A stretch of DNA of 64,000 bases, taken from the IMG/VR virus record IMGVR_UViG_3300043786_000977, positions 62,001 through 126,000 of that record, one strand, 5' to 3'. Every line of letters begins with the position of its first letter. Position 1 is the first letter of the stretch. The position numbers were made by a program, and so were the translations under genes. Positions 1 to 64,000 of the stretch are shown here, in pieces. A model generated the notes under the pieces. It was not told the origin of the DNA and did not search any database. It was given only the letters and a program-made list of their open reading frames with translations.

Positions 1-4
1 GACG

Positions 5-895
5 ATGATCAGCGGCGGCATGAACCTCACAGACGCTTATCCCGGAACCAGTCCAGAGATGTTGTGGCACAACGTCAGATTTGAAACTAATTTCATATAT
101 GTCGTTACCAATGTTACTTATGGAGTTAAACTCGATACAGCCTCTTACAATTCTTGGCTAGAAGCATCGTTGCCGTCTGAGCGTGGAGTTTGGACCACCG
201 ACGGTAAGATGGTGCTGACTGATTACGGTTCAGGGTCGTTTGGTAATGCCACGAATATGTTCCGTGGTGTCGGCACAACGGGAGCAGTGACCAGCGTATC
301 TGCGGACACCAACAAGTACCTGAGGGGTGATGGTAACTGGATAGCAGTTCCGATGGGTCCTGCTGGAACTAACGGAGTTAATGGAACTAACGGCTCTAAC
401 GGTGTGGCCTTCGTGACTATTTCCAATGTGGTAACACTCGCCTCCGGCTCTTCTGCTTATGTGAGCAACGTGGTGGTCGGAACCACGAACCGCCTGACGT
501 TCGGCATCCCTGCCGGTAGGGATGGTGTAATTACTAACAGCGGGTACATGGCCATCACCAACTGGCCGACCGCTGCTGGCATCACCAACATCATCACCTT
601 GGTTCCCGGGTACACCATCTATAACTTAACCGTTACAAATCAACCAACGGTGATTAATTTTGCTTTTTCTAATTCACCAATAGCGAGTCAGGCAGTCAAC
701 TTCGAGTTGGTCTTGAAGCAGACAACCACCAACACGTATATCTATTTACCAGGAACGAATCGGGTGTATTACTTCTCGACCCCCACCACCAACGCAACGG
801 TAGCAAACCAAAGGCATTACTCAAGCTGGCGTGTGTGGATGGAAGGCTCAACCACAAATATCTTCTGCAACCAATGGCTGACGAGGAACCCATGA
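5..895 (+). CDS. Fibre/adhesin-like protein, Thr/Asn-rich, probably 5'-truncated
   Basis: KYLRGDGNW tail-fibre-type motif, short G-X-Y run (GPAGTNGVNGTNGSNG), LTFGIPAG motif typical of collagen-like phage fibres; frame open upstream of 5. Confidence 0.65.
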   Translation: MISGGMNLTDAYPGTSPEMLWHNVRFETNFIYVVTNVTYGVKLDTASYNSWLEASLPSERGVWTTDGKMVLTDYGSGSFGNATNMFRGVGTTGAVTSVSADTNKYLRGDGNWIAVPMGPAGTNGVNGTNGSNGVAFVTISNVVTLASGSSAYVSNVVVGTTNRLTFGIPAGRDGVITNSGYMAITNWPTAAGITNIITLVPGYTIYNLTVTNQPTVINFAFSNSPIASQAVNFELVLKQTTTNTYIYLPGTNRVYYFSTPTTNATVANQRHYSSWRVWMEGSTTNIFCNQWLTRNP

Positions 896-2433
896 TAAAG
901 AAATTCATAGCTCTGGCTTGTTTAACTGCATCTTCGGTGATGGCTGGTTTGCCGTTTAGTCTCGATCCGTTTGGACGGTTGGGCACTTCGGCTTATGTCG
1001 GTGCTACTGGTGGAAGTATCTCGTATAGTTATACAAATGGCACTTACTACAAGATTCACACTTTCACAAGCTCTGGAACTCTGACAGTTACTTCGGGCGG
1101 AACTGTTGATGCTTTGGTCGTGGCCGGCGGTGGAGGTAGTGGGGAAAACGGTGGAGGTGGAGGTGGTGCTGGAGGTTTGGTCTATACTACTACAAATGTC
1201 GTGATGCAGAACTACACCGTAACTGTTGGAGCAGGAGGATTGGTAAACCAGAATGGTAATCAATCTGCATTTGCTTCAATTGCTGCTATTGGCGGTGGTA
1301 GGGGTGGTGGTTTGAATGGTTATGGTGTTAGTGGCGGATCAGGCGGTGGTGGCGGTTCAGCTTACCAGAACACAAATAATTTTATTGGAGGATCAGGATC
1401 GCAAGGAAGCAGTGGCGGAAATGGCAGAATGGGACAATCATCTGCGTCTCAAATCGCAGGTGGAGGCGGAGGAGGTTTCAACAGCGCTGGACTAACACCA
1501 ACAACTGCTCAAGGTGGAAGAGGAGGAGATGGGACAAACTATGTTATAAGTGGTGCCAATGTTTATTATGCGGGTGGTGGTGGTGGTGGTTCTGGCACTG
1601 CAGTTGGAACTGCGGGAGTGGGCGGAGGAGGAACTGGCGGAGGAGGACTGACTAAACCAACTGCAGGCGTGAATGGTACAGGTGGTGGAGCCGGAGGTGG
1701 TGGTAATCCATGGGTAGCTGGAACCAACGGCGGCTCCGGCATAGTCATCGTAAGGTATCCACTTTCAACTCCATCGTATGTGTTCCCATCCGAAATCTCA
1801 GGACTAACTCTATGGCTAGACTCGGCGGATGCAACGACATTAACCACTTCTGGAATTAATGTGACTGAGTGGCGTGACAAATCGGCTACGGCGGCTATCT
1901 TCTCACCCGTAGCGCCTTATTACCCGACCAAGGACGCAAACTTGATCAACAACATAAGTCCGATACTTTTTTACACGGACAATGCGCACCAGATAAAATT
2001 AACCAGTTCTAAAAGCACTACTGTTCAGACAGTTTTCTTAGTGGCTCGTATTGTGGTTCCTTCCACGTTCATAATGTGTGCATTCGGCACACCCAGTGAT
2101 TTTGGCATCCGCACACAAAATTCGAATGAGTGGCGTTTCGCATCCGTGGATATGAACGACTTCGCTTATCCAAACGGCACTTGTTTTGTTAACGGAACAG
2201 CAACGCCGGTAATACCATCTCAATATGCGGCACACATACTTATGATGAGTTCACCGGCAGTGCGTACTATGACACCGGTGGTTGGAAACTATTTTAGAAC
2301 CTATTGGGACGGTCGGCAGTTCGAAGGTAACATTGCAGAAGTTATTGGCTACTCAGGAATACTGTCCACCGCAGATAGGCAAAAAGTTGAGGCGTATCTA
2401 GGCGCGAAATGGGGAATAGCAGTCACTCCTTAA
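892..2433 (+). CDS. Glycine-rich fibre protein with C-terminal LamG/ConA-like domain and N-terminal signal peptide
   Basis: ATGA overlap with upstream stop; MIKKFIALACLTASSVMA; HTFTSSGT...GGSGIVIVRY glycine-rich domain; LWLDSAD...WRDKS...GNIAEVIGY...VEAYLGAKWG domain. Confidence 0.75.
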   Translation: MIKKFIALACLTASSVMAGLPFSLDPFGRLGTSAYVGATGGSISYSYTNGTYYKIHTFTSSGTLTVTSGGTVDALVVAGGGGSGENGGGGGGAGGLVYTTTNVVMQNYTVTVGAGGLVNQNGNQSAFASIAAIGGGRGGGLNGYGVSGGSGGGGGSAYQNTNNFIGGSGSQGSSGGNGRMGQSSASQIAGGGGGGFNSAGLTPTTAQGGRGGDGTNYVISGANVYYAGGGGGGSGTAVGTAGVGGGGTGGGGLTKPTAGVNGTGGGAGGGGNPWVAGTNGGSGIVIVRYPLSTPSYVFPSEISGLTLWLDSADATTLTTSGINVTEWRDKSATAAIFSPVAPYYPTKDANLINNISPILFYTDNAHQIKLTSSKSTTVQTVFLVARIVVPSTFIMCAFGTPSDFGIRTQNSNEWRFASVDMNDFAYPNGTCFVNGTATPVIPSQYAAHILMMSSPAVRTMTPVVGNYFRTYWDGRQFEGNIAEVIGYSGILSTADRQKVEAYLGAKWGIAVTP

Positions 2434-2442
2434 AGGAATTTC

Positions 2443-2473
2443 TTGCTTGCGTTGAAGAATAAAATGGTATAAT
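2443..2473 (+). promoter_or_regulatory. sigma70-type promoter with extended -10
   Basis: TGgTATAAT at 2465-2473; TTGCTT/TTGCGT upstream at non-ideal spacing. Confidence 0.6.
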
Positions 2474-2550
2474 GTAATTATCACAAATCGGGTCAGGCTT
2501 ATTGAGGCAAAGTCTGATTCTAGTTCAAAATGCCTCAGAGGAGTATCAGT

Positions 2551-3555
2551 ATGAAGAAGCTCATGTTGACGTTGGCGATTCTTGTTTCACTCGTTACTGG
2601 ATTGGCTTCTGCTGATCCGGCATCTCGCATTGCAGCCTTTCAAAAGGCGACAGGCGGGACTAACCTCTTGGCGATCCCGTTCGGTGGTACGCCTGGTGCT
2701 ACCACTAACGTACTCAAGGAGTTGGCTGCGGCTGGCTTCACCGATGACGCAGTCATCGCAGCAAGCACACTAACACCCACACATGGTGCAAGCATTACCT
2801 GGGCGCTCAAGGCAGACAAGGCGGACGTGATGACCCTGGAGTTCTGCGACAAATTCTTGGCTCATTGCGAGAACACACCCGTTGCCGGTGTTATACTCGC
2901 AGATCAATTAAAGGGGTTCGTCCCGTTTGACCAGCGCCCGAAGTTCAAGTCCCTATATGAGAAGGGTATAGTAAGGCTACTGTCCTATAATAGCCCGCTA
3001 GTCTATTCGCAGCCTATCAGAGTGAAGCTGCTGACCGAAAAGGCGATTGAGTTCCAAAGCGTAGACTCATTGTTTGGTAACGTTGGCAATATCAACACCC
3101 TGAAGTCCGCAACAATCGAAGAACTGATCGTTCTGCGCCTGGCTCCTGAACTCCGCACTTCCGACGAAGCCCCTCTCATCCTGGAGAAGGCAACGGCTGG
3201 AGCTAAGAAAAAGTTGCGTGCCGAAGGCCGGTCGTTTGTCAGCTATACCACAATCGTGGGCGGCGTCACGAACGTGGTCAACCCCTTGACTGCCAAGCTC
3301 GCTCCCGTGGTCGAGGCACTGAACGCTCCGTTGATGGCCGGGCTCGAAGATGCGCTGGATGCCTGCGGCATTAGAGTTGCAGGCCTGCACGGTCATCGTG
3401 CCGCTATGCAGGCTCTGTCGGACGGATGGACGATTGCCATCTTGGACGGTGAGGTTGCACCTGCCCACCAGGCTCCTTACCTCGCCGCATTGAAGGTGTC
3501 ACTTGGCATTGTCGAATACAATTCGATGATCGCACAGTATAACGGGGAGAAGTAA
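2551..3555 (+). CDS. Secreted hypothetical protein
   Basis: RBS GAGGAG; signal peptide MKKLMLTLAILVSLVTGLASA. Confidence 0.7.
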   Translation: MKKLMLTLAILVSLVTGLASADPASRIAAFQKATGGTNLLAIPFGGTPGATTNVLKELAAAGFTDDAVIAASTLTPTHGASITWALKADKADVMTLEFCDKFLAHCENTPVAGVILADQLKGFVPFDQRPKFKSLYEKGIVRLLSYNSPLVYSQPIRVKLLTEKAIEFQSVDSLFGNVGNINTLKSATIEELIVLRLAPELRTSDEAPLILEKATAGAKKKLRAEGRSFVSYTTIVGGVTNVVNPLTAKLAPVVEALNAPLMAGLEDALDACGIRVAGLHGHRAAMQALSDGWTIAILDGEVAPAHQAPYLAALKVSLGIVEYNSMIAQYNGEK

Positions 3556-3556
3556 C

Positions 3557-4507
3557 ATGAAGAGAGTAACCTTACTGGCGACGGTCGGGTTGCTACTCGT
3601 TACCGCTGCTCGGTCTGATATTCCCCTGGCAGAGCCGGTTTTTATGCCGGACTGCCAGGCTCTCATCAAGATAGAGCCGCTAGGAGTTCCGAGTTGTGAT
3701 CCCCTGCTGACCTATCTATACGCACCTCAATTTCAGGCGATGACAGCAGCACCTCAAAAGGCGTCGGTGGTGTTCCTGCCGCCTGTCTATGCTGCTATGG
3801 GCAAGGCCCCAAGTATAGCGGCAACACTGCCCGTTTATGTGGCAATGGGTGCTGGTGTGTTGGCACAGTCGGTTGCTCCAGAGTATGCTTCTATGTCGGC
3901 GGCGAATAAGGCAGTTGCTGATGCCCCTGTTTACGGTGTAGCTAATACTGGAAGCAAAGCTGTAGCTGATGCTCCTGTTTATGCCTCTGCTTCAACCGGA
4001 AGTAAGGCTGTAGCTGATGCACCTGTTTATACCTCTGCGTCAGCAGGCGGTAAAGCTGTAGCTGATGCTCCTGTTTATGCCTCTGCTTCAACCGGAAGTA
4101 AGGCTGTAGCTGATGCTCCTGTTTACGGTGCAGCTAATACCGGAAGTAAGGCAGTTGCTGATGCCCCTGTTTATGCCAAAGCTAATACCGGCATTCGGAC
4201 TATAGCTGATGCTCCTGTTTATACTAGAGCCAAAGCAGTGTCTGCTTATAAGTTCGGCCAAACCTACGCAGCTATCGGAAGCGGTTCATGGGGAGTAAAT
4301 TCAACTCAACTCCACCCGCTAATGTCCGCTGACGGCGTTGATTACATTAACGATGTCGTCAAACCGACTGGACTGGCGAGGGAGTTCTACCTAAACGCAA
4401 AGAAAGCAAAGGCGGCAGGTGATACTGCAGGAGTGCTACGCTGGACTTCTCTCTATATGCGAGAGCTCGACAGCCAATCAACACGCAGCAACATGCGAAG
4501 GGAGTAG
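3557..4507 (+). CDS. Secreted protein with 16-aa KAVADAPVY repeats
   Basis: Signal peptide MKRVTLLATVGLLLVTAARS; about 7 tandem 16-aa units. Confidence 0.75.
   Translation: MKRVTLLATVGLLLVTAARSDIPLAEPVFMPDCQALIKIEPLGVPSCDPLLTYLYAPQFQAMTAAPQKASVVFLPPVYAAMGKAPSIAATLPVYVAMGAGVLAQSVAPEYASMSAANKAVADAPVYGVANTGSKAVADAPVYASASTGSKAVADAPVYTSASAGGKAVADAPVYASASTGSKAVADAPVYGAANTGSKAVADAPVYAKANTGIRTIADAPVYTRAKAVSAYKFGQTYAAIGSGSWGVNSTQLHPLMSADGVDYINDVVKPTGLAREFYLNAKKAKAAGDTAGVLRWTSLYMRELDSQSTRSNMRRE
3908..4243 (+). repeat. 48-bp coding tandem repeat, about 7 units
   Basis: Recurrent gctgatgcNcctgtttaY core every 48 bp. Confidence 0.9.
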
Positions 4508-4677
4508 TGATGGGCCCGCAAATCAATGTCGTACTGGGTACCACGCACAAGTAGGGATGTCTTGGATTTCGCACGTGAAGAGACCGCGTAGCCCAAGCCT
4601 TAATTATCCCCGTTTTCGCGGTATAACTAATGGTATAGGTGTGATCGTTGCTATCCTAGAAACGACCACATTTTAAC

Positions 4678-6507
4678 CTATACCTGGAGTGCTGACAGAA
4701 CGTCTGCTGGATCGATCTCAACGATAGCCGGCGCACCACCAGATACCATACCACCGCCAAAGGCTGCTGTAGGAATCAGGTCCACCATGGTCGAGTTGAT
4801 TAACCGCATGGCGAGGATACAGGCATAGTCTAAGGCCATACAGAAGTCATCCGGCCGGTTGGGATTACGCATGAAGACACGGTGGGTCAATCCACCGACT
4901 TCAGACACTTCTTCGTACGGCGACAACAAGTCATCCGTGTATATCTTGAACTCGCTTTGGGGTGGGAAAAAGATACGACCGTACTTGATGGCCAGGAACA
5001 GGACCTCGAGCGCTGTTGTTTTATCTACTGTCCATCGGTGCTGACCCAGGGTGGGGCTGTATGAAAATAGCCGGTTCTGACGGACGTACATGATCTGAAC
5101 GACGACGATGCCGAAACGTTGTTCAAGCATTACGTTCTTGTCGAAGCCCATCCCGTAGTCCGCGGCCATCATAGCGCACTTGTAGAACTTGTGTGCCTTG
5201 GCGATTTCAGTAAGTGTTTCGTCAGGGTTAAACCCGATGAAGCGCCGCGCCCATAGGACGTCGACCTTTCCATCACCGCGTACCCCCACGATCGTATGCA
5301 CTGTGAAGGATTGTTGCTCGGCACCGCCCCAGTCAACACCGCTCACGGTAACGACGTAGCGTTTAAGCTGTTCTTGTAGTGTCCCGATAGACGGGAGTGT
5401 GGACTGTCTGTCGATATCTTTCTGGGTAATGATCCGGGCACCCAAGCTATGCGAAATACCCAGCACTTCCTGCATGATGATTGACAAGGGCAGACGCAAG
5501 ACTTTCCGCACGATTTTCTGCCAGTTGTTCGGGTCTTCAACAATGGCCGGTACTACGATCTGCGGGATGTGGTATCCGCGGAACTCGTTCATCCGGTCAG
5601 GGAACGCAGGTACCCATTCCCCAGCGCGTACATTCAAACGGGCATCACAGTAGACACAGTGGATGCCGTCGGCCTGAATCATCTCCAGGGCCTTACCCTC
5701 TTCCGTCGGAAAGTTCCAGGCGGTACAACTCTCGCAACGCATGGCCCATTCACATTGGGCTGACTGCTGCCAGAGTGATTCGATCGTGTTATCTGCCGTC
5801 TTGGCAGTACCCGTGAAACGACGTACACCCCACTTGGAAGCCGTCAAGGATTCCGAGATAATGGGGATGTTATCAACGAGCTGATCTTGTATCTCGTCAA
5901 AATCGATCCGGTCTGCATAAATACCGCGGGCACGATCTGACGATGTTTTTGCATAGGTGAGCTGGATACCGCTGCCGTGGGCGAACGCCTGGTGGTGCAC
6001 GGATTGAATGATCCGTGAGTCAGATAATACGCCTTCCGCTTCCTTCGATTGAAGCTGGCGTGCAAGTTCGCACGAATTAATAGCTTCATCTAAGTAGAGA
6101 ACCGAATAACGTTGAGTCTGTTGTTGTAACGGAGCTACGTACAACAACTGCAACTGTGGAACAGAAATTAAATCAAGTATCTCCGACCGACTGAGGTTCA
6201 GTGACTTTCCTATCTGCCGGCCACACATGAATATCGTGTCCGGAACATAAACATTATCATACATCGGTCGGAACTGTGGATGGTTGTCCAGTGAATACGG
6301 CTTGCCCCTGAGCTTGAATAGCAGGGGAAGTAACTCGGAACGATGGACCTTACGCGCAGCCTGCGCTACGTCCTCTCGTTCTGAATACGCTCTGATACTA
6401 GCTAAATCAGAGAGGGACAACGATGTTTCAGTTATATCAGCTGTGGCGGCGCTCGCTTGCGTCGACCCATGCTGCTGTGTTAGACTATTCTTCGCAGTTG
6501 AATTCAT
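4678..6507 (-). CDS. terL: Terminase large subunit (GpA-like ATPase plus nuclease)
   Basis: Walker A CGRQIGKS, Walker B IDFDEIQD, FTGT coupling motif, CxxC pairs, nuclease GVDWG and PDDFCMA; start placed at ATG 6507 because a promoter covers the longer ORF start. Confidence 0.9.
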   Translation of the reverse strand: MNSTAKNSLTQQHGSTQASAATADITETSLSLSDLASIRAYSEREDVAQAARKVHRSELLPLLFKLRGKPYSLDNHPQFRPMYDNVYVPDTIFMCGRQIGKSLNLSRSEILDLISVPQLQLLYVAPLQQQTQRYSVLYLDEAINSCELARQLQSKEAEGVLSDSRIIQSVHHQAFAHGSGIQLTYAKTSSDRARGIYADRIDFDEIQDQLVDNIPIISESLTASKWGVRRFTGTAKTADNTIESLWQQSAQCEWAMRCESCTAWNFPTEEGKALEMIQADGIHCVYCDARLNVRAGEWVPAFPDRMNEFRGYHIPQIVVPAIVEDPNNWQKIVRKVLRLPLSIIMQEVLGISHSLGARIITQKDIDRQSTLPSIGTLQEQLKRYVVTVSGVDWGGAEQQSFTVHTIVGVRGDGKVDVLWARRFIGFNPDETLTEIAKAHKFYKCAMMAADYGMGFDKNVMLEQRFGIVVVQIMYVRQNRLFSYSPTLGQHRWTVDKTTALEVLFLAIKYGRIFFPPQSEFKIYTDDLLSPYEEVSEVGGLTHRVFMRNPNRPDDFCMALDYACILAMRLINSTMVDLIPTAAFGGGMVSGGAPAIVEIDPADVLSALQV

Positions 6508-6517
6508 ATCGGAATAC

Positions 6518-6546
6518 ACAATACGAGATTGTGGTGCCGATGTCAA
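6518..6546 (-). promoter_or_regulatory. sigma70 promoter for terminase
   Basis: TTGACA-N17-TATTGT on the minus strand, ending 10 nt before ATG 6507. Confidence 0.75.
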
Positions 6547-6564
6547 CACACAAGCGGAGGATAG

Positions 6565-6738
6565 ATGAAAGCAAGCAAATCGCCGTTGGGTTACCAGCGG
6601 TTAAAGGATATCCGAGAGGTTAGACAGTCGCCACTCAGAGATCAACCCCTGACCGCAACGCCGCGGTACGGGATGAAGACTGTCAAATCACATAGAAGAG
6701 GAGAAACGCGAATGAGTAGGTGGTTACGTTATGTTTGA
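6565..6738 (+). CDS. Small basic hypothetical protein (57 aa), not in ORF track
   Basis: GGAGG 4 nt before ATG; MKASKSPLGYQRLKD... Confidence 0.4.
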   Translation: MKASKSPLGYQRLKDIREVRQSPLRDQPLTATPRYGMKTVKSHRRGETRMSRWLRYV

Positions 6739-6874
6739 CGTGCTCATCTGTTTCGGTTTCGCCTCTCTGATCATGCGCTTTAGTAGAGTGCTGACAAAGG
6801 TGGAAGACAACGTCGACCGCACGAGTCAGTTTATCGAATTAGCGCAAAACGAACTCCGTAACAACAAAGCATAA
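6731..6874 (+). CDS. Small membrane protein (47 aa), not in ORF track
   Basis: MFDVLICFGFASLIMRF hydrophobic N-terminus; AGGTGG RBS. Confidence 0.5.
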   Translation: MFDVLICFGFASLIMRFSRVLTKVEDNVDRTSQFIELAQNELRNNKA

Positions 6875-6884
6875 AGGAGGAACC

Positions 6885-7106
6885 GTGTACTGCTCGATTG
6901 TTCTCTTGTCCATAGCCGGCTGGTATTATATCGGTCGGATAATGGCCCTTAACGACGTTACGGAGGGCCAGGTAGTTGCGTTCCGTGATGTCTGCAAGGA
7001 TGCAGTACAACGGTCCGCGGAGTCGAAAACCCAGCGCACACAGGGGCCAAGTCAACCGACGAAGGTTGATGATGGATTGGAGGCGCCTGATGAGTTGGGT
7101 GTATAA
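6885..7106 (+). CDS. Small membrane protein
   Basis: AGGAGG RBS; N-terminal hydrophobic helix. Confidence 0.65.
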   Translation: MYCSIVLLSIAGWYYIGRIMALNDVTEGQVVAFRDVCKDAVQRSAESKTQRTQGPSQPTKVDDGLEAPDELGV

Positions 7107-7130
7107 TGAGGGATGCGAAGGGAGGCGCCA

Positions 7131-7580
7131 ATGGGCATAGGTGGTACACTCATTGTTGGCGGGACTATACTGATAGCCGCTATGGATGGTGGGTTGTCGA
7201 TGCTAGTGCTTGGTGCAGTTACAGGGGGTAGTGCGTATGTAACAACGCGTAAGCGATTCGCACGTCACCCGCGTTCTGTACTGAAGCAGCAGCGTCAGGT
7301 ATTAGAAGGTAATGTGCGTCAGGCTAAGGCCGATGGTGCTACGCCCGACGAATTGAAAGCGCTTCAGCGCGATGTCAAGGTACAGCTTGATGAATTAGGC
7401 AAAGTTGTAGACCAACAGGATTGGGCTAATAAGGAAATGGCTACCGTCGTTGGTGTTGCCAGTTTCGCGTTCCCGATCCTTGGTTTGATAACTGTGGCTG
7501 CTGTAACCAATGACAAGTGGTTACCACGGCTCAAAGTACCAGAATCTAACGATGACGATGCCTGGCCTAAGCTGGGCTAA
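7131..7580 (+). CDS. Membrane protein with coiled coil
   Basis: GGGAGG RBS; hydrophobic segments at both ends. Confidence 0.65.
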   Translation: MGIGGTLIVGGTILIAAMDGGLSMLVLGAVTGGSAYVTTRKRFARHPRSVLKQQRQVLEGNVRQAKADGATPDELKALQRDVKVQLDELGKVVDQQDWANKEMATVVGVASFAFPILGLITVAAVTNDKWLPRLKVPESNDDDAWPKLG

Positions 7581-7657
7581 ACACTACTCGTGGGTTAAAC
7601 CACGGGTGGGCGAGAGATCCCATTCAGGGCTCTCGTTTACATACGAAAAGGAATACC

Positions 7658-8578
7658 ATGTCTGACGATACAAAAGATGCAGTAGTTGATCCCGATCTCA
7701 TTAACCCTGATCCGTTTTGCCCTGTGCGTTTAACACCGATCCGAAATCGAGGCCGCGTCACGGACAAGTACATGATCGAGTTGCAACGCCCCGAAAGTTC
7801 CGAGTGGGCTGATATCGCCGGCGTACGCGCCGTGCATACCGCGAATTACCGGTTGGTTACCAACCAGCAGGTACACACTATGGCAGCCGGTGTCATGACC
7901 CAGACGGGTCTGACTTTCAAGCCGGTACCCACCTGGGGCAGTGGACATTCCAAGAGCCTGCTCTGGAACGGCCGTCACTACCTGGAACGCTGGTACACGC
8001 CGGATGTCAAGGTTGCCACGCCTCACGGTTCAGAGATCATGTTAGGTCTCGAAGTGCGGAACAGTTACGACGGCGCCTGCAAGGTTGGGCTCGCATTCTT
8101 CGCTATGCACTGTGCGTGCAGTAATCAGTTCTACGGCAACAACATCCTCGGTCAACCGTACAACTTCAGTCACATCGGCCAGTCCGGTGAACTGAACGAC
8201 GACATCGCGGGTGCCCTGAATGAACTGCAAGGCAAGGCCGAAGCCTTCGGACGTATCGTACCCACGATGCGGGCGTTGACCGAAGCCAGGGTCGAATCAC
8301 TCGAGGACTTCCTGGACCTGCGGCGGAAGCTGACGACGACAACGGGACTGGAGTTCCGCGATCGTCAGATCCTGGATGAACTCGATGGTCACGGTGTCAC
8401 CAACAAACTCGGTATCGTTGTCGGCAAAGCGTATGGGTCCCCGGATTCGCTCTGGGCACTCGCCAACGCGTTTACAGCCGTTACGACACATGCAGTGGGT
8501 GGACTCCGCGGTCAGGATCAATCCGGCCGTGCGGTAGATTTCCTCGTCGAAGAAGCCAGAAAGAGAATCGCTGCTTAA
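7658..8578 (+). CDS. DUF932/DUF945-like protein
   Basis: NSYDG, CSN and SLWALANAFT motifs. Confidence 0.7.
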   Translation: MSDDTKDAVVDPDLINPDPFCPVRLTPIRNRGRVTDKYMIELQRPESSEWADIAGVRAVHTANYRLVTNQQVHTMAAGVMTQTGLTFKPVPTWGSGHSKSLLWNGRHYLERWYTPDVKVATPHGSEIMLGLEVRNSYDGACKVGLAFFAMHCACSNQFYGNNILGQPYNFSHIGQSGELNDDIAGALNELQGKAEAFGRIVPTMRALTEARVESLEDFLDLRRKLTTTTGLEFRDRQILDELDGHGVTNKLGIVVGKAYGSPDSLWALANAFTAVTTHAVGGLRGQDQSGRAVDFLVEEARKRIAA

Positions 8579-8586
8579 GCAGCCCG

Positions 8587-8619
8587 GGTACCAAGTCCTC
8601 TGACCGAGGGCTTGGTACC
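8587..8619 (+). terminator. Intergenic stem-loop without U-tract
   Basis: GGTACCAAGTCCTC-TGACC-GAGGGCTTGGTACC. Confidence 0.6.
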
Positions 8620-8667
8620 ACCCCTTAATACTGGATACCAACATCCCTTTAGCTATTGGAGAAATAG

Positions 8668-9309
8668 ATGAGTACCAGTGATAGTGATTGCGCGTTTTAT
8701 CCTGCCCCGTTTCAGGTTGATATTGTCGACACCCTTAACCAAGCTGAGATCCTGGCTAAGTTGGAAGAGTGTGGCCGGACTTGTTATAAGAGCGAAGCCA
8801 AGATGGACTCAAATACTGCAGCACCGTTTATACGCAATATCATCAAGCGGGGACACGAATCGGTACTGGAGCATGTCAGCGTTACGGTACGCATCTGGTG
8901 TGACCGCGGTGTAACCCACGAACTCGTGCGCCACCGTATCGCATCTTATTCACAAGAGTCGACGCGCTATTGCGATTACGGATCTAGCCGTATCGTCTGT
9001 ATTTCGCCGCTTAAACACATGACAGAAGCCCAGTATGTCGTATGGGAGCGGGCTATGGAAGCCGCAGCCCGTGCGTATAAAGAACTACGGGCATTGAATT
9101 GTTCTCCGCAGATTGCCAGAAGCGTTCTACCCAACAGTTTGAAGACCGAAATCGTAACAACGATGAATCTACGAGAGTGGCGTTATGTTCTACGGTTGCG
9201 TTCGAGCACCGCGGCACATCCACAAATGCGAGAGTTGATGCAGGAACTCTTGTCTAAATTCCAACAAAAACTACCTGTAATATTCGAGGATATAAACAAT
9301 GAAAGCTAA
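8668..9309 (+). CDS. thyX: FAD-dependent thymidylate synthase
   Basis: GHESVLEH and HELVRHRIASYSQESTRY (RHRx7S signature). Confidence 0.97.
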   Translation: MSTSDSDCAFYPAPFQVDIVDTLNQAEILAKLEECGRTCYKSEAKMDSNTAAPFIRNIIKRGHESVLEHVSVTVRIWCDRGVTHELVRHRIASYSQESTRYCDYGSSRIVCISPLKHMTEAQYVVWERAMEAAARAYKELRALNCSPQIARSVLPNSLKTEIVTTMNLREWRYVLRLRSSTAAHPQMRELMQELLSKFQQKLPVIFEDINNES

Positions 9310-9622
9310 GATCCGCATTGACATCACGCACACGGCACGGGAAGACCAAGTACCAGAAATGGAGTTTACCCGTACATCCATGTTGTCGTTAGAGTTACCT
9401 TTGGATTCTGCTGCCTTCTTGGAGGCCGTGGAAACACTGACGACCAACAACCTGTCGAACATGATCAACCGCCTGTGTGCCCATGTAACGGCTGACGGTG
9501 CTCGTTATGTGGAAGCTATGAAGAAAGCCGGAATCAAACAACCCGAGTTGCCATTCGAAGAACAGGCTGCATTGCCACCAGGAGAACAGGCGGTACTGCC
9601 GGCAGGAGAACAGGGTGCGTAA
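9299..9622 (+). CDS. Hypothetical protein
   Basis: GAGGA RBS; operon packing. Confidence 0.6.
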   Translation: MKAKIRIDITHTAREDQVPEMEFTRTSMLSLELPLDSAAFLEAVETLTTNNLSNMINRLCAHVTADGARYVEAMKKAGIKQPELPFEEQAALPPGEQAVLPAGEQGA

Positions 9623-10308
9623 TGGCAAACGATACACAGCAATGCCCCGGTTGTAATACCGACTATCCGAAAGAGAACTTCTATTACGATAGACCTGATG
9701 GTCCACGGCGCCAACGTGCGGGGTTCAAGTGCTGGAAGTGTCGAATAGCGGACGAGGTTCGGAGTGAGACATATGACGGGTGGGACTGGGCAAAGGCGTT
9801 ATTGAAATCGACACGTATGAGCCTGTACCATGACGAAGGCAAGAACAAGGACCGTGCCCGGGATCACACCACCAGTCTATCTCCTGCAGATATACGTGCG
9901 CTTATGCAATTCCAGCACGGTCGTTGTGCCTTAACATCGCACATACGCTTAGTCTATCCCGAACGTGAGGGTAGTCTGCCTAAGAATATGACCTTTGCCT
10001 GCTGGGCTAAGACCATACCGGAAGATCAACAACAGTGTACACCAGTACTGGTACGTGCCGTGAAGGCCCAGGAGTGGATGGCAGGTAACATCATGTTGAT
10101 CGCACGTGTCTACTACCCATTATATGAGTTCTATGACACCTTGGCTGATATAGGGTACGCGTTCAATCGTACGCCTGCATTGCAGGTACCCACACTACAA
10201 ACCGTAAACGAAATCAAACATCAGATTATGATGCGAATGGAGCATGTCTGGAATGAAGAAACTAAAAGGCGTATCGAAGCGTACAGCACGGCAGCCGCGG
10301 TGTCCTAA
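9622..10308 (+). CDS. Zn-finger protein with degenerate HNH-like region
   Basis: CPGC...CWKC and FQHGRCALT. Confidence 0.5.
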   Translation: MANDTQQCPGCNTDYPKENFYYDRPDGPRRQRAGFKCWKCRIADEVRSETYDGWDWAKALLKSTRMSLYHDEGKNKDRARDHTTSLSPADIRALMQFQHGRCALTSHIRLVYPEREGSLPKNMTFACWAKTIPEDQQQCTPVLVRAVKAQEWMAGNIMLIARVYYPLYEFYDTLADIGYAFNRTPALQVPTLQTVNEIKHQIMMRMEHVWNEETKRRIEAYSTAAAVS

Positions 10309-10513
10309 CCCGGCTTGTAAGAGTACGTCGATTGGGCAGCTTGACCGGATACCCGGCGTGGCTTTGATAGATACCGTTGAACCAGACGGGACGATCAACT
10401 GGGCCGGTGCGACCATAGTGTTGTGGGACGACCAGAAACCTGCGTCGGATCCGGCAGAGTGGGCTTGTGCTAAGTGTGGAAAACAAGGTCCGAGAACTTT
10501 ATTCCTGCCATGA
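10244..10513 (+). CDS. Small Zn-ribbon protein
   Basis: CPNPAC...CAKC; ATGA overlap with next gene. Confidence 0.5.
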   Translation: MSGMKKLKGVSKRTARQPRCPNPACKSTSIGQLDRIPGVALIDTVEPDGTINWAGATIVLWDDQKPASDPAEWACAKCGKQGPRTLFLP

Positions 10514-11010
10514 AACATCATGCCTACCTCTTCGTAGACGGCTCGTCGTCACGCGGTGATGATATAGGCGCCTGGGCCGCGGTGGCCGTAACCGCGAACG
10601 CCCGGCGCCTGCTCTACGGGATTGATTTCCCGACAACGATCAGTCGCTGTGAACTGCGGCCGATCATCGAAGGTATACGCTGGATCAAGGCAAACTGGGC
10701 GAAGGGTTCTGGTTACCGCGTCTGCGTTTGTTCTGACAGTGAGTACACGGTCAAGACCTTGTGCGGTATTTATCCACGTACCAAGAACACAGAGTTATGG
10801 GCTGCCTTGGACGAGGCCATCAAGGGAATGGTCGTTTCGTATATCTGGCGTGAACGCAATACGCAACCGTACATGACCTTGTGCGATGGTATCTGCGGAG
10901 CCTTGCGGCGCCGACAAATCGATCACATGAAAACGGTCGCCGCGGATCCCCGGGCACCGGAGGCAGATATGCCCGTATACGAGTTACCCGATCTGGAGAG
11001 TCACGAATGA
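10510..11010 (+). CDS. rnhA: Ribonuclease HI-like protein
   Basis: FVDGSS, RCEL, SDSEY, NTELW motifs. Confidence 0.85.
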   Translation: MKHHAYLFVDGSSSRGDDIGAWAAVAVTANARRLLYGIDFPTTISRCELRPIIEGIRWIKANWAKGSGYRVCVCSDSEYTVKTLCGIYPRTKNTELWAALDEAIKGMVVSYIWRERNTQPYMTLCDGICGALRRRQIDHMKTVAADPRAPEADMPVYELPDLESHE

Positions 11011-11315
11011 AAAAAGAAAAATGTCCCCCACACGAGATTGAACGTGTGCTGGTGTTGTCCACGGGGCACATATCAGAAGCAGACAGTAAACTGTTGGATG
11101 CAGGCACCATACCGTGTACCCGTTACGAGTATGGGTACCTGATTTATGTCGGTGAGCGCAAGGACTTACAGGAGGCGCGTGAACAACTCATCCCAACCGG
11201 TATAAGTGCAGCACTCTATTATCTGCTCCTGTTGACCGTGGATAAGAAATGCACCTGGTTGAAACTCGACCGTGATGGTCCTGTCCGGACTGACTTGCCT
11301 TTGTTTAATTGGTGA
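11007..11315 (+). CDS. DUF5983-like protein
   Basis: LSTGHI...YGY...LDRDG...LPLFNW. Confidence 0.65.
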   Translation: MKKEKCPPHEIERVLVLSTGHISEADSKLLDAGTIPCTRYEYGYLIYVGERKDLQEAREQLIPTGISAALYYLLLLTVDKKCTWLKLDRDGPVRTDLPLFNW

Positions 11316-11431
11316 CTATGGATTGTATAGTCTGCTTCTTGAGGGACCAGATTGTGGAAGACGGTAAAGGGGGCTATTGCCCTCTGTTCCGATCAAAAGA
11401 CGGAGTTACATGTATCGCAGGAGTGCACCAA

Positions 11432-11617
11432 ATGAAAGAGACCGTATATCAAAAAGCACGAGAGTTAGCCAAACGGCGGCCTGATCTTAAGGCGCAAATC
11501 AAGGACATCGTCGAAGAGATGAACGACGAGATCGCGGACGGTGGATCAGAGACACATGAGGCTGAACTCGCCTTGAGTGATCTGAATCAATTAGAACAAC
11601 CACCAGCAACTACGTAG
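11432..11617 (+). CDS. Small acidic helical protein
   Basis: AGGAG RBS before ATG 11432. Confidence 0.55.
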   Translation: MKETVYQKARELAKRRPDLKAQIKDIVEEMNDEIADGGSETHEAELALSDLNQLEQPPATT

Positions 11618-11641
11618 TACAAACAAGAAACAAGGAACGAA

Positions 11642-12754
11642 ATGCACCCAGTTATAATACTTCACTCAGCGGACCTACATCTAGGGTATCGCCAATACGG
11701 TTACGCCTTACGGGAAGGTGACTTCTACAAGGCCGCGCAACAGGTGTTCGAGAAAGCGGTCGAGTATGATGTCGACGCGATCTTGTTTGCCGGCGACACG
11801 TTCGACTCTACCAAGCCATCGGCGACAGCCGTGTGGATCATGCAGGAGTTGGTAAGCTTCGTTCGTAGCCGTGGTATCCGTGTGCTCGGGATTGATGGCA
11901 ACCACGACGCGTCGGATAGCAACTGGCTTCGTATATGCGGCATCGAACCGTTAAACGATGTTGTCGCAGTCGTCAAGAGCCGGAAAGCTGTCAACGACGT
12001 GACTGCCCTCGAACTGCGTATCGGCGGTATCAACAATACCCGGCCCACTCAGTTCTATCAGCAAGTCGCGAACTATCAGACCAAAGGGCCTATACATATC
12101 CTTGCCGTGCACCAGGCGTTAGCTGAACTCACGGATTTCCCGGTGCAGGACTACACGGCACTCCAGATGGCATCCGCGCTGAAGCCGTTGGGTGTAAAAT
12201 ACGTCGCCTTGGGTGATATCCACGTATATCGGGAGACTGTTATCGGCGGCGTTCGGTTCGCATATCCTGGATCTACGGAGGTAAACGCGGTCGACGAACC
12301 AAAGGATAAAACTGCATCCCTGATCACATACGATGGTGAACAGATTTCAACGGCTATGATTCCGTTGAAGACACGTCCGTTTATCACATGCTCACTTGAG
12401 AATGATGCCGATGTTGATCGCATCGTGGCTCAGACGACGGTGAAAGCCGGTGACGATACGCCGTTTGTCGTCGGATGGTATAAGGCTGACAAGCGTGATA
12501 TCGCAAAGCGGGTCGAGGATATACTGAGGATGTCAAATGTAATGTACCGGATTACACCGTATGCTGGCGAACAGAACACGTTGCAGGCCACAGCCACTTA
12601 CGAACGGCGCGGCGCCTTGCTACAACTCAACGAAGCGGTCTCTGCATTCTTTGAGGAAAAGACAGACGAATCTGAACTGGTCTTCCAGTTTCTTGGGGCT
12701 CCCGACGATGTACGTAACACAGCACAACGATATGCAAAGAGCAAAGGACTATAA
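11642..12754 (+). CDS. sbcD: Mre11/SbcD-like nuclease
   Basis: DLH, AGD, GNHD, GDIH, YPGS motifs. Confidence 0.93.
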   Translation: MHPVIILHSADLHLGYRQYGYALREGDFYKAAQQVFEKAVEYDVDAILFAGDTFDSTKPSATAVWIMQELVSFVRSRGIRVLGIDGNHDASDSNWLRICGIEPLNDVVAVVKSRKAVNDVTALELRIGGINNTRPTQFYQQVANYQTKGPIHILAVHQALAELTDFPVQDYTALQMASALKPLGVKYVALGDIHVYRETVIGGVRFAYPGSTEVNAVDEPKDKTASLITYDGEQISTAMIPLKTRPFITCSLENDADVDRIVAQTTVKAGDDTPFVVGWYKADKRDIAKRVEDILRMSNVMYRITPYAGEQNTLQATATYERRGALLQLNEAVSAFFEEKTDESELVFQFLGAPDDVRNTAQRYAKSKGL

Positions 12755-12756
12755 AC

Positions 12757-13206
12757 ATGAAAACGGCCACAATGTACGTAGCCGGTGATGGTACTCGGTT
12801 CGATACTAAAGCCCAGTGCCTTGCGTATGAGAAGCTGCTGGGTGCGATCGACGCAGCCTTCCGCGATTGTCCGCAACGTCCCGAAGACCCGCACTGTAAC
12901 TTCGCAAACGGGGGCGGGTACCTTCAGTGGACACAAGGACAACGCATACGATGTGAACGGGCGCTGCGTAAACTAATGGTTAAGCAGGTACCTAAATCCA
13001 TCGGTAACGCAATGACCATTAGTCTGGGTATGCTCTGCCGCGTGGCAGACGATAGCGGGTCGCCATTGTATAGTGCGTTGTTACGCCTCTTTCACCAGGA
13101 TGAGAAGTTGCGTGAATGGGGTCAGGGTTACTACGCCATGAATCCATTCGCAGGTAAACAACAGGAATACAAGGAAGAACCAGAACCAAAGAGGAAACAG
13201 GTATGA
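12757..13206 (+). CDS. Hypothetical protein
   Basis: YVAGDGTRF...CLAYE N-terminus common in phage proteins. Confidence 0.6.
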   Translation: MKTATMYVAGDGTRFDTKAQCLAYEKLLGAIDAAFRDCPQRPEDPHCNFANGGGYLQWTQGQRIRCERALRKLMVKQVPKSIGNAMTISLGMLCRVADDSGSPLYSALLRLFHQDEKLREWGQGYYAMNPFAGKQQEYKEEPEPKRKQV

Positions 13207-13496
13207 GTTTAACCCCTGAACTTAAACATCAACTCTACGCGTTGCGGCGCGAAGATATTGAGGAGGCGTGGGATATCCTGCGCAAAGCGACCGTCAAGTT
13301 ATCACAAGCAGCGACATTGAGTTTCCAGCGAGGACAGAAAGTCCTGTGGGATTCACGGCGTAAGGGTGAAACCGTGCACGGAATTGTCAAGAAAGTCAAT
13401 CAACGTACCGTTACGGTTGAGGTACAACCCGGCGGTGCAGTGTGGCGTGTATCCGCAGATATGTTACGGTTGGATGAAGGAAAGGAAAAAGGATGA
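13203..13496 (+). CDS. SH3-like barrel protein
   Basis: GQKV...GIVKKVNQRTVTV...WRVSADML. Confidence 0.6.
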   Translation: MSLTPELKHQLYALRREDIEEAWDILRKATVKLSQAATLSFQRGQKVLWDSRRKGETVHGIVKKVNQRTVTVEVQPGGAVWRVSADMLRLDEGKEKG

Positions 13497-14056
13497 AACG
13501 AGAATTATTTCAAGATCTCATGAAGGTACACAAGACACTTACCGGCGTTAAAGCAGTAACGTGGAAACAAGGTCAGATCGGTGTAAACCTGTGGTCCTTG
13601 CTCGGTAACGTAATGCTTCAACACGCGACCAAGGCGGAGATTGCTGAGATGGTCGAAGCGGGTATTCTGTCCTCACGTGAGGCTAAACAACGCCCGTCTG
13701 CGGTTGCGCAGCCCCGTAAAGTGAAAAGCGTGCGTGTACCCGCAGGCACGAAGTTACCGCCCGACGCGTTCGTGTGCGTGCTGGGTCCGTACGGGACTGA
13801 GGTAGCAGCGAAGAGTGACGTAGAGCAGTTCAAACACCCGCAGGTGTTTCTGTATCGTTCGGCCATCTTCCCCAACCCGACGAATTTCCGGGTAAACGCT
13901 TCTGTACTGGAGGCAGTCGTCGTGAAGAACGCAGGTTCTAATCTGTTGTATCCGTTTGGAATCCGTTTAACAATCAAGGTAACGGGTGCAGTAGACCGTG
14001 TGCAGTCCTGGATTACGGAATTCAAGAACCGAACTCGCATGCTTACCATGCTGTAA
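13493..14056 (+). CDS. Hypothetical protein
   Basis: ATGA-coupled ORF. Confidence 0.6.
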   Translation: MKRELFQDLMKVHKTLTGVKAVTWKQGQIGVNLWSLLGNVMLQHATKAEIAEMVEAGILSSREAKQRPSAVAQPRKVKSVRVPAGTKLPPDAFVCVLGPYGTEVAAKSDVEQFKHPQVFLYRSAIFPNPTNFRVNASVLEAVVVKNAGSNLLYPFGIRLTIKVTGAVDRVQSWITEFKNRTRMLTML

Positions 14057-14095
14057 TTGATCACGTCATAACAGTAGATAAAGGAACACTGGAAG

Positions 14096-16279
14096 ATGAT
14101 ACTCAAAAGATTGAAACTCAGGAACTATCGTCAACACGCGGACCTCGACATCAAACTCGAAGGGACGATAATAGCGGTAGTCGGATCCAACGGTTCAGGT
14201 AAAAGTAACCTGCTTGGAGCTATTCAGTATGCATTTACTGGAGAGCAAACCGGATTCAAGAAAGCCGAACTCTTACGTTGGGGTACCAGCGAGGGTGAGG
14301 TAGTCGTCGAATTCGACCACAATGGCACTGTTGGTGAGATCAGCAGGTCCATTCATAGCTCCAGTGCATATCTGCGCTACGGAACCGAAACGTTTCGTGG
14401 TTCCGCAGCTGTGACAGATGCGCTACGTCTGCATCTCGACCTGGATAAGGATCTGATGAAGCAGGCGGTATTCGTACGCCAAGCAGAGATCGATGCAATC
14501 CTATTCACGGATCCTCGGGCACGTGAACTGGCTTTCCAGCGGTTAATGGGTATAGGCGATGCGAACAAGATCCACAAGGTCTTGGGTGACGTCATAGCCG
14601 AGATGGGTGATCCGACTAACTATGACGAGCAAATCACGGACGGTAAACGGCGCTATACCGAGATGCATGCACGGCTTCAAGGGCTGCAGGCAGAGGTACA
14701 GGCGATGACAGCCAAACGGTCAGAGATACCCGGTCTGGATGTCATCAAGGCGCAGATTACACGATTCGCAGTACACGCTGATGCTGTGTTGAAGTTTACA
14801 CAGGCTCGTCAACAGTTAACGGTGCAGGATCAGGCCGTAGCAGCAACGAAACTGCAGTTGGATGCCTTACCGCCTATCACGGGAGATATCGCGACGTATG
14901 ACCATCAGATTGCTGCGTTACAGCAGCGGTGGGCGGCGGCATTACGGTATCAGGAAGCACACGCAGCCTGGCAGAAGGCTGGTGAGGCCGTACTGGCACT
15001 GGGGACTCAACCCGTGGCACCGGAACAACTGCAGCAGGCCAAGGCTGCATATGATCAGGTAACCGCAGAAATCAACAGAATCCTGGGTAGGCATAAGCTA
15101 CACAAGGATCTGTTGACTGCGTTGGGTGCAGCACAGGCGTGTGCCGAGTGTCCAGTCTGCGGCAGTCCAATTACCGACATCAAACAACTACAGAACCGCC
15201 TAACAACGATCCTGCAAACGATTGAAGGTGAAGGTAAGACGTTACGGGATACACAACAACAGGCGGGAACGACAAAGGCACAGATGGAGCGGGCGGACGC
15301 TACGTTCCAGCAACAGTATGCCCAGCTGAGTGGGCAGCTCGCACAGGCAACGCAGTATCTGCAGCGGCAGACGGTTACAACCGATGACATGCAGGCATTA
15401 CAGGCGGAGCTCGCAAGACTGACAGCAGCTCGTCAGGCACTGATCAATCTGATCACTACACGCACCTCTGCTGAGACCGCCTATCAACAGCGTATGCTCG
15501 CATGTAAGGATTACGAGCAACGGTTACGCAGTGCTTACGAGAACGCGACGACCGTCGGTGTCACAGAACAAATGTTGGCTGAGGATGCTCAGACAGTCGT
15601 TCAGGGACTACGTACAGCGAGTGCTTCGTGGGAACAAGCGCAATCAGTACTTCAGGGGCTGGATACAGATTTGGCACGTTTAGATGGTACGGTAAAAGAG
15701 TTATCCGGAACATTGGCCACACTCGATAAGACCATCGCTGGTCTTGAATACAAACGGTCGACACAGCAAGTTCATCGCGATGTTGTGGCAACAATGACCC
15801 GAGTCCGGGATTGGTTCCATTACGGTAACGGCCCACATACTCTGTCATCCAGTGTATTGGGCGCAATGAACCAGGACGTGAATAAGTTCCTGGGACAGTT
15901 TACGGCACCGTTTACGGTAGAACCGTCCAGTGACTCTCTGGGTTTCCGTTGTCACTTCACGGATGGCCGTATGCTGCCTCCTGATGGTGCCCCGGATGCC
16001 ACTATGCTGTCCGGCGGTCAGAAGATACAGTTAGCAATTGCATTCCGCTTTGCGGCTTATTGTATGTTTGCGTCGAAACTGGGCTTGCTCAGTCTTGACG
16101 AACCCACAGTGTATCTGGATTCTAATAACGTGGGTCGGTTTTGTGATCTGCTTCAACAGATCAAGCGCGTCGCGCAAGGTATGAACCTACAGGTGCTTAT
16201 TGCCACGCATGAACGTGGTGTAATACCATTCGTAGATACAGTGATTGATCTATCAAACAACGATACAGTTAACAAGTAA
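14096..16279 (+). CDS. sbcC: Rad50/SbcC ATPase
   Basis: GSNGSGKS, coiled coil with CPVC zinc hook, LSGG, LSLDEPT, ATH. Confidence 0.95.
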   Translation: MILKRLKLRNYRQHADLDIKLEGTIIAVVGSNGSGKSNLLGAIQYAFTGEQTGFKKAELLRWGTSEGEVVVEFDHNGTVGEISRSIHSSSAYLRYGTETFRGSAAVTDALRLHLDLDKDLMKQAVFVRQAEIDAILFTDPRARELAFQRLMGIGDANKIHKVLGDVIAEMGDPTNYDEQITDGKRRYTEMHARLQGLQAEVQAMTAKRSEIPGLDVIKAQITRFAVHADAVLKFTQARQQLTVQDQAVAATKLQLDALPPITGDIATYDHQIAALQQRWAAALRYQEAHAAWQKAGEAVLALGTQPVAPEQLQQAKAAYDQVTAEINRILGRHKLHKDLLTALGAAQACAECPVCGSPITDIKQLQNRLTTILQTIEGEGKTLRDTQQQAGTTKAQMERADATFQQQYAQLSGQLAQATQYLQRQTVTTDDMQALQAELARLTAARQALINLITTRTSAETAYQQRMLACKDYEQRLRSAYENATTVGVTEQMLAEDAQTVVQGLRTASASWEQAQSVLQGLDTDLARLDGTVKELSGTLATLDKTIAGLEYKRSTQQVHRDVVATMTRVRDWFHYGNGPHTLSSSVLGAMNQDVNKFLGQFTAPFTVEPSSDSLGFRCHFTDGRMLPPDGAPDATMLSGGQKIQLAIAFRFAAYCMFASKLGLLSLDEPTVYLDSNNVGRFCDLLQQIKRVAQGMNLQVLIATHERGVIPFVDTVIDLSNNDTVNK

Positions 16280-16295
16280 CGAGGACAAATAAACA

Positions 16296-18185
16296 ATGAG
16301 TAATCCAATCACAGAAGCACTCGCAAAATTTGCGGAGGCAATCAAGGCTCTAAAAGACGTTGGTATAATCACCAGCGCCGATCAGATAAGTGTACAACCG
16401 CAGGATGCGCCGGTTGCGCCACAATCTGAGGCAGCAGTAGAAGCAGCGGTTGACGCGGCGTCGGCAGCAGTCGAAACGGCGCCGGTAACTACGGCAACAC
16501 CCGTCGTACCCAAGCGCGGTTCGGGGGGTCGTTTCCTGAAGCGTGGTGAAAGCACGGCCGTGGAATCAACGGCAGCTACGGCGGCGCCCGTCGTGCCCCA
16601 ACGGGGCGCGGGTGGCCGTTTCCTGAAGCGTGATGGCAGCCAGGGAACAAGTAAGAAGATCGCAAAGGCCATTGCGAAGGCAGTATCTAAGCGTGTTATC
16701 GCGCCGGGCCTTGTCGACGACTTCGTCGCTTGGTTCTTCAAGACTCCGCAGGAGGGTCTGTACAACGTCAAGTGTGGTCAATACGAGTGTCGCTTGGGTG
16801 ATGTCGCACAGAAGACAGCACATACGCTTATCTTCCACTCGTCAGCCGCGACCGACACCTGGAATGGAACCATCCGCATCAAGAGTAAGGTCACGCCCAA
16901 GGACGCGAATAACATCATCGGTATCCGTCCGATCGACAGCAAGATCGGGGTATTCAACGCCAGTCGTCTGTTGTACGGGAATCACAATGCTGCACAATTA
17001 CGGCCGCAAGCCGCGGCCGAGAAGGCTGGTGCAGTTCCGATCCCGTTCCAGAATGTGGTTGCACGTTCGGGCGGCGCGGGTCTGGATCTATCCAAACTGG
17101 AGATCGTGGAATGGCGTGGTACGGAACGTCTGATCATTCCGCCTGTGGCGCGGGGACGTCAGTGGGTTGGTGACTTCTATGTCATCCAGCGGCACTTTGC
17201 CGGAGCCATGGTTGTCCGGGTTGAGGATAAGTACTTCCTCTTCGACGCTGACCGGGAGGAACTGAATAACTTCGGATTCAACCCGTTCTTCACACAGTTG
17301 CCTGGGCCGGCCAGTACGGTGGCTGAGGCATACGAACTGTTGATGCCCGAAAGCGTCAAGCAGGCACTGAAGGAAGGTCGCGATGTTAAACGGCAGGGCG
17401 AGTTCTTCTTTATTCCGTTGACTCATAACGAGATCATGGCTTACGTGGTAGGCGATACCGTGGATCCTGTATCCGATCACAAGACCGTCTATTCATTCAT
17501 GGACGTGGAACGGCGGCTTAACGACGTGGGTGCAGCACACTTCAACTGGTTGCAGCACGGGCGCCTGTGTGAAGTCAATGACTTCATCGAACGGTGTAAT
17601 GAACACACAGCTGGTTCGTTACCGGAAACTCCGGTTGATTCGACCCCGATGTTGCTGCCTCCCCTTGCGGATTTGTTTAAGCCGCTGACAGAACAACTGG
17701 CTCAACGGGTTGGTACGCCACTGGCTCAGGGTATGTTGGGTGATGTCGACCTGCTCGATAAGTTGGCTGTAGCGGACCGGGCAAAACGTAAAAACAACCC
17801 GTACTTCAGAGCTATGATGAGCACAATAAGCAGTCCGACATATACACATCTGTCGTTTGTTGCTTCAGACCTGGAGCGTGAGTGCCGCATAACTACCGAA
17901 CGGACGGATACTACGACTATCACACCAGTCGGTATCTACGCTCAACGGTTTGGCATTATGTTCAATATACGTATCGGTGAAACACCGAGTGCGAATGATT
18001 GGCGTCAGCGGCAGCATCGCGCCACCGCGGTGATGCAATCCAAGTACACCAAGGGTGACGTATTGGCAATCGGTGCCGTGGTGCACGAAGGACGTGAACA
18101 TGCGCCTTTGTACCTTCCGTGTTGGCACCGCATCGTATCTAATACGGCAACTAACAATTGGAGTGTGAGTGGCGACGTTGACTGA
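16296..18185 (+). CDS. Large hypothetical protein with duplicated RGxGGRFLKR motif
   Basis: Low-complexity N-terminus; KRQGEFFFIP and H...EH motifs. Confidence 0.7.
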   Translation: MSNPITEALAKFAEAIKALKDVGIITSADQISVQPQDAPVAPQSEAAVEAAVDAASAAVETAPVTTATPVVPKRGSGGRFLKRGESTAVESTAATAAPVVPQRGAGGRFLKRDGSQGTSKKIAKAIAKAVSKRVIAPGLVDDFVAWFFKTPQEGLYNVKCGQYECRLGDVAQKTAHTLIFHSSAATDTWNGTIRIKSKVTPKDANNIIGIRPIDSKIGVFNASRLLYGNHNAAQLRPQAAAEKAGAVPIPFQNVVARSGGAGLDLSKLEIVEWRGTERLIIPPVARGRQWVGDFYVIQRHFAGAMVVRVEDKYFLFDADREELNNFGFNPFFTQLPGPASTVAEAYELLMPESVKQALKEGRDVKRQGEFFFIPLTHNEIMAYVVGDTVDPVSDHKTVYSFMDVERRLNDVGAAHFNWLQHGRLCEVNDFIERCNEHTAGSLPETPVDSTPMLLPPLADLFKPLTEQLAQRVGTPLAQGMLGDVDLLDKLAVADRAKRKNNPYFRAMMSTISSPTYTHLSFVASDLERECRITTERTDTTTITPVGIYAQRFGIMFNIRIGETPSANDWRQRQHRATAVMQSKYTKGDVLAIGAVVHEGREHAPLYLPCWHRIVSNTATNNWSVSGDVD

Positions 18186-18237
18186 AGTCATTGGAATTCA
18201 AGTAGTTACAACAGTTAAATAATATTGATATTTACTG

Positions 18238-18289
18238 TTGACCTTCAACCAAATCCCTCCTATAGTAGTATAACAACACTATAGGAGGG
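18238..18289 (+). promoter_or_regulatory. Promoter embedded in an RBS-sequestering hairpin
   Basis: TTGACC-N17-TATAGT; perfect 12-bp inverted repeat CCCTCCTATAGT/ACTATAGGAGGG. Confidence 0.8.
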
Positions 18290-18292
18290 GTT

Positions 18293-19111
18293 ATGGTTAA
18301 ATGTTGTTTTCGTTGTAAGTTACAAAAACCAGTTGATGCGTTTTATAGAAATGCGCTGTCGAAAGACGGATATACGTATTTATGCAAAACCTGTTGGGAT
18401 TCACGAGCTACAACACGTAGACGGGCACGCGGAATCAAACCTGCTGTTGTCGCGACGACTACCACACAACGCCGCTGTATTAAATGTAAAACATGGAAAG
18501 TATTTACTGAATTTGAACGAGATAATTCGGATCCACGAGGTATACAACATGTTTGCCGTATATGTTCTCACTTAGCACGTATTCGTAAAGCACGCGCATG
18601 TGGGGTACACCCCGTACCTGTTATTCGAGACGGCAATGAAAAACGCTGTTCACAGTGTAAAAAGTGGTACAACCTAATAACTGGTTTCTACAAAGCATCC
18701 CGTGAACCTGATGGACGTGCTGGTGTTTGTAGATCGTGTATACGTGAAATAAACCGTAGACCTGATGCACGTTTAGCAAATAGATTGCGAACACGGATGC
18801 GTAGCGCATTAAAAAACGGCGCAAAGGCGTTTCATACGTTTGAACTTATCGGCTGTACAATAGAACAACTTAAACAACAGTTTGAACTACAGTTCAAACC
18901 AGGCATGTCATGGAAGAATCATAGCCGTAACGGTTGGCATATTGGTCACATCCGTGATTGTTGTTCGTTCGATCTCACTGACCCTGAACAACAGCGTCAG
19001 TGTTTTCATTACACCAACCTTGAGCCTCAGTGGGCCGGGGATAACTTAAGTAAACCAAGAGATAAAAAAGGAAACAACTATGGACATCAAAGCAGTAATC
19101 AAAGACGGTAA
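18293..19111 (+). CDS. Free-standing HNH-like homing endonuclease with three Zn-finger repeats
   Basis: Three CxxC-K...F...CxxC units; WHIGHIR...CFHYTNLEPQW...N..K; lower GC than flanks. Confidence 0.8.
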   Translation: MVKCCFRCKLQKPVDAFYRNALSKDGYTYLCKTCWDSRATTRRRARGIKPAVVATTTTQRRCIKCKTWKVFTEFERDNSDPRGIQHVCRICSHLARIRKARACGVHPVPVIRDGNEKRCSQCKKWYNLITGFYKASREPDGRAGVCRSCIREINRRPDARLANRLRTRMRSALKNGAKAFHTFELIGCTIEQLKQQFELQFKPGMSWKNHSRNGWHIGHIRDCCSFDLTDPEQQRQCFHYTNLEPQWAGDNLSKPRDKKGNNYGHQSSNQRR

Positions 19112-19265
19112 CATGATCATTACGTTACCGCTGAATGAAACAGCGAAGCCTTCGGCGTCCGGCAAGACGCTCGTGGTCGCCAGTACGCACGGCAACGTGA
19201 CTACGGAACTGGAAGTCAATGGTAAACCGGTAGTCCTTGGCGTTAACGCCTATATCAAGAGGTAA
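19080..19265 (+). CDS. Small phage protein
   Basis: SASGKTLVVASTHGN motif. Confidence 0.7.
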   Translation: MDIKAVIKDGNMIITLPLNETAKPSASGKTLVVASTHGNVTTELEVNGKPVVLGVNAYIKR

Positions 19266-19267
19266 TT

Positions 19268-20197
19268 ATGTCACATTTCACAGTCATGGTAATCGGGCCG
19301 AATCACGAAGCACAGTTGGCACCGTATCACGAATTCGAGTGTACAGGTCTGGACGATCAGTATATCCAGGATGTTGATGAGACTGCAGAGGTCCAGAAGC
19401 GTATCGACGAAGAGGGTCTCGCCAAGGGCTTGGAATACTACGGTCTGGAGGACCGCACGGTGACTGACATGTCGGAAGTCGACACGTCAGAGAAACACAA
19501 GTTCCGATATGCCGTGGTGAAGGACGGTAAACTGATCAAAGCCGGCAAGCGGACGAACCCGAACGCCAAATGGGATTGGTACGAGACGGGCGGGCGCTGG
19601 ACTGGTTTCTTCAGGTTGAAAGCTGGTGCCATTGGTACTTTGGGCACTCCGGGCTTATTCACGGAGGTTTGTCCGGGCACGAATAAGGCAGATGTTGTGC
19701 GTAAGGGCGATGTTGACTGGGATGGTATGCGTGATGCGACAGGACGACGTGCCGGTGAGTATTACGATAAGGTACGGAACGCCATAGCGGAAGTACTTGG
19801 CTCTGCTGATTTCAGTGCACATAAGACGTGGGAAGAAGTCTTAGGTGATCCGGATAAGCTCGGCGCCGGTGATGCTGATAAGGCCCGGACAACGTACGGC
19901 GAACAGCCCACGGTCGCGGCTTCACGGAAGTTGAAGGATCCGGAGTTGGGGTGGATCAGGGACCTAGACGGGATTCTGCGTGACACGCGTGAACAGTATG
20001 TACAGGCTGCCCGTAACGCGGCTGGTGTATCGTTTGCGATCGTCAAAGATGGTCAATGGTACCAGCGGGGTGATATGGGCTGGTGGGGTTCGGTGAGCAA
20101 CGCGAAAGACAACGATCGGTGGTACACTGAGTGTGCTGCATTGTTGGATGGTTTGCCTGATGACACAATACTGACGATAGTGGATTGTCATATCTGA
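19268..20197 (+). CDS. Phage hypothetical protein
   Basis: MSHFTVMV...NPNAKWDWY..GGRW...VDCHI pattern. Confidence 0.75.
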   Translation: MSHFTVMVIGPNHEAQLAPYHEFECTGLDDQYIQDVDETAEVQKRIDEEGLAKGLEYYGLEDRTVTDMSEVDTSEKHKFRYAVVKDGKLIKAGKRTNPNAKWDWYETGGRWTGFFRLKAGAIGTLGTPGLFTEVCPGTNKADVVRKGDVDWDGMRDATGRRAGEYYDKVRNAIAEVLGSADFSAHKTWEEVLGDPDKLGAGDADKARTTYGEQPTVAASRKLKDPELGWIRDLDGILRDTREQYVQAARNAAGVSFAIVKDGQWYQRGDMGWWGSVSNAKDNDRWYTECAALLDGLPDDTILTIVDCHI

Positions 20198-20204
20198 ACG
20201 AACA

Positions 20205-20237
20205 CCGGAGGTCACGATACGCTGTCGTGATCTCCGG
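20205..20237 (+). terminator. Intergenic stem-loop
   Basis: CCGGAGGTCACGATA-CGC-TGTCGTGATCTCCGG. Confidence 0.55.
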
Positions 20238-20256
20238 GCTATCAAAGGAGTAACAC

Positions 20257-20982
20257 ATGTGGAAACCTATCCGTGCGGCCCGAGGTATCGTAATCGTGGC
20301 AGACACGACATCAAGTTGGTTAATTCCATGGTTCTACGGTTGTTTCCGTAAACATAATGCGTACCCGGTGCATCTGTTACCTCTAGGTTTACCCGAGTCT
20401 GAGTTACGAGATATCAAGCAACTGGGTATTGAGATCAGCACAGAACAACCCATTCTTAAAGGATGGTGGGCGAAACCCCAAGCTATTATGGGTGCTGGAT
20501 TCGAACGTGCTGTGTGGTTAGACTTGGATTGTGAAGTCAAGGGTAGTATTGATTTCTTATTCGAACTGCCAACAATGTATCTAGGTATGCATATTGATCA
20601 CCCGGCATGGGGTCATTTCAATCGGTGTGACGGGTACCTGCAACCAGACGAAGTGATCTACAACAGTGGCGTCATCGCTGTAGCTTACGGCCAGCATGCT
20701 ATACCGCTATGGCATGATGCTTGTGCCTCGTTGTTCGCACCCGGCGATCAGTCAACATTCACGCGGCGCTACGGGCAATATAACCTGGGCGATCAGGAAG
20801 TGTTGTCACGCGTTATTCGTGCACACAAGGTACCTGTCTACGAGATCACGACCCGCTATAACAACATACGCTTAGAGCCCCAGAATCCGGATGCCGTGAT
20901 CGTACACCATACAGGTCCCGGTAAAGAACAGATACGGAAACAGATACTGAAACAGCACGATAACCGCCAAGTCGTATTATAA
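20257..20982 (+). CDS. GT-A fold glycosyltransferase (GT8-like)
   Basis: WWAKP, WLDLD (DxD), YNSGV, GDQEVL, IVHHTG. Confidence 0.8.
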   Translation: MWKPIRAARGIVIVADTTSSWLIPWFYGCFRKHNAYPVHLLPLGLPESELRDIKQLGIEISTEQPILKGWWAKPQAIMGAGFERAVWLDLDCEVKGSIDFLFELPTMYLGMHIDHPAWGHFNRCDGYLQPDEVIYNSGVIAVAYGQHAIPLWHDACASLFAPGDQSTFTRRYGQYNLGDQEVLSRVIRAHKVPVYEITTRYNNIRLEPQNPDAVIVHHTGPGKEQIRKQILKQHDNRQVVL

Positions 20983-20990
20983 TAAACCGC

Positions 20991-21019
20991 TTGCGTTTGT
21001 TCGGTCGATCGGATATAGT
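20991..21019 (+). promoter_or_regulatory. sigma70 promoter for the RAMP-helicase-replication operon
   Basis: TTGCGT-N17-TATAGT. Confidence 0.7.
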
Positions 21020-21068
21020 CGAGATCATTATCTGAACCGGACACGAACCGGACATCGAAAGGGGTAAT

Positions 21069-21530
21069 ATGAAAGACGCAAAGTTCACGCTTGAATTCAC
21101 GAGTCATGTATTGGCAAACGGGACCGGGCCTAAAGGCGAACCAGACCACTTCCAACGTGACGGGCAAAACCAGTTGATATTCCAGCAGAGTTGGTTTCAT
21201 TCAGCATTCACACGGGCAATCGAGATCGCTCGTATTCGCGGTGTAAAGGCCAGTGACATCCAGGTCGATCTCACGTTTACTGCACCTACGCAGATCTATA
21301 AGCGCAGGTATGGTGAGAGCAAGTATCGGACGCATGAAGCGATCATGCCAGGTACCCGTGTTGTGTTCTGTGCGTTAGTTGCAGACCAAGTGACGGACCA
21401 GATATTGAAAACGTTGCTTGAACGCATGGGCAAGTTTATCGGATTATCTCCGTATGGCTATCGCCTCGGTTATGGCAAATTCAGTGTAGCAGATGTTACA
21501 GTTGCACCCAGTGACGCAGCAATACAGTGA
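21069..21530 (+). CDS. Stand-alone RAMP (Cas7/Csm3-like single RRM) protein
   Basis: FTLEFTSHVLANG, FQRD..NQLIFQQSWFHSAF, HEAIMPGTRVVF, terminal G-loop IGLSPYGYRLGYGKFSV. Confidence 0.65.
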   Translation: MKDAKFTLEFTSHVLANGTGPKGEPDHFQRDGQNQLIFQQSWFHSAFTRAIEIARIRGVKASDIQVDLTFTAPTQIYKRRYGESKYRTHEAIMPGTRVVFCALVADQVTDQILKTLLERMGKFIGLSPYGYRLGYGKFSVADVTVAPSDAAIQ

Positions 21531-21596
21531 CACAGTGTAGTTACTGTTGTCGCTAACCCCGGGCAGGGTTGGTGATAATAATCGCAAGAAGGACAC

Positions 21597-23144
21597 ATGC
21601 AAGAGACCATCATTCGATGGGGCGACGGCTACGTTCATGTAGAGCCGGCGTTCCCTGACACGCTTTTAAAGAAGTTGAAGTATTGGCGCCGCTCCCTTGA
21701 ATGGAGCGAAGAACAGATGCGCCGTATTGCGTTAGGTCAGTTCGAAGAGCTGTACAACATCCGTACCTGGATTGATCCACAGACGCAACAGTACTGTCAA
21801 CAGTTGACTACCCTCCCGGGGTTCGTACACCGCATCAAGGAAACGCTCAAGGAGGCCGGCTGGACGTATACAGTCATCGACGAGCGTACACCCATGCCAG
21901 AACCTGATTTGCATAAGGCCTTTGCAGGGCTCTACGATCATCAACTCGAGTGTGCCTACGTCGCACTCAAATCCGGCGGGGGGATCATCGCCTGTCCTAC
22001 AGGTTGGGGTAAGACCCATATCATGAAGGCAATCGTGAACGCGTATACGTCTGAGGCCCTAAAGCTGCGGGGTACCCCACTGACGGTAGTATCTGCGCCC
22101 GATAAAGATATCGCAGCCAAGGATTACCGTGATCTGAAAGCCATGCTTCCGAATCGGGAAGTCGGTTTGGTCATGACTGGGTATTCAAATTTCTCCGACG
22201 ATGTCCAGGTTATCACGCTGGATAGTCTACACCGTATCAACGCCGACGAGGTCGGTGTACTCATTGTAGACGAGGTACACGCTGCAGCCTCGGATAAACG
22301 CGCTGATTCAATCGTGGCTATGCGTCGGGCAGTCCGGTGGGGCGTGAGTGCCACACCTACAGGACGCTTCGACGGGCGTGACCTGGTAACCGAGGGCTTG
22401 TTTGGTCCCGTGGTTTATACCCGGACATATGGCGACGGCGTGAAGGACGGCGCTCTGGTACCTATTACGGTATACTGGGTCAAGTGCCCGGAGCCGGCGA
22501 TCGGGATGCCGAAGTTCGAGGCTTATTCGACGCGTGTAGGCCGGTACCGTAATGGTGTATGGCGTAACAAGAATCGCAACGCCTTCATCGGTGAGATTAT
22601 GCGACGGATTCCAGACTCGATGCAGACGCTCTGCATTATGCAGTACTTGGACCAGATGGACGCAATCTATCCACTCTGCGGTACGGGGACCACGACGGTT
22701 CACGCAGTCACAGATCCAGTAGAGATCGCGAAGTTCAAGAATCTGATAAGTATCACACCGCCGGAACGCAGGGAGATCTATCGTAAGATGGAGGCTGCGG
22801 AAATCAAACGTATCCTGAGTACGTACGTATACAAACAAGGTGTCAATTTCCCACATTTGGCCGTTGTAATTAACGCGGGTGGCGGCGGTAGTGATATCGT
22901 TGCCAAGCAGATCCCAGGGCGTGAAAGCCGTAAGACTGCAACCAAGGAACGTTCGTACCTCGTTGATTTCTGGCACCCTTGGGATAAGGTGAAGAACGAC
23001 AAGGAACGATGGGTAGCGGGACCGATTCATGCAGACGACCAATCACGGGAAAAAGCTTATAATCATCTGGGGTTTGAACAAGTATGGGTAGAGGACTTAA
23101 ACGGATTGCCGTTTCTCGAACAACCGAGGACATCAGTCGAATAA
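21597..23144 (+). CDS. Superfamily 2 DNA helicase (UvsW/XPB-like)
   Basis: PTGWGKT, DEVH, SATP, GVNFP, QIPGR. Confidence 0.92.
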   Translation: MQETIIRWGDGYVHVEPAFPDTLLKKLKYWRRSLEWSEEQMRRIALGQFEELYNIRTWIDPQTQQYCQQLTTLPGFVHRIKETLKEAGWTYTVIDERTPMPEPDLHKAFAGLYDHQLECAYVALKSGGGIIACPTGWGKTHIMKAIVNAYTSEALKLRGTPLTVVSAPDKDIAAKDYRDLKAMLPNREVGLVMTGYSNFSDDVQVITLDSLHRINADEVGVLIVDEVHAAASDKRADSIVAMRRAVRWGVSATPTGRFDGRDLVTEGLFGPVVYTRTYGDGVKDGALVPITVYWVKCPEPAIGMPKFEAYSTRVGRYRNGVWRNKNRNAFIGEIMRRIPDSMQTLCIMQYLDQMDAIYPLCGTGTTTVHAVTDPVEIAKFKNLISITPPERREIYRKMEAAEIKRILSTYVYKQGVNFPHLAVVINAGGGGSDIVAKQIPGRESRKTATKERSYLVDFWHPWDKVKNDKERWVAGPIHADDQSREKAYNHLGFEQVWVEDLNGLPFLEQPRTSVE

Positions 23145-23728
23145 ATGTCACCGCCATGGCGCTCTGGGACACGTACTACGCGTACATGCACGAGCGCCAT
23201 GGCCGTCCCATGCCGCCGCATCAGTATGCAGGGGATACAGTGAATTGGCATAAGACATTCTGGCCCACGGCAGAACTGTGTTATGACAAACAGTGGGATC
23301 CCCAGGACTACGTAACGAACGTACTCGAACGCTTAACGATAAACCGTATCTACATCAAGCCGGCGTGTTTGCGTGATCACGAACGCCAGGATCAGTACCA
23401 GAAACAACTGATCAAGACGACAGTTGATTACGACATTGATACCGAATGGCATAGTCTGATCGAGGAACTACTTACCTATATGGCAGATGGTTCAAGCGAA
23501 AACAGTGTGCTGCTTAGTCCGATGACACCGTTTCCGGCTTGGTTTAGATTGGCATATCCCGAACGCTTAGACGAACAGTTATTCGGATTGTATGGACCAG
23601 CTGGACGTAAAGAATTTGCAGCCAATAGGCGGCTGCGTGATTTCGTACGAAAAGAATCATCAAAGACGTTTGCACAGCTTGAAGAACGCTGGGGCCGTTT
23701 CGGTGATTTGGAGGTATTAGTTCAATGA
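23084..23728 (+). CDS. Hypothetical protein in replication operon (start uncertain)
   Basis: Fills the gap between two helicases; ATGA overlap downstream. Confidence 0.6.
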   Translation: MGRGLKRIAVSRTTEDISRINVTAMALWDTYYAYMHERHGRPMPPHQYAGDTVNWHKTFWPTAELCYDKQWDPQDYVTNVLERLTINRIYIKPACLRDHERQDQYQKQLIKTTVDYDIDTEWHSLIEELLTYMADGSSENSVLLSPMTPFPAWFRLAYPERLDEQLFGLYGPAGRKEFAANRRLRDFVRKESSKTFAQLEERWGRFGDLEVLVQ

Positions 23729-25191
23729 TCTCACCTTATACACGCGACTTTCAGATACAGTTGTTGATTAACCTACTTCGGGACAAGAAGTTCTTCGAAG
23801 AGACCGTAGGTCGGTTACATCTAAGTGATTTCGATTTGCCGCCCTGCCGACTCATATTCGAGATCGCCAGGACGTATTTCCTAAAGCACCGAGAGTTACC
23901 GCCGTTCCGTGTGATCGAGTTGGAACTCATACAGACGCTTCAATATCCGTCACTGGAGTACGAGACTGTATTGCAGGAAGCGGAACACGAATCCCTAGCG
24001 GGCATCATGAGTATGTTCGCACGTAGCGCACCTTCCGACCTGGCGGTACCGTACTACCGTGAGAAACTGCACGGGTTCATGAGCCACATGCGGTTAGCTG
24101 CAGCCAAGGGCCTCGGATTGACGGCAGAGCAGGAGTTGGCGGAAAGCGTCCGTATCCATAGCGAGGTGTCCAAGGTAGGGCGTAATAGAGTGATCCTCGT
24201 GAACGCGACATCACGGCCGCCAGACATGTCAGCAGTGCTTGGCGGACGTATCGGTATAGGACTCAACAAGGTCGACAAGTTGATCAACTACGGGTTGACA
24301 TCGGGTCAGACAGGTATGGTCGTAGCATGTACGGGTATCGGTAAGACCAACACAGGGCTAAACATGTGCGTGGCCGCGGCGCTGAAGAACACGCGCTCGT
24401 TGTTCATGACACTCGAAAATACAGTGGATATGATTCATAATCGTATCTTCGGTATGTTTGCCCATATTGAAGCCCAACACCTGATTCAACGGTCGTTACT
24501 GGATAAGAACTCGGCATGGCGGCTTGACTTCGTAAGCGGCGATGCTTTCAGGTACCACAACTATATCACCATCGCGGACTGCACACAACGCCCGCATGGG
24601 GTGGATGACATAAAGGACATAATAAGCGTCTGGTTGGAAGACCAGATAGAACGGCTTGGACACAAGGAAGAAGAGTGTCGTCTGATTAATGTTGACTGGA
24701 TCGAGAAAATAGTCGATGCTGGTATCGTAGGGATACATAAGAACATGAGCACGGCAGACCGTATTAAGCATCGGATGGAAGCCCTTGCGGAAATCAATCG
24801 CAGTTTCAAGAAGATACTGTGGACTTCAACACAAGGAACACGAGCCGCACAGAATCATGAGATCATCGTACGCGGTGACATTGCAAATAGTATTCACGTG
24901 ATGGATCCGTTGGATCTGTGTATCGGATTGGCCCCGTCAGTAATCGCAACAGATACACGGGACGACGATGACGTAACGAATCCTGTTTGTGACCGGCGCT
25001 TGAACGTATCGCTGCTCAAGACACGAGAATCGGCAGCAACAGGTAGACATAGACAGGTTTATCAAGGAAAGACATTGCGGCTATGGGATGACGAGAGTCA
25101 ATTTACAGCCGCCACACAATTAGCTGACCAGTGCAACATGGACGGACTTCTGAAACTAATGGCACCACAATCAGTGACACCCGGTAAATAG
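23725..25191 (+). CDS. Replicative DnaB-like (SF4) helicase
   Basis: ACTGIGKT, MTLEN, INVDW, WTSTQ, LLKTRE. Confidence 0.85.
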   Translation: MISPYTRDFQIQLLINLLRDKKFFEETVGRLHLSDFDLPPCRLIFEIARTYFLKHRELPPFRVIELELIQTLQYPSLEYETVLQEAEHESLAGIMSMFARSAPSDLAVPYYREKLHGFMSHMRLAAAKGLGLTAEQELAESVRIHSEVSKVGRNRVILVNATSRPPDMSAVLGGRIGIGLNKVDKLINYGLTSGQTGMVVACTGIGKTNTGLNMCVAAALKNTRSLFMTLENTVDMIHNRIFGMFAHIEAQHLIQRSLLDKNSAWRLDFVSGDAFRYHNYITIADCTQRPHGVDDIKDIISVWLEDQIERLGHKEEECRLINVDWIEKIVDAGIVGIHKNMSTADRIKHRMEALAEINRSFKKILWTSTQGTRAAQNHEIIVRGDIANSIHVMDPLDLCIGLAPSVIATDTRDDDDVTNPVCDRRLNVSLLKTRESAATGRHRQVYQGKTLRLWDDESQFTAATQLADQCNMDGLLKLMAPQSVTPGK

Positions 25192-25203
25192 GACACAGTT
25201 ACA

Positions 25204-26190
25204 ATGTATAATCCGGTGCAATTGGAGGCATTCCTCCTGCAACGGTTCGGAACAGTTAGAAGAGGTCACGGTAAAAAAGGCCTGGAACTAATAACCAAAT
25301 GCCCGGTTTGCGGTAAGCGTAAGCTATCCGTGAACCCGAACACTGGCCTTTATCAGTGTTGGCGTGGTTGTGTTTCAGGACACGTGGATAAACTTCTTGG
25401 CGACATCCGAGCCATGAAACTCACGACATTCGCGCCTAAGCCCGTATCTGTGGCAAGGGACGTCGACAGTCCGGGGGAACTGATCCCCCTGACGACACTC
25501 GATGACGATCATCAGGCTTCTGTCTACCTACAGCAACGCGGCTTCAATGTCCGCATGCTGGAGGACCACTACGGCTTCCGGTATTGCCGGCAAGGTAAGA
25601 AGTATGCCAACGGGTTATTCGACACAACCAACACGATCATCATTCCTGTCTACAAGGGTGGGACTCTGATTGGTTGGCAGTCACGTCTGCTCTATAATCC
25701 AGACGGGCTCGACGATCGGGCCTGTGAGGGATTGGGGTTCATCAAGGATGAAGATGGGGACTGGGTCAAGCCGCCTAAGTACTTCACAATGCCGGGACTG
25801 GACAAAGGTAAAATACTCTGGAACTACGACTGGGCGCGTCAATCTGACATTGTAGTGGTATGCGAAGGTGTCTTTGACGCCGTCGCCGTCGGACGTTGCG
25901 CTGTAGCTTGTTTCGGTAAGGGGCTTACCGACAACCAAGTAAACATGCTTAAGGAGTACTGGGATCTCGTTGTACTCCTGCTTGACCCAGGTGACGCAGA
26001 CAAACAGATGGCGCTATTGGATCAGTCGTCACTGATGAATAACGCGTTACCTGTGCACCTAGAAGGGTACAAGGATGCGGGCGAAGCGCCACAGGCAGAA
26101 ATCTGGCGACAGATCGATCAGGCAATTGCGGATCACCCGATCCTCGCAGCAAATAAACGGACCCTTGATACCTATCGTTTTGTGGTGTAA
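25204..26190 (+). CDS. DNA primase (Zn finger plus TOPRIM)
   Basis: CPVC...CWRGC, CEGVFDA, LDPGD, YKDAGE. Confidence 0.9.
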   Translation: MYNPVQLEAFLLQRFGTVRRGHGKKGLELITKCPVCGKRKLSVNPNTGLYQCWRGCVSGHVDKLLGDIRAMKLTTFAPKPVSVARDVDSPGELIPLTTLDDDHQASVYLQQRGFNVRMLEDHYGFRYCRQGKKYANGLFDTTNTIIIPVYKGGTLIGWQSRLLYNPDGLDDRACEGLGFIKDEDGDWVKPPKYFTMPGLDKGKILWNYDWARQSDIVVVCEGVFDAVAVGRCAVACFGKGLTDNQVNMLKEYWDLVVLLLDPGDADKQMALLDQSSLMNNALPVHLEGYKDAGEAPQAEIWRQIDQAIADHPILAANKRTLDTYRFVV

Positions 26191-26192
26191 TA

Positions 26193-26507
26193 ATGAAGTC
26201 TTTATTAGCATATAAACTGTTGCGTGTGCGCAAGGATTCATCATTGGGTCCGTTGTTCATCAATTGTCGCCAGCGTATTGAACCTGGCAAATGGTTAAAA
26301 GCGGAAGCCCATCGCCGGAAGGGTTATGCCTTCCGGCCGGGCTGGCACTGTACAGCGAAACCGTACGCCCCGCACTTGTCCACGAAAGGACGGGCGTGGT
26401 TTGCGGTACTCGTACGTGATTACGTGACCTACACTCGGCCTGCGGCACAAGGCGGTCAATGGATACTTGCGCAAAAAATGTGCGTATTACGCCTAGGTGT
26501 GCAATGA
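26193..26507 (+). CDS. Phage hypothetical protein
   Basis: AYKL...PLFIN...RPGWHC...QGGQW pattern. Confidence 0.65.
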   Translation: MKSLLAYKLLRVRKDSSLGPLFINCRQRIEPGKWLKAEAHRRKGYAFRPGWHCTAKPYAPHLSTKGRAWFAVLVRDYVTYTRPAAQGGQWILAQKMCVLRLGVQ

Positions 26508-29272
26508 CGAAGAAAGAAAAAGTAGAGGAACCGTCACCCTATCCGATATGGATGGATGAGACGGCACGGACTGTTGAAGGTAAAATATGGCTACGGGGAC
26601 GTGGACCCTTGCCGGCACCTTTCATGTTCGTCGGTGAACGGCCTCTGGAAAAAGAGGTCAAGGCAAAGCGGGTGTTTCACGGCGCCACCGGTGAATTACT
26701 TAATACACGGCTCGTGATGAATGGTTTCGATACTGCGTCTTGCTATCTGACAAACGCAGTCAAGTACCCGATCCCCCGAAACAAGAACGCGGCGGCCAAG
26801 GACTTGAAGGTGTGTCACGCGATGCTCGAAGAAGAAATCAAGCGCTGTAATCCGAAGGTGATCGTATGCCTAGGATCAGCTGCCCTGCGTGCAGTCGTGG
26901 GCCGTGATATGAACATATCCTCGATTCGAGGGGAGTTAGTACGTGATCCGGTGCGCAATGTAGACATACTTGCGATGCATAATCCGGCATACGTGTTACA
27001 CAATCCGGAAGTCATGGCTGCGTTCGATCGGGATATCTGTGAACTCGTAAGGTATCAGCGCGGCGAACAACCGATGCTGGACCCTGCCGACTGGGTCGAA
27101 ATCCGGACCGTGGCCTGGCTACGTGAATTCGTAGCCAGCGTCTTTGCGGAACAGGCGAATCCTGTTCTCGTAATAGACATGGAATGGAACGGTAAGACAT
27201 GGATGGATCCCGATCGGTATATTCGGACTATCCAGATCTGTCATAAACCGGGTCAAGCTGTGATTGTAGTCATGCGTGGCGAAAACGGTGTACCGGCAAT
27301 GGACGATGAACCGGAAGCCTGGAGAATTCTTAAGACGTTACTTGAGGATCCCCGGGTGGGTATCATCGGACATAATGCAATCGCGGATGGTCACTGGCTA
27401 CTCGGACAGAACATAGATATCCGACCACGTGTGATATGGGACACGATGCTCGCTGAGTTCCTGCTGCATGAGACAGGACCGTGGGGTCTGGAGGAGGTGA
27501 CACTACGGTACACAAATCACCGGCGCTACTCCCTAAACCTGGAGATGTGGGTAAATGAGCATAAGACTGAATGTAAACATGGTTACGGCCCCGTGCCCGA
27601 GAGCTTGTTGTTTCCATACGGGGCTATCGACGTAATAGGTCCACGGCAAATTGCTGAGAAGCAGTATCCGTTGGTCGCTGCCGAGTTTATGCAGCCCCGT
27701 GGATTACGCGGACAATATCCGAGCCTGTGGCAAACCACGTTGCGGACACAGGAACTGTTGTATGAGCTCGAACGTAACGGGATGGCCATAGATACGGAAC
27801 GTCTGGAGCAGCTCATCGTCGCATATCAACGTGTGCGTGCACAGTTACTGGGTGTTGTTACAACCGAGGCTGCTGCAGCTGGTTTCATTGAATTCAGTCC
27901 GACGTCCGTACAAGACGTTCAGAAGATGTTGTTTCAAGTTCTGAAACTCCCGCCTGTTAAAACAACCGAAGGGCGTGCCTGGGTTGATGACGTGGGTAAC
28001 CAGGGTTTGGATAATCCAACGGAATCGACACCGTCAACGGATAAGACAACACTTGAGATCCTGGAAGACGAACATGCCCTGGTACACCACCTACTGCAGT
28101 TTCGTCGAATTGATCAGAGTTGCAAGACATGGTTACGGCATCCTAAAGAGGGTGAAGATGAAGTCTCCAAGGGCGGAGGAATAGGTGCCAAGATCTGGGC
28201 AGATGGCAGGATTCATGCACGGTTTTCGCAACTAGCAGAAACCGGTCGTTTTCGTACAGCACAGCCCAATGTGCAGAACTGGCCCAAGAAGGCAGAAGGA
28301 TATATGGAAGAGATCTTCGGGAAGGACAATATGCCTCCCGGGATCCGGACTATTATCGTTCCTGCCCCTGGTTATGTTCTGATGGAAGGAGACTTCGTAC
28401 AGGCTGAGTTGTTCGTACTAGCTGCGCTTTCGGGCGATCAGAATATGATGTCGGCGTTAACGACACCGGGGCGCGACTTACACGACGTTACGGCGATAAC
28501 CGCATTCAAATTGAAGGTATACGATCCGCAAGGTAATGAGGTACCGGAATCCGTACTAATTGATCTTGCTAAGAAGAATCTACCAAAAGGATCCGAGAGT
28601 AAGGAGTTCAAGAGTTTCGTAAAGACACTACGTTACGTTGATCTGAGAGGCAAGGTGATGACACGTGACGAATTTAAAGAGACGATACGGGTGTCCGCAA
28701 AAAACGTGAATTTCGGGATTCCTTACGGACGCGGCGCGTTGGATATCGCTCGACAGGTCAAGGCCGAGACGGGCAGTAAGCAGACGATACAAGAACTCGA
28801 AACAGACTTGAGTGAGATTGTGCGTGTATGGAAAGAAGAAACATACGCGACAGCCTGGGCATACATGCGACGGTGTGCACAGTCTGTATACGATCCTGGG
28901 TATATCAAAAATCCCTGGGGTCGTTATCGCCGTTTCCCTCGAGCACGAAATGACGAAGAACGTGCTGACGTGGAGCGTCAGGCACAGAATTTCCCGATTC
29001 AATCCACAGTTGCGGACACGGCGATGATCGCCATGGACCTGATTGCGCGATATAGGGAAGCGAACGGATTACATTTCCGTATTGTGAACCAAATTCACGA
29101 TGCGGTAATGATCGAAACACCAATTGACGAAATCGACCAGTGCAAACTTATGTACGGTGATACAATGGGCGCTATCGACATTCCAGTAGGACCACCATTC
29201 AACATACTACGATTAGGCGTTGACATGAAAATACTAACTCGCTGGGGTGAAGAAGCCAAATCAAAAGACTAG
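26504..29272 (+). CDS. polA: Family A DNA polymerase with N-terminal uracil-DNA-glycosylase-like domain and 3'-5' exonuclease
   Basis: VGERP/TNAVK/HNPAY UDG-like domain; DME, GHN..AD, YGAID exonuclease; TGR, DFVQAE, KNVNFGIPYG, IHDA polymerase motifs. Confidence 0.95.
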   Translation: MTKKEKVEEPSPYPIWMDETARTVEGKIWLRGRGPLPAPFMFVGERPLEKEVKAKRVFHGATGELLNTRLVMNGFDTASCYLTNAVKYPIPRNKNAAAKDLKVCHAMLEEEIKRCNPKVIVCLGSAALRAVVGRDMNISSIRGELVRDPVRNVDILAMHNPAYVLHNPEVMAAFDRDICELVRYQRGEQPMLDPADWVEIRTVAWLREFVASVFAEQANPVLVIDMEWNGKTWMDPDRYIRTIQICHKPGQAVIVVMRGENGVPAMDDEPEAWRILKTLLEDPRVGIIGHNAIADGHWLLGQNIDIRPRVIWDTMLAEFLLHETGPWGLEEVTLRYTNHRRYSLNLEMWVNEHKTECKHGYGPVPESLLFPYGAIDVIGPRQIAEKQYPLVAAEFMQPRGLRGQYPSLWQTTLRTQELLYELERNGMAIDTERLEQLIVAYQRVRAQLLGVVTTEAAAAGFIEFSPTSVQDVQKMLFQVLKLPPVKTTEGRAWVDDVGNQGLDNPTESTPSTDKTTLEILEDEHALVHHLLQFRRIDQSCKTWLRHPKEGEDEVSKGGGIGAKIWADGRIHARFSQLAETGRFRTAQPNVQNWPKKAEGYMEEIFGKDNMPPGIRTIIVPAPGYVLMEGDFVQAELFVLAALSGDQNMMSALTTPGRDLHDVTAITAFKLKVYDPQGNEVPESVLIDLAKKNLPKGSESKEFKSFVKTLRYVDLRGKVMTRDEFKETIRVSAKNVNFGIPYGRGALDIARQVKAETGSKQTIQELETDLSEIVRVWKEETYATAWAYMRRCAQSVYDPGYIKNPWGRYRRFPRARNDEERADVERQAQNFPIQSTVADTAMIAMDLIARYREANGLHFRIVNQIHDAVMIETPIDEIDQCKLMYGDTMGAIDIPVGPPFNILRLGVDMKILTRWGEEAKSKD

Positions 29273-29281
29273 AGGTTCATT

Positions 29282-30703
29282 ATGGGATTCAATGATCAAG
29301 CAAAAGTATTAACAGGTGCTCGTGGAGCACGGAAGTTCATCTTCAAAGATGGCGTCCGCTACAAGCACATGACGGGGCAGCAGCCGATCGTATTTCGACT
29401 GATGCCTTCGTTCAACCCGCAAGACGCGAACCCGGCAACATCATATCTGCCGTGTCTCGATCCTGCGGGTAACTTGACGGAGTGGGGCGCGCTTCTCAAG
29501 ATCGTCCGTTTCGTCGGCCACGGTAAGGGTGGATCCGGTTCACGCCAGGATCTGCTGTCGCTCAAGACATTCGAGACAGACGGCCATCCGCGGTGGTGTC
29601 CGTTGGATGCGTTGTATTCGACGATCGTTGCTGATCCGAATACCTGGGGTTATCTGATCGATGACGGTGACCGCAAGGATAAGAACCGTCCACGTGCATC
29701 ATATAACCGGGCGGCAAATCACCTGATTTGCAACGTTCTGGATATCAACGGTACTCAGTTGGGTGTACAGTTGGGCGTGTTCACGCAAGGCGCATCGAAT
29801 AAGTTGATCGACCGTAAGGATGGCCTCGTCTATCAGCCGAACGCAGCGCCGAACGCGGAAGAGGTGGCGAAACAGAACTATATGTGGGCGTACGCGAATG
29901 GCGATATGACCTGCCCGAACTATGCCCCGGTACTCGTTGTCGAGAAGGGGGATGATAAGGGTGAGTTCTCTGCATATAAGATCTCGATCGCACAGGACCA
30001 GTCACGGCGTATTATCCGTCGTCAGGTCGATCAGACACTTATGGCGCAACGGTATAACCTGTCGACGTACAGTATTCCCGAACAGTCGTTCCTGAATGTC
30101 CCGTCAGAGGAAGATCTGGTGCAGTCACTGATCCAGTTGTTGAACGGACGTTCACCGCTCGGATATCACGAACACGCTCTGCTCAAGATCGCGTTCCCGA
30201 ACTTCCAGATTCCTGAACCGCCGTCTGCACCAGGTGCAATGCATTCAGTTCAGTCTGGATTCGCACCAGCGCCTGCCATGGCTCCCGGGATGATCCCAGG
30301 AGCGGTTCCAGGTTACGGCGTGCCTCCTGCAGCCCCCGTGCCGGGACCGCAGTACCCCTCAGCCCCCGTGCCAGGACCGCAGTACCCCTCAGCCCCCGCG
30401 CCGGGACCGCAGTACTCCTCGGCCCCCGTCGTGGGCGGTGGATTCCCTGGACCACAGGCAGTCCCGCAAGCAGCCCCTGTCCCCGGTGGATTCCCGGGAG
30501 CACAGGTAGCTCCGCCTGCGGCTCAGGCGGCGGGGCCTGTCGTGGGTCAACAGGTACAGGGTGTGATGGCTAATGCCCAACAGGCTGAGCCTGCAGCACA
30601 GCCTGCAAGCAATGTCGTGGCTCCAGGTGATCCCCTGGCGCCTGGCTTTGCACAAGGTGACTTCCTGGCACGTATCCGTGCAGGACAGGCACCGGGTAAG
30701 TAA
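29282..30703 (+). CDS. Probable single-stranded DNA-binding protein with Pro/Ala/Gln-rich tail
   Basis: Lies between polymerase and recombinase; FRLMP, CPL, ICNV pattern as in gp32-like SSBs; low-complexity tail. Confidence 0.6.
   Translation: MGFNDQAKVLTGARGARKFIFKDGVRYKHMTGQQPIVFRLMPSFNPQDANPATSYLPCLDPAGNLTEWGALLKIVRFVGHGKGGSGSRQDLLSLKTFETDGHPRWCPLDALYSTIVADPNTWGYLIDDGDRKDKNRPRASYNRAANHLICNVLDINGTQLGVQLGVFTQGASNKLIDRKDGLVYQPNAAPNAEEVAKQNYMWAYANGDMTCPNYAPVLVVEKGDDKGEFSAYKISIAQDQSRRIIRRQVDQTLMAQRYNLSTYSIPEQSFLNVPSEEDLVQSLIQLLNGRSPLGYHEHALLKIAFPNFQIPEPPSAPGAMHSVQSGFAPAPAMAPGMIPGAVPGYGVPPAAPVPGPQYPSAPVPGPQYPSAPAPGPQYSSAPVVGGGFPGPQAVPQAAPVPGGFPGAQVAPPAAQAAGPVVGQQVQGVMANAQQAEPAAQPASNVVAPGDPLAPGFAQGDFLARIRAGQAPGK
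30331..30429 (+). repeat. 30-bp coding tandem repeat x3 (APVPGPQYPS)
   Basis: agcccccgtgccgggaccgcagtacccctc and two variants. Confidence 0.9.
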
Positions 30704-30728
30704 CGACAGCTTGTCGTTATTGACGTGT

Positions 30729-30754
30729 ACCCCTGGGGCTCCGGCCCCAGGGGT
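30729..30754 (+). terminator. GC-rich stem-loop
   Basis: ACCCCTGGGGC-TCCG-GCCCCAGGGGT. Confidence 0.6.
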
Positions 30755-30783
30755 CTTATACTAATAGTCGTGAGGAGATAATT

Positions 30784-32088
30784 ATGGCACCCCGTGGTAA
30801 GAAAGAATTAGCGCCGTCGGCGCCGCTGAGCAAGCAGGCACAGTTATTGCAACGCCTGCAAGAGAATAACATGTCCGTATCTACTGCCTCTCGTGTCATG
30901 AATAACTGGCGGTACATCGATTTCATGAATCCAAGTGCACAACTGCCGACAATCTCATTGGAGTGGCTGTTCGGTGCTCGTGGCCTGTTGGCCGGCCGTA
31001 TTATGCAATTGCGTGCCAAGTTTAGTAAGGGTAAATCGTCATTCATGTATCTGCAGTACGGTGCTGCACAACTGATGTCGAAGGCCTTCTGTCTGCACAT
31101 TGAGACTGAAGGTGCAGGTGCCCCTGCAGATTACATCGCCTCTATGGGTTGTAATCCGAATGATCTGATGGTTGCAGAGATACCATCTTTGGAAGATTGC
31201 CTGTCAAAGGTCGACGAAGTCGTATGCCAAATCCGCGGCGGGTTTGGCGGTGGTGTCAGCGCTGAAGGCCGGGCAACCAAGACCAAGTTTACGGATCCTA
31301 TCGATCCGAATAACGAATCGCCGATCGTCATCGGGATTGACTCGTTAAGTTCGTTGGGTATGGAATCAGGCGTAGACGTAGATATCGCTGATATCAGTTC
31401 GTCGGCACAACTGTCATACCATACACGGAAACTGCGAGAGTACTTCCGTAATCGTGTCGGCCGATTCCGGGACACACAGACCTTGCTCATGTTGACATCG
31501 CACGAGACGGCGAAGATTGAGATGGGCGGTAAGAAGGGCTTCGGTGCATCAGCGGGCGGCGACAAATCATCGTTGGCGCAGGAGGCCGTCGGTATTCATG
31601 CCACTTATGGTGTGGACCTGAACTCGACACCCTACTGGGATAAGAGCATCGGAAAGCAAATCGGTGACATCGTTAAGATGCGTACCTTCAAGAATAAACT
31701 GTCTCCCCGCTTCCGTGACTTGGATCTGTACCTGGTGTGGAATGCCGGTTTCGATCTGATCCGCACGGACGTTGAGTTCTTGATGAACCATAGTGCGTCG
31801 CCATTTGCCCCGCAGGAAGGCAAGGACAAGCAACTGTATGCTCACGCCCACGGTATCACATGTAAACCGTTGAGCGATAAGCCGTTCAAGACACAGGAGG
31901 ATTTCTTGAGGGCCTTGTACGGGAACACGGATTACGTCATGAGCCTGCGTGAACAATTGCGTATTCGTGGTTGTGGCTTTGCGTTCGAAACCAGGTATCA
32001 GGAGCAACTCGAGGCGCAAGAGGCACAAGAGGTAAAGGGCCAAGCAGTGGTGGACGAACTGGCAGATGCCGGTGAAGGACCGGCATAG
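30784..32088 (+). CDS. RecA/UvsX-like recombinase
   Basis: GLLAGRI..L.AKFSKGKSS, IETE, IGIDSL, KNKLSP. Confidence 0.85.
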   Translation: MAPRGKKELAPSAPLSKQAQLLQRLQENNMSVSTASRVMNNWRYIDFMNPSAQLPTISLEWLFGARGLLAGRIMQLRAKFSKGKSSFMYLQYGAAQLMSKAFCLHIETEGAGAPADYIASMGCNPNDLMVAEIPSLEDCLSKVDEVVCQIRGGFGGGVSAEGRATKTKFTDPIDPNNESPIVIGIDSLSSLGMESGVDVDIADISSSAQLSYHTRKLREYFRNRVGRFRDTQTLLMLTSHETAKIEMGGKKGFGASAGGDKSSLAQEAVGIHATYGVDLNSTPYWDKSIGKQIGDIVKMRTFKNKLSPRFRDLDLYLVWNAGFDLIRTDVEFLMNHSASPFAPQEGKDKQLYAHAHGITCKPLSDKPFKTQEDFLRALYGNTDYVMSLREQLRIRGCGFAFETRYQEQLEAQEAQEVKGQAVVDELADAGEGPA

Positions 32089-32089
32089 C

Positions 32090-32650
32090 ATGGGTTGGCA
32101 AGAAGCTAAGAAGCGATATGACCTGGGCGAAACAGCGGCTAGTCAGAAAGTTGAGGATCTTGTTGCACGACGCGTCATACGTGGTATGGGTGGTGTCGAA
32201 CGCCAACTGCCACAGTTTGAACGTAGTTACGGATTCTACAGCCCTGATTCGGCCCTGTGGCCCCGGACATTCGCGGTCCTGCAAGCTGCGCATCCCTGTT
32301 CGTGGTTGTTCGGAACTGCGGGCGGGAGCGTGGCCTTGTGGGAACCACAAGTGATTGAAGTAGACGCCCATCATAAGGCGATCATGGAGTATGCTGAGAG
32401 TTTTACAGCGCTGACAAAGCCACCGTATCCAGTGTTCTTCACACGAGTGAAGGACACACAGATATCACTAGTGTACTACCTTGTTAGACATGACTTAGCA
32501 GACGCACATAGTGCGCATGTGACGGCCCCGTGGCTAGTACCGCCGGTACAGTTCCTAGCATCCATCGAACCGTGGTGGCTGGCTGTGCAGGAGACCGAAC
32601 ACTTCATCAAACAGTTCGGTACATACAAACTACTGAGAGAACAAGAATGA
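32090..32650 (+). CDS. Hypothetical protein
   Basis: Operon-packed ORF. Confidence 0.55.
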   Translation: MGWQEAKKRYDLGETAASQKVEDLVARRVIRGMGGVERQLPQFERSYGFYSPDSALWPRTFAVLQAAHPCSWLFGTAGGSVALWEPQVIEVDAHHKAIMEYAESFTALTKPPYPVFFTRVKDTQISLVYYLVRHDLADAHSAHVTAPWLVPPVQFLASIEPWWLAVQETEHFIKQFGTYKLLREQE

Positions 32651-33012
32651 GTCTACCCTGTTTAACGCTGTGGTATCTCGGAAAACCTTATGCGTACGAA
32701 GCAAAGCACCTTACCGACAACGTTTGGCGGCCGACCTGGAATCCCGTACTGCGGTTACCCGTGTGTGAAATGCTGTCAAAGACTGCGCCGGAATTAGCCG
32801 CGGAACTCGTACAGATGAGTCACGACGAAACGTGGATTCAACGTTATAAACGTCCGATGCGTTTGGGTGACCGGTTTGCCGTTGATGGTGTAAACTGGAT
32901 TTTCACTCCTACACGTGACACTACTGTATTGGCTGCAGCCGGGCTGTCAACACTTAAACTCGGCCATAAGTTTACCGATACGACGATTACACAATTACCA
33001 GGACCCACTTAA
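32647..33012 (+). CDS. Hypothetical protein
   Basis: ATGA-coupled ORF. Confidence 0.55.
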   Translation: MSLPCLTLWYLGKPYAYEAKHLTDNVWRPTWNPVLRLPVCEMLSKTAPELAAELVQMSHDETWIQRYKRPMRLGDRFAVDGVNWIFTPTRDTTVLAAAGLSTLKLGHKFTDTTITQLPGPT

Positions 33013-33013
33013 C

Positions 33014-33838
33014 ATGTCACTGCCACTAATAACTACCGAACAATTTGCAACCGTCTACATGACCACAAGGCTGAATGATGCGCGGCTCACCGACATGCCG
33101 CCACTGCACGTGACGGAAATACCCAGTGAGATGCGTCGCCTTTACAAGGACGAAGGAACTGCGATGACTGCCCGTTGGTGGGACGTATATCGCGATGTGG
33201 TTCAACTATCGTTTCACTACAGGGGTGAGTATCATCATTTCCTGCTTTGTGAAGAACATACAAGCACGTCAGAATCACTGCTGAAATCACACGTCCACAT
33301 CTACGACGACGAGGAAGCGTTAATCAAGGGAGCATTCGAATTCCTACGCGAATTCTTTGGTCCTGCGACTGCTAGCGGTGCACCGCTCTACACGCGTCTG
33401 CTGATAGGTTGGCGTATGCACATCGAAGTTTGGCCGGTGCTCGTTAATCGTGCGATCAAGTATCGGATTCCGTTATACAGAGAGATGTTGACCGACCCCG
33501 ATAGTAAGTGGCCTACGATTAGACATCTTGGTGATGTAGCTTCCTTATATCTACAGGGCGGCGGCGGATTACGTAGATTACCGGGACTACCTGACCTACT
33601 GAGGTTCTGGGGATTTTGGGGCGAGGATGAACACATTCCTTTACCCGAAGACCTCGAAACTGCGGTATGTACGGATCCCTACGGTGTGGTTAAACACGTC
33701 GAAAAGTACCTGACAGCCATGCACGATGTCATGTGCGTTTACTATCAACAGAACACAGATACACAAGTTGATACACCATTCAACGCAGGAATGGCGGTTC
33801 CAGCGATATTACCGTATGGTCCGCCACCGATAGGATAG
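33014..33838 (+). CDS. Probably inactive DnaQ/PolB-type exonuclease-fold protein
   Basis: DEEALIKGAFEF...LIGW....WPVLVNRAIKY...HLGD resembles the Exo II region but lacks the acidic residues. Confidence 0.45.
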   Translation: MSLPLITTEQFATVYMTTRLNDARLTDMPPLHVTEIPSEMRRLYKDEGTAMTARWWDVYRDVVQLSFHYRGEYHHFLLCEEHTSTSESLLKSHVHIYDDEEALIKGAFEFLREFFGPATASGAPLYTRLLIGWRMHIEVWPVLVNRAIKYRIPLYREMLTDPDSKWPTIRHLGDVASLYLQGGGGLRRLPGLPDLLRFWGFWGEDEHIPLPEDLETAVCTDPYGVVKHVEKYLTAMHDVMCVYYQQNTDTQVDTPFNAGMAVPAILPYGPPPIG

Positions 33839-33847
33839 GAATTAGTT

Positions 33848-34042
33848 ATGGCCGAACATGATGATCCAGCAAATAACTCAGTACCGCAACGTAGTCCGGA
33901 AGAACTACGCATGGCCTTGCAGGAATGCACCAAGCGCCAGATCGCCCTCAAGGACCTCAAGAAGGCGACAGCAAAGGATTACGCGGATCAGATCAAAGAA
34001 ATCGATCACGAGATCGCAGACATACTGGCACAACTGGGTTGA
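33848..34042 (+). CDS. Small coiled-coil protein
   Basis: AGGA RBS; heptad pattern. Confidence 0.65.
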   Translation: MAEHDDPANNSVPQRSPEELRMALQECTKRQIALKDLKKATAKDYADQIKEIDHEIADILAQLG

Positions 34043-34049
34043 TGGAGAA

Positions 34050-34075
34050 GGGGAGCGGGAGCGATCCTGCTCCCC
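34050..34075 (+). terminator. Stem-loop with GNRA loop
   Basis: GGGGAGCGGGA-GCGA-TCCTGCTCCCC. Confidence 0.6.
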
Positions 34076-34084
34076 AAACTTACT

Positions 34085-34420
34085 ATGCAAATCTGGTATA
34101 GATGTTCAAGTCGACAAATTACACCCGTAGCCGTAGCCCGCTTTACGCTTTATAATGTCTGGTTGGCTGATATGCCGGCACGCGCAAGCATGCACTCCCG
34201 TAGTTCAAGCTACGAGAGTTACTGTCCAACCTTCGAGGAGGCGCAGCAGGTTATACTCACTGAATTAGACGCGACGATTGCGTATAACCACCGTAAGATC
34301 AGGTGTCTGCAAGAGGACTGTGCACGCGCAGAACAGCGCCGTGAACAAATAAGAGCCATGACAGCACCTGTTTATAATCCTCCGATACCACTACCACAAG
34401 ATTTAAGCAAGTTGGTTTAA
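34085..34420 (+). CDS. Hypothetical protein
   Basis: ORF fills gap. Confidence 0.5.
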   Translation: MQIWYRCSSRQITPVAVARFTLYNVWLADMPARASMHSRSSSYESYCPTFEEAQQVILTELDATIAYNHRKIRCLQEDCARAEQRREQIRAMTAPVYNPPIPLPQDLSKLV

Positions 34421-34421
34421 T

Positions 34422-34865
34422 ATGGCAGACTTCGACACGTTGAATGATTCAGGGGAACGACGTACATTTGCTAGTGGTGCACAGCGGGATCGCGGTAAAG
34501 ACAAAACCAGACCCGACCTAGTATCACCGTTTTTTCTCCAACGCCTGGGCTGGCACATGATGTTGGGCGCACGTAAATATTCCGCGAATAATTGGGCTAA
34601 GGGCATGCCCAATAGTGAGTTCTGGGCCTCACTTAATCGACACGTTGCGCAGGCTGCTGTAGGTGATACATCCGAAGATCACCTATCTGCTATTGCCTTC
34701 AACGTCATGGGTATTATCCACAATCAAGAGATGAAAAAACTGGGTTTGCTGAAACCTGAGTTTGACGACTGGCCCGTAAACTGGGGCGAGTTAACGGGTA
34801 TGGGTCCACGTGTGGCGCCTGAACCCCCAATCACACGCGCTGTCGATCCTAAACCCGGAGTTTGA
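34422..34865 (+). CDS. dATP/dGTP diphosphohydrolase-like protein (DUF5664)
   Basis: FASGAQRD..K.RPDL, GARKYSANNWAKG, SLNRH, EDHL..IAFN. Confidence 0.85.
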   Translation: MADFDTLNDSGERRTFASGAQRDRGKDKTRPDLVSPFFLQRLGWHMMLGARKYSANNWAKGMPNSEFWASLNRHVAQAAVGDTSEDHLSAIAFNVMGIIHNQEMKKLGLLKPEFDDWPVNWGELTGMGPRVAPEPPITRAVDPKPGV

Positions 34866-34866
34866 G

Positions 34867-35556
34867 ATGCAAACGGATACAGCGACACAACATCTCGACA
34901 GCATTCGGCCGGTAGAGGTCGAGCGGTATTCCAGGTACCTGGTTAACATCGCGCCAAAAACGCACAAGGATCTCTTCCAGCGTTGGCTCTTTGCCTATGC
35001 CAGTGTCCACACGACCTGGACATTGAACTGTAAATTGTACCGGTTATTGGCGCCTATGACCTGGTTGGGTGACACGAATCAATTGAAGGACTTGATCATC
35101 AAATCGGGTGCAGGATTACACAACAACCGCACCCGGTATATCATGCAGTTCTCCGATTGGTTCTGGGCACATCCCGATTGGTTTTGGCGTTCGACGCATG
35201 AGAACTGGACCCAGTATCGTGACCGTATAATGGATGCGGCTCTGGGTATCGGACGGGCTAAGTCCAGTTTCGTTGTCGAGATGACCTACCCAGTACCTGC
35301 GGAGGTTATCTGTACAGACACGCATATCATGCAACTGTACGGTATGACACCCAAGGATATAGCAAGCGGGAAGATAAACGATAAGACAGAAGCAGCAATG
35401 GAAACCCACTGGGTCGCTGCTTGTCGGGAACGTAAACTACCGCCCGTGATTAGCCGTTGGGTTTATTGGGACCGTAAGCAAGGCTACAGTGACAGTCGTT
35501 ACTGGTCATTCGTATTCGAGCAGGAAAACTATCACGAAACGCTTAACATCAAATAA
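34867..35556 (+). CDS. HhH-GPD DNA glycosylase-fold protein
   Basis: GLHNNR, LGIGRAKSSF, VICTDTH. Confidence 0.75.
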   Translation: MQTDTATQHLDSIRPVEVERYSRYLVNIAPKTHKDLFQRWLFAYASVHTTWTLNCKLYRLLAPMTWLGDTNQLKDLIIKSGAGLHNNRTRYIMQFSDWFWAHPDWFWRSTHENWTQYRDRIMDAALGIGRAKSSFVVEMTYPVPAEVICTDTHIMQLYGMTPKDIASGKINDKTEAAMETHWVAACRERKLPPVISRWVYWDRKQGYSDSRYWSFVFEQENYHETLNIK

Positions 35557-35564
35557 GGCTGATA

Positions 35565-35996
35565 ATGGCAACTGATTGGAGTAAACTACCCGTATTACGG
35601 AATGACAAACTGTTGTTCCAGGACACGTCCATGGCTCCTCTGCCCGGTGGCATTGTTCCATGTCTGTTATGCTGTAAGCCTTTCCTCATGGGTTTCTTCA
35701 TCGGAACTCCCGATCAACTGTGTCCTGAATGCGAGAAGCTATACAAGGACACCGCGAAGGTGATCTGCGTACGATGCCGACCGCCTGTGACAATCTGTCG
35801 CCTGATACCCAAGATACTGGACAACGGATTCTATATCCGTCCCAAGTCCGTGTTGCATTCGGATTGTTGCAATGTATGCAAACCTGGACTTACGGCATCG
35901 TCAATATTGGAGATTGAAGAATGGGAACGGAAACGTCGACCGGGCAAGCTGATACTACCAGTTGGGAAATCTGCCTCAACGAAACAGAGCACATAA
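35565..35996 (+). CDS. Cys-rich Zn-binding protein
   Basis: Four CxxC pairs. Confidence 0.65.
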   Translation: MATDWSKLPVLRNDKLLFQDTSMAPLPGGIVPCLLCCKPFLMGFFIGTPDQLCPECEKLYKDTAKVICVRCRPPVTICRLIPKILDNGFYIRPKSVLHSDCCNVCKPGLTASSILEIEEWERKRRPGKLILPVGKSASTKQST

Positions 35997-36835
35997 AACT
36001 GATTGGTAGCATCGAGACTGTACTGGATAAGTTGGGCCTCGAGTTACCCAACAAAGGGAAGACCAACTACGGATCTGAAATCACGGCACTCGCCGGAGCA
36101 CTGAACCGCTTCGGGCATAATGTCGGGCTGTGGACAGCAGAGTATGGTAACGGGCAGGAGATACTGCAGAAACACTTGACGTTTACGCTCATGGTACCCG
36201 GCGGTAGAGCGAGCCGTGTGCGTGACGCAGTAAACCTAATGAGTCAACGCAATGTCCTGCCGGTACTTCCCGGGCAGCCCGTACAGTCGTTGTTGTTAAG
36301 ACAGATCATTGCGCCGTTGGTACGTTTTCCCAATCAAAAGGCGGAACGTGTTGTTACTGCGCTTCGAGGTTGGGACTCTTACATAGTTCCGGTCGTGTGT
36401 AAGCATATAGCTTTACCGGCTAACCAACTACGTAAGATCGTGATGGAAAGTGTGGTCGGCTTTGGCGAAAAAGCTGCATCACATTTCATGCGCAATACAG
36501 GATTGATGAGAGGATGGTCGGCACTCCCCATCATTGACACGCATATTCATAAAGCGTTGGAGGTCTATCAACTTCCACATAAAGGGTACCCGGACGCCGA
36601 GTGCTCTTTCACAGCGTTGGCGACAAAGACGGGTATTCCCCCGTTGCTGCTCGATGCCGTGTTGTGGTGTGCTTATGCCAAGAACTGGGACGTTACACAC
36701 TCTGACTTCGATAACTTCGGATACACAACAGTAATCAATAAACAAGAACAAGGACACAGTAATGAAAGAAATCATGGATCTCGTAGCACAAATTCACAGG
36801 ACACTCGCAGCCAAGGGGCTGGTAGCCACACCTGA
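35921..36835 (+). CDS. N-glycosylase/DNA lyase (Ogg2-like HhH) protein
   Basis: RFPNQKA, GFGEKAASHFMRNTG, IIDTHI, LDAVLW. Confidence 0.85.
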   Translation: MGTETSTGQADTTSWEICLNETEHIKLIGSIETVLDKLGLELPNKGKTNYGSEITALAGALNRFGHNVGLWTAEYGNGQEILQKHLTFTLMVPGGRASRVRDAVNLMSQRNVLPVLPGQPVQSLLLRQIIAPLVRFPNQKAERVVTALRGWDSYIVPVVCKHIALPANQLRKIVMESVVGFGEKAASHFMRNTGLMRGWSALPIIDTHIHKALEVYQLPHKGYPDAECSFTALATKTGIPPLLLDAVLWCAYAKNWDVTHSDFDNFGYTTVINKQEQGHSNERNHGSRSTNSQDTRSQGAGSHT

Positions 36836-38099
36836 TACACAGGAACCGGCTGCCGTTCCCTTGACCAACCAGACACTCGACACGCCACCGTACGGGATAG
36901 CAGAGTACGTGTCGTGCATTACACCTGCAGAGCAGCTGTCCAACGTAACAGTTGTAGCAGCGCTTCCGCCTAAGGTTGAAGTTTTAGGGATTGCGGCGGG
37001 CAACATAGCCGGGATTAACCTGGCCAAGATCGAGGAACTGGCGTCGACAGCTACTCCCGATCCGGAATCACAGCAAGAGCTCGTGTCAAGTGTGACTCAG
37101 GCACACGTGACGGCGTTCGCCACGTGGTTCATAAATCTCCTCTGCGGGTTGAGTAAAAATCAGGCAACCCTGGAACTCACAAAGCGCGGGTATTGCACGG
37201 ATGATGAGGCGATAGCGTTCTTGGCAAACCTTAAGCCGCCTGTCCTCCCGCAGACTGAATTCGAGCATAGGATAACAGCTGAATTCAATCAGATGGTAAC
37301 GTGGGTGAACGCTGATATGGAAGCTGAAGCCATCAGGGCAGGCAACCAAGACAGCTTCGCACACAAAGCGCTTGCACAATGGCGCATTACACGTACCCAG
37401 GGCCGGCAACTGTATAAGGCGCTACGTGCGACCCTGTCTGCTGCCAAACGCTGGCCACAGCCGGTGGGCGGTACGTTTGCCCAGCAGGCGGAGGCCATGG
37501 CTGATGCCAAGATTGAACAGCACCAGGATCCCGCAAAGGGTCAGGCACAGAAGCAACTGAAGATGGACAGCGCAGCCAATCAGCACGGTTCCTGGGTACA
37601 GATCGCACGCCGTACGGGACGTGACCTGGCACAGAACGGGCCTATCAGCGTGGACGATATCACAGAAGCCATGAGCCGCCAGTATAAGGTGGCCCCGGGC
37701 GAAGGTGATAAGGCGCACAACTGGAAGGGCAGCATCTTCACGACATCCGAATGGGTGGCCGTGGGTCAGATCGCCTCCCGACTCCCAGAAGCGCACGGGC
37801 GCCCGGTCACACTATGGGCGTTGAAGACATGGCTGGAAGCGAACACGTTAAACGGACGCGGGGATGCCACGTCTGCGTTTAATATGGTCAAGATCTACAA
37901 CGATTTCAAACGGGCGCATCCCGGTATGGCCCTGGAACGCTGTAATTGGTACATCGGTGAGGAACGGCTGGCAACAGATATCCGGGACTCGATTGTAAGT
38001 GGGAGCAATAAGCTCTACGGTATCCCGGTCGCATTTATGCCGGGCGCTGTCGGCGCGGCACTGCTTCCGCCAGATTATGCAGCGCAACGCAAGGTCTAA
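36762..38099 (+). CDS. Hypothetical protein with winged-helix-like region
   Basis: ISVDDI...WKGSIF...SR.PEAHGRPVTLW. Confidence 0.6.
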   Translation: MKEIMDLVAQIHRTLAAKGLVATPDTQEPAAVPLTNQTLDTPPYGIAEYVSCITPAEQLSNVTVVAALPPKVEVLGIAAGNIAGINLAKIEELASTATPDPESQQELVSSVTQAHVTAFATWFINLLCGLSKNQATLELTKRGYCTDDEAIAFLANLKPPVLPQTEFEHRITAEFNQMVTWVNADMEAEAIRAGNQDSFAHKALAQWRITRTQGRQLYKALRATLSAAKRWPQPVGGTFAQQAEAMADAKIEQHQDPAKGQAQKQLKMDSAANQHGSWVQIARRTGRDLAQNGPISVDDITEAMSRQYKVAPGEGDKAHNWKGSIFTTSEWVAVGQIASRLPEAHGRPVTLWALKTWLEANTLNGRGDATSAFNMVKIYNDFKRAHPGMALERCNWYIGEERLATDIRDSIVSGSNKLYGIPVAFMPGAVGAALLPPDYAAQRKV

Positions 38100-38126
38100 T
38101 ACCAACAATCAACAGGAGAACACACA

Positions 38127-38237
38127 ATGGCGAAGTGCACAAAGTGTGGCAAAGGTGGTCGTGGACGTCCCGCAAAGGACGGTCTCTGCAAGAAGTGCCG
38201 TAAGGCTGCAGAGAAGGCCGCCGGCGCCATGAAGTAA
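38127..38237 (+). CDS. 36-aa Zn-knuckle/AT-hook microprotein, not in ORF track
   Basis: AGGAG RBS; MAKCTKCGKGGRGRPAKDGLCKKCRKAAEKAAGAMK; downstream hairpin. Confidence 0.7.
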   Translation: MAKCTKCGKGGRGRPAKDGLCKKCRKAAEKAAGAMK

Positions 38238-38246
38238 CGCGTCGAA

Positions 38247-38271
38247 GGGTACGGCTTGTGAGGCCGTACCC
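38247..38271 (+). terminator. Stem-loop
   Basis: GGGTACGGCT-TGTGA-GGCCGTACCC. Confidence 0.6.
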
Positions 38272-38297
38272 CTCACTTAACAAATACAAGATGTGAT

Positions 38298-39041
38298 ATG
38301 GCCCTACGAAAAACCACAGCAGAGTTTATTGCAGATGCTATTGCTAAACACGCAAAGAGGTATAACTACTCACGTGTAGTCTATGTGAACAACAGAACAC
38401 CAGTCGAGATATGCGACACAGTTTGCGGTACTTGGTTCTGGCAAACACCACAAAATCACTTAACAGGTTTGGGATGTCCACACTGCGCCCGTTATGAACG
38501 CAAGACAACAGCAGCGTTTATCACAGAGGCTATTGCTGTACATAGTGTTGAACCGGGACGTTATGTCTACTCACGGGTAGTTTATAAGCGGGCCAAGATA
38601 CCAGTCGAGATATTCGACACAGTTTGTGGTAATTGGTTCTGGCAAACACCACAAAATCACTTAAGTGGGCATGGATGTCCGCACTGCAGTCGTAGTGTTT
38701 CTATGGCGGCTAAGATATGGTTAACCAGTATGGGATTACCTGATGATACGCGACACAGAGAAGTAACGGTTGCGGGTCGTTACAAGGTAGATGGTTACGA
38801 TCCTGAACATAAGATCGTATATGAGTTTTTAGGGGCTCTGTGGCATGGGCATCCGTCGGTTCCCCACAGACATCCAAATAAACGCACGCATGCTGAAAAT
38901 TGGTCGGCGACTGAACAACGTCTATTGGCTATTCGTGATGCGTTACCCGACTGGGAAATACGTTACGTCTGGGGCTTCGGTGCGGTGCGTAAAGGTGCCG
39001 TCAGCCCTATACACGTTTTTGACGGTAAACTGAAAGCATAA
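38298..39041 (+). CDS. Free-standing endonuclease with two DUF723-like repeats and a PD-(D/E)xK-like domain
   Basis: Two KTTAxFI...Y.YSRVVY...HL.G.GCPHC repeats; VDGYD...YEF.G..WHG. Confidence 0.8.
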   Translation: MALRKTTAEFIADAIAKHAKRYNYSRVVYVNNRTPVEICDTVCGTWFWQTPQNHLTGLGCPHCARYERKTTAAFITEAIAVHSVEPGRYVYSRVVYKRAKIPVEIFDTVCGNWFWQTPQNHLSGHGCPHCSRSVSMAAKIWLTSMGLPDDTRHREVTVAGRYKVDGYDPEHKIVYEFLGALWHGHPSVPHRHPNKRTHAENWSATEQRLLAIRDALPDWEIRYVWGFGAVRKGAVSPIHVFDGKLKA

Positions 39042-39051
39042 GGAACAAAAC

Positions 39052-40176
39052 ATGAACAAGACATTTCCAACACTCTACAAACTCACAGGCACAGGCGAGG
39101 TCCAGGAATGGACGATCATCGTTGAAGGCAACAAGATCTTCACCCGGTTCGGCCGGCACGGTGGCAAGATCCAGGAGTCCGCTCCTGACGTGATTACTGA
39201 AGGTAAGAACACAGGCAAGAAGCACGCCCGTGACCCCGAGATGCAGGCTGCGTCCGAGGCACAGTCCAAATGGGAGAAGAATCTCAAGAAGGGGTACGTT
39301 GACTCAATCGAAGCTGCCAAGGCAGGTGCCGTCAGTGACCTGGTAGAAGGTGGCGTATGGCCCATGCTGGCGAAGGTTTACAGTAAGGCGGGTAGCAAAA
39401 TAAAGTGGCCCGCGGCGTGTCAACCGAAACTAGATGGCCATCGCTGTATCGCAATCGTGGACGCAAAGGGTAAGTGTACCTTGTGGTCACGTACGCGTAA
39501 ACCGATAAACAGCCTACCGCACATCGTACGTGCAATCGAAGCGACCGGCGTACGTAACGTCACGTTGGACGGTGAGGCCTATAATGCCGATTACCACGAT
39601 CGGTTTCAAGAGTTGTCGCACTTCATCCGGCAGTCTGAGCCTATTGAAGGTTGTGAGGCGGTGAAGTATCACATTTATGACACAGCAGCATCCGAAAACT
39701 TCGCGTTCAGGACGGCCTGGTTGGCCCAGTGGTTACCAAAAGATACGGACGTACTGGTGCGCGTGGAGACTATACTCGTAGCGAACGAGGATGAACTCAT
39801 GGCCGCGTTCGCACATTATCGCTCCCAAAAGTACGAAGGGTGCATGGTACGTAATCTCGGCGGTTTGTACGAGGGGCATCCTACGCACAGGAGCAACGAC
39901 CTTCAAAAAGTCAAAGCGTTTCAAGATGACGATTGGCCGATTGTCGGTGTTGTAGCGGGGCGCGGCAAACTAGCCGACTGCGGTATATTCGTATGCGAGA
40001 CGAAGAGTGGTAAACGTTTTGAGGCAAAGATGATCGGAGAACTCACTGAACTCAAGCAGTATCTGAAGCACCCGGAGCAGTTTATTGGGAAACTGCTGAC
40101 GGTGCAGTATCAGGGATTGACCGACGACGGGTTGCCCCGGTTCCCTGTTGCGTTACGTATTCGCGAAGATCTATAG
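39052..40176 (+). CDS. lig: ATP-dependent DNA ligase with WGR-like N-terminal domain
   Basis: QPKLDGHRC, LDGE, YEGCMVR, KVK, PRFP. Confidence 0.95.
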   Translation: MNKTFPTLYKLTGTGEVQEWTIIVEGNKIFTRFGRHGGKIQESAPDVITEGKNTGKKHARDPEMQAASEAQSKWEKNLKKGYVDSIEAAKAGAVSDLVEGGVWPMLAKVYSKAGSKIKWPAACQPKLDGHRCIAIVDAKGKCTLWSRTRKPINSLPHIVRAIEATGVRNVTLDGEAYNADYHDRFQELSHFIRQSEPIEGCEAVKYHIYDTAASENFAFRTAWLAQWLPKDTDVLVRVETILVANEDELMAAFAHYRSQKYEGCMVRNLGGLYEGHPTHRSNDLQKVKAFQDDDWPIVGVVAGRGKLADCGIFVCETKSGKRFEAKMIGELTELKQYLKHPEQFIGKLLTVQYQGLTDDGLPRFPVALRIREDL

Positions 40177-40699
40177 TACCACGGGTACGCAGGTATGCGG
40201 CCGCCTTTTCGAGTAGCTCCGGACTATCTTGTAAGTGACCCATACCTGTGTTACACGTACCGCAGAGTAGTCCTCGTATTTTTCCTGTTTTATGGTCGTG
40301 ATCTACAGCAAGAGGACGTTTACGTGGTTTTCGTCCACATATAAGACACCGATTATGTTGTAAGGCACATAAAACAGCGTAACCGCCTTCGGGTAGGCTG
40401 AAAAAACGTTCTGTACGTAACTGTAGTACACGTTGCTTATTTTGCTGATACCACAGCCGCGCCTGCTCTCTGTGTCTATCCTTATTAGCTTCAGCCCACT
40501 TTCGTTTATACGCTTTGATGCGTTCAGCGTGTTTCAGGTACGTGCGTTGCGCGTGTGTCTTTGTTAGTTCTGGGTGCGCTTTACGCCATTCTTGTTGATA
40601 CGTCCGCATCCCATCGGGGTCAGCGGCGCGTCTACGGCGCATGTAGTCACGACGTTCAATACGTTTAGACTCAGCTGTTTGCCTGGTATGTGTTTTCAT
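40082..40699 (-). CDS. Endonuclease VII-like (HNH) free-standing endonuclease
   Basis: CLICG...VDHDHKTGKIRGLLCGTCN; 3' end overlaps the ligase convergently. Confidence 0.88.
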   Translation of the reverse strand: MKTHTRQTAESKRIERRDYMRRRRAADPDGMRTYQQEWRKAHPELTKTHAQRTYLKHAERIKAYKRKWAEANKDRHREQARLWYQQNKQRVLQLRTERFFSLPEGGYAVLCALQHNRCLICGRKPRKRPLAVDHDHKTGKIRGLLCGTCNTGMGHLQDSPELLEKAAAYLRTRGTIDLREYVTQQGTGATRRRSIPDTAPSAVSQ

Positions 40700-40736
40700 A
40701 TCATCAACTATAGTAGCTTTGATGATATGAAGTCAA
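40695..40736 (-). promoter_or_regulatory. Promoter with start-codon-sequestering hairpin, leaderless
   Basis: TTGACT-N18-TATAGT-N7-ATG; perfect 13-bp inverted repeat TTCATATCATCAA/TTGATGATATGAA. Confidence 0.75.
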
Positions 40737-40763
40737 TACGAAAATCACGTAAGGAGGTATCTA

Positions 40764-40925
40764 ATGCCGCAAAGAAAGAAGATTGTGTTACCGCCCACTG
40801 ACATGACGCATGTCACGTGCGGGAAGTCTATTGGACAGTGCCCTGCCTGTAACCTGATGCTTATGCGTCAGGACGCAGGTAAGGTGTGTCCGCGTTGCGA
40901 ACAAAAACTGACGAAAGGAGCATGA
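40764..40925 (+). CDS. 53-aa Zn-ribbon protein, not in ORF track
   Basis: AAGGAGGT RBS; CPAC...CPRC. Confidence 0.65.
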   Translation: MPQRKKIVLPPTDMTHVTCGKSIGQCPACNLMLMRQDAGKVCPRCEQKLTKGA

Positions 40926-40926
40926 T

Positions 40927-41520
40927 ATGGGACAGTATTTCATACCAGTCAATCTGGACAAGAAAGAATATATCGACCCGCATACATTGGGTACGGGGTT
41001 GAAGTTGTGGGAACAACTGGCTAATTGGCCGGGTACCGGTGCAGCGTTAGTCGTGTTGTGCGCCGCAGAACGCGGAGCGCGTGGCGGCGGTGACTTTGAC
41101 ATGGAAGATAACTGGCACGGACCTGAACGTCAGTTTCCCCGTGACAATATGCAACCGGGCCCGATGCCCGAAACATATCAGACAATCGCGCAACGTACTA
41201 TCGGACGATGGGCGGGTGACCGCATTGCCATCGTAGGCGACTACGCAGTGGATAGCGATCTGGCTGCAGAACACAAAGCTGCCAGTATCTACAATCGCTG
41301 CATGTCTGACGAAGAGGCTGTTTCGGCTTTGGAGAAGCTGACAACGAAGGTGGCAGGTGTTACCACCAAGGAAGAAGCAGAAGAAATCCAAGCCGAAGTG
41401 CGCGATATTATCACCAATCGCTTCCGTGATATAACCGCGGATGTGTGTGCTGTAATCGGTCACGAGATGCGTGGCGAGTTCACTGGTGGCAGTTGGCGTC
41501 AGTTCAAACAGAAAACGTAA
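40927..41520 (+). CDS. Phage hypothetical protein
   Basis: MGQYF..VNLDKKEY...GLKLWE...GRWAGDRI.IVGDY pattern. Confidence 0.75.
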   Translation: MGQYFIPVNLDKKEYIDPHTLGTGLKLWEQLANWPGTGAALVVLCAAERGARGGGDFDMEDNWHGPERQFPRDNMQPGPMPETYQTIAQRTIGRWAGDRIAIVGDYAVDSDLAAEHKAASIYNRCMSDEEAVSALEKLTTKVAGVTTKEEAEEIQAEVRDIITNRFRDITADVCAVIGHEMRGEFTGGSWRQFKQKT

Positions 41521-41523
41521 CAA

Positions 41524-41982
41524 ATGCAACGACAATCATGGGATGAGTATTTCATGATGCTGGCAACCGACGTAGCGACACGGTCGAAAGATCCGTCCAC
41601 GCACGTCGGCGCCATTATCGTAGGTCCGGATAACGAGATCCGGGCTACCGGGTACAACGGTTTCCCACGCGGGATTCAGGATAGCGATGCGCGATTAGTG
41701 GATCGCCAGAGTCGGCTTGACTTCACTGTACACGCCGAACCGAACGCCATATTCAATGCTGTACGCATAGGCACATCCACCCGTGGGTGTACCCTGTATG
41801 TTGCGGGATTACCCCCGTGTCACGAGTGTGCTAAGGCAATGATACAGGCTGGTATCATCCGCGTAGTATACAAGAGTGACGACGTACCAGAACGATGGGC
41901 TAGTTCCGTCGCACTGGGTGCGTTACTTCTAACTGAAGCGGGAGTGCGGAGGAGTAAACTAGTATGCCAGCCATCACAGTAA
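41524..41982 (+). CDS. dCMP deaminase
   Basis: SKDPSTHVGA, GYNG, HAE, PCHEC. Confidence 0.95.
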   Translation: MQRQSWDEYFMMLATDVATRSKDPSTHVGAIIVGPDNEIRATGYNGFPRGIQDSDARLVDRQSRLDFTVHAEPNAIFNAVRIGTSTRGCTLYVAGLPPCHECAKAMIQAGIIRVVYKSDDVPERWASSVALGALLLTEAGVRRSKLVCQPSQ

Positions 41983-42311
41983 ATTGGACATGGGAAGAAG
42001 CCTTCGATAAGTTTGGTTTCGGTGACGGCGACGGTCTTAATATGACCGATGACGTCGCCTCAGCTATCGCGGGTAGGTTTCCTAATTTAGACGTGACAAC
42101 GGAAACCTGGGGTATCCATAATTACATCATCTTCGCAATCACGGAAAAAAGGAACAAGAAGAGTGTCTACAAACCTTGTCCTGATGAGGGTGCTGAATGG
42201 AGTATCGGTTACGATGAGCCCCGTAAATATCTACCCGACAATATCGTGAGGTTCCTGGACAGAACGTTCCCGGATAAACCTGCGAAGAAAGCGAGGAAGA
42301 AACATGCCTAA
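41964..42311 (+). CDS. Hypothetical protein
   Basis: GAGGAG RBS; WEEAFDKFGFGDGDG. Confidence 0.65.
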   Translation: MPAITVNWTWEEAFDKFGFGDGDGLNMTDDVASAIAGRFPNLDVTTETWGIHNYIIFAITEKRNKKSVYKPCPDEGAEWSIGYDEPRKYLPDNIVRFLDRTFPDKPAKKARKKHA

Positions 42312-42756
42312 CTGGTGTTCGAACAGAGTGGCTGTGGACGGTGATCCTATTCTTATTCGTAGGTTTAAGAAGGCTGTTGCCGGCACCCGTAATGACGAGA
42401 ACAAGCAGTTCAGTTTCAACCACATCACTCCGATACCACGTGAGTACAGAACAATGACCTGCCCGGTATCGGACAAGGATAAGAAGAAGTCTGCTGCGCT
42501 TGCGCAAAAGTACGGCTCCCCTGACTGGTACGACTGGTGTATAAAGAACTGGGGTACCAAGTGGGATCTACCCGTTGACGAGGACGTACTGGAAGACGAG
42601 GAACACGAGAAGACGTTTGGTCGTCTGTGTTATTGTTTTGACACGGCCTGGGGACCGCCCTCACAAATCTGTACCAAGCTGCGCGAAATGTTCCCGGATC
42701 TGACCATCAGTTGGTTCTACGACGAACCGGGTATGGCTGTAGCGGGATACCTATAA
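42304..42756 (+). CDS. DUF1281/YubB ferredoxin-like protein
   Basis: MPNWCSN, WYDW...NWGTKWD, FDTAWGPP, EPG. Confidence 0.85.
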   Translation: MPNWCSNRVAVDGDPILIRRFKKAVAGTRNDENKQFSFNHITPIPREYRTMTCPVSDKDKKKSAALAQKYGSPDWYDWCIKNWGTKWDLPVDEDVLEDEEHEKTFGRLCYCFDTAWGPPSQICTKLREMFPDLTISWFYDEPGMAVAGYL

Positions 42757-42765
42757 GATTGCGTG

Positions 42766-42791
42766 CTACCTGGTCTACAAGGGCCAGGTAG
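42766..42791 (+). terminator. Stem-loop
   Basis: CTACCTGGTCT-ACAA-GGGCCAGGTAG. Confidence 0.55.
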
Positions 42792-42830
42792 TCACACAAC
42801 AACATAAATACAACAGTGTAAAGGAAAACC

Positions 42831-43229
42831 ATGCTAACAAAACAAGAACTCGAAATAGGCTTGAACCAGTTCACAGGTACCACGGCTTATCACAGGATCA
42901 GTCCGCTCTTTCAGAATATCGTAATGACAGACGGGGTGAACTGGCTCTGCAAAGAGGCACGTTGTTATTGGCTGGCGGAAGCCATAGCTTCCCACCAACC
43001 CACGGCAATGAAACATCGGGCACTTAAACAGGCACAGTTCTGGGATCTGTCCCGGGTACCCAGTGGTGCTTCCGCAATGACCCTGACATGTGGTTCCGGC
43101 AGTAAGCGAGCCAAACCCGTGATTACTCAAGAGATTAAGTATACAGATTTCCCGTTGGATACCATTCGCCTGTACTGTATGCCTAACAGCGACGGGCCAC
43201 AAGTGATCCTATTACCATCGGAGTACTGA
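42831..43229 (+). CDS. DUF6876-like protein
   Basis: QFTGT..YH, TDGV, CYWL, QEI.YTDFPL, LLPSEY. Confidence 0.8.
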   Translation: MLTKQELEIGLNQFTGTTAYHRISPLFQNIVMTDGVNWLCKEARCYWLAEAIASHQPTAMKHRALKQAQFWDLSRVPSGASAMTLTCGSGSKRAKPVITQEIKYTDFPLDTIRLYCMPNSDGPQVILLPSEY

Positions 43230-43230
43230 T

Positions 43231-43794
43231 ATGCACAATTTACATCTATGCGTGGTGCGTGCAGCGAGTGCCACGGAAGCAGAAAACGAAGTCGAAAGTT
43301 ACATCGCCGGTTGGGGTGACGAGAATAACTGGCGCACGATCTGTGGCTCGGTATCAGCGAAAGACGAAGTCCATATTACCGGTGATGGTCGGTACCCTCC
43401 GGATGCTGATATGACTATCACCAAAATCAACAAAATGTTCGCAGGCTGGGTAGAACATCCGGAGATCGGGATCATGGGTATCGATTTGGGACCCGCGATC
43501 AAGGAAGCCCTGCAAGCGGTTGTAGACGGCCACGTGTTCGAACAGAAAGAAGCGTTCAAACTCTATACCCTGGAACGGTACATCCATGACTTGTACGAAC
43601 GTGCAGGCAATGGCCTTAACGCACCCGGTACTATTCCCAACGTCTTTGAGCACGAGTACCATAACGGGGACTTCGACGAGTGCGGTGTCACGCACTGCGG
43701 CGATATCAGCGATTCAGAACTTAAAGACAGTGAACCACCAGAACTTAAAGACAGGGGCGACCTGTATGTCGTCTTTGTGGATATGCACTCATGA
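43231..43794 (+). CDS. Hypothetical protein
   Basis: MHNLHL N-terminus, VFVDMHS C-terminus. Confidence 0.65.
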   Translation: MHNLHLCVVRAASATEAENEVESYIAGWGDENNWRTICGSVSAKDEVHITGDGRYPPDADMTITKINKMFAGWVEHPEIGIMGIDLGPAIKEALQAVVDGHVFEQKEAFKLYTLERYIHDLYERAGNGLNAPGTIPNVFEHEYHNGDFDECGVTHCGDISDSELKDSEPPELKDRGDLYVVFVDMHS

Positions 43795-44189
43795 GTGATA
43801 CATTACACGACACGGTGCATCTCTTTGATGTGGTTGAGGGCGATGGCCCTCTAATGGAACTTGATGTCACTGTCACCAGCGAGTTCGGAGAAGGTATTGA
43901 ACTCAAACCCCAAGGTTACGGTGACTACTGCTCTGTCATCGGCAACGGCTGTCCGGTGCTGTTAGAAGTGTGCCAAGGACGGCTACGGTTAGTGGTATGG
44001 GCTGACATTAATCAGGAAGAACCCACGCATTACATCGACCTAGAGGGCGCACGTGAGGATAAACGGTTACCGGAGTGTGTCTGTAGTATCTGTCACATGG
44101 CGTGCAATCCTGTGAAAGCACATCTGCATCAGGGTGAATACATCGGCGATGAGTGTTGCTGGGACGATCGGCTGAAAGCAAGTGAGTAG
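43791..44189 (+). CDS. Hypothetical protein
   Basis: LVVWADINQEEPTH.IDLEGARE plus Cys-rich tail. Confidence 0.65.
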   Translation: MSDTLHDTVHLFDVVEGDGPLMELDVTVTSEFGEGIELKPQGYGDYCSVIGNGCPVLLEVCQGRLRLVVWADINQEEPTHYIDLEGAREDKRLPECVCSICHMACNPVKAHLHQGEYIGDECCWDDRLKASE

Positions 44190-44198
44190 GAGGTATCT

Positions 44199-44492
44199 AT
44201 GGGTTGGGGATTGACGATCAATAACGTTTACCTCAGTCGTGTGACAACAAAGGAATTACCTGAACTTGTCGACGAGTGTAAACGGATGGCACTGGACGCA
44301 CGCAAACGGTTACTAACGTTGGCTGCATCCACACCACATACCGTGGACGACGGTGATGGTAACAAGATCGAGTGGCATGAATATGTTATCGGTGAAACCG
44401 ATCGTATCCTGGACCAGCTCGAAGAGGACATAATCAAAGGATACCTGGCTAAATTAGCACAGGACAATCCTGAAAACGTGACGGGGGATTAA
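44199..44492 (+). CDS. Hypothetical protein
   Basis: AGGAGG RBS. Confidence 0.65.
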   Translation: MGWGLTINNVYLSRVTTKELPELVDECKRMALDARKRLLTLAASTPHTVDDGDGNKIEWHEYVIGETDRILDQLEEDIIKGYLAKLAQDNPENVTGD

Positions 44493-44493
44493 C

Positions 44494-44943
44494 ATGGGCG
44501 CTGATATGATTGGGTACCTGGCAAAAGGACCCTATAAGATAACGAAGGCACAGAAAAAGGCCGCAGCCCGCGCATTACTAAGTCTGGCACGGACCTGGTT
44601 ACTGGATAACAAGTATGAGTGTCATAACTGCGGTGCTGTCGAGGACGATGTTAAAGGAGCCCTGACAGACCACAGTGATTGTCAGAATTGCGGTCTGCAT
44701 TATCCCGTATACCTACAGGCTATCACGTGTCTGACTCATGCGGAAAAGAAGGTGGACGAGTGGTGTGATAATTGGCCACCGACTTGGCGTGACTGCGCAC
44801 GGCGTACTGATCCGGACGATAAGAAACAGGTTCTGGTGTTTGCAGGTGATATGTCATGGGGCGATTCACCTGACGGTGGCGGTTACAAATACCTCGATGA
44901 GTTCTTGAATAGCGGTATCATTGATAAGTTAGGCATACGATGA
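44494..44943 (+). CDS. Zn-ribbon hypothetical protein
   Basis: CHNC...CQNC; GDMSWGDSP. Confidence 0.65.
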   Translation: MGADMIGYLAKGPYKITKAQKKAAARALLSLARTWLLDNKYECHNCGAVEDDVKGALTDHSDCQNCGLHYPVYLQAITCLTHAEKKVDEWCDNWPPTWRDCARRTDPDDKKQVLVFAGDMSWGDSPDGGGYKYLDEFLNSGIIDKLGIR

Positions 44944-45143
44944 AACGACTCAAAAGTGTCGAGACCGAGCAGTATGCGCTTGAAGTTGTTGAATGCGATT
45001 GCGGTTTTCATCTCGGTGTGGATGCCTCATATCTTGACCAGGTAGGTGATGTTGTCATAGCCTGCCCGAGTTGTAGCGCACAAATTGACACAACAAAAGT
45101 ATTCACGGAAGACTTTCCGGGTGCCACAAGAAAGGCAACATGA
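44940..45143 (+). CDS. Small Zn-ribbon protein
   Basis: CDCG...CPSC; ATGA overlaps at both ends. Confidence 0.6.
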   Translation: MKRLKSVETEQYALEVVECDCGFHLGVDASYLDQVGDVVIACPSCSAQIDTTKVFTEDFPGATRKAT

Positions 45144-45622
45144 AGATATATCTTGCACGACCGATAAGTGGATGTACGGCTGACGAGGTGTTCACGTACT
45201 ATGATAACCTGTCTAAGCAGTTACGCACGGCCGGATTCACTGTATTCCATCCAATGTACGGTAAGGATCAACTGCGTACCGACGTCAGGTTCAAGGCTGC
45301 TGACTATCGGCATCCGGCGTCCACCAACCATGCGATCATCGAACGCGACCGTTGGATGGTGACGCAGGCTGATGTAGTCTATGCCAATTTGATGCATGCA
45401 ACCTGTGTGTCCATCGGTACAGTGATGGAACTGGCCTGGGCACATCAGTTGGGTAGACATACTGTGTTGGCTATGAATACAAGTAATATACACGCCCATG
45501 CCTTCGTTAACGAGGCCGCGGATGTGATATGGCCGACCCACGAAGAAGCAGTCGATTACCTATATACGTTAGTACCGCCTGCAATATCTACAGGATGCTG
45601 TGGTCATGGCAACGATCACTGA
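45140..45622 (+). CDS. Nucleoside 2-deoxyribosyltransferase-like protein
   Basis: KIYLA.PI, ERD...V..AD, SIGTVMELAWA. Confidence 0.88.
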   Translation: MKIYLARPISGCTADEVFTYYDNLSKQLRTAGFTVFHPMYGKDQLRTDVRFKAADYRHPASTNHAIIERDRWMVTQADVVYANLMHATCVSIGTVMELAWAHQLGRHTVLAMNTSNIHAHAFVNEAADVIWPTHEEAVDYLYTLVPPAISTGCCGHGNDH

Positions 45623-47186
45623 TATCCTGAGTGACTGGCCCGAAGCCCGGGCACAGGAAGTAATGGAGAAGCGCCGGCTGGCAGCAACCACCGGCGCAGG
45701 CTCCATCTGTATTCCACAAAATAAACCGTATCCGTCGTACTACCCCTACCAACACGCTGATTATCCGCACAGGAAACAGATCGGTAATTTGGCGCTAGAT
45801 CCGTGGCCGCGCATACTGGCACAGAAGCCAGAGGATTTGATCCCCGTGGATCCGTTCACGCCCAGTCAGTATCGTGAGAACGGTTTGCAGATATGGGACG
45901 CCGCCGTCGGTATTCCTACGTCGATTATCCGTCCAAGTAAAGTCATAAAGACAAGGATGGTAGCGGCGCAGCGCAATACCAATACGGCATGGAAGGAACA
46001 GATCATACCCGCGTTGAGCCGTGTCGGCCCGTTGGGTCCAGACAGAGAATTCCTTCGTCCATCTGGACCGTTTATCATCGATCTGATGTACCACCCGATG
46101 GGTTGGCGTATACTGGTAGGCGCACACGCTCTGGCTCACCGTGTTGCTGAAATGAAGAAACAACAGTGGAAGGTAAACCAGCAGCACATAGGACCCACGA
46201 ACTACCACTTCCGGCGTTTCGTCACACACCTTACTGTGTGTTGGTTCTATGGCTTGCCTATGGATGTGTGGTGTCTAGACGAGGGACTGAAAGGTACCTC
46301 AGATATTCGGCAGTACGGAATAGAGATAAAGTCCTCCAGTTATTTCCGGACACCTATCTTACGCGTACCGCCGTTGAGCGGCGAATCGCCGCGGCCGGAT
46401 GATGTCATTGCCTTCTTGAACACGAGCGTGTTTCTGGAACCCCATCCCCACGGATTCACAACTGGATCCAATAAATGGTTCGAGGTGAATAGGTGGTCCT
46501 GCAGTCCTACGATGATAGTTATATCAGGGTGGGAATTGATTGACGTCGTGGCCCATCAAGTGTTATGCTCGTCTGATCCGGATAATCCCAGCGAAACACC
46601 TTGTTACGGTATGAACCCGCTGGATCTGCAGTCACCCGATACGTTCGGCGCATACCTAGCTTATGCCGTTAAGCATCGTGGTATGCCTATGGTTGACAAT
46701 AAGCGGTATTGGTTGGTTGAAGACTGGTTGACGAGTGCCGACTTTAATAATGCTGTTAACGAGGCACCACCGCTTCCGTGCAAGGCCTGCTTGCAGATGA
46801 ACATGCGCGCCGATGGTGCGCCTCATCGACCACAGAGCCGTTATCCTGATGACTGGGATAAGAAGAAGGCACAACATGCGCTAAAGAAATACCGCTACAA
46901 CGCTGATGAGCTGGAATGGGTGGAATGGGAGACCCAGTTGGATACGGTGGGTTCAATCATTGAACGGGCCACGATTGCATATGAAACCCGTATCTATGGA
47001 CACACTGATGCAATCCGGCGCCGGAGACTACAACAGGTCAATTACCGCAAACGCGTGATACGATTGAAGCAGATACAAACCATAGCCAAGAAGATAAATA
47101 AAGCACGCCGCAATTCACAGCCCGACACTGCCAGGAAACTGGAAGCTGAACAGACTGCATTACTGCGTGCATTTAGCGGAGGCTGA
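45606..47186 (+). CDS. Hypothetical protein with possible PD-(D/E)xK domain
   Basis: GTSDIRQYGIEIKSS...ISGW. Confidence 0.55.
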   Translation: MATITDILSDWPEARAQEVMEKRRLAATTGAGSICIPQNKPYPSYYPYQHADYPHRKQIGNLALDPWPRILAQKPEDLIPVDPFTPSQYRENGLQIWDAAVGIPTSIIRPSKVIKTRMVAAQRNTNTAWKEQIIPALSRVGPLGPDREFLRPSGPFIIDLMYHPMGWRILVGAHALAHRVAEMKKQQWKVNQQHIGPTNYHFRRFVTHLTVCWFYGLPMDVWCLDEGLKGTSDIRQYGIEIKSSSYFRTPILRVPPLSGESPRPDDVIAFLNTSVFLEPHPHGFTTGSNKWFEVNRWSCSPTMIVISGWELIDVVAHQVLCSSDPDNPSETPCYGMNPLDLQSPDTFGAYLAYAVKHRGMPMVDNKRYWLVEDWLTSADFNNAVNEAPPLPCKACLQMNMRADGAPHRPQSRYPDDWDKKKAQHALKKYRYNADELEWVEWETQLDTVGSIIERATIAYETRIYGHTDAIRRRRLQQVNYRKRVIRLKQIQTIAKKINKARRNSQPDTARKLEAEQTALLRAFSGG

Positions 47187-47187
47187 A

Positions 47188-47688
47188 GTGCCGAAATATA
47201 TCATTGCTATCGATCCTGGAAACATGAACACTGCGTTAGTTGTATACGACTGCGTGACAAAACGTCCGATATTTGCGCAAAAAGCATCCAATGCGGACAT
47301 ACTGAACATACTGCACAGCAAGGTAACACGCTACGACGATAGTCAAGTATGTATCGAAATGGTCGCATCCTACGGCATGCCAGTGGGACGCACAGTCTTC
47401 GATACATGTGTCTGGATCGGTCGATACCTTCAACATATGGTGCCACAGCGTATAGCACGGCTTATCGTCCGTAAGGATGTCAAGATGCATATATGCGGCT
47501 CCACACGCGCCACTGATGCAAACATCCGGCAGGCGTTGATTGACCGTTATGGTAATACGGCGGCTGTGGCCGTGGGTACCAAGAAAGATCCAGGCCCCTT
47601 GTACAAATTGGGTAATGATGAACGGGCTGCTTTGGCACTCGCTATCACTGCAGCCGAGACAACAAGCGAATACAAAACGGGAGAATGA
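47188..47688 (+). CDS. RuvC-like Holliday junction resolvase
   Basis: IAIDPG, CIE, VKMH.CG..RA, DERAALALA. Confidence 0.85.
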   Translation: MPKYIIAIDPGNMNTALVVYDCVTKRPIFAQKASNADILNILHSKVTRYDDSQVCIEMVASYGMPVGRTVFDTCVWIGRYLQHMVPQRIARLIVRKDVKMHICGSTRATDANIRQALIDRYGNTAAVAVGTKKDPGPLYKLGNDERAALALAITAAETTSEYKTGE

Positions 47689-47689
47689 G

Positions 47690-48451
47690 ATGCGTACAAC
47701 ACTGTTAGACCACGTGACTCAGGCGTGTCTCCATACTAAGGCACGCTTGCCCGCAAGTCGTGCCCTGTTCGATATTATCGAAGGGACCTCACCGAAGTGT
47801 CACCAGTGGGCGACATGGACACGCCCGCTCGATTACACACCGTTACCTGCACACGCGATCGTATGGCCGGATCCTGTGTTCTGTCTGGAGAGTCTGCATT
47901 CGGTCGTCCCTGATCCGTATGGACTCACGCTCGACGTGGGACATACAGGTCTTGGTTTTGATATATGGTTCAGATCACTGGCGTGGTCTATGCCGGGCTT
48001 GCTCGTCTGCCAGCGCAGTCTAGCCAGCTTCGACGTTATCCCGCTTGTCTTGAATACACCCAAACTTAATCTGTGCGTACCCGAGGTACATCTGCAGTAC
48101 GCGTATGAATCAGGTACGGGTTGGACATGGGGCAAGGTAGAAGGTGTCGGTATCAACACGACTATGCACGATTTCATGTTGGGTCTCATGCAACCGCGTG
48201 AACAACGTGATGTTACGCAGAACGTGAATGACCTCGCCCTTGCGATTGGTCAGTACCTGGGTGCTTACGCACAGTGGATCCGGCAGCCGGGACACTGGCA
48301 AGTGGTACCAAGTAAGGCGCCTCGTGTGAAAGAAAAGAATGGAGTCGTCAAGAAGGTATACTCGTATGGTTCGGCAGGATACAAAACGTTTATCCCAGAT
48401 AGGAAGGAATCCAATGCTTGCAATTCAGCTTGTAATGCCCAGCGAAGGTGA
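47690..48451 (+). CDS. Hypothetical protein
   Basis: GGGAG RBS. Confidence 0.55.
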   Translation: MRTTLLDHVTQACLHTKARLPASRALFDIIEGTSPKCHQWATWTRPLDYTPLPAHAIVWPDPVFCLESLHSVVPDPYGLTLDVGHTGLGFDIWFRSLAWSMPGLLVCQRSLASFDVIPLVLNTPKLNLCVPEVHLQYAYESGTGWTWGKVEGVGINTTMHDFMLGLMQPREQRDVTQNVNDLALAIGQYLGAYAQWIRQPGHWQVVPSKAPRVKEKNGVVKKVYSYGSAGYKTFIPDRKESNACNSACNAQRR

Positions 48452-48674
48452 TATGGCTCTGTTGAGTCAGGACGGTGGAACGATCTTGCTTCAACCGATC
48501 TTTTATGGTAATGAGTGTGCCGGTCCCCACCTAAGGGTGGTGGATGTAACGGTGAAGGACGGTAAACCTACCACTGAAATCACCATAAAGGAGCGGTTCA
48601 GATTACGGATTAAGCCTGACGGAAAACTGGAACTAAAACGCGGACTCACCGCAGAAACCGGGGCACAACCGTGA
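48414..48674 (+). CDS. Hypothetical protein
   Basis: AAGGA RBS. Confidence 0.55.
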   Translation: MLAIQLVMPSEGDMALLSQDGGTILLQPIFYGNECAGPHLRVVDVTVKDGKPTTEITIKERFRLRIKPDGKLELKRGLTAETGAQP

Positions 48675-48979
48675 GTCTGCCAACAATCCAAGAGCTCGGA
48701 CTCGTATCGCTACAGGTACAAGGTACAAAGGAACGTGTACGTGATAAATCAACTTGGGCAGAGTGTGATATTCAACCAGCATCGACTGGATTGCAGATCT
48801 TTCCTCGTAAGTCGTTTGAGGATAGTCAACAATGGGATCCTCAAACACTTGACCTTGTAAAGGAAATATGCGGTAGAGCAACCGATCTGGGCTATGATGC
48901 CTGGATGTGTAACAACGATCCGATCAATGGCGGATTTATTCAGGAGAAAAAAGATGAAGATGAACGTACGGCTAAATAA
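48671..48979 (+). CDS. Hypothetical protein
   Basis: GTGA-coupled ORF. Confidence 0.55.
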   Translation: MSLPTIQELGLVSLQVQGTKERVRDKSTWAECDIQPASTGLQIFPRKSFEDSQQWDPQTLDLVKEICGRATDLGYDAWMCNNDPINGGFIQEKKDEDERTAK

Positions 48980-49409
48980 TATGCCTCCGGGTGATATCAG
49001 AGAAACGCCACACGAACTCGCTGTAATGGCGCAGACGGTGGCGACCAAGTTAGCTGAACTGATGCGAATCCACGGTATACGGGTACTGGAAGCACGCGTC
49101 ACTCAAATAGGTTCACGCAGTATCTTGCGTAAATCATATAGTGGTATGGTTACTGAACCGCCACAGGCGTATGTTGATATACGTGATGCCACAGTGGCCA
49201 CATTGACTGACTATATGTCGCTCTTTGGCATTACCATGATCGAACTCGTGCCCTCTGATGATGATGTTAAGGTAATCAAAGCCACGTGGGATAACGTTCA
49301 GGAACAGGCCGAGCTGGCGCGTCAGACAAGTACTGCCGCGGCAAAGACTGCTCCTACAGTTGATCCAACCATGACGCCCGTCACACCCCCGGTACGCGCA
49401 CCTGTATGA
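48954..49409 (+). CDS. Hypothetical protein
   Basis: AGGAG RBS. Confidence 0.55.
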   Translation: MKMNVRLNNMPPGDIRETPHELAVMAQTVATKLAELMRIHGIRVLEARVTQIGSRSILRKSYSGMVTEPPQAYVDIRDATVATLTDYMSLFGITMIELVPSDDDVKVIKATWDNVQEQAELARQTSTAAAKTAPTVDPTMTPVTPPVRAPV

Positions 49410-49738
49410 CGCCACAATGGTCAGAATACCAACGAACACAGGTGGGTAAGATTTACGACACTCTTGCCCGCCTGTTGCCCGTAGAAGGGCGTGATTACAC
49501 AATCACGTTTACGTTCGCGGAGTCCGGTGCACCCCATATAGTAATGCATGGTATCACCCCCTTTGGTAAGTTGTGGACAGACCACTGCATGACGACGATG
49601 CGTGCCACACTCGGAACTAAGGATCGTGCTAAAGCGGTTGAACCTGCATCGCCTGGAGAAGTAGACCGCCCCACAATAGTGTTCGCTCCGCCACCCATGA
49701 TACCGTCGGCAGGTCCATTACCACATATGGTGCTTTGA
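49406..49738 (+). CDS. Hypothetical protein
   Basis: ATGA-coupled ORF. Confidence 0.55.
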   Translation: MTPQWSEYQRTQVGKIYDTLARLLPVEGRDYTITFTFAESGAPHIVMHGITPFGKLWTDHCMTTMRATLGTKDRAKAVEPASPGEVDRPTIVFAPPPMIPSAGPLPHMVL

Positions 49739-49779
49739 ACATCTGATACGAATAATCGCTACTAAACAAAAAGGATCAC

Positions 49780-50403
49780 ATGAGTGACACACCTGAACAA
49801 ATCCCTGAAATCCCGACGTCCGGACCAGAAGCTGCACCGAAACCCATTCGTTTGGAGAGTGCCGCTGTGATTGAGTGGCTTGATGCCGAAGGTAAACCAA
49901 CCAACGCGGAGCGTTGTCTGCGCAGTACTGCGGAGTTGTTACGCTTCCTCGTTGAGAAGATTAATACCGGCATCGACCTGAAGACGCAGGTACGTATTAC
50001 GGTCCCGACAGTAGGGGACAAAGACGCGGACGGCCAAACAACGTGCCTACACGTGGCCGAAGGTCCGCTGGAAGAAGTCATGCAACGCCTGCAGGACAGC
50101 ACGCTTACACCGCCGTTGGCCTTGTTTGACCTACAGCGCCGCGTCGAGTTCATGGCCGGACATAGTGCGTTGAAGGGTATCATCATCACGGCTATATTCG
50201 GCGACAGTGAAGTTGGTGGTTTCGGCTATATCTCGACGTTGTCCACTGTGACTGCTGCAGATATCACTGCACTGGGTGATGCTGCTACCAACCAGGCAAC
50301 GCTATTCAAGGATCAGATGAAGAAGCGCGATCCGGAACTTAAGTTCGCCACTGACGAAGAAAAGAATCCGATTATCCTACCTCCGCGTTTTCGTAGGGGA
50401 TAA
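49780..50403 (+). CDS. Hypothetical protein
   Basis: AAGGA RBS. Confidence 0.6.
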   Translation: MSDTPEQIPEIPTSGPEAAPKPIRLESAAVIEWLDAEGKPTNAERCLRSTAELLRFLVEKINTGIDLKTQVRITVPTVGDKDADGQTTCLHVAEGPLEEVMQRLQDSTLTPPLALFDLQRRVEFMAGHSALKGIIITAIFGDSEVGGFGYISTLSTVTAADITALGDAATNQATLFKDQMKKRDPELKFATDEEKNPIILPPRFRRG

Positions 50404-50408
50404 TTACG

Positions 50409-50801
50409 ATGAAATACATGGTGGCTGCGATCCCAGACCAACGGGGTCTCGTAGAGGCGCGGTACAAACTGGCGGGTGCCGGGGAGCCGGTAATACCGTG
50501 GTTCCCCGCACCACCCCGCAACGTATTCTTGTCCCTGGTAAGTTGGAACTTTGCCGACTACGCCAGGGTAACAGAGAGTACATTCAACCTGGATAAGTTC
50601 GTGGGGGACCTGGCTGCACAGTACCCGGGTCTCCCACGCTGTTTGCACGAACGTTATGTTCTGGAGACCGCCACAGTTGCGGGACAACTACCTGTCGGGA
50701 CGTTGGTCCGAACTATTGTTGAACTCAATACAACTTATATACAAGTCCATAATACAACGACCATATTCACGTTGTGGACACAACAGCCTATAAAAGGGTA
50801 G
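50409..50801 (+). CDS. Hypothetical protein
   Basis: Operon-packed ORF. Confidence 0.55.
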   Translation: MKYMVAAIPDQRGLVEARYKLAGAGEPVIPWFPAPPRNVFLSLVSWNFADYARVTESTFNLDKFVGDLAAQYPGLPRCLHERYVLETATVAGQLPVGTLVRTIVELNTTYIQVHNTTTIFTLWTQQPIKG

Positions 50802-50805
50802 ACAG

Positions 50806-51234
50806 ATGAGTATCGAAACTAAGACCATTCACAATGACGAATTACGCGTGCTGACAGACCTCCTGACAATACTGACGCCAGAGACAACGGACATGGATCC
50901 CCTCAAGTTGACCGTGCTATTACGCCGCGCCGAGGTGTTCCTTGCTGACTGGCGCACGCACCTGCGCACGGAGGCCAACAGCGCCTATGTTCAGTTGCAG
51001 GGCTCTAAGCCCGATCAACGGACATGGCCGATCGAGGACTTGGCGCTCCTGACAAACTATACGCCGGCCGGTAGTTGGTCTTATCCTCCTGACATCGTTA
51101 AACTGATAGGCGAGGTTAAGGCCAAGCAAGAACTCGCCAAGCAGCAGAAGACAGCCACGATGGTGGCGGCGCCCCGTCCCGATCCGACACAAGTGGCGCT
51201 ATTCGCAATCAGTCTCAAGGACACACCCGCATGA
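50806..51234 (+). CDS. Hypothetical protein
   Basis: Operon-packed ORF. Confidence 0.55.
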   Translation: MSIETKTIHNDELRVLTDLLTILTPETTDMDPLKLTVLLRRAEVFLADWRTHLRTEANSAYVQLQGSKPDQRTWPIEDLALLTNYTPAGSWSYPPDIVKLIGEVKAKQELAKQQKTATMVAAPRPDPTQVALFAISLKDTPA

Positions 51235-52256
51235 GTGACCGACGCCGACTTATGGATATGCCAAGGGACCATTTGATTCATGTGGTCCCCCAGCTTCGTA
51301 TTTCCGGCGTCCTGTCTATGCTATGTGACTCAGTACAGGTGCTCACGGGGTATCGGCATACGCTGGTACACGCGACACCTGTTACTGCGCCCCTGGACGA
51401 AATCATAACACTCTTGCAGTTCTATGGTTTCGACGTACTGCAGACAGACACGATCACACCTGCACAGATTAACGAGTTACAAGGATCGGGCATGATCGTT
51501 TACGGGACACAGGGTGCTAATATGACAGGGTTGGGCCGTATGTTGCCGTCGATCTACTACGCCTACGGAAACTACGACCCTAAGATAGAGCCTGACATTG
51601 TGGTACCTTGTTCACCGTATGCAGCACGTGTTGCGTATGATGGGACACCGTTAAAGTTAGATGAACGGGATGCTATTATGCCGTTCGTGGATAGTCGCGG
51701 ATATCGACAGATGGCTGGAGCTCCGGCTTTGTTTACAGTTGGGATATTTTCGAGCAACGAACACGAAAAGTATCCGTACAACCTTGTACGCACACTAGTC
51801 AAGCGCTGGCCGGACAACATGCGTCTGCTGGTGACCACGCCGCCCATTGTAGATCCTGAGCTAAAGGCAGATCTGACACGGCTCGGTTCCCGTGTTGTCC
51901 TCTGTTCACCGCGGCCTATTGGTGCGTTACTGTACACCGTACAGATCGACGTGCTGATCCACGCTACTGCGCCCGGTTACCACGATCCTTATGGGCGTAC
52001 TGCTGTGGAGGCATTAGCTCTAGGTAAAGCTGTGTTATGTGAACGTCGCGGACACTTGAGTGAGGTGTTGACCGATAAAATTAACACAGTGATGTACGAT
52101 ACGCCTGATGAAGCGTTAGAACTTGTTAAGTGGTTGCATGCTCACGACAGTGCGCGTACACAACTCGCCGCTAGTGGTCAGATGTGGGCGTCGTGGCAGG
52201 ATCTAAGCACGGCGACACTAAAACTACAACGCACATTAAGATATATCGGTGCATGA
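51231..52256 (+). CDS. GT-B fold glycosyltransferase (GT4-like)
   Basis: DVLIH......DPYGRTAVEALALGKAVL....G.LSE. Confidence 0.8.
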   Translation: MSDRRRLMDMPRDHLIHVVPQLRISGVLSMLCDSVQVLTGYRHTLVHATPVTAPLDEIITLLQFYGFDVLQTDTITPAQINELQGSGMIVYGTQGANMTGLGRMLPSIYYAYGNYDPKIEPDIVVPCSPYAARVAYDGTPLKLDERDAIMPFVDSRGYRQMAGAPALFTVGIFSSNEHEKYPYNLVRTLVKRWPDNMRLLVTTPPIVDPELKADLTRLGSRVVLCSPRPIGALLYTVQIDVLIHATAPGYHDPYGRTAVEALALGKAVLCERRGHLSEVLTDKINTVMYDTPDEALELVKWLHAHDSARTQLAASGQMWASWQDLSTATLKLQRTLRYIGA

Positions 52257-52268
52257 ATATATGCACAC

Positions 52269-53258
52269 ATGAAGTATTGGATACGCCGGTTACGCACGAT
52301 ACCAATCTTACCGTCGGTATGCCTGGATGGATCATATTCCATCACTTATACCGACATAGATGGCAGAAAGTCCAATAGAGTTATGCAGTTATTGAAACCA
52401 TCGTCGGATCGTAAGACACGTTCTTATGATAGTCAGAAGAACACGTTCGGGTTGTTGCCTGGACCAGAAGGTACATGTCCTGGAGCGACTGCAGCCGCAA
52501 AGGGTTGTTGGTTCAAGGCGCCGGGACGCAAAACGAGTACATGTTATGTCGATAACATAATGCGGCTCTACAAAGGTGTATACGGTATTCTGGAGTACAA
52601 TACACGTGTACTACGCGAAGCCGCAGCATCAGCGACACCGATTCAGAGCATGGTAGAAATACTCGATGCCGAATTCACACGATTCAAAGATGCAGAGACG
52701 AAGCATCAAGCCAAAACAGCTGAACCACTGAGTCTGAACTACAGACTTCATTGGGCTGGCGACATATTCAATACGGATTATGCTCAGGCCTTGCATCAGG
52801 CAATGGTCAAGCATCCAGAGATCCACTTTTGGAACTATACGAGATCCTTTTTCGCAGTTCCATACATAATCAACACACCCAACCTGATCCAATATCTTTC
52901 CCTAGATCCAGTGAACATTACAGAAGGGCTCATCACATATACCGATTGTAACGGCCCGAACAACCCACGATTGCAGCTGTGTTACATGGGACGCGATGAG
53001 CCCTCTGACACAGCACCATTGAAACACTTACCCTATGACAACTTTGAACAAATGCGACAACACACTTTCGAGATACTTACGGCGCGTAATGACGTGCGTA
53101 AAATGCTTGGTCAATCTGTTAAGCAGATTAACTGGCTGGCACAACTGCGTTTCAGCGCGTGTCCAGTCGATATTGGTAAAATCAAACTGGAAAACGGTTG
53201 TGTCAACTGTAAGCGTTGCACCACCGCAGGTACGGAACCCGTGTGGTTTGCGTCATGA
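52269..53258 (+). CDS. Gp88-like (radical-SAM-related) protein
   Basis: FGL.PG..GTCPGA...C...CY, YRLHWAGDIF, WNYTRS, CP...C..CKRC. Confidence 0.7.
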   Translation: MKYWIRRLRTIPILPSVCLDGSYSITYTDIDGRKSNRVMQLLKPSSDRKTRSYDSQKNTFGLLPGPEGTCPGATAAAKGCWFKAPGRKTSTCYVDNIMRLYKGVYGILEYNTRVLREAAASATPIQSMVEILDAEFTRFKDAETKHQAKTAEPLSLNYRLHWAGDIFNTDYAQALHQAMVKHPEIHFWNYTRSFFAVPYIINTPNLIQYLSLDPVNITEGLITYTDCNGPNNPRLQLCYMGRDEPSDTAPLKHLPYDNFEQMRQHTFEILTARNDVRKMLGQSVKQINWLAQLRFSACPVDIGKIKLENGCVNCKRCTTAGTEPVWFAS

Positions 53259-53542
53259 GAGTTACACCTCGTTCAGCCGTTGTACATGTACTTGACATGC
53301 TCATCCTGGCCAAACGGCCTTGTACAGCGGTTGAACTTGGTAGACTTAGCCGGCGCCTCGCACGTCGTATTAATACAACTGAACGACAGCAGCGAGCACT
53401 TGATCGGCGGTGTCTCACGCGACCCTTGCGGTTATTACGTGAACATGGTCTAATAGAACGTCTACCAAATCCGCCGCCCTATGTCTATGTCCCCACAGAT
53501 TATGGGCGTAAGTGGTTAATCGATAAGAGGCATTTACCGTGA
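53255..53542 (+). CDS. Winged-helix protein
   Basis: LRLLREHGLIER...YVYVPTDYG. Confidence 0.6.
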   Translation: MRVTPRSAVVHVLDMLILAKRPCTAVELGRLSRRLARRINTTERQQRALDRRCLTRPLRLLREHGLIERLPNPPPYVYVPTDYGRKWLIDKRHLP

Positions 53543-54408
53543 TCCTTATTCATTACAGCCAAAATGGCATGAAGCGAACTGCAGACTTGACCGATCTATA
53601 CAGCGGTCAAACGGCCATGCTTGTCGGCGGCGCACCGTCCTTAAAAACACAGGCACTCAACCTGTTGGCACAGCGCGGCGTCCTCACGATGGCCATGAAC
53701 AATGCCGGTATGCACTTTCAGTCTAGTTTATGGTGTGGCGTAGATAGACCCGAATGTTACGAACCCCAACTGATGTTGGATCCACGTATCATTAAGTTCG
53801 GTAATATAGCGCACGCTGAGACGCAACTGAATGCCAGCTACGGTAATCGTAAATTCAGACAGATGCCTAATATGTACTTCTACCTGCTCGAAGAGCGTGT
53901 TCCTTGGGCCGAATTACTATCGGTCAGACGCGCAATTCCCTGGTATAACAACACGCTATTCACATCCATTTGTATCTTGTATCATTTGGGTGTAAGACGT
54001 ATAATATTAGCCGGTTCTGATTTCTCAAGCGGTTATGCACATAACACGATTCTGACATCACTGGAGCAGAAGTGGAATGCTGATCTGTACAATAGTCAAG
54101 TACATGAATTACGTAGATTCAAGCCCATATTCGATAAAGCGGGTCTTGAATTCTTTGACTGTTCCGTCAATAGTCGTGTCGCACAAGTGTACAAGAAAAT
54201 TACAATGGAAGAGGCTGTGGAGTTATGCCTCAGTAGTTTTCCGCAGGTACGCCTGGATTCAACCCAGTTACCTCATTGCTCAAAGTTTGCTAATACAACG
54301 ATTCAGGACCAGATTGCAAAGTGGCCCGGCTACAAACTCGTTCAAGGCGAGACTGAGCCAGTACCGCAACCGAACATAACGAATGAAGAACGACGAACTG
54401 TCGTGTAA
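53539..54408 (+). CDS. Glycosyltransferase-like protein (Maf/DUF115-like fold)
   Basis: VGGAPSL, AMNN, GVD, LGVRRIILAGSDF. Confidence 0.65.
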   Translation: MILIHYSQNGMKRTADLTDLYSGQTAMLVGGAPSLKTQALNLLAQRGVLTMAMNNAGMHFQSSLWCGVDRPECYEPQLMLDPRIIKFGNIAHAETQLNASYGNRKFRQMPNMYFYLLEERVPWAELLSVRRAIPWYNNTLFTSICILYHLGVRRIILAGSDFSSGYAHNTILTSLEQKWNADLYNSQVHELRRFKPIFDKAGLEFFDCSVNSRVAQVYKKITMEEAVELCLSSFPQVRLDSTQLPHCSKFANTTIQDQIAKWPGYKLVQGETEPVPQPNITNEERRTVV

Positions 54409-54422
54409 GGTAGGAGAATATA

Positions 54423-55004
54423 ATGCTAGAACCAAAACACATTGTGAAACTGCAATTGGATCACGTACGACTTGCTGTACATCAGACAATGCCGCAGCCG
54501 AGGTACGTGAACAAACCGTTGATCGGGCAGTTTACTACGTTGAGTGATACAATATTGACGAGTTTGCTTCAGATTGATCCTGAGGCATTCCGCCAGCAGT
54601 TGGAGTTAGCGCGTCAGTATGGCACCACTTATCTGACTGAGGATTCAGAGAAGCGTCCGATAGGGATTACGGCTACGACGTCACTGATAAAATCAGGTAC
54701 TGTAATAACGAAGAGTTTGATAGTGCCTCAGGACTTTCTTAAGTTCGATCGTCGTCTATCTGATCACCTGATCGTAGGCGTATTTGTACGGGGCCATGTA
54801 GATCAAGCAAGTGGCTTGTTGGCCTACGACGATTCAGTAGAGGTTGCAGGTTGGGCAACTTCGAGAGATATTCAACACATGCAGGCCATTGCACCGCCAC
54901 CGACATTCCAATCGAAGTTGCGCGTGCTAACGGTACCGTGTACAGCGTTACGCCCGATCAATACGCTACTACAACGGTTAATGACCGATAATCTAGTAGT
55001 TTAA
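54423..55004 (+). CDS. Hypothetical protein
   Basis: AGGAG RBS; VEVAGW...LRPI. Confidence 0.6.
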   Translation: MLEPKHIVKLQLDHVRLAVHQTMPQPRYVNKPLIGQFTTLSDTILTSLLQIDPEAFRQQLELARQYGTTYLTEDSEKRPIGITATTSLIKSGTVITKSLIVPQDFLKFDRRLSDHLIVGVFVRGHVDQASGLLAYDDSVEVAGWATSRDIQHMQAIAPPPTFQSKLRVLTVPCTALRPINTLLQRLMTDNLVV

Positions 55005-55016
55005 CCTGGGGGTAAT

Positions 55017-55904
55017 ATGAAACTTGTTGAATATAACTTCAACTGTGCATCACGGTCCGATGAATTCACTTTCTACGTACTTGGCGACGTACATGTTGGC
55101 GCGTCCAACTGTGCCGAGGATAAGTTACAGCGGATCGTAACACGGATCAAGAACGAGCCTAACGCCTATTGGTTTGGCGGCGGCGATATGTGTGATGCCG
55201 TAATCCTGGGCGATGCTAAACGGTTTGATCCGTCAACATTACCTGACTGGTTACTGAAGGGGCGTGACCCGCAGGAGGTTAGGCATAATCTCACGGACAT
55301 TCTGGACGCACAGAAGCGTAGATTATTCAAATTCCTGGCGCCTATCAAAGATAAGTGTTTAGGTCTGATAGAAGGCAACCACGAATACACGATCATGAAG
55401 CACCACAACCGTGACTTCATGCAAGAACTGTGTAAACACTTCAATGTGATAAACCTGACAGACTGTGCGTTTATGCGATTCAAGTTTAAGCGCACGACCG
55501 GTTGTAATGCGGTAGCCGTTGTCCGTGCCTTCATAAGTCACGGGCACGGTGGTGGGCGGACGTCTGGGGCAGAACCCAATAACCTGTACAGGTTGGCAGC
55601 CGACAAGGAATGCGAGATCATCCTGAAAGGGCACTCCCATTCATTCTGTATCCACCCGCCGATTCCCATGCTGTCAATACCTGCACGCGGTGACCTTCCG
55701 GCCAATCCGATAGTATACGACAAACACGCAGCCAATTGGGGCAGCTACGTCTACACGTATCAGACCGGACCATCCACGTATGCAAGCAGGGCAAACTACC
55801 CAGTGCGCCCGATGTATACGTGTCAGGTAAAAGTAAAGCCACATCATATGACAAGCCAGAAGACGTTACAACCTCAGATTGAAATGAATGCCATACGACT
55901 ATGA
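55017..55904 (+). CDS. Calcineurin-like metallophosphoesterase
   Basis: GDVH, GGD..D, GNHE, HG, GHSH. Confidence 0.9.
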   Translation: MKLVEYNFNCASRSDEFTFYVLGDVHVGASNCAEDKLQRIVTRIKNEPNAYWFGGGDMCDAVILGDAKRFDPSTLPDWLLKGRDPQEVRHNLTDILDAQKRRLFKFLAPIKDKCLGLIEGNHEYTIMKHHNRDFMQELCKHFNVINLTDCAFMRFKFKRTTGCNAVAVVRAFISHGHGGGRTSGAEPNNLYRLAADKECEIILKGHSHSFCIHPPIPMLSIPARGDLPANPIVYDKHAANWGSYVYTYQTGPSTYASRANYPVRPMYTCQVKVKPHHMTSQKTLQPQIEMNAIRL

Positions 55905-56251
55905 GACCTAAACTTAGTACGATAACTAAGCGATCTACACCACACAAGATGCCACGCAGTCGGACAAAAAAGCCGGCGACTAATGAGCGCCTTGTGCTGG
56001 TGTATGCGGGGTTAAGTACCGCTTTCCGTGTGTGTGAATTCAATAACTGGGCCACGATGGCTCAGTTCATAGCACGTAATAAGCTTACCAAGGATGAGTT
56101 CATGGTACTTCAGGGTACCATTGTCAGTGTGACCGCAGCATACAGAGATAGACTAAACCACCCGGTCGATCTGATCGACGTGGACGTACTGGAGGATATG
56201 AATGCAGAAACCAAAGTGGCCGACCCGGAAGCGTCGCCAGGCGATGATTGA
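55901..56251 (+). CDS. Hypothetical protein
   Basis: Overlap-coupled ORF. Confidence 0.5.
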   Translation: MRPKLSTITKRSTPHKMPRSRTKKPATNERLVLVYAGLSTAFRVCEFNNWATMAQFIARNKLTKDEFMVLQGTIVSVTAAYRDRLNHPVDLIDVDVLEDMNAETKVADPEASPGDD

Positions 56252-56525
56252 TGCTGTGGAGGCATGGGCACAAGACAACGACACTACAGTAATGCTTATC
56301 GGTACTGATGATGATAATGTTGACTACGCTCCTGCGATAATCGGTGTCACACACGAACCCCGTATGGCAGTCGTGTACAGCATGTCCAAGTTGATTGCCT
56401 GCTTTATGCACGTAAATAAATGGTCGCACGAGACCGCGACGGAGTGGGTAGATTTCAACGTAGTCCGTTCTCTACCTTACTACGGCAACAACGGACCGAT
56501 ATTAGTGGAGGATCTGGATGTCTGA
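56244..56525 (+). CDS. Phage hypothetical protein
   Basis: AIIGV...VYS...EA.EW.DFN....PY.G..GP pattern. Confidence 0.7.
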   Translation: MIDAVEAWAQDNDTTVMLIGTDDDNVDYAPAIIGVTHEPRMAVVYSMSKLIACFMHVNKWSHETATEWVDFNVVRSLPYYGNNGPILVEDLDV

Positions 56526-57300
56526 TAACGAGTCACCACCTAACCATATCGCAGAAGCCGTTGCGAGGCTAATGCAAACACACGTAGCACTAACCAATGC
56601 CATAATAGGCACGGCAAACTGTTTGGCAGGTGGCCTGTTACAATTGCGCGCCCACGAACGTGGGATCGAAGGGCACGATGACATCGTTGTCATTATCAAA
56701 GATGAGTTGATGGCAACAGTGAAGACCATATATTCAGATGCCCTCGACTGCCTGACCAGTGGTGTGACGTCTAAAGATACGCAGGTCTTACAGGCGCAGT
56801 ACACGGCTATGTGTGCCGTACCTATACGGGACCGCCTGGTAGCAGTGGTTACCAGGTATAAACCTGCCTTCAAGAAATCTAAGGCTGTACCGGCGATTAT
56901 GGATGCGTACTTATATAATCTGGCACAGTCATTAGATTCAGATATCAAAGCTATCATGACCTTGTTCGCGGTGTCGCTCTACGCATCTGAAGTAGGTGCA
57001 ATCGAAAACGCAAAAGATTCACTACCCGAGATCGTGAAACAGAGCATTAATGACGGTATGCCGTATATCGAAGGCGAGATTGATAAGGTATTTGACCTGG
57101 TATCACCTGAGTTGGATGCCATTGCTCAACTCGAGCACCAGATGTTTGAACAACTCGTAGGCGACGGTATCTCCGAGTCAGATGCCTTGGTAACGATTCA
57201 TAAACAGACAGGCGATCGGGTACGCGCACTCTTGTTTGAAAACGGGGCGCCTGACAACGACGAGAGTGCCGGGACCATCAACATCAACGATACGGAATAA
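56518..57300 (+). CDS. Helical hypothetical protein
   Basis: GGAGG RBS. Confidence 0.6.
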   Translation: MSDNESPPNHIAEAVARLMQTHVALTNAIIGTANCLAGGLLQLRAHERGIEGHDDIVVIIKDELMATVKTIYSDALDCLTSGVTSKDTQVLQAQYTAMCAVPIRDRLVAVVTRYKPAFKKSKAVPAIMDAYLYNLAQSLDSDIKAIMTLFAVSLYASEVGAIENAKDSLPEIVKQSINDGMPYIEGEIDKVFDLVSPELDAIAQLEHQMFEQLVGDGISESDALVTIHKQTGDRVRALLFENGAPDNDESAGTININDTE

Positions 57301-57312
57301 CAGCAACAACGG

Positions 57313-57420
57313 CGCAGTGACATCGCGGGACAAAACAAGCACAAGTTCGACGTAACAGCGTGCAGGGGATTGGCGTCTCGATAACGATATCACTGCGACA
57401 TCCGAAAAACCCAATCCCCT
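57313..57420 (+). ncRNA. Candidate pseudoknotted RNA
   Basis: 57313-25/57385-97 (12 of 13 bp), 57326-31/57375-80, crossing 10-bp helix 57364-73/57411-20. Confidence 0.55.
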
Positions 57421-57427
57421 TCTATTT

Positions 57428-57458
57428 AAGGTCCTGGCAGTGATCCTGTCAGGACCTT
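57428..57458 (+). terminator. Stem-loop
   Basis: AAGGTCCTGGCAG-TGATC-CTGTCAGGACCTT followed by CTTACTTT. Confidence 0.65.
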
Positions 57459-57476
57459 CTTACTTTGGGAGACATT

Positions 57477-57650
57477 ATGGCTATCAAAGTCAAAAAATTG
57501 AGAAAGTGGCTGGATTCACTTAACGGAAAAAAAGTAGCTATCAACGAAGATGGATCATGTCTTGTTGAGCTCAACACCAATGATGCACAAACAGACGCTT
57601 ATCTGGAAGTAGGCGGTATTCCAGATACCGAGGAGGATGAAGATGCCTAA
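57477..57650 (+). CDS. Small hypothetical protein
   Basis: GGGAG RBS. Confidence 0.55.
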   Translation: MAIKVKKLRKWLDSLNGKKVAINEDGSCLVELNTNDAQTDAYLEVGGIPDTEEDEDA

Positions 57651-57897
57651 GATTCATATAGGTTACGTTATTGTATGTCGTGGTTACCCACCTGACAGTA
57701 ATCCCTACAAGGGTAGTTCTGCAGGTCTGTCATTGTTAGGGCAAGAACGTCGGCTAGCTTTGCGCGGGTTTATGAATGGGGATGCAACAGAAGATTATAC
57801 ATTCTGGTATGCCCCCTGTCACGGTGGTGCGCGCTTATGTACCCGGGATGAAGTTAACTGGGATGCGAGCGATCTTAAATTAAAAGACAAGGAATAA
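57643..57897 (+). CDS. Hypothetical protein
   Basis: GAGGAGG RBS. Confidence 0.55.
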   Translation: MPKIHIGYVIVCRGYPPDSNPYKGSSAGLSLLGQERRLALRGFMNGDATEDYTFWYAPCHGGARLCTRDEVNWDASDLKLKDKE

Positions 57898-57911
57898 GGG
57901 AGAAACTAAAC

Positions 57912-58277
57912 ATGCGAAAAGCGTGTCTTGAATGTGTGTACAAACACTTAGGTGATGCAGCCATATGGGAGATCGAATATCACCTAGGGTATCCGGGATT
58001 CAAACTCTACATCGTCGGAAGTCTGAATCACGCCTCACACGAGGCATATGCAGCGAATAAGGAACTAGCATGGTTACTACGTGAACATCGCATTAACTGG
58101 TGGGCGGACCCTAACAACTACCGTGTACCCTACGAGGCCTTAGCTGCGTATGTGGCCATCTGCCTACAGGTACCTGAAGGTGACGCCATGCCGGGACTAC
58201 CCGAGGACTGTGTTGCTGGAATAGCACCTACTATGAGCGGCCGGATTGTCTATAGTATGGACACACGTCCTGACTAA
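57912..58277 (+). CDS. Hypothetical protein with N-terminal CxxC...H motif
   Basis: MRKACLECVYKHL; GGGAG RBS. Confidence 0.65.
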   Translation: MRKACLECVYKHLGDAAIWEIEYHLGYPGFKLYIVGSLNHASHEAYAANKELAWLLREHRINWWADPNNYRVPYEALAAYVAICLQVPEGDAMPGLPEDCVAGIAPTMSGRIVYSMDTRPD

Positions 58278-58420
58278 ATAATGACACCCTACACGTTATA
58301 ACAAATGTGTCGGGATTGGTTTACTTTCTGTCGCGGTAAGGAGCCGTGACGTAGAAGTAGATCATACCCGGTGTAAATTGTATTTAGCGTCTAGAGGGCG
58401 CTACAAAGGAGAACGGCAGT

Positions 58421-59467
58421 ATGGCAAGTATAATGAATGAAGCATTGTCGGAAGCTCTCCAAATCGCTGCGGCTGAAGGTCGGAAACTCCGCCTCCCGCC
58501 AGCAGTCAAGGTGGTCGAACGCCCACCAGAAGAAGATCACCGCCTGGTCCTCGCCATGGTGCGCACGCACCGCAAGGCCCACTTACGCGGCCAGATGACC
58601 ATCAGTGCCCGGGAACGGGTATCAGGTGACATTATCCTCGGGCCGTACAGCAATCGGCGGGAGACCCCGACGGAAGAGGGGCTGGACCTGCTTATGCAGG
58701 CGCACCGCTGGGTACTCAATCCCATTCACATGGGTGACGGTAACCGGCGCCCCCTGTACACGATTGTCGGGCCGCCAACCATCACTTTGATGCATCGTAT
58801 CGAGACGCATTGCGATGAGACCGGCTGCGGGAACACGGACCGGGAGTGGAAAGACATCGTCATCATGCGTTCGAGGGATGAGTCAAATCCTCATGAACGT
58901 GTCAATGGCTGGTCACCTGACCTGTATACGCCCTGCAAAAAGTGTGGAAGGCCCGTAAGCCAGCGGAAACTGTGGTGCACGGCGATTCGTAGCCGGCCGG
59001 ACAGTCAGGACGATCCCGTCGTTTTAGAGAAGGATGCGGCGGCCGTCACACGCACATTCCTGGAAGCCTGGAAGCAAGGGCCTCCAGCAGATGGTCAGCC
59101 CACCCTAGGCCTACCTCGGATCTGGGCTGTGTATCGTAAGGACGATGTGCCTGATCAGAGCTGGCAACCATCGGACGCACGGGCGGCCGCTTTGGTTGAG
59201 AAGGCTGCCACGTTCCAGAAGAAGATCGAAAACGGTGGCGTGGTGTCGTATCAGTCATACCCACTCGGTATACTGCCGTATGCTGTCGCCAAACAGTTCC
59301 ATCAAGCGCCCGAGCCTCAATCGAAAGAGATTCGGGAGTGGTGGCTGGAAAACGATACGGCAAGCATCGGATGGGTTCGGCGCTCTGACCTCTTCCCGAA
59401 CGAGAACATGGGATGGCGCCGGCGTCTCTGGCACGACAACAGACAGACGACCGAACTGTTAGTCTGA
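58421..59467 (+). CDS. Hypothetical protein with Zn ribbon
   Basis: AAGGAG RBS; CDETGC...CKKC. Confidence 0.65.
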   Translation: MASIMNEALSEALQIAAAEGRKLRLPPAVKVVERPPEEDHRLVLAMVRTHRKAHLRGQMTISARERVSGDIILGPYSNRRETPTEEGLDLLMQAHRWVLNPIHMGDGNRRPLYTIVGPPTITLMHRIETHCDETGCGNTDREWKDIVIMRSRDESNPHERVNGWSPDLYTPCKKCGRPVSQRKLWCTAIRSRPDSQDDPVVLEKDAAAVTRTFLEAWKQGPPADGQPTLGLPRIWAVYRKDDVPDQSWQPSDARAAALVEKAATFQKKIENGGVVSYQSYPLGILPYAVAKQFHQAPEPQSKEIREWWLENDTASIGWVRRSDLFPNENMGWRRRLWHDNRQTTELLV

Positions 59468-59477
59468 CACCAGCAGC

Positions 59478-59723
59478 GTGGTGTAAAAAAATAGCGTTTG
59501 CACTATTTCACCTTCACTAGGACGGTGGTGTAAAAAATTAGTGCAAACGCTATTTCACCTAGACCATGCCCGTGGTATAGGTAAAATAGGTACATGAGGT
59601 AGTACGGGCTGTCTCAGTATGCTGAAAAGACTAGAAGTGTGGTGTTAAAAATTAGTCATAGGTACGGGTGCTGTAGTCGTAATAGGCTGTGGTTACAACG
59701 ATTTATACTAATTTTCAACACTA
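59478..59723. repeat. Direct/inverted repeat cluster (possible origin or operator region)
   Basis: 35-bp units at 59478 and 59525; third partial copy at 59639; inverted copy at 59707. Confidence 0.8.
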
Positions 59724-59752
59724 ACACCATGGTCATAGTGTGCTTGAGCTAA

Positions 59753-60067
59753 GTGACTACCGAGGTGGATTCTGTGAGTAGACCTAAGAAAACGAAAGTG
59801 ATAGGATTTGGTAGATTCCTTAAGGACAAACGTATTCACTGTGGTATGTCACAATACGCTATAGCAGCATCTTTGGGTGTTACTGTACGTAGTGTAAGAT
59901 ACTGGGAATACGACAGTAAGGTACCTTCTGTAGAACATAGACAACGTCTAGAAGAGTTTCTACAGTTTACCTTACCTGACTCTATTCAAGCTACTAGGTT
60001 ACTACGTGGCTTGCCTGTACAATCTCAACCCTTTTTCACAGACCTAAACCAGGAGGAAGACGGATGA
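59753..60067 (+). CDS. XRE-family HTH regulator
   Basis: FG.FLKDKR...GMSQ..IA..LGVT..SV..WE....VP. Confidence 0.85.
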   Translation: MTTEVDSVSRPKKTKVIGFGRFLKDKRIHCGMSQYAIAASLGVTVRSVRYWEYDSKVPSVEHRQRLEEFLQFTLPDSIQATRLLRGLPVQSQPFFTDLNQEEDG

Positions 60068-60858
60068 GTATGCTGCCTAAAGTTGAATGTCCCGAGTGTC
60101 ACGGACTGTTCGATCCCAGGGGTCTCGGACCTCACATGAAGAAGCACGGCATCACTGCCAGTGTCACTGTAACACGAGCCGGCTGGTCGGATGATCAGCT
60201 GAACAGTATCGCAACTGAATTCGTGTTGCTGCGTATGGATCAACCGTTGGCTGACGCCCACGAGTTGTTACAGACGGCCGTGAACAAAGCACTACCTCCG
60301 GCAGAGGTACGGCCGGTGCGTATGACGTCTGGGTTGATCGACGCGGTCACTAAGGCGTGGCAGACGCTTAACGATAACACGGTCGAGGTACCGATTGTCG
60401 TCGAGCGCCAGGTACCGCCCCCGCCCTTCAACTACCGAGTCGAGTTGAGCAAGATTCCCTTTGAGGATTTGCTGCAGGTGTTTGGGGCCCGCATGGGCGC
60501 CATCATCGATCACATGGGTACGTCGAGAGCGGTCATCGAATCTTATGCGAAACCGAAGGTTGTTGAACCGACGCGGCCACGCAAGCCGCGGGTTGCGATC
60601 ATCGGTTTGTTGTCTGATCAACAACAGGCTATCAGCGCGTCTGCTGAGGCTGGCGATTTCGATCTGCGCTTCATCAACAAGGAGCGTGCCAACCAGTCTA
60701 TCAATTCGGCCGTAGATTGGATTGTCGTGCAGAAACACACTGCACACGGATGGTGGAACAGCGCCCGCGACAAGATCGGAGCTGACCGCGTACTATTCGC
60801 GGCCGGCGGTATCTCGTCGGTGTTGGAGTGTCTGCGTAATGTGAAGAGCCGTGCATAA
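60064..60858 (+). CDS. Protein with N-terminal C2H2 finger and C-terminal DUF2325-like domain
   Basis: CPEC......GLGPHMKKH; VAIIGLL...AH...GGISS. Confidence 0.65.
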   Translation: MSMLPKVECPECHGLFDPRGLGPHMKKHGITASVTVTRAGWSDDQLNSIATEFVLLRMDQPLADAHELLQTAVNKALPPAEVRPVRMTSGLIDAVTKAWQTLNDNTVEVPIVVERQVPPPPFNYRVELSKIPFEDLLQVFGARMGAIIDHMGTSRAVIESYAKPKVVEPTRPRKPRVAIIGLLSDQQQAISASAEAGDFDLRFINKERANQSINSAVDWIVVQKHTAHGWWNSARDKIGADRVLFAAGGISSVLECLRNVKSRA

Positions 60859-60864
60859 AACGAC

Positions 60865-60893
60865 TTGTGCCCCAGCAGCGCATGTCGTATAGT
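60865..60893 (+). promoter_or_regulatory. sigma70 promoter of the tRNA/ncRNA operon
   Basis: TTGTGC-N17-TATAGT, 12 nt before the tRNA. Confidence 0.65.
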
Positions 60894-60905
60894 CAACTAA
60901 TTCAG

Positions 60906-60981
60906 AGTCGGGTAACTCAGCTGGGAGAGTGCCAGGTCTACACCCTGGATGTCGCAGGTTCAATCCCTGTCCCGACTACCA
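60906..60981 (+). tRNA. tRNA-Val(TAC), with C at position 33
   Basis: Acceptor AGTCGGG/CCCGACT, A73, encoded CCA; anticodon arm CCAGG-TCTACAC-CCTGG; T-arm GCAGG-TTCAATC-CCTGT. Confidence 0.9.
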
Positions 60982-60983
60982 TT

Positions 60984-61177
60984 TTTGAAGTCAAGGCTAG
61001 TGCAGTAGCCGGTAAGGAAAGGTAATGCCACAAGGCAAATTCCTCAGCAGGTGGTCGTCATACCCAGTCAACAACCGCAAGGTTTCCAAGACTGCATTTT
61101 CTTGGTAGTTGGCGGATTGCCGGTAGTGCTAAGAGCGACCTGGTTGTATGGGTGGGGAATCCATACTTGATTTCAAA
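60984..61177 (+). ncRNA. Candidate ~195-nt multi-branched RNA with kissing loops
   Basis: 12-bp closing stem, at least six internal helices, complementary loops GTGCAG/CTGCAT. Confidence 0.7.
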
Positions 61178-61184
61178 TTTCTAT

Positions 61185-61269
61185 TGCGGGGTGTCGAGAA
61201 GTTGGTATCTCAGCAGGCTCATAACCTGCCGCGTAAGCCTCGTGGGTTCAAGTCCCACCCCCGCAACCA
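61185..61269 (+). tRNA. tRNA-Met(CAT), initiator-like but atypical
   Basis: TGCGGGG/CCCCGCA-A-CCA; GCAGG-CTCATAA-CCTGC; GTGGG-TTCAAGT-CCCAC; 12-nt variable region. Confidence 0.88.
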
Positions 61270-61276
61270 TCTTACT

Positions 61277-61359
61277 TGGGCGGTAAATTACAGGTAAGTG
61301 TTCAACGCCCGGATACACATGACCCCGGGTACAGATAGAACACTATATCTGGCCGCCCA
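61277..61359 (+). ncRNA. Candidate rod-shaped RNA
   Basis: Four nested helices: TGGGCGGT/GCCGCCCA, CAGGTA/TATCTG, AGTGTTC/GAACACT, CCCGG/CCGGG. Confidence 0.45.
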
Positions 61360-61385
61360 TCTATTTTTACAACAAGGAGAGTCTG

Positions 61386-61715
61386 ATGGCGACATATCGT
61401 TACGTTGCGCGTTCGAGTTATGGTAATCGGTGGGAAGGCCAGCTAACTGCACGTAGTTCCGAATCTGTTGCAGCTGCATTAACCACTGCAGGTTGGATCC
61501 CACTTTCAATCGTTATGGTGTCACGCACTAACGCGCCCGACGTACCTAGTACACTGACAGTTACGCCTCCTACATCCTCCACTGATGCACGCGTCCGTCC
61601 ACAGCGCCCGACCAGTGGTGGTTGGTCAACTGAACAACCTACCTGGTTTGATAAACTGTGTGCGCGCTTGCGCCACATATTCCTGGTCGATAAGTCTAAC
61701 AAGCAACTCATGTGA
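61386..61715 (+). CDS. Small protein with PilC/GspF N-terminal-like domain
   Basis: MATYRYVARSSYGNRWEGQLTARSSESVAAALTTAGWIPLSI; AAGGAG RBS. Confidence 0.7.
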   Translation: MATYRYVARSSYGNRWEGQLTARSSESVAAALTTAGWIPLSIVMVSRTNAPDVPSTLTVTPPTSSTDARVRPQRPTSGGWSTEQPTWFDKLCARLRHIFLVDKSNKQLM

Positions 61716-61724
61716 AAGGTTAGT

Positions 61725-62012
61725 ATGTCTGCAGAGGCGATAGCGAACAGTATACTTGCTGGTAGATTTACGGATCAACTGGCCGCCGTTGAGGCCGTGT
61801 TGATGTATTTCTACAACGTAGACCCTGTAGCTCAGATCAAAGGGTTATTCGACAATCCTGCACCGTCGTATATCGCCCAGTGGTCCCATCTCTACCGACA
61901 GGGTTTGACTGAGTGGTGGGGTCATCTTGACGTGGAACACAAACGTGCCTACGTCAGCGCGGCCCTAGATCGTTATGGTGCAGAAGCATACAAGCGCATA
62001 GGTGTTGCATGA
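61725..62012 (+). CDS. Hypothetical protein
   Basis: AAGGT RBS; ATGA overlap downstream. Confidence 0.6.
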   Translation: MSAEAIANSILAGRFTDQLAAVEAVLMYFYNVDPVAQIKGLFDNPAPSYIAQWSHLYRQGLTEWWGHLDVEHKRAYVSAALDRYGAEAYKRIGVA

Positions 62013-63058
62013 AGTTCTTATTTTCTGGGGCTAAAGAGCTACTCACGTCGGCCGTTGTGCCAGAAGACGTATTCGGTCCCGCCCTTGATGAAGTTGAGAG
62101 TGCTTACCGTGCACTAGCAATGGTCACACATCCGGATAAGCACAAAGGCTCTGCCAAGGCCGCGGATGCGTTCCAACTCCTACAGACTTGGAAAGCCAAA
62201 GCTGATACCAAGATAGCCAACGGTACCTACGGAGATCGTAACGCTCAAGCCGCGGTCACGATCACACACGGAAAGCACACCTACGTGGTGACTAACCGTA
62301 TCGACTCGGGTGACCTCGCTGAAGTGTACGGCGGCGTGGATGCTGCGAAGAAGCCCATCATCATCAAGGTTGTGCGTTCGCCTGCCAATAATGACCTGCT
62401 TGTCAATGAGGCCAAGGTGCTGGAGGACATTCATGAACAGGCTGAAACTGCCGAGTCTGTGCTTCTGGTGCATTTGCCTAAACTGGTATCCGCGTTCCAA
62501 CTCGTTGAGGGTGCGGCACGCCGTCAGGTGAATATCTTCGAGGTGATTCCGGACACCTGTACGCTGGCGGATGTCATCAAGGCCTATCCTGAGGGTATCG
62601 ATCCCCGTGACGTGGCGTGGATGTTCAACCGTATTCTAGGCGGTTTGGTCCTGACACACAAATGTGGCTACGTGCACGGCGCACTGACACCAGACCATAT
62701 ACTGATCGTACCCGAGACGCATAACGGTATACTGATCGATTGGAGCTACTCGGTGCCGGTCGGCGAGAAGATCAAGGCCATATCACCAAAGTGGAAAGGT
62801 TACTATCCTGCTGAAGTACTGACGGGACATCCGTCAACCTTTGGTGTGGATCTGTACATGGCGGCACGTTGTGCCTCTGCGCTACTCGGTACACAACCGC
62901 GTCCGCGCTTGTTAGCTGGTTTTCTACGTGCGTGTTTGTTGGGTCCGCGGCATAGACCGCAGAACGCCCACGAGACGTTCGTAGAATTCAGAGAGTTGTT
63001 GGCTACCCTGTTTGGTAAGCCGACGTTTCGTAGGTTCACATTATCAACAACAAAGTAG
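62009..63058 (+). CDS. J-domain plus protein-kinase-like (pseudokinase) fusion
   Basis: YRALA...HPDK...AFQ.L J-domain; GDLAEVY, IIKV, NE, HGALTPDHI, IDWS kinase fold. Confidence 0.85.
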   Translation: MKFLFSGAKELLTSAVVPEDVFGPALDEVESAYRALAMVTHPDKHKGSAKAADAFQLLQTWKAKADTKIANGTYGDRNAQAAVTITHGKHTYVVTNRIDSGDLAEVYGGVDAAKKPIIIKVVRSPANNDLLVNEAKVLEDIHEQAETAESVLLVHLPKLVSAFQLVEGAARRQVNIFEVIPDTCTLADVIKAYPEGIDPRDVAWMFNRILGGLVLTHKCGYVHGALTPDHILIVPETHNGILIDWSYSVPVGEKIKAISPKWKGYYPAEVLTGHPSTFGVDLYMAARCASALLGTQPRPRLLAGFLRACLLGPRHRPQNAHETFVEFRELLATLFGKPTFRRFTLSTTK

Positions 63059-63063
63059 GGAGA

Positions 63064-63297
63064 ATGACTATGGGCGCTGCAGCACATGACGATTCCGCAG
63101 AAGTGAAGAATGTTGCGATTCCGGTGCCTCTGGCACCACAACCGGCGGAGACCCCCGTGGCTCCGGTTCCCTCCTGTGGGTCAGTGGCATGTCAGTGTCG
63201 TCCGCAGGACATGACCATCAAGGATGTGCTCACCGAGATACGTGAGCGCCTGATGTCCATTATCAGTGACATCAACGACGAGTTGGCGGCACTGTAA
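63064..63297 (+). CDS. Small hypothetical protein
   Basis: GGGAG RBS. Confidence 0.55.
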   Translation: MTMGAAAHDDSAEVKNVAIPVPLAPQPAETPVAPVPSCGSVACQCRPQDMTIKDVLTEIRERLMSIISDINDELAAL

Positions 63298-63324
63298 CAA
63301 TCACAACGAATACGGAGGACTACT

Positions 63325-64000
63325 ATGGGTGGTGGATCTTATAGCGACGCAGCCTATACGGCACGTTCAGTGCATCACGCGAAGACGGGCACGAGTTTCT
63401 TCAAGCACGACGCCGACATACGATCGGGCCATGTCGCCGCCACGGTGCACGCATCTCTGGATCCCGCGGGTCTGAATAAGGCCGGCGTGAAGATCCGGGA
63501 GAGCCGTGATAGCGACGAACATCCGAACAGTCGGGCCGTCGCCGTCATTTTTGACGAGACCGGCAGTATGAGTGAGGTACCGGGTGTCTTCAAGGACGCC
63601 TTGCCTAAACTCATGGCGTTGCTCGTGAAGAAGGGTTATCTGGCAGATCCACATGTTCTGTTGGGTGCCGTCGGCGATGCCTATTCCGACCGTGTGCCCC
63701 TACAGATCGGCCAGTTCGAGTCGGGTAACGAGATGGACGAGGCGTTGGCCAACATCTACCTGGAGGGTAACGGCGGTGGTCAGCAGCACGAGTCGTACGC
63801 GTTGGCGATGTACTTCATGGCCAAGTATACGGCGATGGACTGCCTGGAGAAGCGCGGACAGAAGGGCTACTTGTTCATGTCGGGTGATGAACTGCCCTAC
63901 GGTCTGGGTGTATACCGAAACCTTCCTGCCGTCGAGAAAGCCCAGGTGAAGCGCCTCATTGGAGACGATATCCAGGGTGATCTGACGTTCGACGAGGTTT
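63325..64000 (+). CDS. von Willebrand factor A domain protein, 3'-truncated, not in ORF track
   Basis: GGAGG RBS; MGGGSYS...RESRDSDEHP...FDETGSM (MIDAS-like), GQFE, EGNGGG..HESY, GDE; frame open to the window end. Confidence 0.88.
   Translation, partial: MGGGSYSDAAYTARSVHHAKTGTSFFKHDADIRSGHVAATVHASLDPAGLNKAGVKIRESRDSDEHPNSRAVAVIFDETGSMSEVPGVFKDALPKLMALLVKKGYLADPHVLLGAVGDAYSDRVPLQIGQFESGNEMDEALANIYLEGNGGGQQHESYALAMYFMAKYTAMDCLEKRGQKGYLFMSGDELPYGLGVYRNLPAVEKAQVKRLIGDDIQGDLTFDEV

What the first reader, a model, noticed from the sequence alone, without database searches (positions are those of the whole stretch)
20991..21596. Orphan Cas7-like RAMP gene heading the replication operon: candidate non-CRISPR RNA-guided system
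Seen: a 153-aa protein with the ordered RAMP motifs: beta1 FTLEFTSHVLANG; FQRD..NQLIFQQSWFHSAF at the place of the IPGSSLKG helix; HEAIMPGTRVVF; helix followed by the G-rich loop GLSPYGYRLGYGKF. It has its own promoter and is followed by the SF2 helicase, DnaB, primase and polymerase genes. No other cas gene or CRISPR array is in the window. Known: Cas7/Csm3 RAMPs polymerise on guide RNA. Inference: a minimal phage RAMP that binds a non-CRISPR RNA or ssDNA, acting as an RNA-guided regulator or anti-competitor system, an anti-CRISPR decoy subunit, or a replication accessory. The unexplained structured RNAs in this window are candidate partners. I found no periodic guide array beside the gene.
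Basis: partly seen in the sequence, partly recalled or inferred. Interest (0 to 1): 0.85.

Follow-up and report, generated by a model that had tools for sequence, protein, structure and literature searches.

The report
Guide-less Vipr-like RAMP beside phage helicase
A freshwater jumbo phage encodes a very small relative of the CRISPR Cas7 and phage "Vipr" RNA-binding proteins, but it has no repeat-guide RNA array and sits as the first gene of the DNA-replication operon next to an XPB-like helicase, so it looks like a replication helper rather than a programmable weapon.

Summary
ORF 21069-21530 (+) encodes a 153-aa protein whose confident model (pLDDT 92) matches only Cas7-type RAMPs in the PDB: Csm3, type VII Cas7, Cmr1 and Cas7-11 (E 3e-7).

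The kind is already known. Preprints from 2026 describe VIPR systems: a minimal phage RAMP (Vipr), YNNGG-repeat guide RNAs, and an accessory gene. The family profile detects the solved SUSP1 Vipr (E 0.003), type II Viprs (hhalign 93%) and 32 array-adjacent Viprs (best E 5.5e-9).

It fails other defining VIPR tests:
- No period-5 array occurs in the 64-kb window or within about 10 kb of the gene in 12 relatives, while controls score the maximum.
- Most GGY-reading residues are replaced by other invariant residues.
- The alpha-helical bundle is missing.

The gene is always immediately upstream of an XPB-like SF2 helicase and often overlaps it. It follows Mre11/Rad50 genes and precedes DnaB, primase and UDG-PolA. 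This holds down to 26% identity, and it is the best-conserved protein of the module. It was not found in cellular genomes.

My best reading (confidence 0.4) is a single-stranded nucleic-acid-binding partner of the helicase in replication or recombination. The main rival (0.3) is a cryptic VIPR with an unrecognised guide. I rate it a new variant of a known kind.

The parts
20991..21019 (+). Promoter-like element: -35 TTGCGT (20991-20996), 17-nt spacer, -10 TATAGT (21014-21019)
   Evidence: Read from the sequence. It aligns with TTGAC-type -35 and T/A-rich -10 elements upstream of the gene in relatives. It falls below the threshold of the consensus scan, so it is tentative.
21034..21059 (+). Direct repeat of 11 nt, 2.2 copies (GAACCGGACAY), in the predicted 5' leader just before the ribosome-binding site (AAAGGGG, 21058-21064)
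   Evidence: Tandem Repeats Finder and the sequence itself. It is not conserved as sequence in relatives. Its function is unknown; it could be an operator.
21069..21530 (+). Gene for a 153-aa minimal single-RRM RAMP (Vipr-like, Cas7-like)
   Evidence: ORF. Model pLDDT 91.9. Foldseek top hits are Csm3, type VII Cas7, Cmr1 and Cas7-11. Weak hits to Csf2/Cas7 models in PADLOC and NCBIfam. Homology to Vipr. More than 100 clusters at 90% identity and 135 at 50% identity, all unnamed.
21186..21230 (+). Helix alpha1 (residues 40-54), preceded by the conserved F-x-R-D...QQSW segment; this is the RAMP 'IPGSxxKG-like' RNA-binding surface
   Evidence: DSSP on the model. Conservation. This block aligns with array-adjacent Viprs.
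21291..21344 (+). Thumb-like beta-hairpin (residues 75-92) carrying invariant R79, R87, H89 and E90
   Evidence: DSSP strands 75-82 and 85-92. Invariant columns. E90 aligns with the thumb Arg (R138) of SUSP1 Vipr.
21441..21479 (+). Gly-rich loop (residues 125-137), family motif G-x-S-P-[YF]-G-x-x-x-G-[YF]-G
   Evidence: Invariant G125, S127, P128, G130, G134 and G136. It lies between alpha2 and beta4. The motif occurs in 163 of 239 family members and in 0 of 120 type II Viprs.
21532..21577 (+). Two adjacent RNA hairpins between the RAMP stop codon and the helicase start
   Evidence: RNA fold -22.7 kcal/mol, z = -2.9. Not conserved: relatives have small ORFs, short gaps or overlapping genes here.
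21597..23144 (+). XPB/Rad25-like SF2 helicase (515 aa), the invariant downstream partner gene
   Evidence: Pfam ResIII, DEAD and Helicase_C. PDB XPBII E 2e-11. NCBIfam repair_heli_XPB, weak. Adjacent to or overlapping the RAMP gene in every family locus examined.
11642..16279 (+). Upstream context: Mre11-like (11642-12754) and Rad50-like (14096-16279) genes
   Evidence: NCBIfam Mre11 and Rad50 models. Conserved synteny.
23084..32088 (+). Downstream context: conserved 214-aa protein, DnaB-like helicase, Toprim primase, UDG-PolA, gp32-like SSB candidate and RecA-like protein
   Evidence: Pfam. Atlas gp32 lead for 29282-30703. Synteny.

Best explanation
The gene encodes a minimal RAMP. It has one RRM core, helix alpha1, a thumb-like beta-hairpin and a Gly-rich loop. 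It belongs to the same superfamily as the Vipr proteins of phage VIPR systems and is more distantly related to Cas7 (Csm3, Csf2). In this clade of uncultivated freshwater jumbo phages it has no repeat-guide array. It is fixed as the first gene of the replication operon and is co-expressed, often translationally coupled, with an XPB-like SF2 helicase.

I propose that it is the single-stranded nucleic-acid (most likely RNA) binding subunit of a two-protein RAMP-helicase machine. That machine would act on the phage's own replication or recombination intermediates, such as R-loops, forks or D-loops. The RAMP would grip the displaced or priming strand through alpha1, the G-loop and the thumb, possibly as a short filament. 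It would position or stimulate the XPB-like translocase, much as Bax1 or p52/p8 partner XPB elsewhere.

Shown here: the fold, the homology to Vipr and Cas7, the conserved gene order and coupling, the absence of arrays, and the divergence of the GGY-reading residues. Inferred: nucleic-acid binding, complex formation with the helicase, and the role in replication or recombination.
For: Fold. A RAMP fold with high confidence. A relative's model matches PF03787 RAMP clusters in the atlas. The protein is basic, pI 9.3.

Homology. The family profile hits SUSP1 Vipr in the PDB at E 0.0031. hhalign against type II Viprs gives 93.4%, E 2.4e-7. It detects 32 array-adjacent Viprs, best E 5.5e-9.

Gene order. 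Mre11, Rad50, (variable gene), RAMP, SF2 helicase, ~200-aa protein, DnaB, primase, UDG-PolA. This order holds in all family loci with enough flank, from 100% down to 26% identity. The ORFs overlap in L011, L016, L017, L140 and L141.

Conservation. The RAMP has the highest identity of all module proteins in 7 of 7 close relatives, for example 66% against 61% for the helicase, 50% for PolA and 32% for DnaB. That is a housekeeping-type constraint.

No arrays. None in the 64-kb window or in 12 relatives, while SUSP1 and panel controls score the maximum.

Other points. The helicase is XPB-like; that XPB-type helicases work with partner proteins is established knowledge, not tested here. A1-derived peptide patterns found no member in 185,579 species-representative cellular genomes, unlike published VIPRs, which are mostly proviral.
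Against: - No experiment or co-fold shows binding to nucleic acid or to the helicase.
- No RAMP-helicase fusion exists among 135 representatives.
- Sister phages run a similar module without the RAMP: in L142 the Rad50-like gene abuts the helicase, and in L143 an unrelated 178-aa ORF fills the slot. So it is not essential to that replisome design.
- Its nearest characterised relatives are RNA-guided DNA binders, and a helicase-associated VIPR layout exists (vipr, array, SF2 helicase in L038 and L093). The pair could therefore be a weapon with an unrecognised guide.
- Only 64 of about 209 kb of this genome could be searched.
- The near-invariance of the G-loop, H89 and E90 suggests a specific ligand rather than generic strand binding.
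Confidence: 0.4

Rival explanations
1. It is a genuine VIPR-type RNA-guided DNA-binding system, possibly the helicase-associated type, in which the XPB-like helicase is the accessory (vap) gene. The guide RNA would be encoded far from the gene or would lack a recognisable periodic consensus. It would be used against competing mobile elements.
For: - Sequence-level homology to Viprs.
- Phage-encoded, as VIPRs are.
- VIPR types III-V carry nucleases or helicases.
- My panel contains the order vipr, array, ResIII/DEAD helicase (L038, L093).
- The aromatic G-loop residue that stacks on G2 in SUSP1 (W178) is retained as Y/F129.
- Orphan vrRNAs away from vipr are known.
- Only 64 of 209 kb were searched.
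Against: - No array at periods 4-8 in the window (21 kb upstream and 43 kb downstream of the gene) or within about 10 kb in 12 relatives, whereas arrays lie beside or close to the Vipr ORF in the control loci I inspected (L003, L033, L038, L093).
- R138, D177 and R179 of SUSP1 Vipr correspond to invariant E90, P128 and G130.
- No alpha-helical bundle, which in Vipr handles the target strand.
- It is the most conserved protein of a housekeeping module.
- A1-derived patterns found no member in cellular or proviral genomes.
- The L038 and L093 helicases are only generically similar to this one, 34-37 bits.
Confidence: 0.3
2. It is an RNA-binding regulator or endoribonuclease of the replication operon. 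This could be a RegA- or gp32-style translational repressor that binds leaders, including its own, or a Cas6-like processing enzyme that uses the invariant His-Glu pair.
For: - An RRM/RAMP fold with a G-loop.
- It is the first gene of the operon, with a promoter-like element and a repeat-containing leader.
- Hairpins directly downstream in this genome.
- Invariant H89, E90 and D26 and nearly invariant D31.
- That Cas6 and Cas5d RAMPs are RNases, and that T4 regA lies among replication genes, is established knowledge, not tested here.
Against: - The leader repeat and the downstream hairpins are not conserved in relatives.
- Strict adjacency to, and overlap with, the helicase gene argues for a protein partner rather than a diffusible regulator.
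- The top structural matches are Cas7-type backbone subunits, not Cas6.
Confidence: 0.12
3. It is a decoy subunit, an anti-CRISPR or anti-VIPR protein. It would co-assemble with a host Cas7 backbone or a competitor's Vipr filament and poison it.
For: It is a RAMP without its own guide. That phage proteins can mimic Cas subunits is general knowledge, not tested here.
Against: - Very high conservation and a fixed position in the replication module, whereas counter-defence genes are usually variable.
- Obligate pairing with a helicase.
- The G-loop and thumb residues differ from both Vipr and Cas7 consensus.
- The host and its defence systems are unknown.
Confidence: 0.05
4. It is the replisome's main single-stranded-DNA-binding protein.
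For: - Its position in the replication module.
- It is basic, and about 70% of members with the strict G-loop motif (163 of 239) carry a net-acidic C-terminal tail, which is short in most (median 8 residues).
- That Cas7-type proteins coat single strands is established knowledge.
Against: - A gp32-like SSB candidate with a long Pro/Ala/Gly-rich tail is already encoded after PolA (29282-30703; atlas features 0.91, structure TM 0.54-0.58).
- Sister clades lack the RAMP.
- The invariant, specific-looking loop residues.
Confidence: 0.05

Closest known systems
Vipr protein of VIPR systems (Viral Interference Programmable Repeat; SUSP1 Vipr, PDB 36pp; bioRxiv 10.64898/2026.04.26.720920 and 10.64898/2026.04.26.720927)
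   Same: - Phage-encoded, about 150-200 aa.
- A single-RRM RAMP with alpha1, a thumb and a G-loop, found outside CRISPR loci.
- Detectable sequence homology in the beta/alpha1 block and in alpha2, G-loop and beta4.
- The second half of the G-loop, G-[YF]-G-[KR]-F, is shared with some Viprs (L033, L023).
- An accessory DNA enzyme gene is adjacent.
   Different: - No YNNGG or related array.
- The first half of the G-loop is G-x-S-P-[YF]-G instead of G-x-G-[DR]-[FWY]-R-P.
- The thumb Arg is replaced by an invariant Glu.
- About 40 residues shorter, with no alpha-helical bundle.
- Embedded in a replication module and highly conserved.
- Not found in cellular genomes.
Helicase-associated VIPR loci (order vipr, vrRNA array, ResIII/DEAD SF2 helicase; seen here in IMG/VR loci L038 and L093; probably the helicase type mentioned in the VIPR preprint)
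   Same: The gene order RAMP then SF2 helicase on one strand, and the same broad Pfam families for the helicase.
   Different: - In those loci 12-20 perfect 8-unit windows of YNNGG lie between the two genes. Here the gap is 66 nt, and in relatives it ranges from a 47-nt overlap to 292 nt, with no periodicity.
- Their helicases carry zinc ribbons and are only generically similar to this one.
- Their Viprs score about 20 bits against this family's profile, compared with at least 147 bits within the family.
CRISPR Cas7 backbone subunits (Csm3, Cmr4, type IV Csf2, type VII Cas7)
   Same: The best structural matches (E 3e-7, TMq up to 0.67). Weak profile hits over the C-terminal half to Csf2 and Cas7 models.
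   Different: - Far below the family cut-offs: 19 bits against a cut-off of 130. No Pfam RAMP hit.
- No cas genes and no CRISPR array.
- Smaller, without the lid or insertion domains.
XPB-Bax1 (archaea) and XPB-p52/p8 (TFIIH) helicase-partner pairs
   Same: An XPB-like helicase encoded next to, and presumably working with, a small partner protein. This is an analogy of organisation only.
   Different: The partner here has a RAMP fold, not a Bax1 nuclease or a p52/p8 fold. No interaction has been tested.

Membership tests
RAMP superfamily (fold level) | RRM/ferredoxin-like core, beta1-alpha1-beta2-beta3-alpha2-beta4 | tested here: met
   DSSP on a model with pLDDT 91.9. 105 PDB matches at E<=1e-3, and the top 50 are all RAMPs.
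RAMP superfamily (fold level) | Gly-rich loop between alpha2 and the last strand | tested here: met
   Residues 125-137 with invariant G125, G130, G134 and G136, lying between helix 110-124 and strand 138-145.
RAMP superfamily (fold level) | Thumb (beta-hairpin projecting from the core) | tested here: inconclusive
   Strands 75-82 and 85-92 form a hairpin with conserved R79, R87, H89 and E90. I could not inspect its three-dimensional projection because no coordinates were available.
CRISPR Cas7 (Csm3, Cmr4, Csf2) | Score above the curated family model cut-off | tested here: not met
   TIGR03115 cas7_csf2 scores 19.3 bits against a cut-off of 130. No Pfam hit for the protein or for 70 relatives. 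PADLOC Cas7 hits have E 0.002-0.03.
CRISPR Cas7 (Csm3, Cmr4, Csf2) | Encoded with other cas genes and a CRISPR array | tested here: not met
   No array. No cas family among the listed PADLOC hits of 63 window ORFs. Relatives' neighbourhoods are replication genes.
CRISPR Cas7 (Csm3, Cmr4, Csf2) | Catalytic Asp in the beta1-alpha1 loop (target RNA cleavage) | not testable with these tools
   D26 is invariant among close relatives and D31 is widely conserved. Their structural equivalence to the Csm3 or Cmr4 Asp could not be checked because no residue-level structural alignment was available.
VIPR system | Vipr-family RAMP protein | tested here: met
   Met at superfamily level only. PDB SUSP1 Vipr E 0.0031. 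hhalign 93.4% over 47 columns. 32 array-adjacent Viprs detected. The type II profile's only hit among 424 window ORFs is this ORF, E 0.003. The family forms its own group: at least 147 bits within it against at most 35 bits to any Vipr.
VIPR system | vrRNA: tandem YNNGG (or NNNGG, YNNNG, NNNNG) repeats of at least 4 units flanking vipr, with a conserved tail | tested here: not met
   The window has 0 runs of 4 or more units and its period-5 signal equals that of shuffles. Twelve family loci score 5-6 of 10, as do shuffles. SUSP1 and 120 panel loci score 8-10 of 10. The any-base scan at periods 4-8 is also negative. Rfam finds only two tRNAs and no hammerhead. The remaining ~145 kb of the genome was not searched.
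VIPR system | GGY-reading residues (SUSP1 H17, R138, D177, W178, R179) | tested here: not met
   Alignments place R138 on invariant E90, D177 on P128 and R179 on G130. Only the aromatic residue, W178 against Y/F129, is kept. The motifs are mutually exclusive across 239 family members and 120 Viprs.
VIPR system | Alpha-helical bundle that accommodates the skipped target base | tested here: not met
   The model has no helix between beta1 (residues 2-10) and alpha1 (40-54). The protein is about 40 residues shorter than type II Viprs. The bundle is described.
VIPR system | Adjacent accessory (vap) gene acting on DNA | tested here: inconclusive
   An SF2 helicase is always adjacent, and helicase-type VIPR loci exist. 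However, this helicase is XPB-like and sits within a replication operon, so it may not be a vap.
VIPR system | Protein co-purifies with guide RNA and silences matching DNA | not testable with these tools
   This needs experiments.
Phage SSB (gp32-like or OB-fold) | OB-fold or gp32-like ssDNA-binding domain | tested here: not met
   The fold is RRM/RAMP. The gp32-like candidate is a different gene, 29282-30703.

The most novel reading that the evidence does not exclude
A RAMP that needs no encoded guide array and works in viral DNA replication or recombination. With its XPB-like helicase it would capture nascent transcripts or primers and build or resolve R-loops, for example for origin firing or recombination-dependent replication. 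If so, it would be either the ancestral, pre-VIPR and pre-CRISPR job of RAMP proteins, or the first known exaptation of an RNA-guided module into a replisome.
Probability: 0.25. Interest if true: 0.9.

Novelty: new variant of a known kind. Interest (0 to 1): 0.62.

Why it matters
VIPR was proposed in 2026 as the viral ancestor of CRISPR RAMPs, defined by the pairing of a minimal RAMP with pentanucleotide-repeat guides.

This family is large: 135 clusters at 50% identity. It appears ancient, and in the searches run here it turned up only in viral and metagenomic contigs. It keeps the RAMP scaffold and the RAMP-then-helicase gene order. It has no detectable guide array, it replaces most of the residues that read the repeat, and it behaves like a housekeeping replication gene.

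If it acts without an encoded guide, it would show what RAMPs can do apart from programmable targeting. That bears directly on which came first, a strand-binding replication factor or an RNA-guided weapon. If it does use a cryptic guide, it would extend the VIPR code beyond pentanucleotide repeats.

Either outcome is testable with a two-gene construct.

Tried and rejected
Searches that found nothing
- Pfam and PHROGs on the protein gave no useful hit.
- megablast and tblastn against 50,697 phage records found no match, so there is no cultured relative. The helicase has only one distant isolate hit.
- The single-protein search and the close-family profile search of PDB sequences gave only noise. 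Only the diverse profile reached Vipr.
- Rfam found only two tRNAs, with no hammerhead or other family.
- No RAMP-helicase fusion exists among the representatives.

Ideas tested and set aside
- A conserved ncRNA next to the gene is rejected. The gap to the helicase holds clade-specific small ORFs or an overlap. Only one unrelated intergenic stretch is conserved with one relative. The downstream hairpins are genome-specific.
- The (CAGTGA)n-like repeats at the 3' end of the gene reflect Pro-Ser-Asp and Ser-Asp codons, not an array.
- A replication origin at the gene is not supported. Three short direct repeats cluster there, but there is no skew or composition signal and no conservation.
- The 178-aa ORF in the RAMP slot of L143 is not a RAMP.

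Limits and tool refusals
It therefore cannot show that arrays are absent from the unsearched parts of family genomes.
- The diverse alignment was too variable for the search for related loci.
- The supplementary tables of the VIPR preprint are not held. I could not check whether its type classification already includes this family.
Full report
1. The observation

The ORF at 21069..21530 (+) starts with ATG and encodes 153 aa. It is a real, conserved gene:
- 105 clusters at 90% identity, all unnamed and all from metagenomes or viral contigs.
- 135 clusters at 50% identity in an exhaustive search.

A 40-sequence alignment (A1) shows invariant D26, F28, R79, R87, H89, E90, P94, D106, G121, G125, S127, P128, G130, G134 and G136.

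AlphaFold2 on that alignment gives pLDDT 91.9 and pTM 0.85. The elements are E2-10, E25-27, H40-54, E64-66, E75-82, E85-92, E97-104, H110-124, a loop at 125-137, and E138-145. This is an RRM core with a beta-hairpin and a Gly-rich loop before the last strand.

Foldseek against the PDB returns 105 matches at E<=1e-3. The top 50 are all RAMPs: Csm3, type VII Cas7, Cmr1/Cmr-beta subunits and Cas7-11, with best E 3.2e-7 and TMq 0.62-0.67. Independent weak signals agree:
- PADLOC typeIV_Cas7 at E 0.029 for this protein, and 7 of 40 relatives hit the same model.
- NCBIfam cas7_csf2 at E 5e-4, 19 bits against a cut-off of 130.
- The atlas model of a close relative matches PF03787 RAMP clusters with TM 0.69.
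- BFVD holds only a few uncharacterised viral RAMP-fold proteins.

2. The genome and the neighbourhood

The window is positions 62001-126000 of IMG/VR contig IMGVR_UViG_3300043786_000977, which is 208,908 bp. The same sequence occurs in many lake and freshwater DNA metagenomes from 2016 to 2025. No cultured phage is close.

The downstream genes are:
- an XPB/Rad25-like SF2 helicase (PDB XPBII, E 2e-11)
- a 214-aa protein of unknown function
- DnaB
- a Toprim primase
- UDG-PolA
- a 473-aa protein that the atlas groups with T4 gp32 SSBs (features 0.91, TM 0.54-0.58) and that carries a ~170-residue Pro/Ala/Gly-rich tail
- a RecA-like protein

Upstream lie archaeal-type Mre11 and Rad50 genes. Three genes absent from the relatives examined follow them; one is an HNH/endonuclease VII-like gene.

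The window has no CRISPR array, no cas family among the listed PADLOC hits, and no second RAMP ORF.

A sigma-70 consensus scan finds no + strand promoter. However, TTGCGT, a 17-nt spacer and TATAGT at 20991-21019 align with TTGAC-type elements upstream of the gene in relatives. The gene probably does start a transcription unit.

3. Relatives

In every family locus with enough flank, the order is Mre11, Rad50, (variable gene), RAMP, SF2 helicase, ~200-aa protein, DnaB, primase, UDG-PolA. These loci are L001/L005, L006-L012, L016, L017, L140 and L141, spanning 100% down to 26% identity.
- The RAMP and helicase ORFs overlap in L011, L016, L017, L140 and L141.
- In 7 of 7 close relatives the RAMP is the best-conserved protein of the module. 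In L005 it is 66% identical, against 61% for the helicase, 50% for PolA, 49% for the primase and 32% for DnaB.
- In helicase-anchored loci, found independently of the RAMP, the RAMP gene is present only in the clade with close, full-length helicase relatives.
- More distant phages keep a similar Rad50-helicase-primase-PolA module without it. In L142 the Rad50-like gene abuts the helicase. In L143 an unrelated 178-aa ORF fills the slot.
- A1-derived peptide patterns found no member in 185,579 species-representative cellular genomes.

4. The known system it resembles

A profile of 70 diverse members (A2) hits one informative PDB sequence, "SUSP1 Vipr protein" (36pp_D), at E 0.0031. Three 2026 preprints describe VIPR, Viral Interference Programmable Repeat. 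Its features are:
- a minimal phage RAMP called Vipr, proposed to predate the CRISPR RAMPs
- vrRNAs of 9-16 YNNGG repeats followed by a structured tail
- an adjacent accessory gene (vap), which in types III-V is a nuclease or helicase

One Vipr protomer binds each repeat. G1 is read by H17 and D177. G2 is held by R138 (thumb) and W178. Y3 is held by R179 and helix 1. An alpha-helical bundle (K33) accommodates the skipped base of the target.

I tested homology in several ways:
- hhalign of A2 against a type II Vipr alignment (A3) gives 93.4%, E 2.4e-7. The match covers only beta3, alpha2, the G-loop and beta4.
- I fetched 120 viral loci that carry at least 8 perfect YNNGG units. The type II profile finds a Vipr ORF in 83 of them.
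- This family's profile detects 32 of those array-adjacent Viprs, best E 5.5e-9. The alignments cover two blocks: the strand and alpha1 segment, and alpha2, G-loop and beta4.
- Reciprocally, the type II profile's only hit among 424 window ORFs is this ORF, at E 0.003.

The family therefore belongs to the Vipr superfamily at sequence level. It is nearer to Vipr than to any CRISPR Cas7 model. It is still a separate group: at least 147 bits within the family against at most 35 bits to any array-associated Vipr.

5. Where it fails the VIPR definition

(a) No arrays
- An exact YNNGG scan finds no run of 4 or more units in the window. The same scan finds a 12-unit run and downstream arrays in SUSP1.
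- A mismatch-tolerant GG scan gives 5-6 of 10 in the window and 12 family loci, the same as shuffles. It gives 8-10 of 10 in all 120 panel loci.
- The single-G scan is at chance.
- An any-base scan at periods 4-8 is negative. The one exception is a Pro-rich coding repeat in L010. The controls reach 18 of 18 at period 5.
- Rfam finds no hammerhead.

(b) Reading residues replaced

The alignments place SUSP1 R138 on invariant E90, D177 on P128 and R179 on G130. Only the aromatic residue is kept, W178 against Y/F129. The family motif G-x-S-P-[YF]-G-x3-G-x-G occurs in 163 of 239 members and in none of 120 type II Viprs. The Vipr motif G-x-G-[DRNE]-[FWY]-R-P occurs in 1 of 239 family members.

(c) No helical bundle

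The protein is about 40 residues shorter than type II Viprs and has no helix between beta1 and alpha1.

(d) No conserved flanking RNA

The 66-nt gap to the helicase forms two hairpins here. In relatives it is replaced by small clade-specific ORFs, short spacers or an overlap.

One similarity stands out. Panel loci L038 and L093 have the order vipr, array, ResIII/DEAD helicase. That is the same gene order, with the array exactly where this family has none.

6. Interpretation

Shown:
- the RAMP fold
- Vipr-superfamily homology
- no array within reach
- diverged base-reading residues
- ancient, strict coupling to an XPB-like helicase at the head of a replication and recombination operon
- housekeeping-like conservation
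- recovery only from viral and metagenomic contigs in the searches run

Inferred: the protein binds single-stranded nucleic acid through alpha1, the G-loop and the thumb, as all characterised RAMPs do. It forms a complex with the co-translated helicase. The pair acts on the phage's own replication or recombination intermediates.

I give this reading 0.4. The rivals are:
- A cryptic VIPR, with a guide encoded elsewhere in the unsearched 145 kb or lacking periodicity: 0.3.
- An RNA regulator or RNase role: 0.12.
- A decoy role: 0.05.
- The main SSB: 0.05, made unlikely by the gp32-like gene.

Two facts count against my preferred reading. Sister clades dispense with the protein. The invariant loop, His and Glu residues look like a specific site rather than a generic strand-binding surface.

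7. Novelty and limits

The kind, a phage-encoded minimal RAMP outside CRISPR, is known since 2026. This family differs in three defining respects and in its genomic role, so I rate it a new variant of a known kind.

I could not read the preprint's supplementary tables. It may already be listed there, for example under the helicase-associated type, and this lowers the score.

Noticed in passing
window 29282-30703 (+): A 473-aa protein conserved after PolA. It has a ~300-aa globular domain that the atlas groups with T4 gp32 SSBs, then a ~170-aa Pro/Ala/Gly-rich tail that includes a 30-nt tandem repeat of 3.3 copies (30330-30429). It is probably the phage SSB.
   Followed up: partly
L006:10708-13332, L008:10622-13192, L012:8668-10605: In several relatives the XPB-like helicase is 300-360 aa longer and carries an intein signature (Hom_end_hint in L012). 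PolA appears split or interrupted in L007 and L017.
   Followed up: no
window 18293-20982 (+): Three genes lie between the Rad50 block and the RAMP gene and are absent from the relatives examined: an HNH/endonuclease VII-like protein with Lar-like zinc ribbons (18293-19111), a phrog_10079 protein (19268-20197) and a 241-aa protein (20257-20982). This looks like a mobile insertion.
   Followed up: partly
window 26459-29272 (+): The family A DNA polymerase has an N-terminal uracil-DNA-glycosylase-superfamily domain. This fusion is conserved in all relatives.
   Followed up: no
window, ORFs not resolved (pooled scan of 63 ORFs): There is a rich nucleotide-metabolism set: ThyX, dCMP deaminase, a MazZ-like dATP/dGTP diphosphohydrolase N-domain, nucleoside 2-deoxyribosyltransferase, an Ogg-like glycosylase, an ATP-dependent DNA ligase and a PADLOC dCTPase-like hit. 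This may hint at a modified-base DNA.
   Followed up: no
window 60906-60981 and 61185-61269 (+): tRNA-Val(TAC) and tRNA-Met(CAT) lie in a 1.15-kb intergenic region.
   Followed up: no
window 59467-59576: An intergenic 47-nt tandem repeat of 2.3 copies, 71% matches. Its function is unknown.
   Followed up: no
window 3907-4222 (+): A 48/96-nt tandem repeat of 6.6 or 3.3 copies inside a coding region (ORF 3557-4507). Gly-rich hexamer repeats occur in ORF 835-2433.
   Followed up: no
window 26244-26347 versus L007:15682-15785: This is the only intergenic stretch of the module conserved with a relative (72% over 107 nt). It lies between the primase and PolA genes.
   Followed up: no
83 of them encode a type II-profile Vipr nearby. 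L038 and L093 show the order vipr, array, zinc-ribbon SF2 helicase.
   Followed up: partly
L012:1-3226: A relative encodes a very large fused RNA-polymerase beta/beta'-like protein (over 1,466 aa) upstream of the Mre11-Rad50 block. The clade therefore probably uses its own RNA polymerase and promoters.
   Followed up: no
L005:10502-10656, L006:10469-10707, L007:10511-10690; L009:10466-10757, L012:8466-8667: Two unrelated small conserved ORFs occupy the RAMP-helicase gap in different subclades. One ends ...LELHL/LELIL. The other contains RYSRV.D.
   Followed up: no

What the first reader, a model, noticed from the sequence alone, without database searches (positions are those of the whole stretch)
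34422..36835. dNTPase plus two divergent HhH glycosylase paralogs plus a Zn protein: possible base-modification or base-discrimination module
Seen: a DUF5664-type gene, an HhH protein with GIGRAK (Lys shifted one position), a 4xCxxC protein, and an Ogg2-like protein with canonical GFGEK...DTH, all tightly packed. ThyX, dCMP deaminase and a deoxyribosyltransferase lie elsewhere in the window. Known: HhH-fold proteins have been repurposed in phages as DNA-hypermodifying transferases, and dNTPases remove canonical nucleotides in modified-base phages. Inference: this cluster installs a modification, removes host-installed base adducts, or attacks DNA of a different chemistry. No modified-base synthase is visible in this window.
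Basis: partly seen in the sequence, partly recalled or inferred. Interest (0 to 1): 0.6.

Follow-up and report, generated by a model that had tools for sequence, protein, structure and literature searches.

The report
Two phage Ogg2-like DNA glycosylases
A 209-kb lake-water phage carries, inside its DNA replication and repair genes, two very divergent relatives of the 8-oxoguanine repair enzyme Ogg2, a small zinc protein and a nucleotide-cleaning enzyme. These are separate accessory genes rather than a DNA-modification machine, and most likely cut damaged bases out of DNA, although neither enzyme has the part that Ogg2 uses to recognise 8-oxoguanine.

Summary
The interpretation as one base-modification or base-discrimination module is not borne out.

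- **Not a cassette.** In syntenic relatives the DUF5664 gene, protein A and protein B come and go independently. Only the zinc protein and the following 445-aa gene are constant.
- **No modification pathway.** The complete genome has no TGT/DpdA, ThyA-type hydroxymethylase, 5-hmU DNA kinase, Tet/JBP, DatZ, PurB or DNA methyltransferase of the two families searched. A PurA-like gene lies 444 nt beyond the window end. It keeps the Asp that every phage PurZ replaces by Ser, and three complete relatives lack it.
- **Both HhH proteins have the Ogg2 fold.** B keeps the canonical Lys/Asp pair. A belongs to a large, essentially virus-only family (475 IMG/VR loci) with an invariant Asp, an invariant Ala at the canonical Lys position and an invariant Lys one residue later.
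- **Substrate open.** Neither has the C-terminal lysine that Ogg2 uses to sense 8-oxoG.

Best reading: two base-excision glycosylases in a replication/repair module, plus a dNTP pyrophosphohydrolase and a zinc-ribbon protein of unknown role. This is a new variant of a known kind, of moderate interest.

The parts
34422..34865 (+). DUF5664 / dGTP_diPhyd_N protein (147 aa): predicted dNTP pyrophosphohydrolase. It is an accessory gene, variable among relatives.
   Evidence: PF18909 at E 5.5e-16 and PHROG 801. A stand-alone DUF5664 of Arthrobacter phage Wayne hydrolyses dATP, dGTP and dUTP to dNMPs (PMC12884076). Among relatives a homologue was found only in L008; a dNMP kinase sits just upstream of A in L001, and in L012 upstream of a slot where no A was found.
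34867..35556 (+). Protein A (229 aa): divergent Ogg2-fold HhH protein of a virus-only family. HhH hairpin GIGRAK at nt 35245-35262; Asp151/His153 at nt 35311-35325.
   Evidence: Pfam Ogg-HhH is only E 0.029, but the family profile matches MjaOgg over its full length at E 4e-6. AF2 pLDDT is 94.4. Top Foldseek hits are 3fhf, 3knt, 3n0u and 3fhg, TM 0.64-0.75. Invariant residues include A131, K132, D151 and H153. There are 475 IMG/VR loci.
35565..35996 (+). Zinc protein (143 aa): two predicted Cys4-type zinc ribbons. Core gene of this phage clade; function unknown.
   Evidence: Invariant C33, C36, C53, C56, C68, C102 and C105. 52 homologues at 44-94% identity. 216 representatives, all small stand-alone proteins. 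No Pfam or PHROG family. Present in every syntenic relative, with or without A and B.
35921..36835 (+). Protein B (304 aa): Ogg2-like DNA glycosylase/AP lyase with the canonical GxGxK...D pair. GFGEK at nt 36458-36472; IIDTH at nt 36530-36544. The first ~13 and last ~35 residues are modelled with low confidence and lie in the overlaps with neighbouring genes.
   Evidence: PF22175 at E 8.1e-15. PDB Ogg 9o00 at E 4.6e-4 for the single sequence and 6e-10 for the profile. AF2 pLDDT is 84.4. Foldseek finds Ogg2 structures at TMt 0.73-0.77. The best Atlas cluster is Ogg-HhH at TM 0.83. Invariant K184, D206 and H208.
36762..38099 (+). 445-aa protein of unknown function: conserved backbone gene that follows Zn (or B) in relatives.
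   Evidence: No Pfam or PHROG match and no usable Atlas lead. Homologues follow Zn or B in L002, L008, L009, L010 and L018.
39052..40176 (+). ATP-dependent DNA ligase: nearby repair partner. A ligase recurs near A-family genes in other phages.
   Evidence: PF01068 and PF14743. A ligase lies immediately upstream of A in 65 of 92 loci, but only in 2 of 11 lineages at 55% identity. It lies within 6 kb in 5 of 11 lineages.
26459..29272 (+). Family A DNA polymerase with an N-terminal UDG-superfamily domain and a 3'-5' exonuclease: start of the syntenic replication/repair backbone.
   Evidence: PF03167, PF01612 and PF00476. Conserved in L001, L002 and L018.

Best explanation
The finding is a stretch of the replication/recombination/repair module of a complete 208,908-bp freshwater phage. 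It is not a dedicated modification cassette.

**Proteins A and B** are two independent, deeply diverged branches of the Ogg2-type HhH-GPD fold. B keeps the canonical catalytic pair, with the Lys at G-x-G-x-K and the Asp 22 residues later. I predict (inference) that it flips a damaged base out of the helix, cleaves the glycosidic bond through a Lys Schiff base, and nicks the AP site.

A keeps the Asp and the fold. It has an invariant Ala at the canonical Lys position and an invariant Lys one residue later. I infer that it is an active glycosylase; whether it is also a lyase is unknown.

Their pocket-forming C-terminal segments differ from each other and from Ogg2 (A: DSRYW; B: SDFDNF). They probably therefore take different lesions, and those need not include 8-oxoG.

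The nicks would be processed and sealed by phage or host enzymes. A UDG-PolA fusion and an ATP-dependent ligase are nearby.

**The DUF5664 protein** is a separate accessory dNTP pyrophosphohydrolase that cleans or reshapes the dNTP pool.

**The zinc protein** is a core clade gene of unknown role. Its link to A and B is positional: overlapping reading frames, hence probable translational coupling.

*Shown:* folds, conserved residues, synteny, and the absence of known modification genes. *Inferred:* enzyme activity, substrates, and the repair role.
For: **Fold and catalytic residues.**
- Both models match the solved Ogg2 structures best.
- Both family profiles hit Ogg2 chains in the PDB.
- B has invariant K184, D206 and H208 across 24 homologues.
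- A has invariant A131, K132, D151 and H153 across 36 homologues.

**Context.**
- The conserved backbone runs PolA, g473, RecA-like, g194, g160, g307, g64, a variable slot, A, Zn, B or nothing, g445, an optional HNH gene, then ligase.
- SbcCD-like genes, helicases and a DnaB-like gene lie upstream.
- A-family genes in unrelated phages also sit in replication modules, often beside an ATP-dependent ligase.

**No modification pathway in the complete, DTR-bounded genome**. ThyX and dCMP deaminase indicate ordinary dTMP supply.

**Habitat.** The phage is found in lake water, where virion DNA would plausibly be exposed to light and oxidants (for the habitat; the exposure is inference).

**DUF5664.** Its activity on dATP, dGTP and dUTP, and its presence in phages with canonical genomes, are published (PMC12884076).
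Against: - No activity was measured.
[quoted passage not shown] The classic substrate therefore cannot be assumed.
- The Lys of A is displaced, and I could not measure its distance to the Asp in the model.
- A and B are patchily distributed among close relatives. That pattern is also typical of arms-race genes.
- No AP endonuclease was looked for.
- A PurA-like gene of unknown role sits just outside the window.
Confidence: 0.55

Rival explanations
1. Counter-defence or base discrimination. A and/or B excise a specific non-canonical base rather than random damage. Candidates are a host-installed adduct on phage DNA (ADP-ribosylated or deaminated bases) or a host epigenetic mark.
For: - Both lack the Ogg2 8-oxoG sensor and have their own conserved pocket motifs.
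- A and B are gained and lost independently among close relatives.
- A is a virus-only family, absent from isolate genomes.
- HhH/Ogg-like domains are used as sensors of modified bases in phage-host conflict (PMC12191111).
Against: - No partner gene points to a particular adduct.
- The placement is in a replication/repair module next to ligase, not in an early or anti-defence block.
- Attack on host DNA would need a self-protecting modification, and no pathway for one was found.
Confidence: 0.17
2. Hypermodification transferases. A and B are a paralogous pair of aGPT-Pplase-like HhH enzymes that attach a group to phage DNA.
For: aGPT-Pplases have a glycosylase-like HhH fold and often occur as paralogous pairs (PMC8989533). 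A glycosyltransferase and a GP88-family gene lie 15 kb downstream.
Against: - No aGPT-Pplase Pfam match at E <= 0.1.
- No similarity to any GenBank phage by tblastn, which includes the phages known to carry aGPT-Pplases.
- The viral 'amino acid:DNA transferase' fold is only rank 23 at TM 0.31/0.26.
- No 5-HMUDK, ThyA-type hydroxymethylase or Tet/JBP in the complete genome.
- The Asp (with Lys) of glycosylases is invariant.
- A and B are not co-inherited.
Confidence: 0.04
3. Purine-substituted genome. The PurA-like gene, DUF5664 and the NDT-like gene make a non-canonical purine (2-aminoadenine or similar), and A and B purge the canonical base.
For: - A PurA homologue lies 444 nt past the window end, at E 6.4e-55.
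- DUF5664 and NDT-like genes accompany PurZ0 in Z-genome phages (PMC12884076; bioRxiv 10.1101/2025.10.22.683976).
- A UDG domain is fused to PolA.
Against: - The PurA-like protein keeps Asp13 (GDETKG). This residue is Ser in 100% of phage PurZ/PurZ0.
- It is far closer to bacterial PurA than to phiVC8 PurZ.
- Its best phage relatives are the PurA-like genes of Mycobacterium phages such as I3, Tonenili and Rizal, at 41%.
- No DatZ or PurB.
- Three complete relatives have no PurA homologue; all three carry Zn, one also A (L015) and one also B (L012).
Confidence: 0.04
4. A, Zn and B form one complex, with the zinc protein as a DNA-binding or regulatory subunit of the glycosylases.
For: Zn lies between A and B with overlapping frames. 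The Zn/B overlap of 58-97 nt is conserved in all four B-carrying relatives.
Against: - Zn occurs without A or B in L013, L014 and L096.
- A occurs without Zn in about 80 loci.
- No fusions were found among 216 Zn representatives.
Confidence: 0.15

Closest known systems
OGG2 subfamily 8-oxoguanine DNA glycosylase/AP lyases (M. jannaschii Ogg 3FHF/3KNT, T. maritima Tm1821 3N0U, S. solfataricus Ogg 3FHG; Pfam PF22175 Ogg-HhH)
   Same: - Two-domain all-helical HhH-GPD fold without the OGG1 A-domain.
- The Asp before the helix that follows the HhH, and the conserved Trp near the C-terminus, are kept in both proteins.
- B keeps the G-x-G-x-K catalytic Lys and the SHF-MRN helix motif.

   Different: - Neither ends with the strictly conserved C-terminal Lys that senses N7-H of 8-oxoG. 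Both have longer tails with family-specific motifs (A: DSRYW; B: SDFDNF).
- A has Ala at the catalytic Lys position and Lys one residue later, and falls below the Pfam gathering score.
- B has an extra N-terminal helical segment of about 70-80 residues.
- Both are viral.
aGPT-Pplase / amino acid:DNA transferases of thymidine-hypermodifying phages (M6 gp51, ViI, SP10)
   Same: Phage-encoded, glycosylase-like HhH fold, sometimes found as a pair of paralogues (PMC8989533).
   Different: - No sequence or profile match.
- Poor fold match, TM about 0.3.
- No 5-HMUDK and no 5-hmdU source in the genome.
DUF5664 dNTP pyrophosphohydrolase of Arthrobacter phage Wayne, and the DUF5664-DUF550 enzyme of Acinetobacter phage SH-Ab 15497
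   Same: Same Pfam domain, and stand-alone like the Wayne enzyme. Published activity converts dATP/dGTP (and dUTP) to dNMP plus PPi (PMC12884076).
   Different: Here it is not accompanied by PurZ, DatZ or DutZ. The paper notes that DUF5664-like proteins also occur in Arthrobacter phages with canonical genomes.
Inactivated EndoIII/Ogg-like sensor domains of END nucleases (anti-phage defence)
   Same: An HhH/Ogg-like domain used in phage-host conflict to read non-canonical bases (PMC12191111).
   Different: Those are host-encoded, lack the catalytic residues and are fused to nucleases. A and B are phage-encoded, stand-alone, and keep the Asp (plus a Lys).

Membership tests
OGG2 (Ogg2-type 8-oxoG glycosylase/AP lyase) | Two-domain HhH-GPD fold lacking the OGG1 A-domain | tested here: met
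   - A: AF2 pLDDT 94.4; the top seven PDB hits are all Ogg2 structures, TM 0.64-0.75.
- B: pLDDT 84.4; the top seven are Ogg2 structures, TMt 0.73-0.77. The Atlas Ogg-HhH cluster scores TM 0.83.
OGG2 (Ogg2-type 8-oxoG glycosylase/AP lyase) | Pfam PF22175 Ogg-HhH above the gathering score (27 bits) | tested here: inconclusive
   B: 55.2 bits, met. A: 14.3 bits at E 0.029, not met. The A-family profile still aligns to MjaOgg over its full length at E 4e-6.
OGG2 (Ogg2-type 8-oxoG glycosylase/AP lyase) | Catalytic Lys at the fifth position of G-x-G-x-K, and a catalytic Asp about 20 residues later | tested here: inconclusive
   - B: K184 and D206 are invariant in 24 sequences, so the feature is met.
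- A: D151 is invariant, but the canonical Lys position is an invariant Ala131. The invariant Lys132 lies one column later, so the Lys is not met.
OGG2 (Ogg2-type 8-oxoG glycosylase/AP lyase) | Strictly conserved C-terminal lysine whose carboxylate senses N7-H of 8-oxoG (PMC3397491) | tested here: not met
   Both families continue well past the conserved Trp, by about 15-70 residues, and their ends are variable. What is conserved instead are internal motifs: A R211-Y212-W213, and B D262-F263-(D264, nearly invariant)-N265-F266.
OGG2 (Ogg2-type 8-oxoG glycosylase/AP lyase) | Excision of 8-oxoG and AP-lyase activity | not testable with these tools
   Needs enzyme assays.
aGPT-Pplase / amino acid:DNA transferase | Match to the Pfam aGPT-Pplase models, or sequence similarity to known members | tested here: not met
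   Pfam returns only Ogg-HhH at E <= 0.1. tblastn of A and B finds nothing in 50,697 phage records. The BFVD transferase-domain protein ranks 23rd, prob 0.30, TM 0.31/0.26.
aGPT-Pplase / amino acid:DNA transferase | Co-occurrence with 5-hmU DNA kinase and a source of 5-hmdU | tested here: not met
   No HMUDK_hel PF18723, no ThyA family PF00303 and no Tet_JBP PF12851 in the complete genome. ThyX is present.
Z-genome cluster (PurZ/PurZ0 with DatZ or DutZ/DmtZ and a dATP/dGTP pyrophosphohydrolase) | PurZ: a PurA homologue with Ser in place of Asp13 (100% of phage PurZ; PMC12884076) | tested here: not met
   The PurA-like protein L003:1483-2748 reads GDETKG aligned to GDEGKG of E. coli PurA, so Asp is kept. 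E is 1e-28 to bacterial PurA against 5e-4 to phiVC8 PurZ.
Z-genome cluster (PurZ/PurZ0 with DatZ or DutZ/DmtZ and a dATP/dGTP pyrophosphohydrolase) | DatZ (YfbR-like HD dATPase) | tested here: not met
   PF12917 has no match in the genome at E <= 0.1.
Z-genome cluster (PurZ/PurZ0 with DatZ or DutZ/DmtZ and a dATP/dGTP pyrophosphohydrolase) | dATP/dGTP pyrophosphohydrolase (DUF5664, DUF550 or MazZ) | tested here: met
   PF18909 at E 5.5e-16. The domain also occurs in phages with canonical genomes.
DUF5664 / dGTP_diPhyd_N (PF18909) | Profile match above the gathering score over most of the domain | tested here: met
   58.8 bits against 27; model positions 2-92 of 99.

The most novel reading that the evidence does not exclude
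A, the 475-locus virus-only family with the displaced lysine, and/or B are not oxidative-damage repair enzymes. Instead they are phage glycosylases tuned to a specific non-canonical base. Candidates are an adduct that a host defence installs on phage DNA, or a host-specific mark. That would make them a widespread and so far unrecognised class of phage counter-defence or host-DNA-discriminating glycosylases.
Probability: 0.17. Interest if true: 0.75.

Novelty: new variant of a known kind. Interest (0 to 1): 0.38.

Why it matters
HhH glycosylases are textbook cellular repair enzymes, and in phage-host conflict they are mostly known from the host side.

This work defines a large family that is virus-restricted as far as these searches show: 475 IMG/VR loci, no PHROG, below the Pfam threshold, and in species genomes only on MAG contigs. 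It has the Ogg2 fold, a rearranged catalytic lysine and no 8-oxoG sensor. A rarer sister branch keeps the canonical chemistry.

If they are repair enzymes, they show that many environmental phages bring their own base-excision step. If their substrates are specific modified bases, they would be new tools and a new layer of the arms race.

The result also removes a tempting but unsupported 'modified-genome' reading of this phage.

Tried and rejected
- **Complex prediction on A + Zn:** no verdict (score 0.00, controls not run). This is not evidence either way.
- **GenBank phages:** blastn of the region and tblastn of A and B found no match.
- **Feature and structure atlas:** for Zn it returned only generic small zinc-ribbon clusters, and for the 445-aa protein nothing usable.
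- **Exhaustive representative search with the Zn profile:** 216 small stand-alone proteins and no informative fusion. Three distant members were looked up, and no glycosylase was seen beside them.
- **Promoter and terminator scan of 33700-40400:** nothing above shuffled expectation.
- **Ligase adjacency of A:** it looked strong (65 of 92 loci) but shrank to 2 of 11 lineages after dereplication.
- **L012:4551-5231 as a diverged A:** rejected (hhalign probability 0.1%).
- **The genome search 'relatives':** not available for a virus record.
- **Model coordinates:** they are not exposed to scripts, so the Lys132-Asp151 distance in A could not be measured.
- **Read laying:** not used. Nothing in the question depended on read-level data.
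Full report
**What is there**

The window is bases 62001-126000 of a complete, single-contig virus record of 208,908 bp with direct terminal repeats. Nearly all genes lie on the + strand. The finding's four genes exist exactly as described.

| Gene | Coordinates | Size | Key evidence |
|---|---|---|---|
| DUF5664 | 34422-34865 | 147 aa | PF18909 dGTP_diPhyd_N, E 5.5e-16; PHROG 801 dATP/dGTP pyrophosphohydrolase |
| A | 34867-35556 | 229 aa | GIGRAK at residues 127-132, CTDTH at 149-153 |
| Zn | 35565-35996 | 143 aa | four CxxC motifs |
| B | 35921-36835 | 304 aa | GFGEK at 180-184, IIDTH at 204-208; PF22175 Ogg-HhH, E 8.1e-15 |

The ATG of A lies one base after the upstream stop, and homologues support this start rather than the GTG at 34810.

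Zn and B overlap by 76 nt, and B overlaps the next gene (36762-38099, 445 aa) by 74 nt. Both downstream starts have good Shine-Dalgarno sequences. The ATG of B at 35921 is confirmed by a conserved N-terminus, MGTxTxT, in its homologues.

That conservation is probably imposed by the other reading frame. The B start codon sits inside the codons for the Glu-Trp pair (E119-W120) of the Zn protein, where W120 is nearly invariant. The first 13 residues of B are modelled with pLDDT below 50.

**What A and B are**

Each was folded with an alignment of its own homologues.
- A gave pLDDT 94.4. Its seven best PDB matches are all Ogg2 structures (M. jannaschii, T. maritima, S. solfataricus), with TM 0.64-0.75. 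EndoIII, OGG1 and MagIII follow far behind.
- B gave pLDDT 84.4, with low confidence only in the first 13 and last ~35 residues. It has the same top seven, TMt 0.73-0.77. Its best Atlas cluster is an archaeal Ogg-HhH family at TM 0.83.

By sequence:
- The B profile hits Ogg chains at E 6e-10.
- The A profile aligns to M. jannaschii Ogg over its whole length at E 4e-6.
- A and B are related to each other only weakly: hhalign probability 53% over 86 columns around the HhH-Asp region. They are separate old branches, not recent paralogues.

**Catalytic residues**

In 24 B-family sequences K184, D206 and H208 are invariant, together with RFPxQK and HFMRNTG motifs. This is the canonical Lys/Asp dyad of a bifunctional glycosylase/lyase.

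In 36 A-family sequences D151 and H153 are invariant. The canonical lysine column is an invariant alanine (A131), and the next residue is an invariant lysine (K132).

DSSP on the models agrees with this. The second HhH helix starts at residue 183 in B, with Lys second in the helix. It starts at residue 130 in A, with Lys third. Whether K132 can still reach C1' is an inference I could not test, because model coordinates are not exposed.

**The Ogg2 8-oxoG sensor is missing**

The review of the three OGG subfamilies states that Ogg2 enzymes have a strictly conserved C-terminal lysine. Its carboxylate accepts the N7-H bond of 8-oxoG, and removing it abolishes 8-oxoG excision while sparing lyase activity (PMC3397491).

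Both phage families run on past the conserved Trp (W201 in A, W249 in B) with longer tails. Those tails carry their own conserved motifs, DSRYW in A and SDFDNF in B, and have variable ends. So both proteins work like Ogg2-type HhH glycosylases, but neither passes the membership test for 8-oxoG-specific Ogg2. The substrates are open.

**Is it a module?**

No. I fetched syntenic relatives from metagenomes and IMG/VR and mapped the window's genes onto them. The conserved backbone is:

PolA(UDG fusion) - g473 - RecA-like - g194 - g160 - g307 - g64 - [variable slot] - A - Zn - [B or nothing] - g445 - [HNH] - ligase.

- The variable slot holds DUF5664 in the window and in L008. It holds a dNMP kinase in L001 and L012.
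- B is present in the window, L001, L002 and L012. It is absent from L008, L009, L010, L015 and L018, which keep A-Zn.
- L012 has Zn-B without a recognisable A.
- L013 and L014 have Zn with neither.

Zn is also the best conserved of the three, at 44-94% identity in 52 homologues. It has remote stand-alone relatives in contexts without glycosylases.

A is a very large family: 475 IMG/VR loci, on contigs from about 40 kb to 358 kb. It almost always occurs without Zn or B (80 of the loci examined). It is essentially viral. Across 185,579 species genomes only 11 loci were found, all on MAG contigs from scattered phyla. There is no PHROG and no GenBank phage match.

B is rare, with 27 clusters in the 5.8-billion-protein set and 4 IMG/VR loci.

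**Context of A elsewhere**

In other phages A sits in replication modules. An ATP-dependent ligase lies immediately upstream in 65 of 92 loci. After dereplication at 55% identity that is only 2 of 11 lineages, with a ligase within 6 kb in 5 of 11. The link to nick sealing is suggestive, not strong. Examples are L006 (ligase overlapping A) and L007.

**Is the genome modified?**

I searched the complete genome for the known routes. None of the following was found:
- TGT/DpdA
- ThyA-type hydroxymethylase
- N6/N4 methyltransferase
- PurB
- 5-hmU DNA kinase
- DatZ
- Tet/JBP
- C5 methyltransferase

ThyX and dCMP deaminase point to ordinary dTMP supply.

The one surprise is a PurA homologue at genome 126444-127448, 444 nt past the window end. 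Its P-loop reads GDETKG, so it keeps Asp13. A 2026 survey found Asp13 in 99% of PurA, and Ser in its place in 100% of phage PurZ and PurZ0 (PMC12884076). Mutating that Ser to Asp abolishes dGMP selectivity (bioRxiv 10.1101/2025.10.22.683976).

The protein is much closer to bacterial PurA (E 1e-28) than to phiVC8 PurZ (E 5e-4). Its best phage relatives are the PurA-like genes of Mycobacterium phages such as I3, Tonenili and Rizal, at 41%. Three complete relatives of this phage have no PurA homologue at all, although all three carry Zn, one with A (L015) and one with B (L012). The glycosylases are therefore not tied to it.

**The aGPT-Pplase idea**

Here that reading fails on every testable feature:
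- no Pfam aGPT-Pplase match;
- no similarity to any GenBank phage;
- a viral 'amino acid:DNA transferase' fold only at rank 23, with TM about 0.3;
- no kinase and no 5-hmdU source.

**DUF5664**

A stand-alone DUF5664 protein of Arthrobacter phage Wayne converts dATP, dGTP and dUTP to dNMPs. DUF5664-like proteins also occur in Arthrobacter phages with canonical genomes (PMC12884076). Here it is an accessory pool-shaping or house-cleaning enzyme.

**The zinc protein**

Seven cysteines are invariant, consistent with two zinc ribbons. The eighth ligand is Cys71 or, in some homologues, lies in a His-containing loop. No family, fold lead or fusion was found. The complex prediction with A gave no verdict. 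Its role is unknown. The conserved 58-97-nt overlap with B suggests translational coupling only.

**Habitat**

The stretch is held by lake-water and freshwater metagenomes from 2016 to 2024. Four runs from four studies hold half or more of its sampled words, and one of these may be the source sample.

**Verdict**

The module interpretation is only partly supported.

The best-supported explanation (confidence about 0.55) is that A and B are two base-excision glycosylases of the Ogg2 fold, embedded in a phage replication/repair module, with unknown and probably different substrates. DUF5664 and Zn are independent neighbours.

The main rival (about 0.17) is that one or both target a specific adduct or mark in the phage-host conflict. 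Hypermodification and Z-genome readings are each at about 0.04.

No alternative genetic code was used.

Noticed in passing
just outside the window: genome 126444-127448 (= L003:1483-2748, + strand), 444 nt after window base 64000: A PurA-like adenylosuccinate synthetase (421 aa, PF00709 E 6.4e-55) that keeps Asp13 (GDETKG) but diverges after residue ~340, where PurA binds GTP. Its best phage relatives are the PurA-like genes of Mycobacterium phages such as I3, Tonenili and Rizal (41%), which RefSeq labels '2-aminooxy adenylosuccinate synthetase'. It is absent from three complete relatives. Function unknown.
   Followed up: partly
window 35921-35996 and 36762-36835; L001, L002, L012: Long dual-coding overlaps. 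Zn/B overlap by 76 nt here and 58-97 nt in relatives; B/g445 overlap by 74 nt. The B start codon lies inside the codons of the Glu-Trp pair (E119-W120) of Zn. Where B is absent, g445 follows Zn directly, sometimes with a short overlap.
   Followed up: partly
window 26459-29272: Family A DNA polymerase with an N-terminal UDG-superfamily domain and a 3'-5' exonuclease. The nearest GenBank relatives reach only about 23% identity (Bacillus phage SP-10, Serratia and Pseudomonas siphoviruses).
   Followed up: partly
window 45140-45622: Nucleoside 2-deoxyribosyltransferase-like gene (PF05014, E 7e-10). NDT-like enzymes act as dAMP hydrolase/transferases in PurZ0 phages, but no PurZ is present here.
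   Followed up: no
window 51231-54408: A run of a group-1 glycosyltransferase (51231-52256), a GP88-family protein (52269-53258) and a weak MptE-like match (53539-54408). This could be a glycosylation cluster; its target is unknown. A GP88 gene also occurs in the unrelated A-carrying phage L006.
   Followed up: no
window 62009-63058: 349-aa protein combining a DnaJ J-domain with a protein-kinase domain.
   Followed up: no
window 38298-39041; L012:5310-5984: HNH-type endonuclease genes, probably homing endonucleases, are inserted at different points of the same backbone. Here one lies between g445 and ligase. In L012 one lies just upstream of Zn, where A would be.
   Followed up: partly
L090:4727-5404 and 21 other IMG/VR loci: In one large A-family lineage the gene immediately upstream of A is a 225-aa protein with weak sulfotransferase-like matches (E 8.5e-5). 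Its identity is unresolved.
   Followed up: no
window 11642-12754 and 14096-16279: SbcD-like phosphoesterase and SbcC/SMC-like ATPase, then helicases (21597-23144, 23725-25191). The left half of the window is a large replication/recombination block. The terminase large subunit is the only long minus-strand gene (4678-6549).
   Followed up: no
window 34000-38000: Near-identical DNA occurs in lake-water and freshwater metagenomes sampled from 2016 to 2024, across several studies. The phage is a persistent freshwater lineage; its host is unknown.
   Followed up: partly

What the first reader, a model, noticed from the sequence alone, without database searches (positions are those of the whole stretch)
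57313..57458. Intergenic pseudoknot RNA followed by a terminator-like hairpin
Seen: P1 CGCAGTGACATCG/CGATATCACTGCG with inner helices, and a perfect 10-bp helix AGGGGATTGG/CCAATCCCCT that crosses P1, joined by A-rich linkers. I cannot match it to a known riboswitch or ribozyme. The crossing order loosely recalls HDV-like ribozymes, but P1.1 and P4 are not evident. Inference: a novel small RNA, ribozyme, nuclease-blocking knot or antitoxin mimic.
Basis: partly seen in the sequence, partly recalled or inferred. Interest (0 to 1): 0.6.

Follow-up and report, generated by a model that had tools for sequence, protein, structure and literature searches.

The report
Conserved pseudoknot RNA ending phage operon
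A roughly 150-base stretch between two genes of an uncultured freshwater jumbo phage encodes a real, evolutionarily conserved knotted RNA fold that matches no described RNA family, sits directly in front of a transcription stop signal, and turns up sporadically in two unrelated phage groups; its job is not yet known.

Summary
At 57313-57458 (+ strand) an outer hairpin (P1 and P2) encloses a small hairpin (P3) and the 5' strand of a perfect 10-bp helix. That helix's 3' strand lies outside P1, giving an H-type pseudoknot. A U-rich stretch and a strong terminator hairpin follow.

It is not chance. I found the same architecture in six other sequences, which with the window make six independent lineages. 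The crossing helix has both-sided compensatory changes at 5 of 10 positions and P2 at 6 of 6. G-U pairs fit only the + strand.

No Rfam family matches any member. The strand order differs from HDV-like ribozymes. There are no tandem repeats, so it is not a ToxI-type antitoxin.

The module is single-copy and starts right after a stop codon with no room for a promoter of its own. It is absent from most close relatives. It also occurs in an unrelated ~65-kb phage group, always at a gene boundary where small accessory ORFs vary.

The crossing helix is GC-clamped and followed by a U-rich tract, like a terminator stem. My best reading (about 0.36) is a cis-acting, scaffold-dependent terminator or attenuator that leaves a compact 3'-terminal RNA. 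A trans-acting decoy RNA is nearly as likely. No expression data exist.

The parts
57313..57325 (+). P1, 5' strand (CGCAGTGACATCG)
   Evidence: Pairs with 57385-57397, 12 of 13 standard pairs. Recovered by constrained folding in all members. The helix is present with different sequences in L108, L004, L006, L013 and L193.
57326..57331 (+). P2, 5' strand (CGGGAC)
   Evidence: Pairs with 57375-57380. 32 of 36 cells are standard pairs, and all 6 positions show a both-sided change across six sequences.
57332..57338 (+). A-rich joining strand J2/3 (AAAACAA)
   Evidence: A-rich in all members. It differs from the strain variant X11 only by a 1-nt deletion at 57332.
57339..57363 (+). P3 hairpin (GCAC ... 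GTGC) with a variable loop, abutting the crossing helix
   Evidence: 22 of 24 cells paired, with one compensatory change (C-G to U-A in L004). The 3' strand GYRC followed by A is conserved in all members.
57364..57373 (+). Crossing (pseudoknot) helix, 5' strand (AGGGGATTGG)
   Evidence: Perfect 10 bp with 57411-57420. 58 of 60 cells paired, and 5 of 10 positions show both-sided changes. Tool count: 98% paired, covariation score 0.32 against 0.158 shuffled, 0 of 500 shuffles as high.
57375..57380 (+). P2, 3' strand (GTCTCG)
   Evidence: The G57328-U57378 wobble would be C-A on the other strand, so the fold belongs to the + strand.
57385..57397 (+). P1, 3' strand (CGATATCACTGCG)
   Evidence: In L002, A57389>G repairs the C-A mismatch, C57391>T keeps a G-U pair, and G57397>T opens the terminal pair.
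57398..57410 (+). A-rich loop L3 (ACATCCGAAAAAC); it carries an extra hairpin in L004, L006, L013 and L193
57411..57420 (+). Crossing helix, 3' strand (CCAATCCCCT)
57421..57427 (+). U-rich tract directly after the crossing helix (TCTATTT)
   Evidence: A U-rich tract follows the CCCC(U) end in all seven members. In L013 (U7) and L193 it is the only terminator-like tail.
57428..57458 (+). Canonical intrinsic-terminator hairpin (12 bp, loop GTGATCC)
   Evidence: Found by the terminator scan. In L002, C57438>T and T57449>C both keep pairing. A hairpin of unrelated sequence occupies the same place in L108, L004 and L006.
57459..57466 (+). U-rich tail of the terminator (CTTACTTT)
57467..57479 (+). 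Ribosome-binding site GGGAGA and ATG (57477) of the first downstream small ORF. It is only 8 nt after the tail, so this ORF depends on read-through.
   Evidence: No sigma-70-like promoter on the + strand in 56900-58500.

Best explanation
The stretch encodes a self-contained RNA module that is read as the tail of the upstream operon's transcript.

Shown:
- The RNA folds into an H-type pseudoknot. P1 and P2 stack into one hairpin whose loop holds an A-rich strand, the small hairpin P3 and the 5' strand of the crossing helix. The 3' strand follows after an A-rich loop.
- The fold is conserved by compensatory changes in six independent lineages.
- It is specific to the + strand and single-copy in each genome.
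- It begins 0 to 28 nt after a stop codon (inside the stop codon in L193).
- It is followed within 10 nt by a termination signal.

Inferred:
- The crossing helix is itself built as an intrinsic-terminator stem. It has an invariant GGGG/CCCC clamp at its base, directly followed by a U-rich tract.
- Its 37- to 62-nt 'loop' is tied down by P1/P2, so closure of this stem, and hence termination, depends on the upstream scaffold being folded.
- In five of seven members a plain GC hairpin with a U tail backs it up. In L013 and L193 the knot plus U tract stands alone.
- The module therefore works in cis. It punctuates transcription at a gene boundary, limits how much RNA polymerase passes into the downstream genes (which have no promoter of their own), and leaves a compact 3'-terminal knot on the upstream message.
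- Conservation goes beyond what a terminator needs (junction GYRCA-GGGG, A-rich strands, near-identity between strains). This suggests that a factor (protein, RNA polymerase or a small molecule) reads the junction and tunes termination.
For: - Anatomy.
- Covariation: the crossing helix has 58 of 60 cells paired with 5 of 10 positions compensatory, and P2 has 6 of 6 positions compensatory. The independent tool count on a MAFFT alignment gave 98% paired and 0 of 500 shuffles reaching the covariation score, with slid partners dropping to 24-68% paired.
- Constrained folding recovers P1 and P2 in every member, and P3 in all but L002, whose minimum-energy fold replaces it with a different small hairpin.
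- Substitutions between the window and L002 inside helices keep or restore pairing, except at two terminal pairs.
- The element is more conserved than its flanks.
- All seven members carry a U-rich tract right after the CCCC end. L013 and L193 have no other terminator.
- There is no promoter-like site and no room for one between the stop codon and P1. The downstream RBS starts 8 nt after the terminator tail.
- Relatives without the module have the two flanking genes abutting or overlapping.
- Precedent that RNA structure next to a terminator changes termination: bioRxiv 10.64898/2026.06.17.733018.
Against: - No transcript data exist. Neither termination at the knot's U tract nor any regulation is shown.
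- A 10-bp stem with a 37- to 62-nt structured loop is not a standard terminator.
- I found no alternative, mutually exclusive pairing of the kind riboswitches and attenuators usually have. This rests on inspection of the sequences only.
- The downstream genes differ between carriers and are absent in L002, so there is no regulated gene set that would point to a signal.
- The module occurs sporadically in two unrelated phage groups. That fits an autonomous RNA with a function of its own at least as well as a cis regulator.
- Only seven sequences are known. Apart from the crossing helix, the helix alignment is manual.
Confidence: 0.36

Rival explanations
1. A stable non-coding RNA that acts in trans. 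The knot is released as the 3'-terminal piece of the operon transcript (5' end made by processing, 3' end at its own terminator). It works through its fold by binding and titrating a host or phage protein, for example a nuclease, a defence component or an RNA chaperone. The terminator is part of the module because the RNA needs its own 3' end.
For: - The module, and not its neighbours, is what is conserved. Flanking genes differ between carriers.
- L002 keeps the element plus terminator without any accessory ORF.
- The same architecture sits in an unrelated ~65-kb phage group, whose 27 other distinct relatives examined lack it.
- Near-identity between strains extends to loops.
- A U-rich stretch, then a hairpin, then a U tail matches the known Hfq-binding module of bacterial small RNAs (my own knowledge, Ishikawa et al. 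2012; not tested).
- It lies in a spot where small accessory ORFs turn over, as anti-defence loci do.
Against: - It has no promoter of its own.
- No long conserved single-stranded seed is visible.
- There is no expression or processing evidence.
- No partner protein co-occurs that I could identify. Neighbouring proteins have no family matches.
Confidence: 0.28
2. A cis-acting antiterminator. The folded knot, just upstream of the terminator hairpin, suppresses termination. It could do so sterically in the RNA exit channel ('tug-of-war') or by binding RNA polymerase as the HK022 put, Tn916 canT or Bacillus EAR RNAs do. Polymerases that have transcribed it would then read into the downstream genes.
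For: - A stable pseudoknot lies upstream of an intrinsic terminator with no sequence overlap.
- Downstream genes need read-through.
- Pseudoknots placed in front of terminators lower termination.
- put and canT are cis-acting RNAs of mobile elements that lie upstream of terminators.
Against: - The spacer between knot and hairpin is 6-9 nt, whereas the tug-of-war effect needs about 0-4 nt and fades with longer spacers.
- In L013 and L193 there is no separate hairpin to suppress, and the knot's own helix plus U tract is the terminator-like signal.
- An unconditional antiterminator fused to its own terminator has no obvious use.
- put is two stem-loops with a triplex, not this fold.
Confidence: 0.1
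3. A passive structure: an elaborate terminator and 3'-end stabiliser that protects the upstream message from 3' exonucleases, with no regulation and no partner.
For: It sits at the end of a long co-directional gene array and has two termination signals in tandem. The compact knot would resist exonucleases.
Against: - A plain hairpin does this job, as in the relative L184.
- This reading does not explain conservation of three extra helices, of the junction sequence and of loop sequence between strains.
- It does not explain spread of the module to an unrelated phage group.
Confidence: 0.1
4. A self-cleaving ribozyme of a new class that cuts the polycistronic RNA at this gene boundary.
For: It is small and pseudoknotted. 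It is sporadically distributed in intergenic regions of phage operons, as hammerhead, twister, pistol and hatchet ribozymes are (my own knowledge). The helix order differs from HDV-like ribozymes by only one swap.
Against: - No known ribozyme model matches at E up to 10.
- Apart from the CA before the G run, I see no strictly conserved unpaired nucleotides that would mark an active site in seven sequences.
- The tight link to a terminator and U-rich tract is not a ribozyme feature.
Confidence: 0.08
5. No RNA function: a chance fold, or a DNA-level site (recombination or insertion scar, protein-binding site).
For: A 9-nt direct repeat, ACGGAATAA, flanks element plus terminator in L002, so the unit was probably inserted as DNA.
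Against: Compensatory changes keep four helices in six lineages. G-U pairs work on one strand only. Strain-level conservation exceeds that of coding flanks.
Confidence: 0.03

Closest known systems
Pseudoknot riboswitches with a terminator platform (ZTP, fluoride, preQ1-I), including the 'tug-of-war' layout (bioRxiv 10.64898/2026.06.17.733018)
   Same: An H-type pseudoknot whose 3' strand lies just upstream of an intrinsic terminator, with genes downstream that depend on read-through. As in the tug-of-war layout, there is no sequence overlap between fold and terminator.
   Different: - No Rfam riboswitch model matches.
- The spacer is 6-9 nt and U-rich instead of 0-4 nt.
- It lies after a gene inside an operon, not in a 5' leader behind a promoter.
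- Downstream genes are unrelated between carriers, so no ligand can be inferred.
- In two members the crossing helix itself is the terminator-like stem.
Cis-acting processive antiterminator RNAs of mobile elements: HK022 putL/putR, Tn916 canT, Bacillus EAR
   Same: A structured RNA encoded by a phage or mobile element, transcribed in the sense direction inside an operon, lying upstream of terminators, with no protein-coding role.
   Different: put is about 70 nt with two stem-loops and a triplex, not a pseudoknot of this order. Those RNAs act on distant terminators, whereas here the terminator is fused to the fold. No sequence relation was detected, and activity is untested.
Intrinsic (Rho-independent) terminators
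   Same: A GC-rich stem base followed at once by a U-rich tract, both for the plain hairpin 57428-57466 and for the crossing helix 57364-57373/57411-57427.
   Different: The crossing helix has a 37- to 62-nt 'loop' that is itself paired to upstream sequence, which makes a pseudoknot. It also has three further conserved helices that no ordinary terminator has.
HDV-like self-cleaving ribozymes
   Same: An outer helix encloses a hairpin and one strand of a second helix. The partner of that second helix lies 3' of the outer helix, after an optional hairpin.
   Different: The 5' strand of the crossing helix follows the inner hairpin instead of preceding it. There is no P1.1, no conserved cytosine before the last strand, and no model hit. 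Cleavage is untested.
Type III antitoxin RNAs (ToxI, and pseudo-ToxI of phages)
   Same: A pseudoknot-forming RNA, then a terminator, then an ORF. Phage-borne versions are known.
   Different: ToxI-type RNAs are tandem repeats of about 36 nt processed by the toxin. Here there is one copy and no repeats. The downstream ORFs vary, are short, have no toxin family match, and are absent in L002.
3'-UTR-derived small RNAs of bacteria and phages
   Same: No promoter of its own, shares the terminator of the upstream operon, has a U-rich stretch before the terminal hairpin and a U tail.
   Different: No conserved single-stranded seed. The conserved part is a compact pseudoknot. Processing and Hfq binding are untested, and the host is unknown.

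Membership tests
Any Rfam 15 family | Score at or above the family's gathering threshold | tested here: not met
   - Window at gathering threshold: only two tRNAs.
- 57200-57560 at E up to 10: four hits, all far below their thresholds (best 16.4 bits against 34).
- Five other carriers' loci at E up to 10: nothing on the element except one 23.5-bit hit (threshold 50) on L006's terminator.
HDV-like ribozyme | Nested double pseudoknot with strand order P1-P2-P3-P3'-P1'-P4-P4'-P2' | tested here: not met
   The order here is P1-P2-P3-P3'-PK-P2'-P1'-(hairpin)-PK'. The crossing helix's 5' strand comes after the inner hairpin.
HDV-like ribozyme | P1.1 and a conserved catalytic cytosine in J4/2 | tested here: not met
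   The nucleotides before the 3' strand of the crossing helix differ in all members (AAAAAC, UAUAAAG, CAUCAAU, UAACAAU, AUCGGUC, GCUUUU). No two-pair P1.1 is evident.
HDV-like ribozyme or any self-cleaving ribozyme | Site-specific self-cleavage | not testable with these tools
   Needs a transcription and cleavage assay.
Type III antitoxin (ToxI-like) | Tandem array of about 34-36-nt repeats | tested here: not met
   Tandem Repeats Finder gives 0 rows on 57100-57700 at minimum score 30. The element is single-copy in the genome.
Type III antitoxin (ToxI-like) | Cognate endoribonuclease toxin gene (ToxN/AbiQ-like) directly downstream | tested here: not met
   The downstream ORFs (57 and 86 aa) have no Pfam or PHROG match. 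They are unrelated to the ORFs downstream of other carriers and are missing in L002.
Intrinsic terminator | GC-rich hairpin followed by a U-rich tract | tested here: met
   57428-57458 plus tail was found by the scan, with 13 pairs by its own count. The crossing helix also ends in CCCC(U) followed by a U-rich tract in all seven members, but its loop is far longer than the scan allows.
Riboswitch or attenuator with a terminator platform | Conserved structured domain upstream of a terminator, in the sense orientation, before genes that lack their own promoter | tested here: met
Riboswitch or attenuator with a terminator platform | Mutually exclusive alternative pairing (antiterminator), or a spacer of at most about 4 nt (tug-of-war) | tested here: not met
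   By inspection of seven members, no conserved alternative partner exists for either strand of the crossing helix or for the terminator arms. The spacers are 6, 7, 7, 9 and 9 nt, against 0-4 nt in the tug-of-war paper.
Riboswitch | Consistent association with genes of one pathway; ligand binding | tested here: not met
   Downstream genes are unrelated between carriers. Ligand binding cannot be tested here.
HK022 put-type antiterminator RNA | Two stem-loops of about 70 nt that bind RNA polymerase and give terminator read-through | tested here: inconclusive
   The fold differs. Polymerase binding and read-through cannot be tested with these tools.
New motif proposed here (knot plus terminator module) | P1-P2 hairpin whose loop holds P3 and AGGGG(N4-5), which pairs with (N4-5)CCCCU placed 3' of P1 and followed by a U-rich tract; located after a stop codon, co-directional | tested here: met
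   Met by the window, L002/L003, L108, L004, L006, L013/L014/L015 and L193. L329 is doubtful. L114, L119 and L309 are nested long-loop hairpins and are not counted.

The most novel reading that the evidence does not exclude
The knot is a mobile, autonomous functional RNA of phages, of a class not yet described. It could be a decoy that disarms a host nuclease or defence system. It could be a sensor that opens the downstream accessory (possibly anti-defence) genes only when a host signal appears. Or it could be a new self-cleaving ribozyme class. Its sporadic presence in two unrelated phage groups, always at a boundary where small accessory genes turn over, would then reflect selection on the RNA itself.
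Probability: 0.2. Interest if true: 0.8.

Novelty: new variant of a known kind. Interest (0 to 1): 0.55.

Why it matters
Structured RNAs of uncultured phages are barely charted. This one has unusually good comparative support for so few sequences and matches no described family. It also joins two things usually seen apart: a pseudoknot domain, and a terminator stem formed by the pseudoknot's own last helix.

If the scaffold controls closure of that stem, this would be a compact natural design for conditional termination without the usual overlapping antiterminator. That bears on how nascent RNA structure steers RNA polymerase.

If the RNA instead acts on its own, as a decoy, sensor or ribozyme, it would be a new kind of mobile RNA cargo in phage accessory-gene hotspots. 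It would also be a handle on what those hotspots do.

Either way it gives a defined 110-160-nt construct that can be tested in vitro without culturing the phage.

Tried and rejected
**Searches for relatives**
- Nucleotide and protein searches of GenBank phages found no relative. Near and distant BLAST of 56500-58300 gave nothing, the 260-aa neighbour gave nothing, and the DNA polymerase reaches only about 25% identity.
- Single-protein scans of IMG/VR with the two neighbouring proteins and the polymerase found nothing.
- The strict pattern CAGGGGNNNGGCG...CCNNNCCCCNTYTA gave 0 hits in IMG/VR.
- The same pattern gave 62 hits in 185,579 prokaryote genomes, about the number I estimated for chance. 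Seven pass a complementarity filter, all in GC-rich bacterial DNA without the architecture.
- The pattern TGCAGGGG...CCCCTTNTNTT gave 64 IMG/VR hits. Only L329 is a doubtful variant and L309 is a plain long hairpin.
- L191/L192, from the TGCAAGGGGG pattern, lie in a short ORF and were rejected.

**Covariance models**
- Models R1 and R2 found L108 but are too close to the window's sequence to score L006, L013 or L193, and they misalign L004's extra hairpin.
- I did not build a third model.

**Alignments**
- MAFFT misplaces the C and G runs of L013, L193 and L108 by one column, and P1's 3' strand in L004 and L006.
- The tool-based pair count therefore covers only five rows and the crossing helix. 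The rest rests on my manual alignment, checked by constrained folding.

**Other checks**
- K-mer enrichment in the genome's intergenic regions gave no promoter motif. The top word, GCAGTGA, merely occurs twice in the element.
- Pairing of the CCCC run with the downstream Shine-Dalgarno sequence appears in the minimum-energy fold. I dismissed it as the trivial complementarity of a C run to any G-rich ribosome-binding site.
- Ribosome-coupled control was considered and dropped, because the distance from stop codon to P1 varies from overlapping the stop codon to 28 nt.
- RNase III processing was considered and dropped, because P1 plus P2 is only 8-11 bp in L013 and L006.
- RNA evidence: no public run on record as RNA holds the stretch, and only DNA contigs could be laid.

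Full report
**Setting**

The window is bases 62001-126000 of a 208,908-bp IMG/VR virus record with direct terminal repeats. It comes from a jumbo phage of freshwater and lake metagenomes. Nearly all genes are on the + strand.

GenBank phages hold no near relative. The region gives no BLAST match, and the DNA polymerase is only about 25% identical to its best matches.

The finding lies in the 164-nt gap between a 260-aa ORF (56518-57300) and a pair of small ORFs (57477-57650 and 57637-57897). A conserved 121-aa ORF (57912-58277) follows these.

**The observation**

- P1 is 57313-57325 with 57385-57397, 12 of 13 standard pairs.
- Inside it, P2 is 57326-57331 with 57375-57380, and the small hairpin P3 is 57339-57342 with 57360-57363.
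- The perfect 10-bp helix 57364-57373 with 57411-57420 crosses P1/P2.
- The linkers AAAACAA and ACATCCGAAAAAC are A-rich.
- A 12-bp hairpin (57428-57458) with a U-rich tail is the only + strand terminator-like site in 56900-58500.
- The nested part alone folds with z = -3.9 against shuffles.

**Relatives**

The upstream protein has one homologue cluster, at 73% identity. Its contigs, L002 and L003, are 84.6% identical to the window over 6.3 kb.
- The element there is 94.2% identical, and its first 85 nt are 97.6% identical. Only about 2% of 85-nt windows are as conserved.
- In L002 the two small ORFs are missing and the terminator is followed directly by the 121-aa gene.

A well-conserved phosphoesterase gene 1.4 kb upstream served as an anchor to fetch more distant relatives.
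- L004 and L006 (76% identical anchor protein) and L013-L015 (61%) carry the element.
- A covariance model built from the window and L002 found it in L108.
- A sequence pattern found a seventh copy, L193, in an unrelated phage.

**Conserved architecture**

All seven sequences (six independent lineages) share the same order of parts:
- P1 (3-13 bp), then P2 (5-6 bp);
- an A-rich strand;
- P3 (stem GCAC/GUGC or a variant, with a variable loop);
- 0-4 nt, usually none or a single A, ending in a conserved CA;
- the crossing strand AGGGG plus 2-5 variable bases;
- a short linker (1-2 nt, 7 in L193), then P2' and P1';
- an A-rich loop, which in four members carries an extra hairpin;
- the complementary strand ending in CCCCU;
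- a U-rich tract.

Folding each sequence with the crossing strands blocked recovers P1 and P2 in every member. It recovers P3 in all but L002, whose minimum-energy fold puts a different small hairpin there.

**Covariation**

In my manual alignment of six sequences:
- the crossing helix has 58 of 60 standard pairs, and five of its ten positions change on both sides (A-U/G-C; U-A/C-G/A-U; U-A/C-G; G-C/C-G; G-C/A-U);
- P2 has 32 of 36 standard pairs, and all six positions change on both sides;
- P3 has one compensatory change.

Swapping 3' strands between sequences lowers pairing from 9.8 to 8.05 of 10 for the crossing helix, and from 5.2 to 3.05 of 6 for P2.

An independent count on a MAFFT alignment of five rows covers the crossing helix only.
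- 98% of cells are paired.
- Three pairs have both-sided change.
- The covariation score is 0.32 against 0.158 in shuffles, and 0 of 500 shuffles reach it.
- Pairing falls to 24-68% when partners are slid by one to three columns.

Between the window and L002, 11 substitutions fall in 57301-57462. Of the six inside helices:
- one repairs the P1 mismatch;
- three switch between G-C and G-U;
- two open terminal pairs.

The G-U pairs would be C-A on the other strand, so the fold belongs to the + strand RNA.

A strain variant in a sediment metagenome has 14 substitutions in 174 nt of the upstream gene. It has none in 57229-57402, only a 1-nt deletion in the A run.

**What it is not**

- No Rfam family matches the window's element or any other member.
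- The strand order differs from HDV-like ribozymes, and neither P1.1 nor a conserved cytosine before the last strand is seen.
- There are no tandem repeats, and the element is single-copy. The downstream ORFs match no family, differ between carriers and are absent in L002. A ToxI-type antitoxin is therefore excluded.

**Distribution**

- The module is absent from most close relatives. In L099, L007, L100, L101 and L186 the homologues of the two flanking genes abut or overlap, and L184 has only a plain hairpin.
- Its neighbours differ between carriers. Upstream is a 245-260-aa family in four carriers, a 170-aa protein in L108 and an 85-aa protein in L013. Downstream are unrelated small ORFs or none.
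- L193 belongs to another phage type, with HNH endonuclease and nucleotide kinase neighbours. The 27 distinct relatives of that phage that I examined, about 65 kb in the longest contigs, lack the module at the same boundary, where accessory ORFs vary.
- In L002 a 9-nt direct repeat, ACGGAATAA, flanks exactly the element plus terminator. Removing one repeat and the insert would give a normal stop-RBS-start junction.
- The unit therefore behaves as an insertable module. It is not bound to a particular gene.

**How it probably works**

Three anatomical facts guide the reading.
1. P1 begins 0-28 nt after the upstream stop codon, and inside it in L193. No sigma-70-like site is present, so the RNA is made by read-through from the upstream operon.
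2. The downstream ribosome-binding site starts 8 nt after the terminator tail, so downstream genes depend on read-through.
3. The invariant GGGG/CCCC block sits at the base of the crossing helix and is followed at once by a U-rich tract in all seven members (UUCUAUUU, AUUUGU, GUUUAUUAUUU, UUCUAAUUUU, UUUAUUCUA, U7). In L013 and L193 this is the only terminator-like signal.

The crossing helix thus looks like a terminator stem whose long loop is tied down by P1/P2. I therefore favour a cis-acting, scaffold-dependent terminator or attenuator that also leaves a knotted 3' end. Conservation beyond structure hints at a bound factor.

This step is inferred and has not been shown.

**Rivals**

- *Trans-acting RNA.* The module's independence from its neighbours and its spread between phage groups fit a trans-acting RNA almost as well.
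- *Antiterminator.* Work on 'tug-of-war' riboswitches shows that pseudoknots directly upstream of terminators can suppress termination, but only with spacers of about 0-4 nt. Here the spacers are 6-9 nt. Together with the two members that lack a separate hairpin, this speaks against the antiterminator reading.
- *put and canT.* These are functional precedents for cis-acting RNAs of mobile elements near terminators, but they have other folds.

**Limits**

- Only seven sequences are known.
- The alignment is partly manual.
- There are no RNA data.
- The host is unknown.
- All pattern scans together suggest that the motif is rare in the collections searched.

Noticed in passing
window 58278-58420: A second conserved structured intergenic region, upstream of the 348-aa ORF. 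It has a sigma-70-like promoter (CTAAATAA ... GTTATAAC) and then a leader that starts TCGGGATTGG. The leader has a long imperfect helix to GATCATACCCGG, an inner hairpin GTCGCGG/CCGTGAC, and a further hairpin before the RBS. Promoter and leader are conserved in L002, L006, L007, L099, L100 and L101, including relatives that lack the finding's element.
   Followed up: partly
window 57477-57897; L002 6942-6971: The two small ORFs (57 and 86 aa) after the terminator are an insertion or deletion relative to L002, where the terminator is followed directly by the 121-aa gene. GGAATAA ends both the 260-aa ORF (57294-57300) and the 86-aa ORF (57891-57897).
   Followed up: partly
L002 6775-6783 and 6949-6957: An exact 9-nt direct repeat, ACGGAATAA, flanks the element plus terminator. 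It looks like a target duplication or a microhomology junction left by insertion of the module.
   Followed up: partly
window 60906-60981 and 61185-61269: Two phage tRNA genes, tRNA-Val(TAC) and tRNA-Met(CAT), lie about 3.5 kb downstream of the element.
   Followed up: no
L108 12203-12581 and 11847-11918: The related phage contig that carries the element (IMGVR_UViG_3300035698_003862) encodes a full-length tmRNA (109.6 bits, E 4.5e-42) and a tRNA.
   Followed up: no
G000:C1:128920-129010 (outside the window): A TTGACT ... TATAAC promoter-like site is followed by the hairpin GGGGGGCCGGG ... CCCGGTCCCCC and a T tract. It has the same GGGG/CCCC-plus-U design as the crossing helix, but as a plain hairpin.
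   Followed up: no
L114 1258-1366 and L119 1221-1305: More distant relatives have, downstream of the phosphoesterase gene, a long-loop terminator-like structure AGGGGCGGGGCG ... CCTGCCCCTTTTTA with nested inner helices. Its ends resemble those of the crossing helix, but it is not a pseudoknot and was not counted as a member.
   Followed up: partly
L329, about 11674 on the - strand (IMGVR_UViG_3300044987_002388): A possible variant of the motif. AGGGGGGCC pairs with GGCCCCCCT and is followed by TTTATT, with an enclosing helix CGCTG/CAGCG. However, there is no linker before the 3' strand, so the pseudoknot is sterically doubtful.
   Followed up: partly
window 11015-11060, - strand: A weak covariance-model hit (10.3 bits, E 4.3) to the loop portion of the model (GGACAA..AGCACA..GUUC..GGGGA). 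It is probably chance.
   Followed up: no
L006 5212-5413: In this carrier, about 190 nt separate the terminator from the next gene. The stretch holds a second strong hairpin (AGCTGTTG ... CAACAGCT) and a possible 17-codon ORF behind a GGGGAG site.
   Followed up: no
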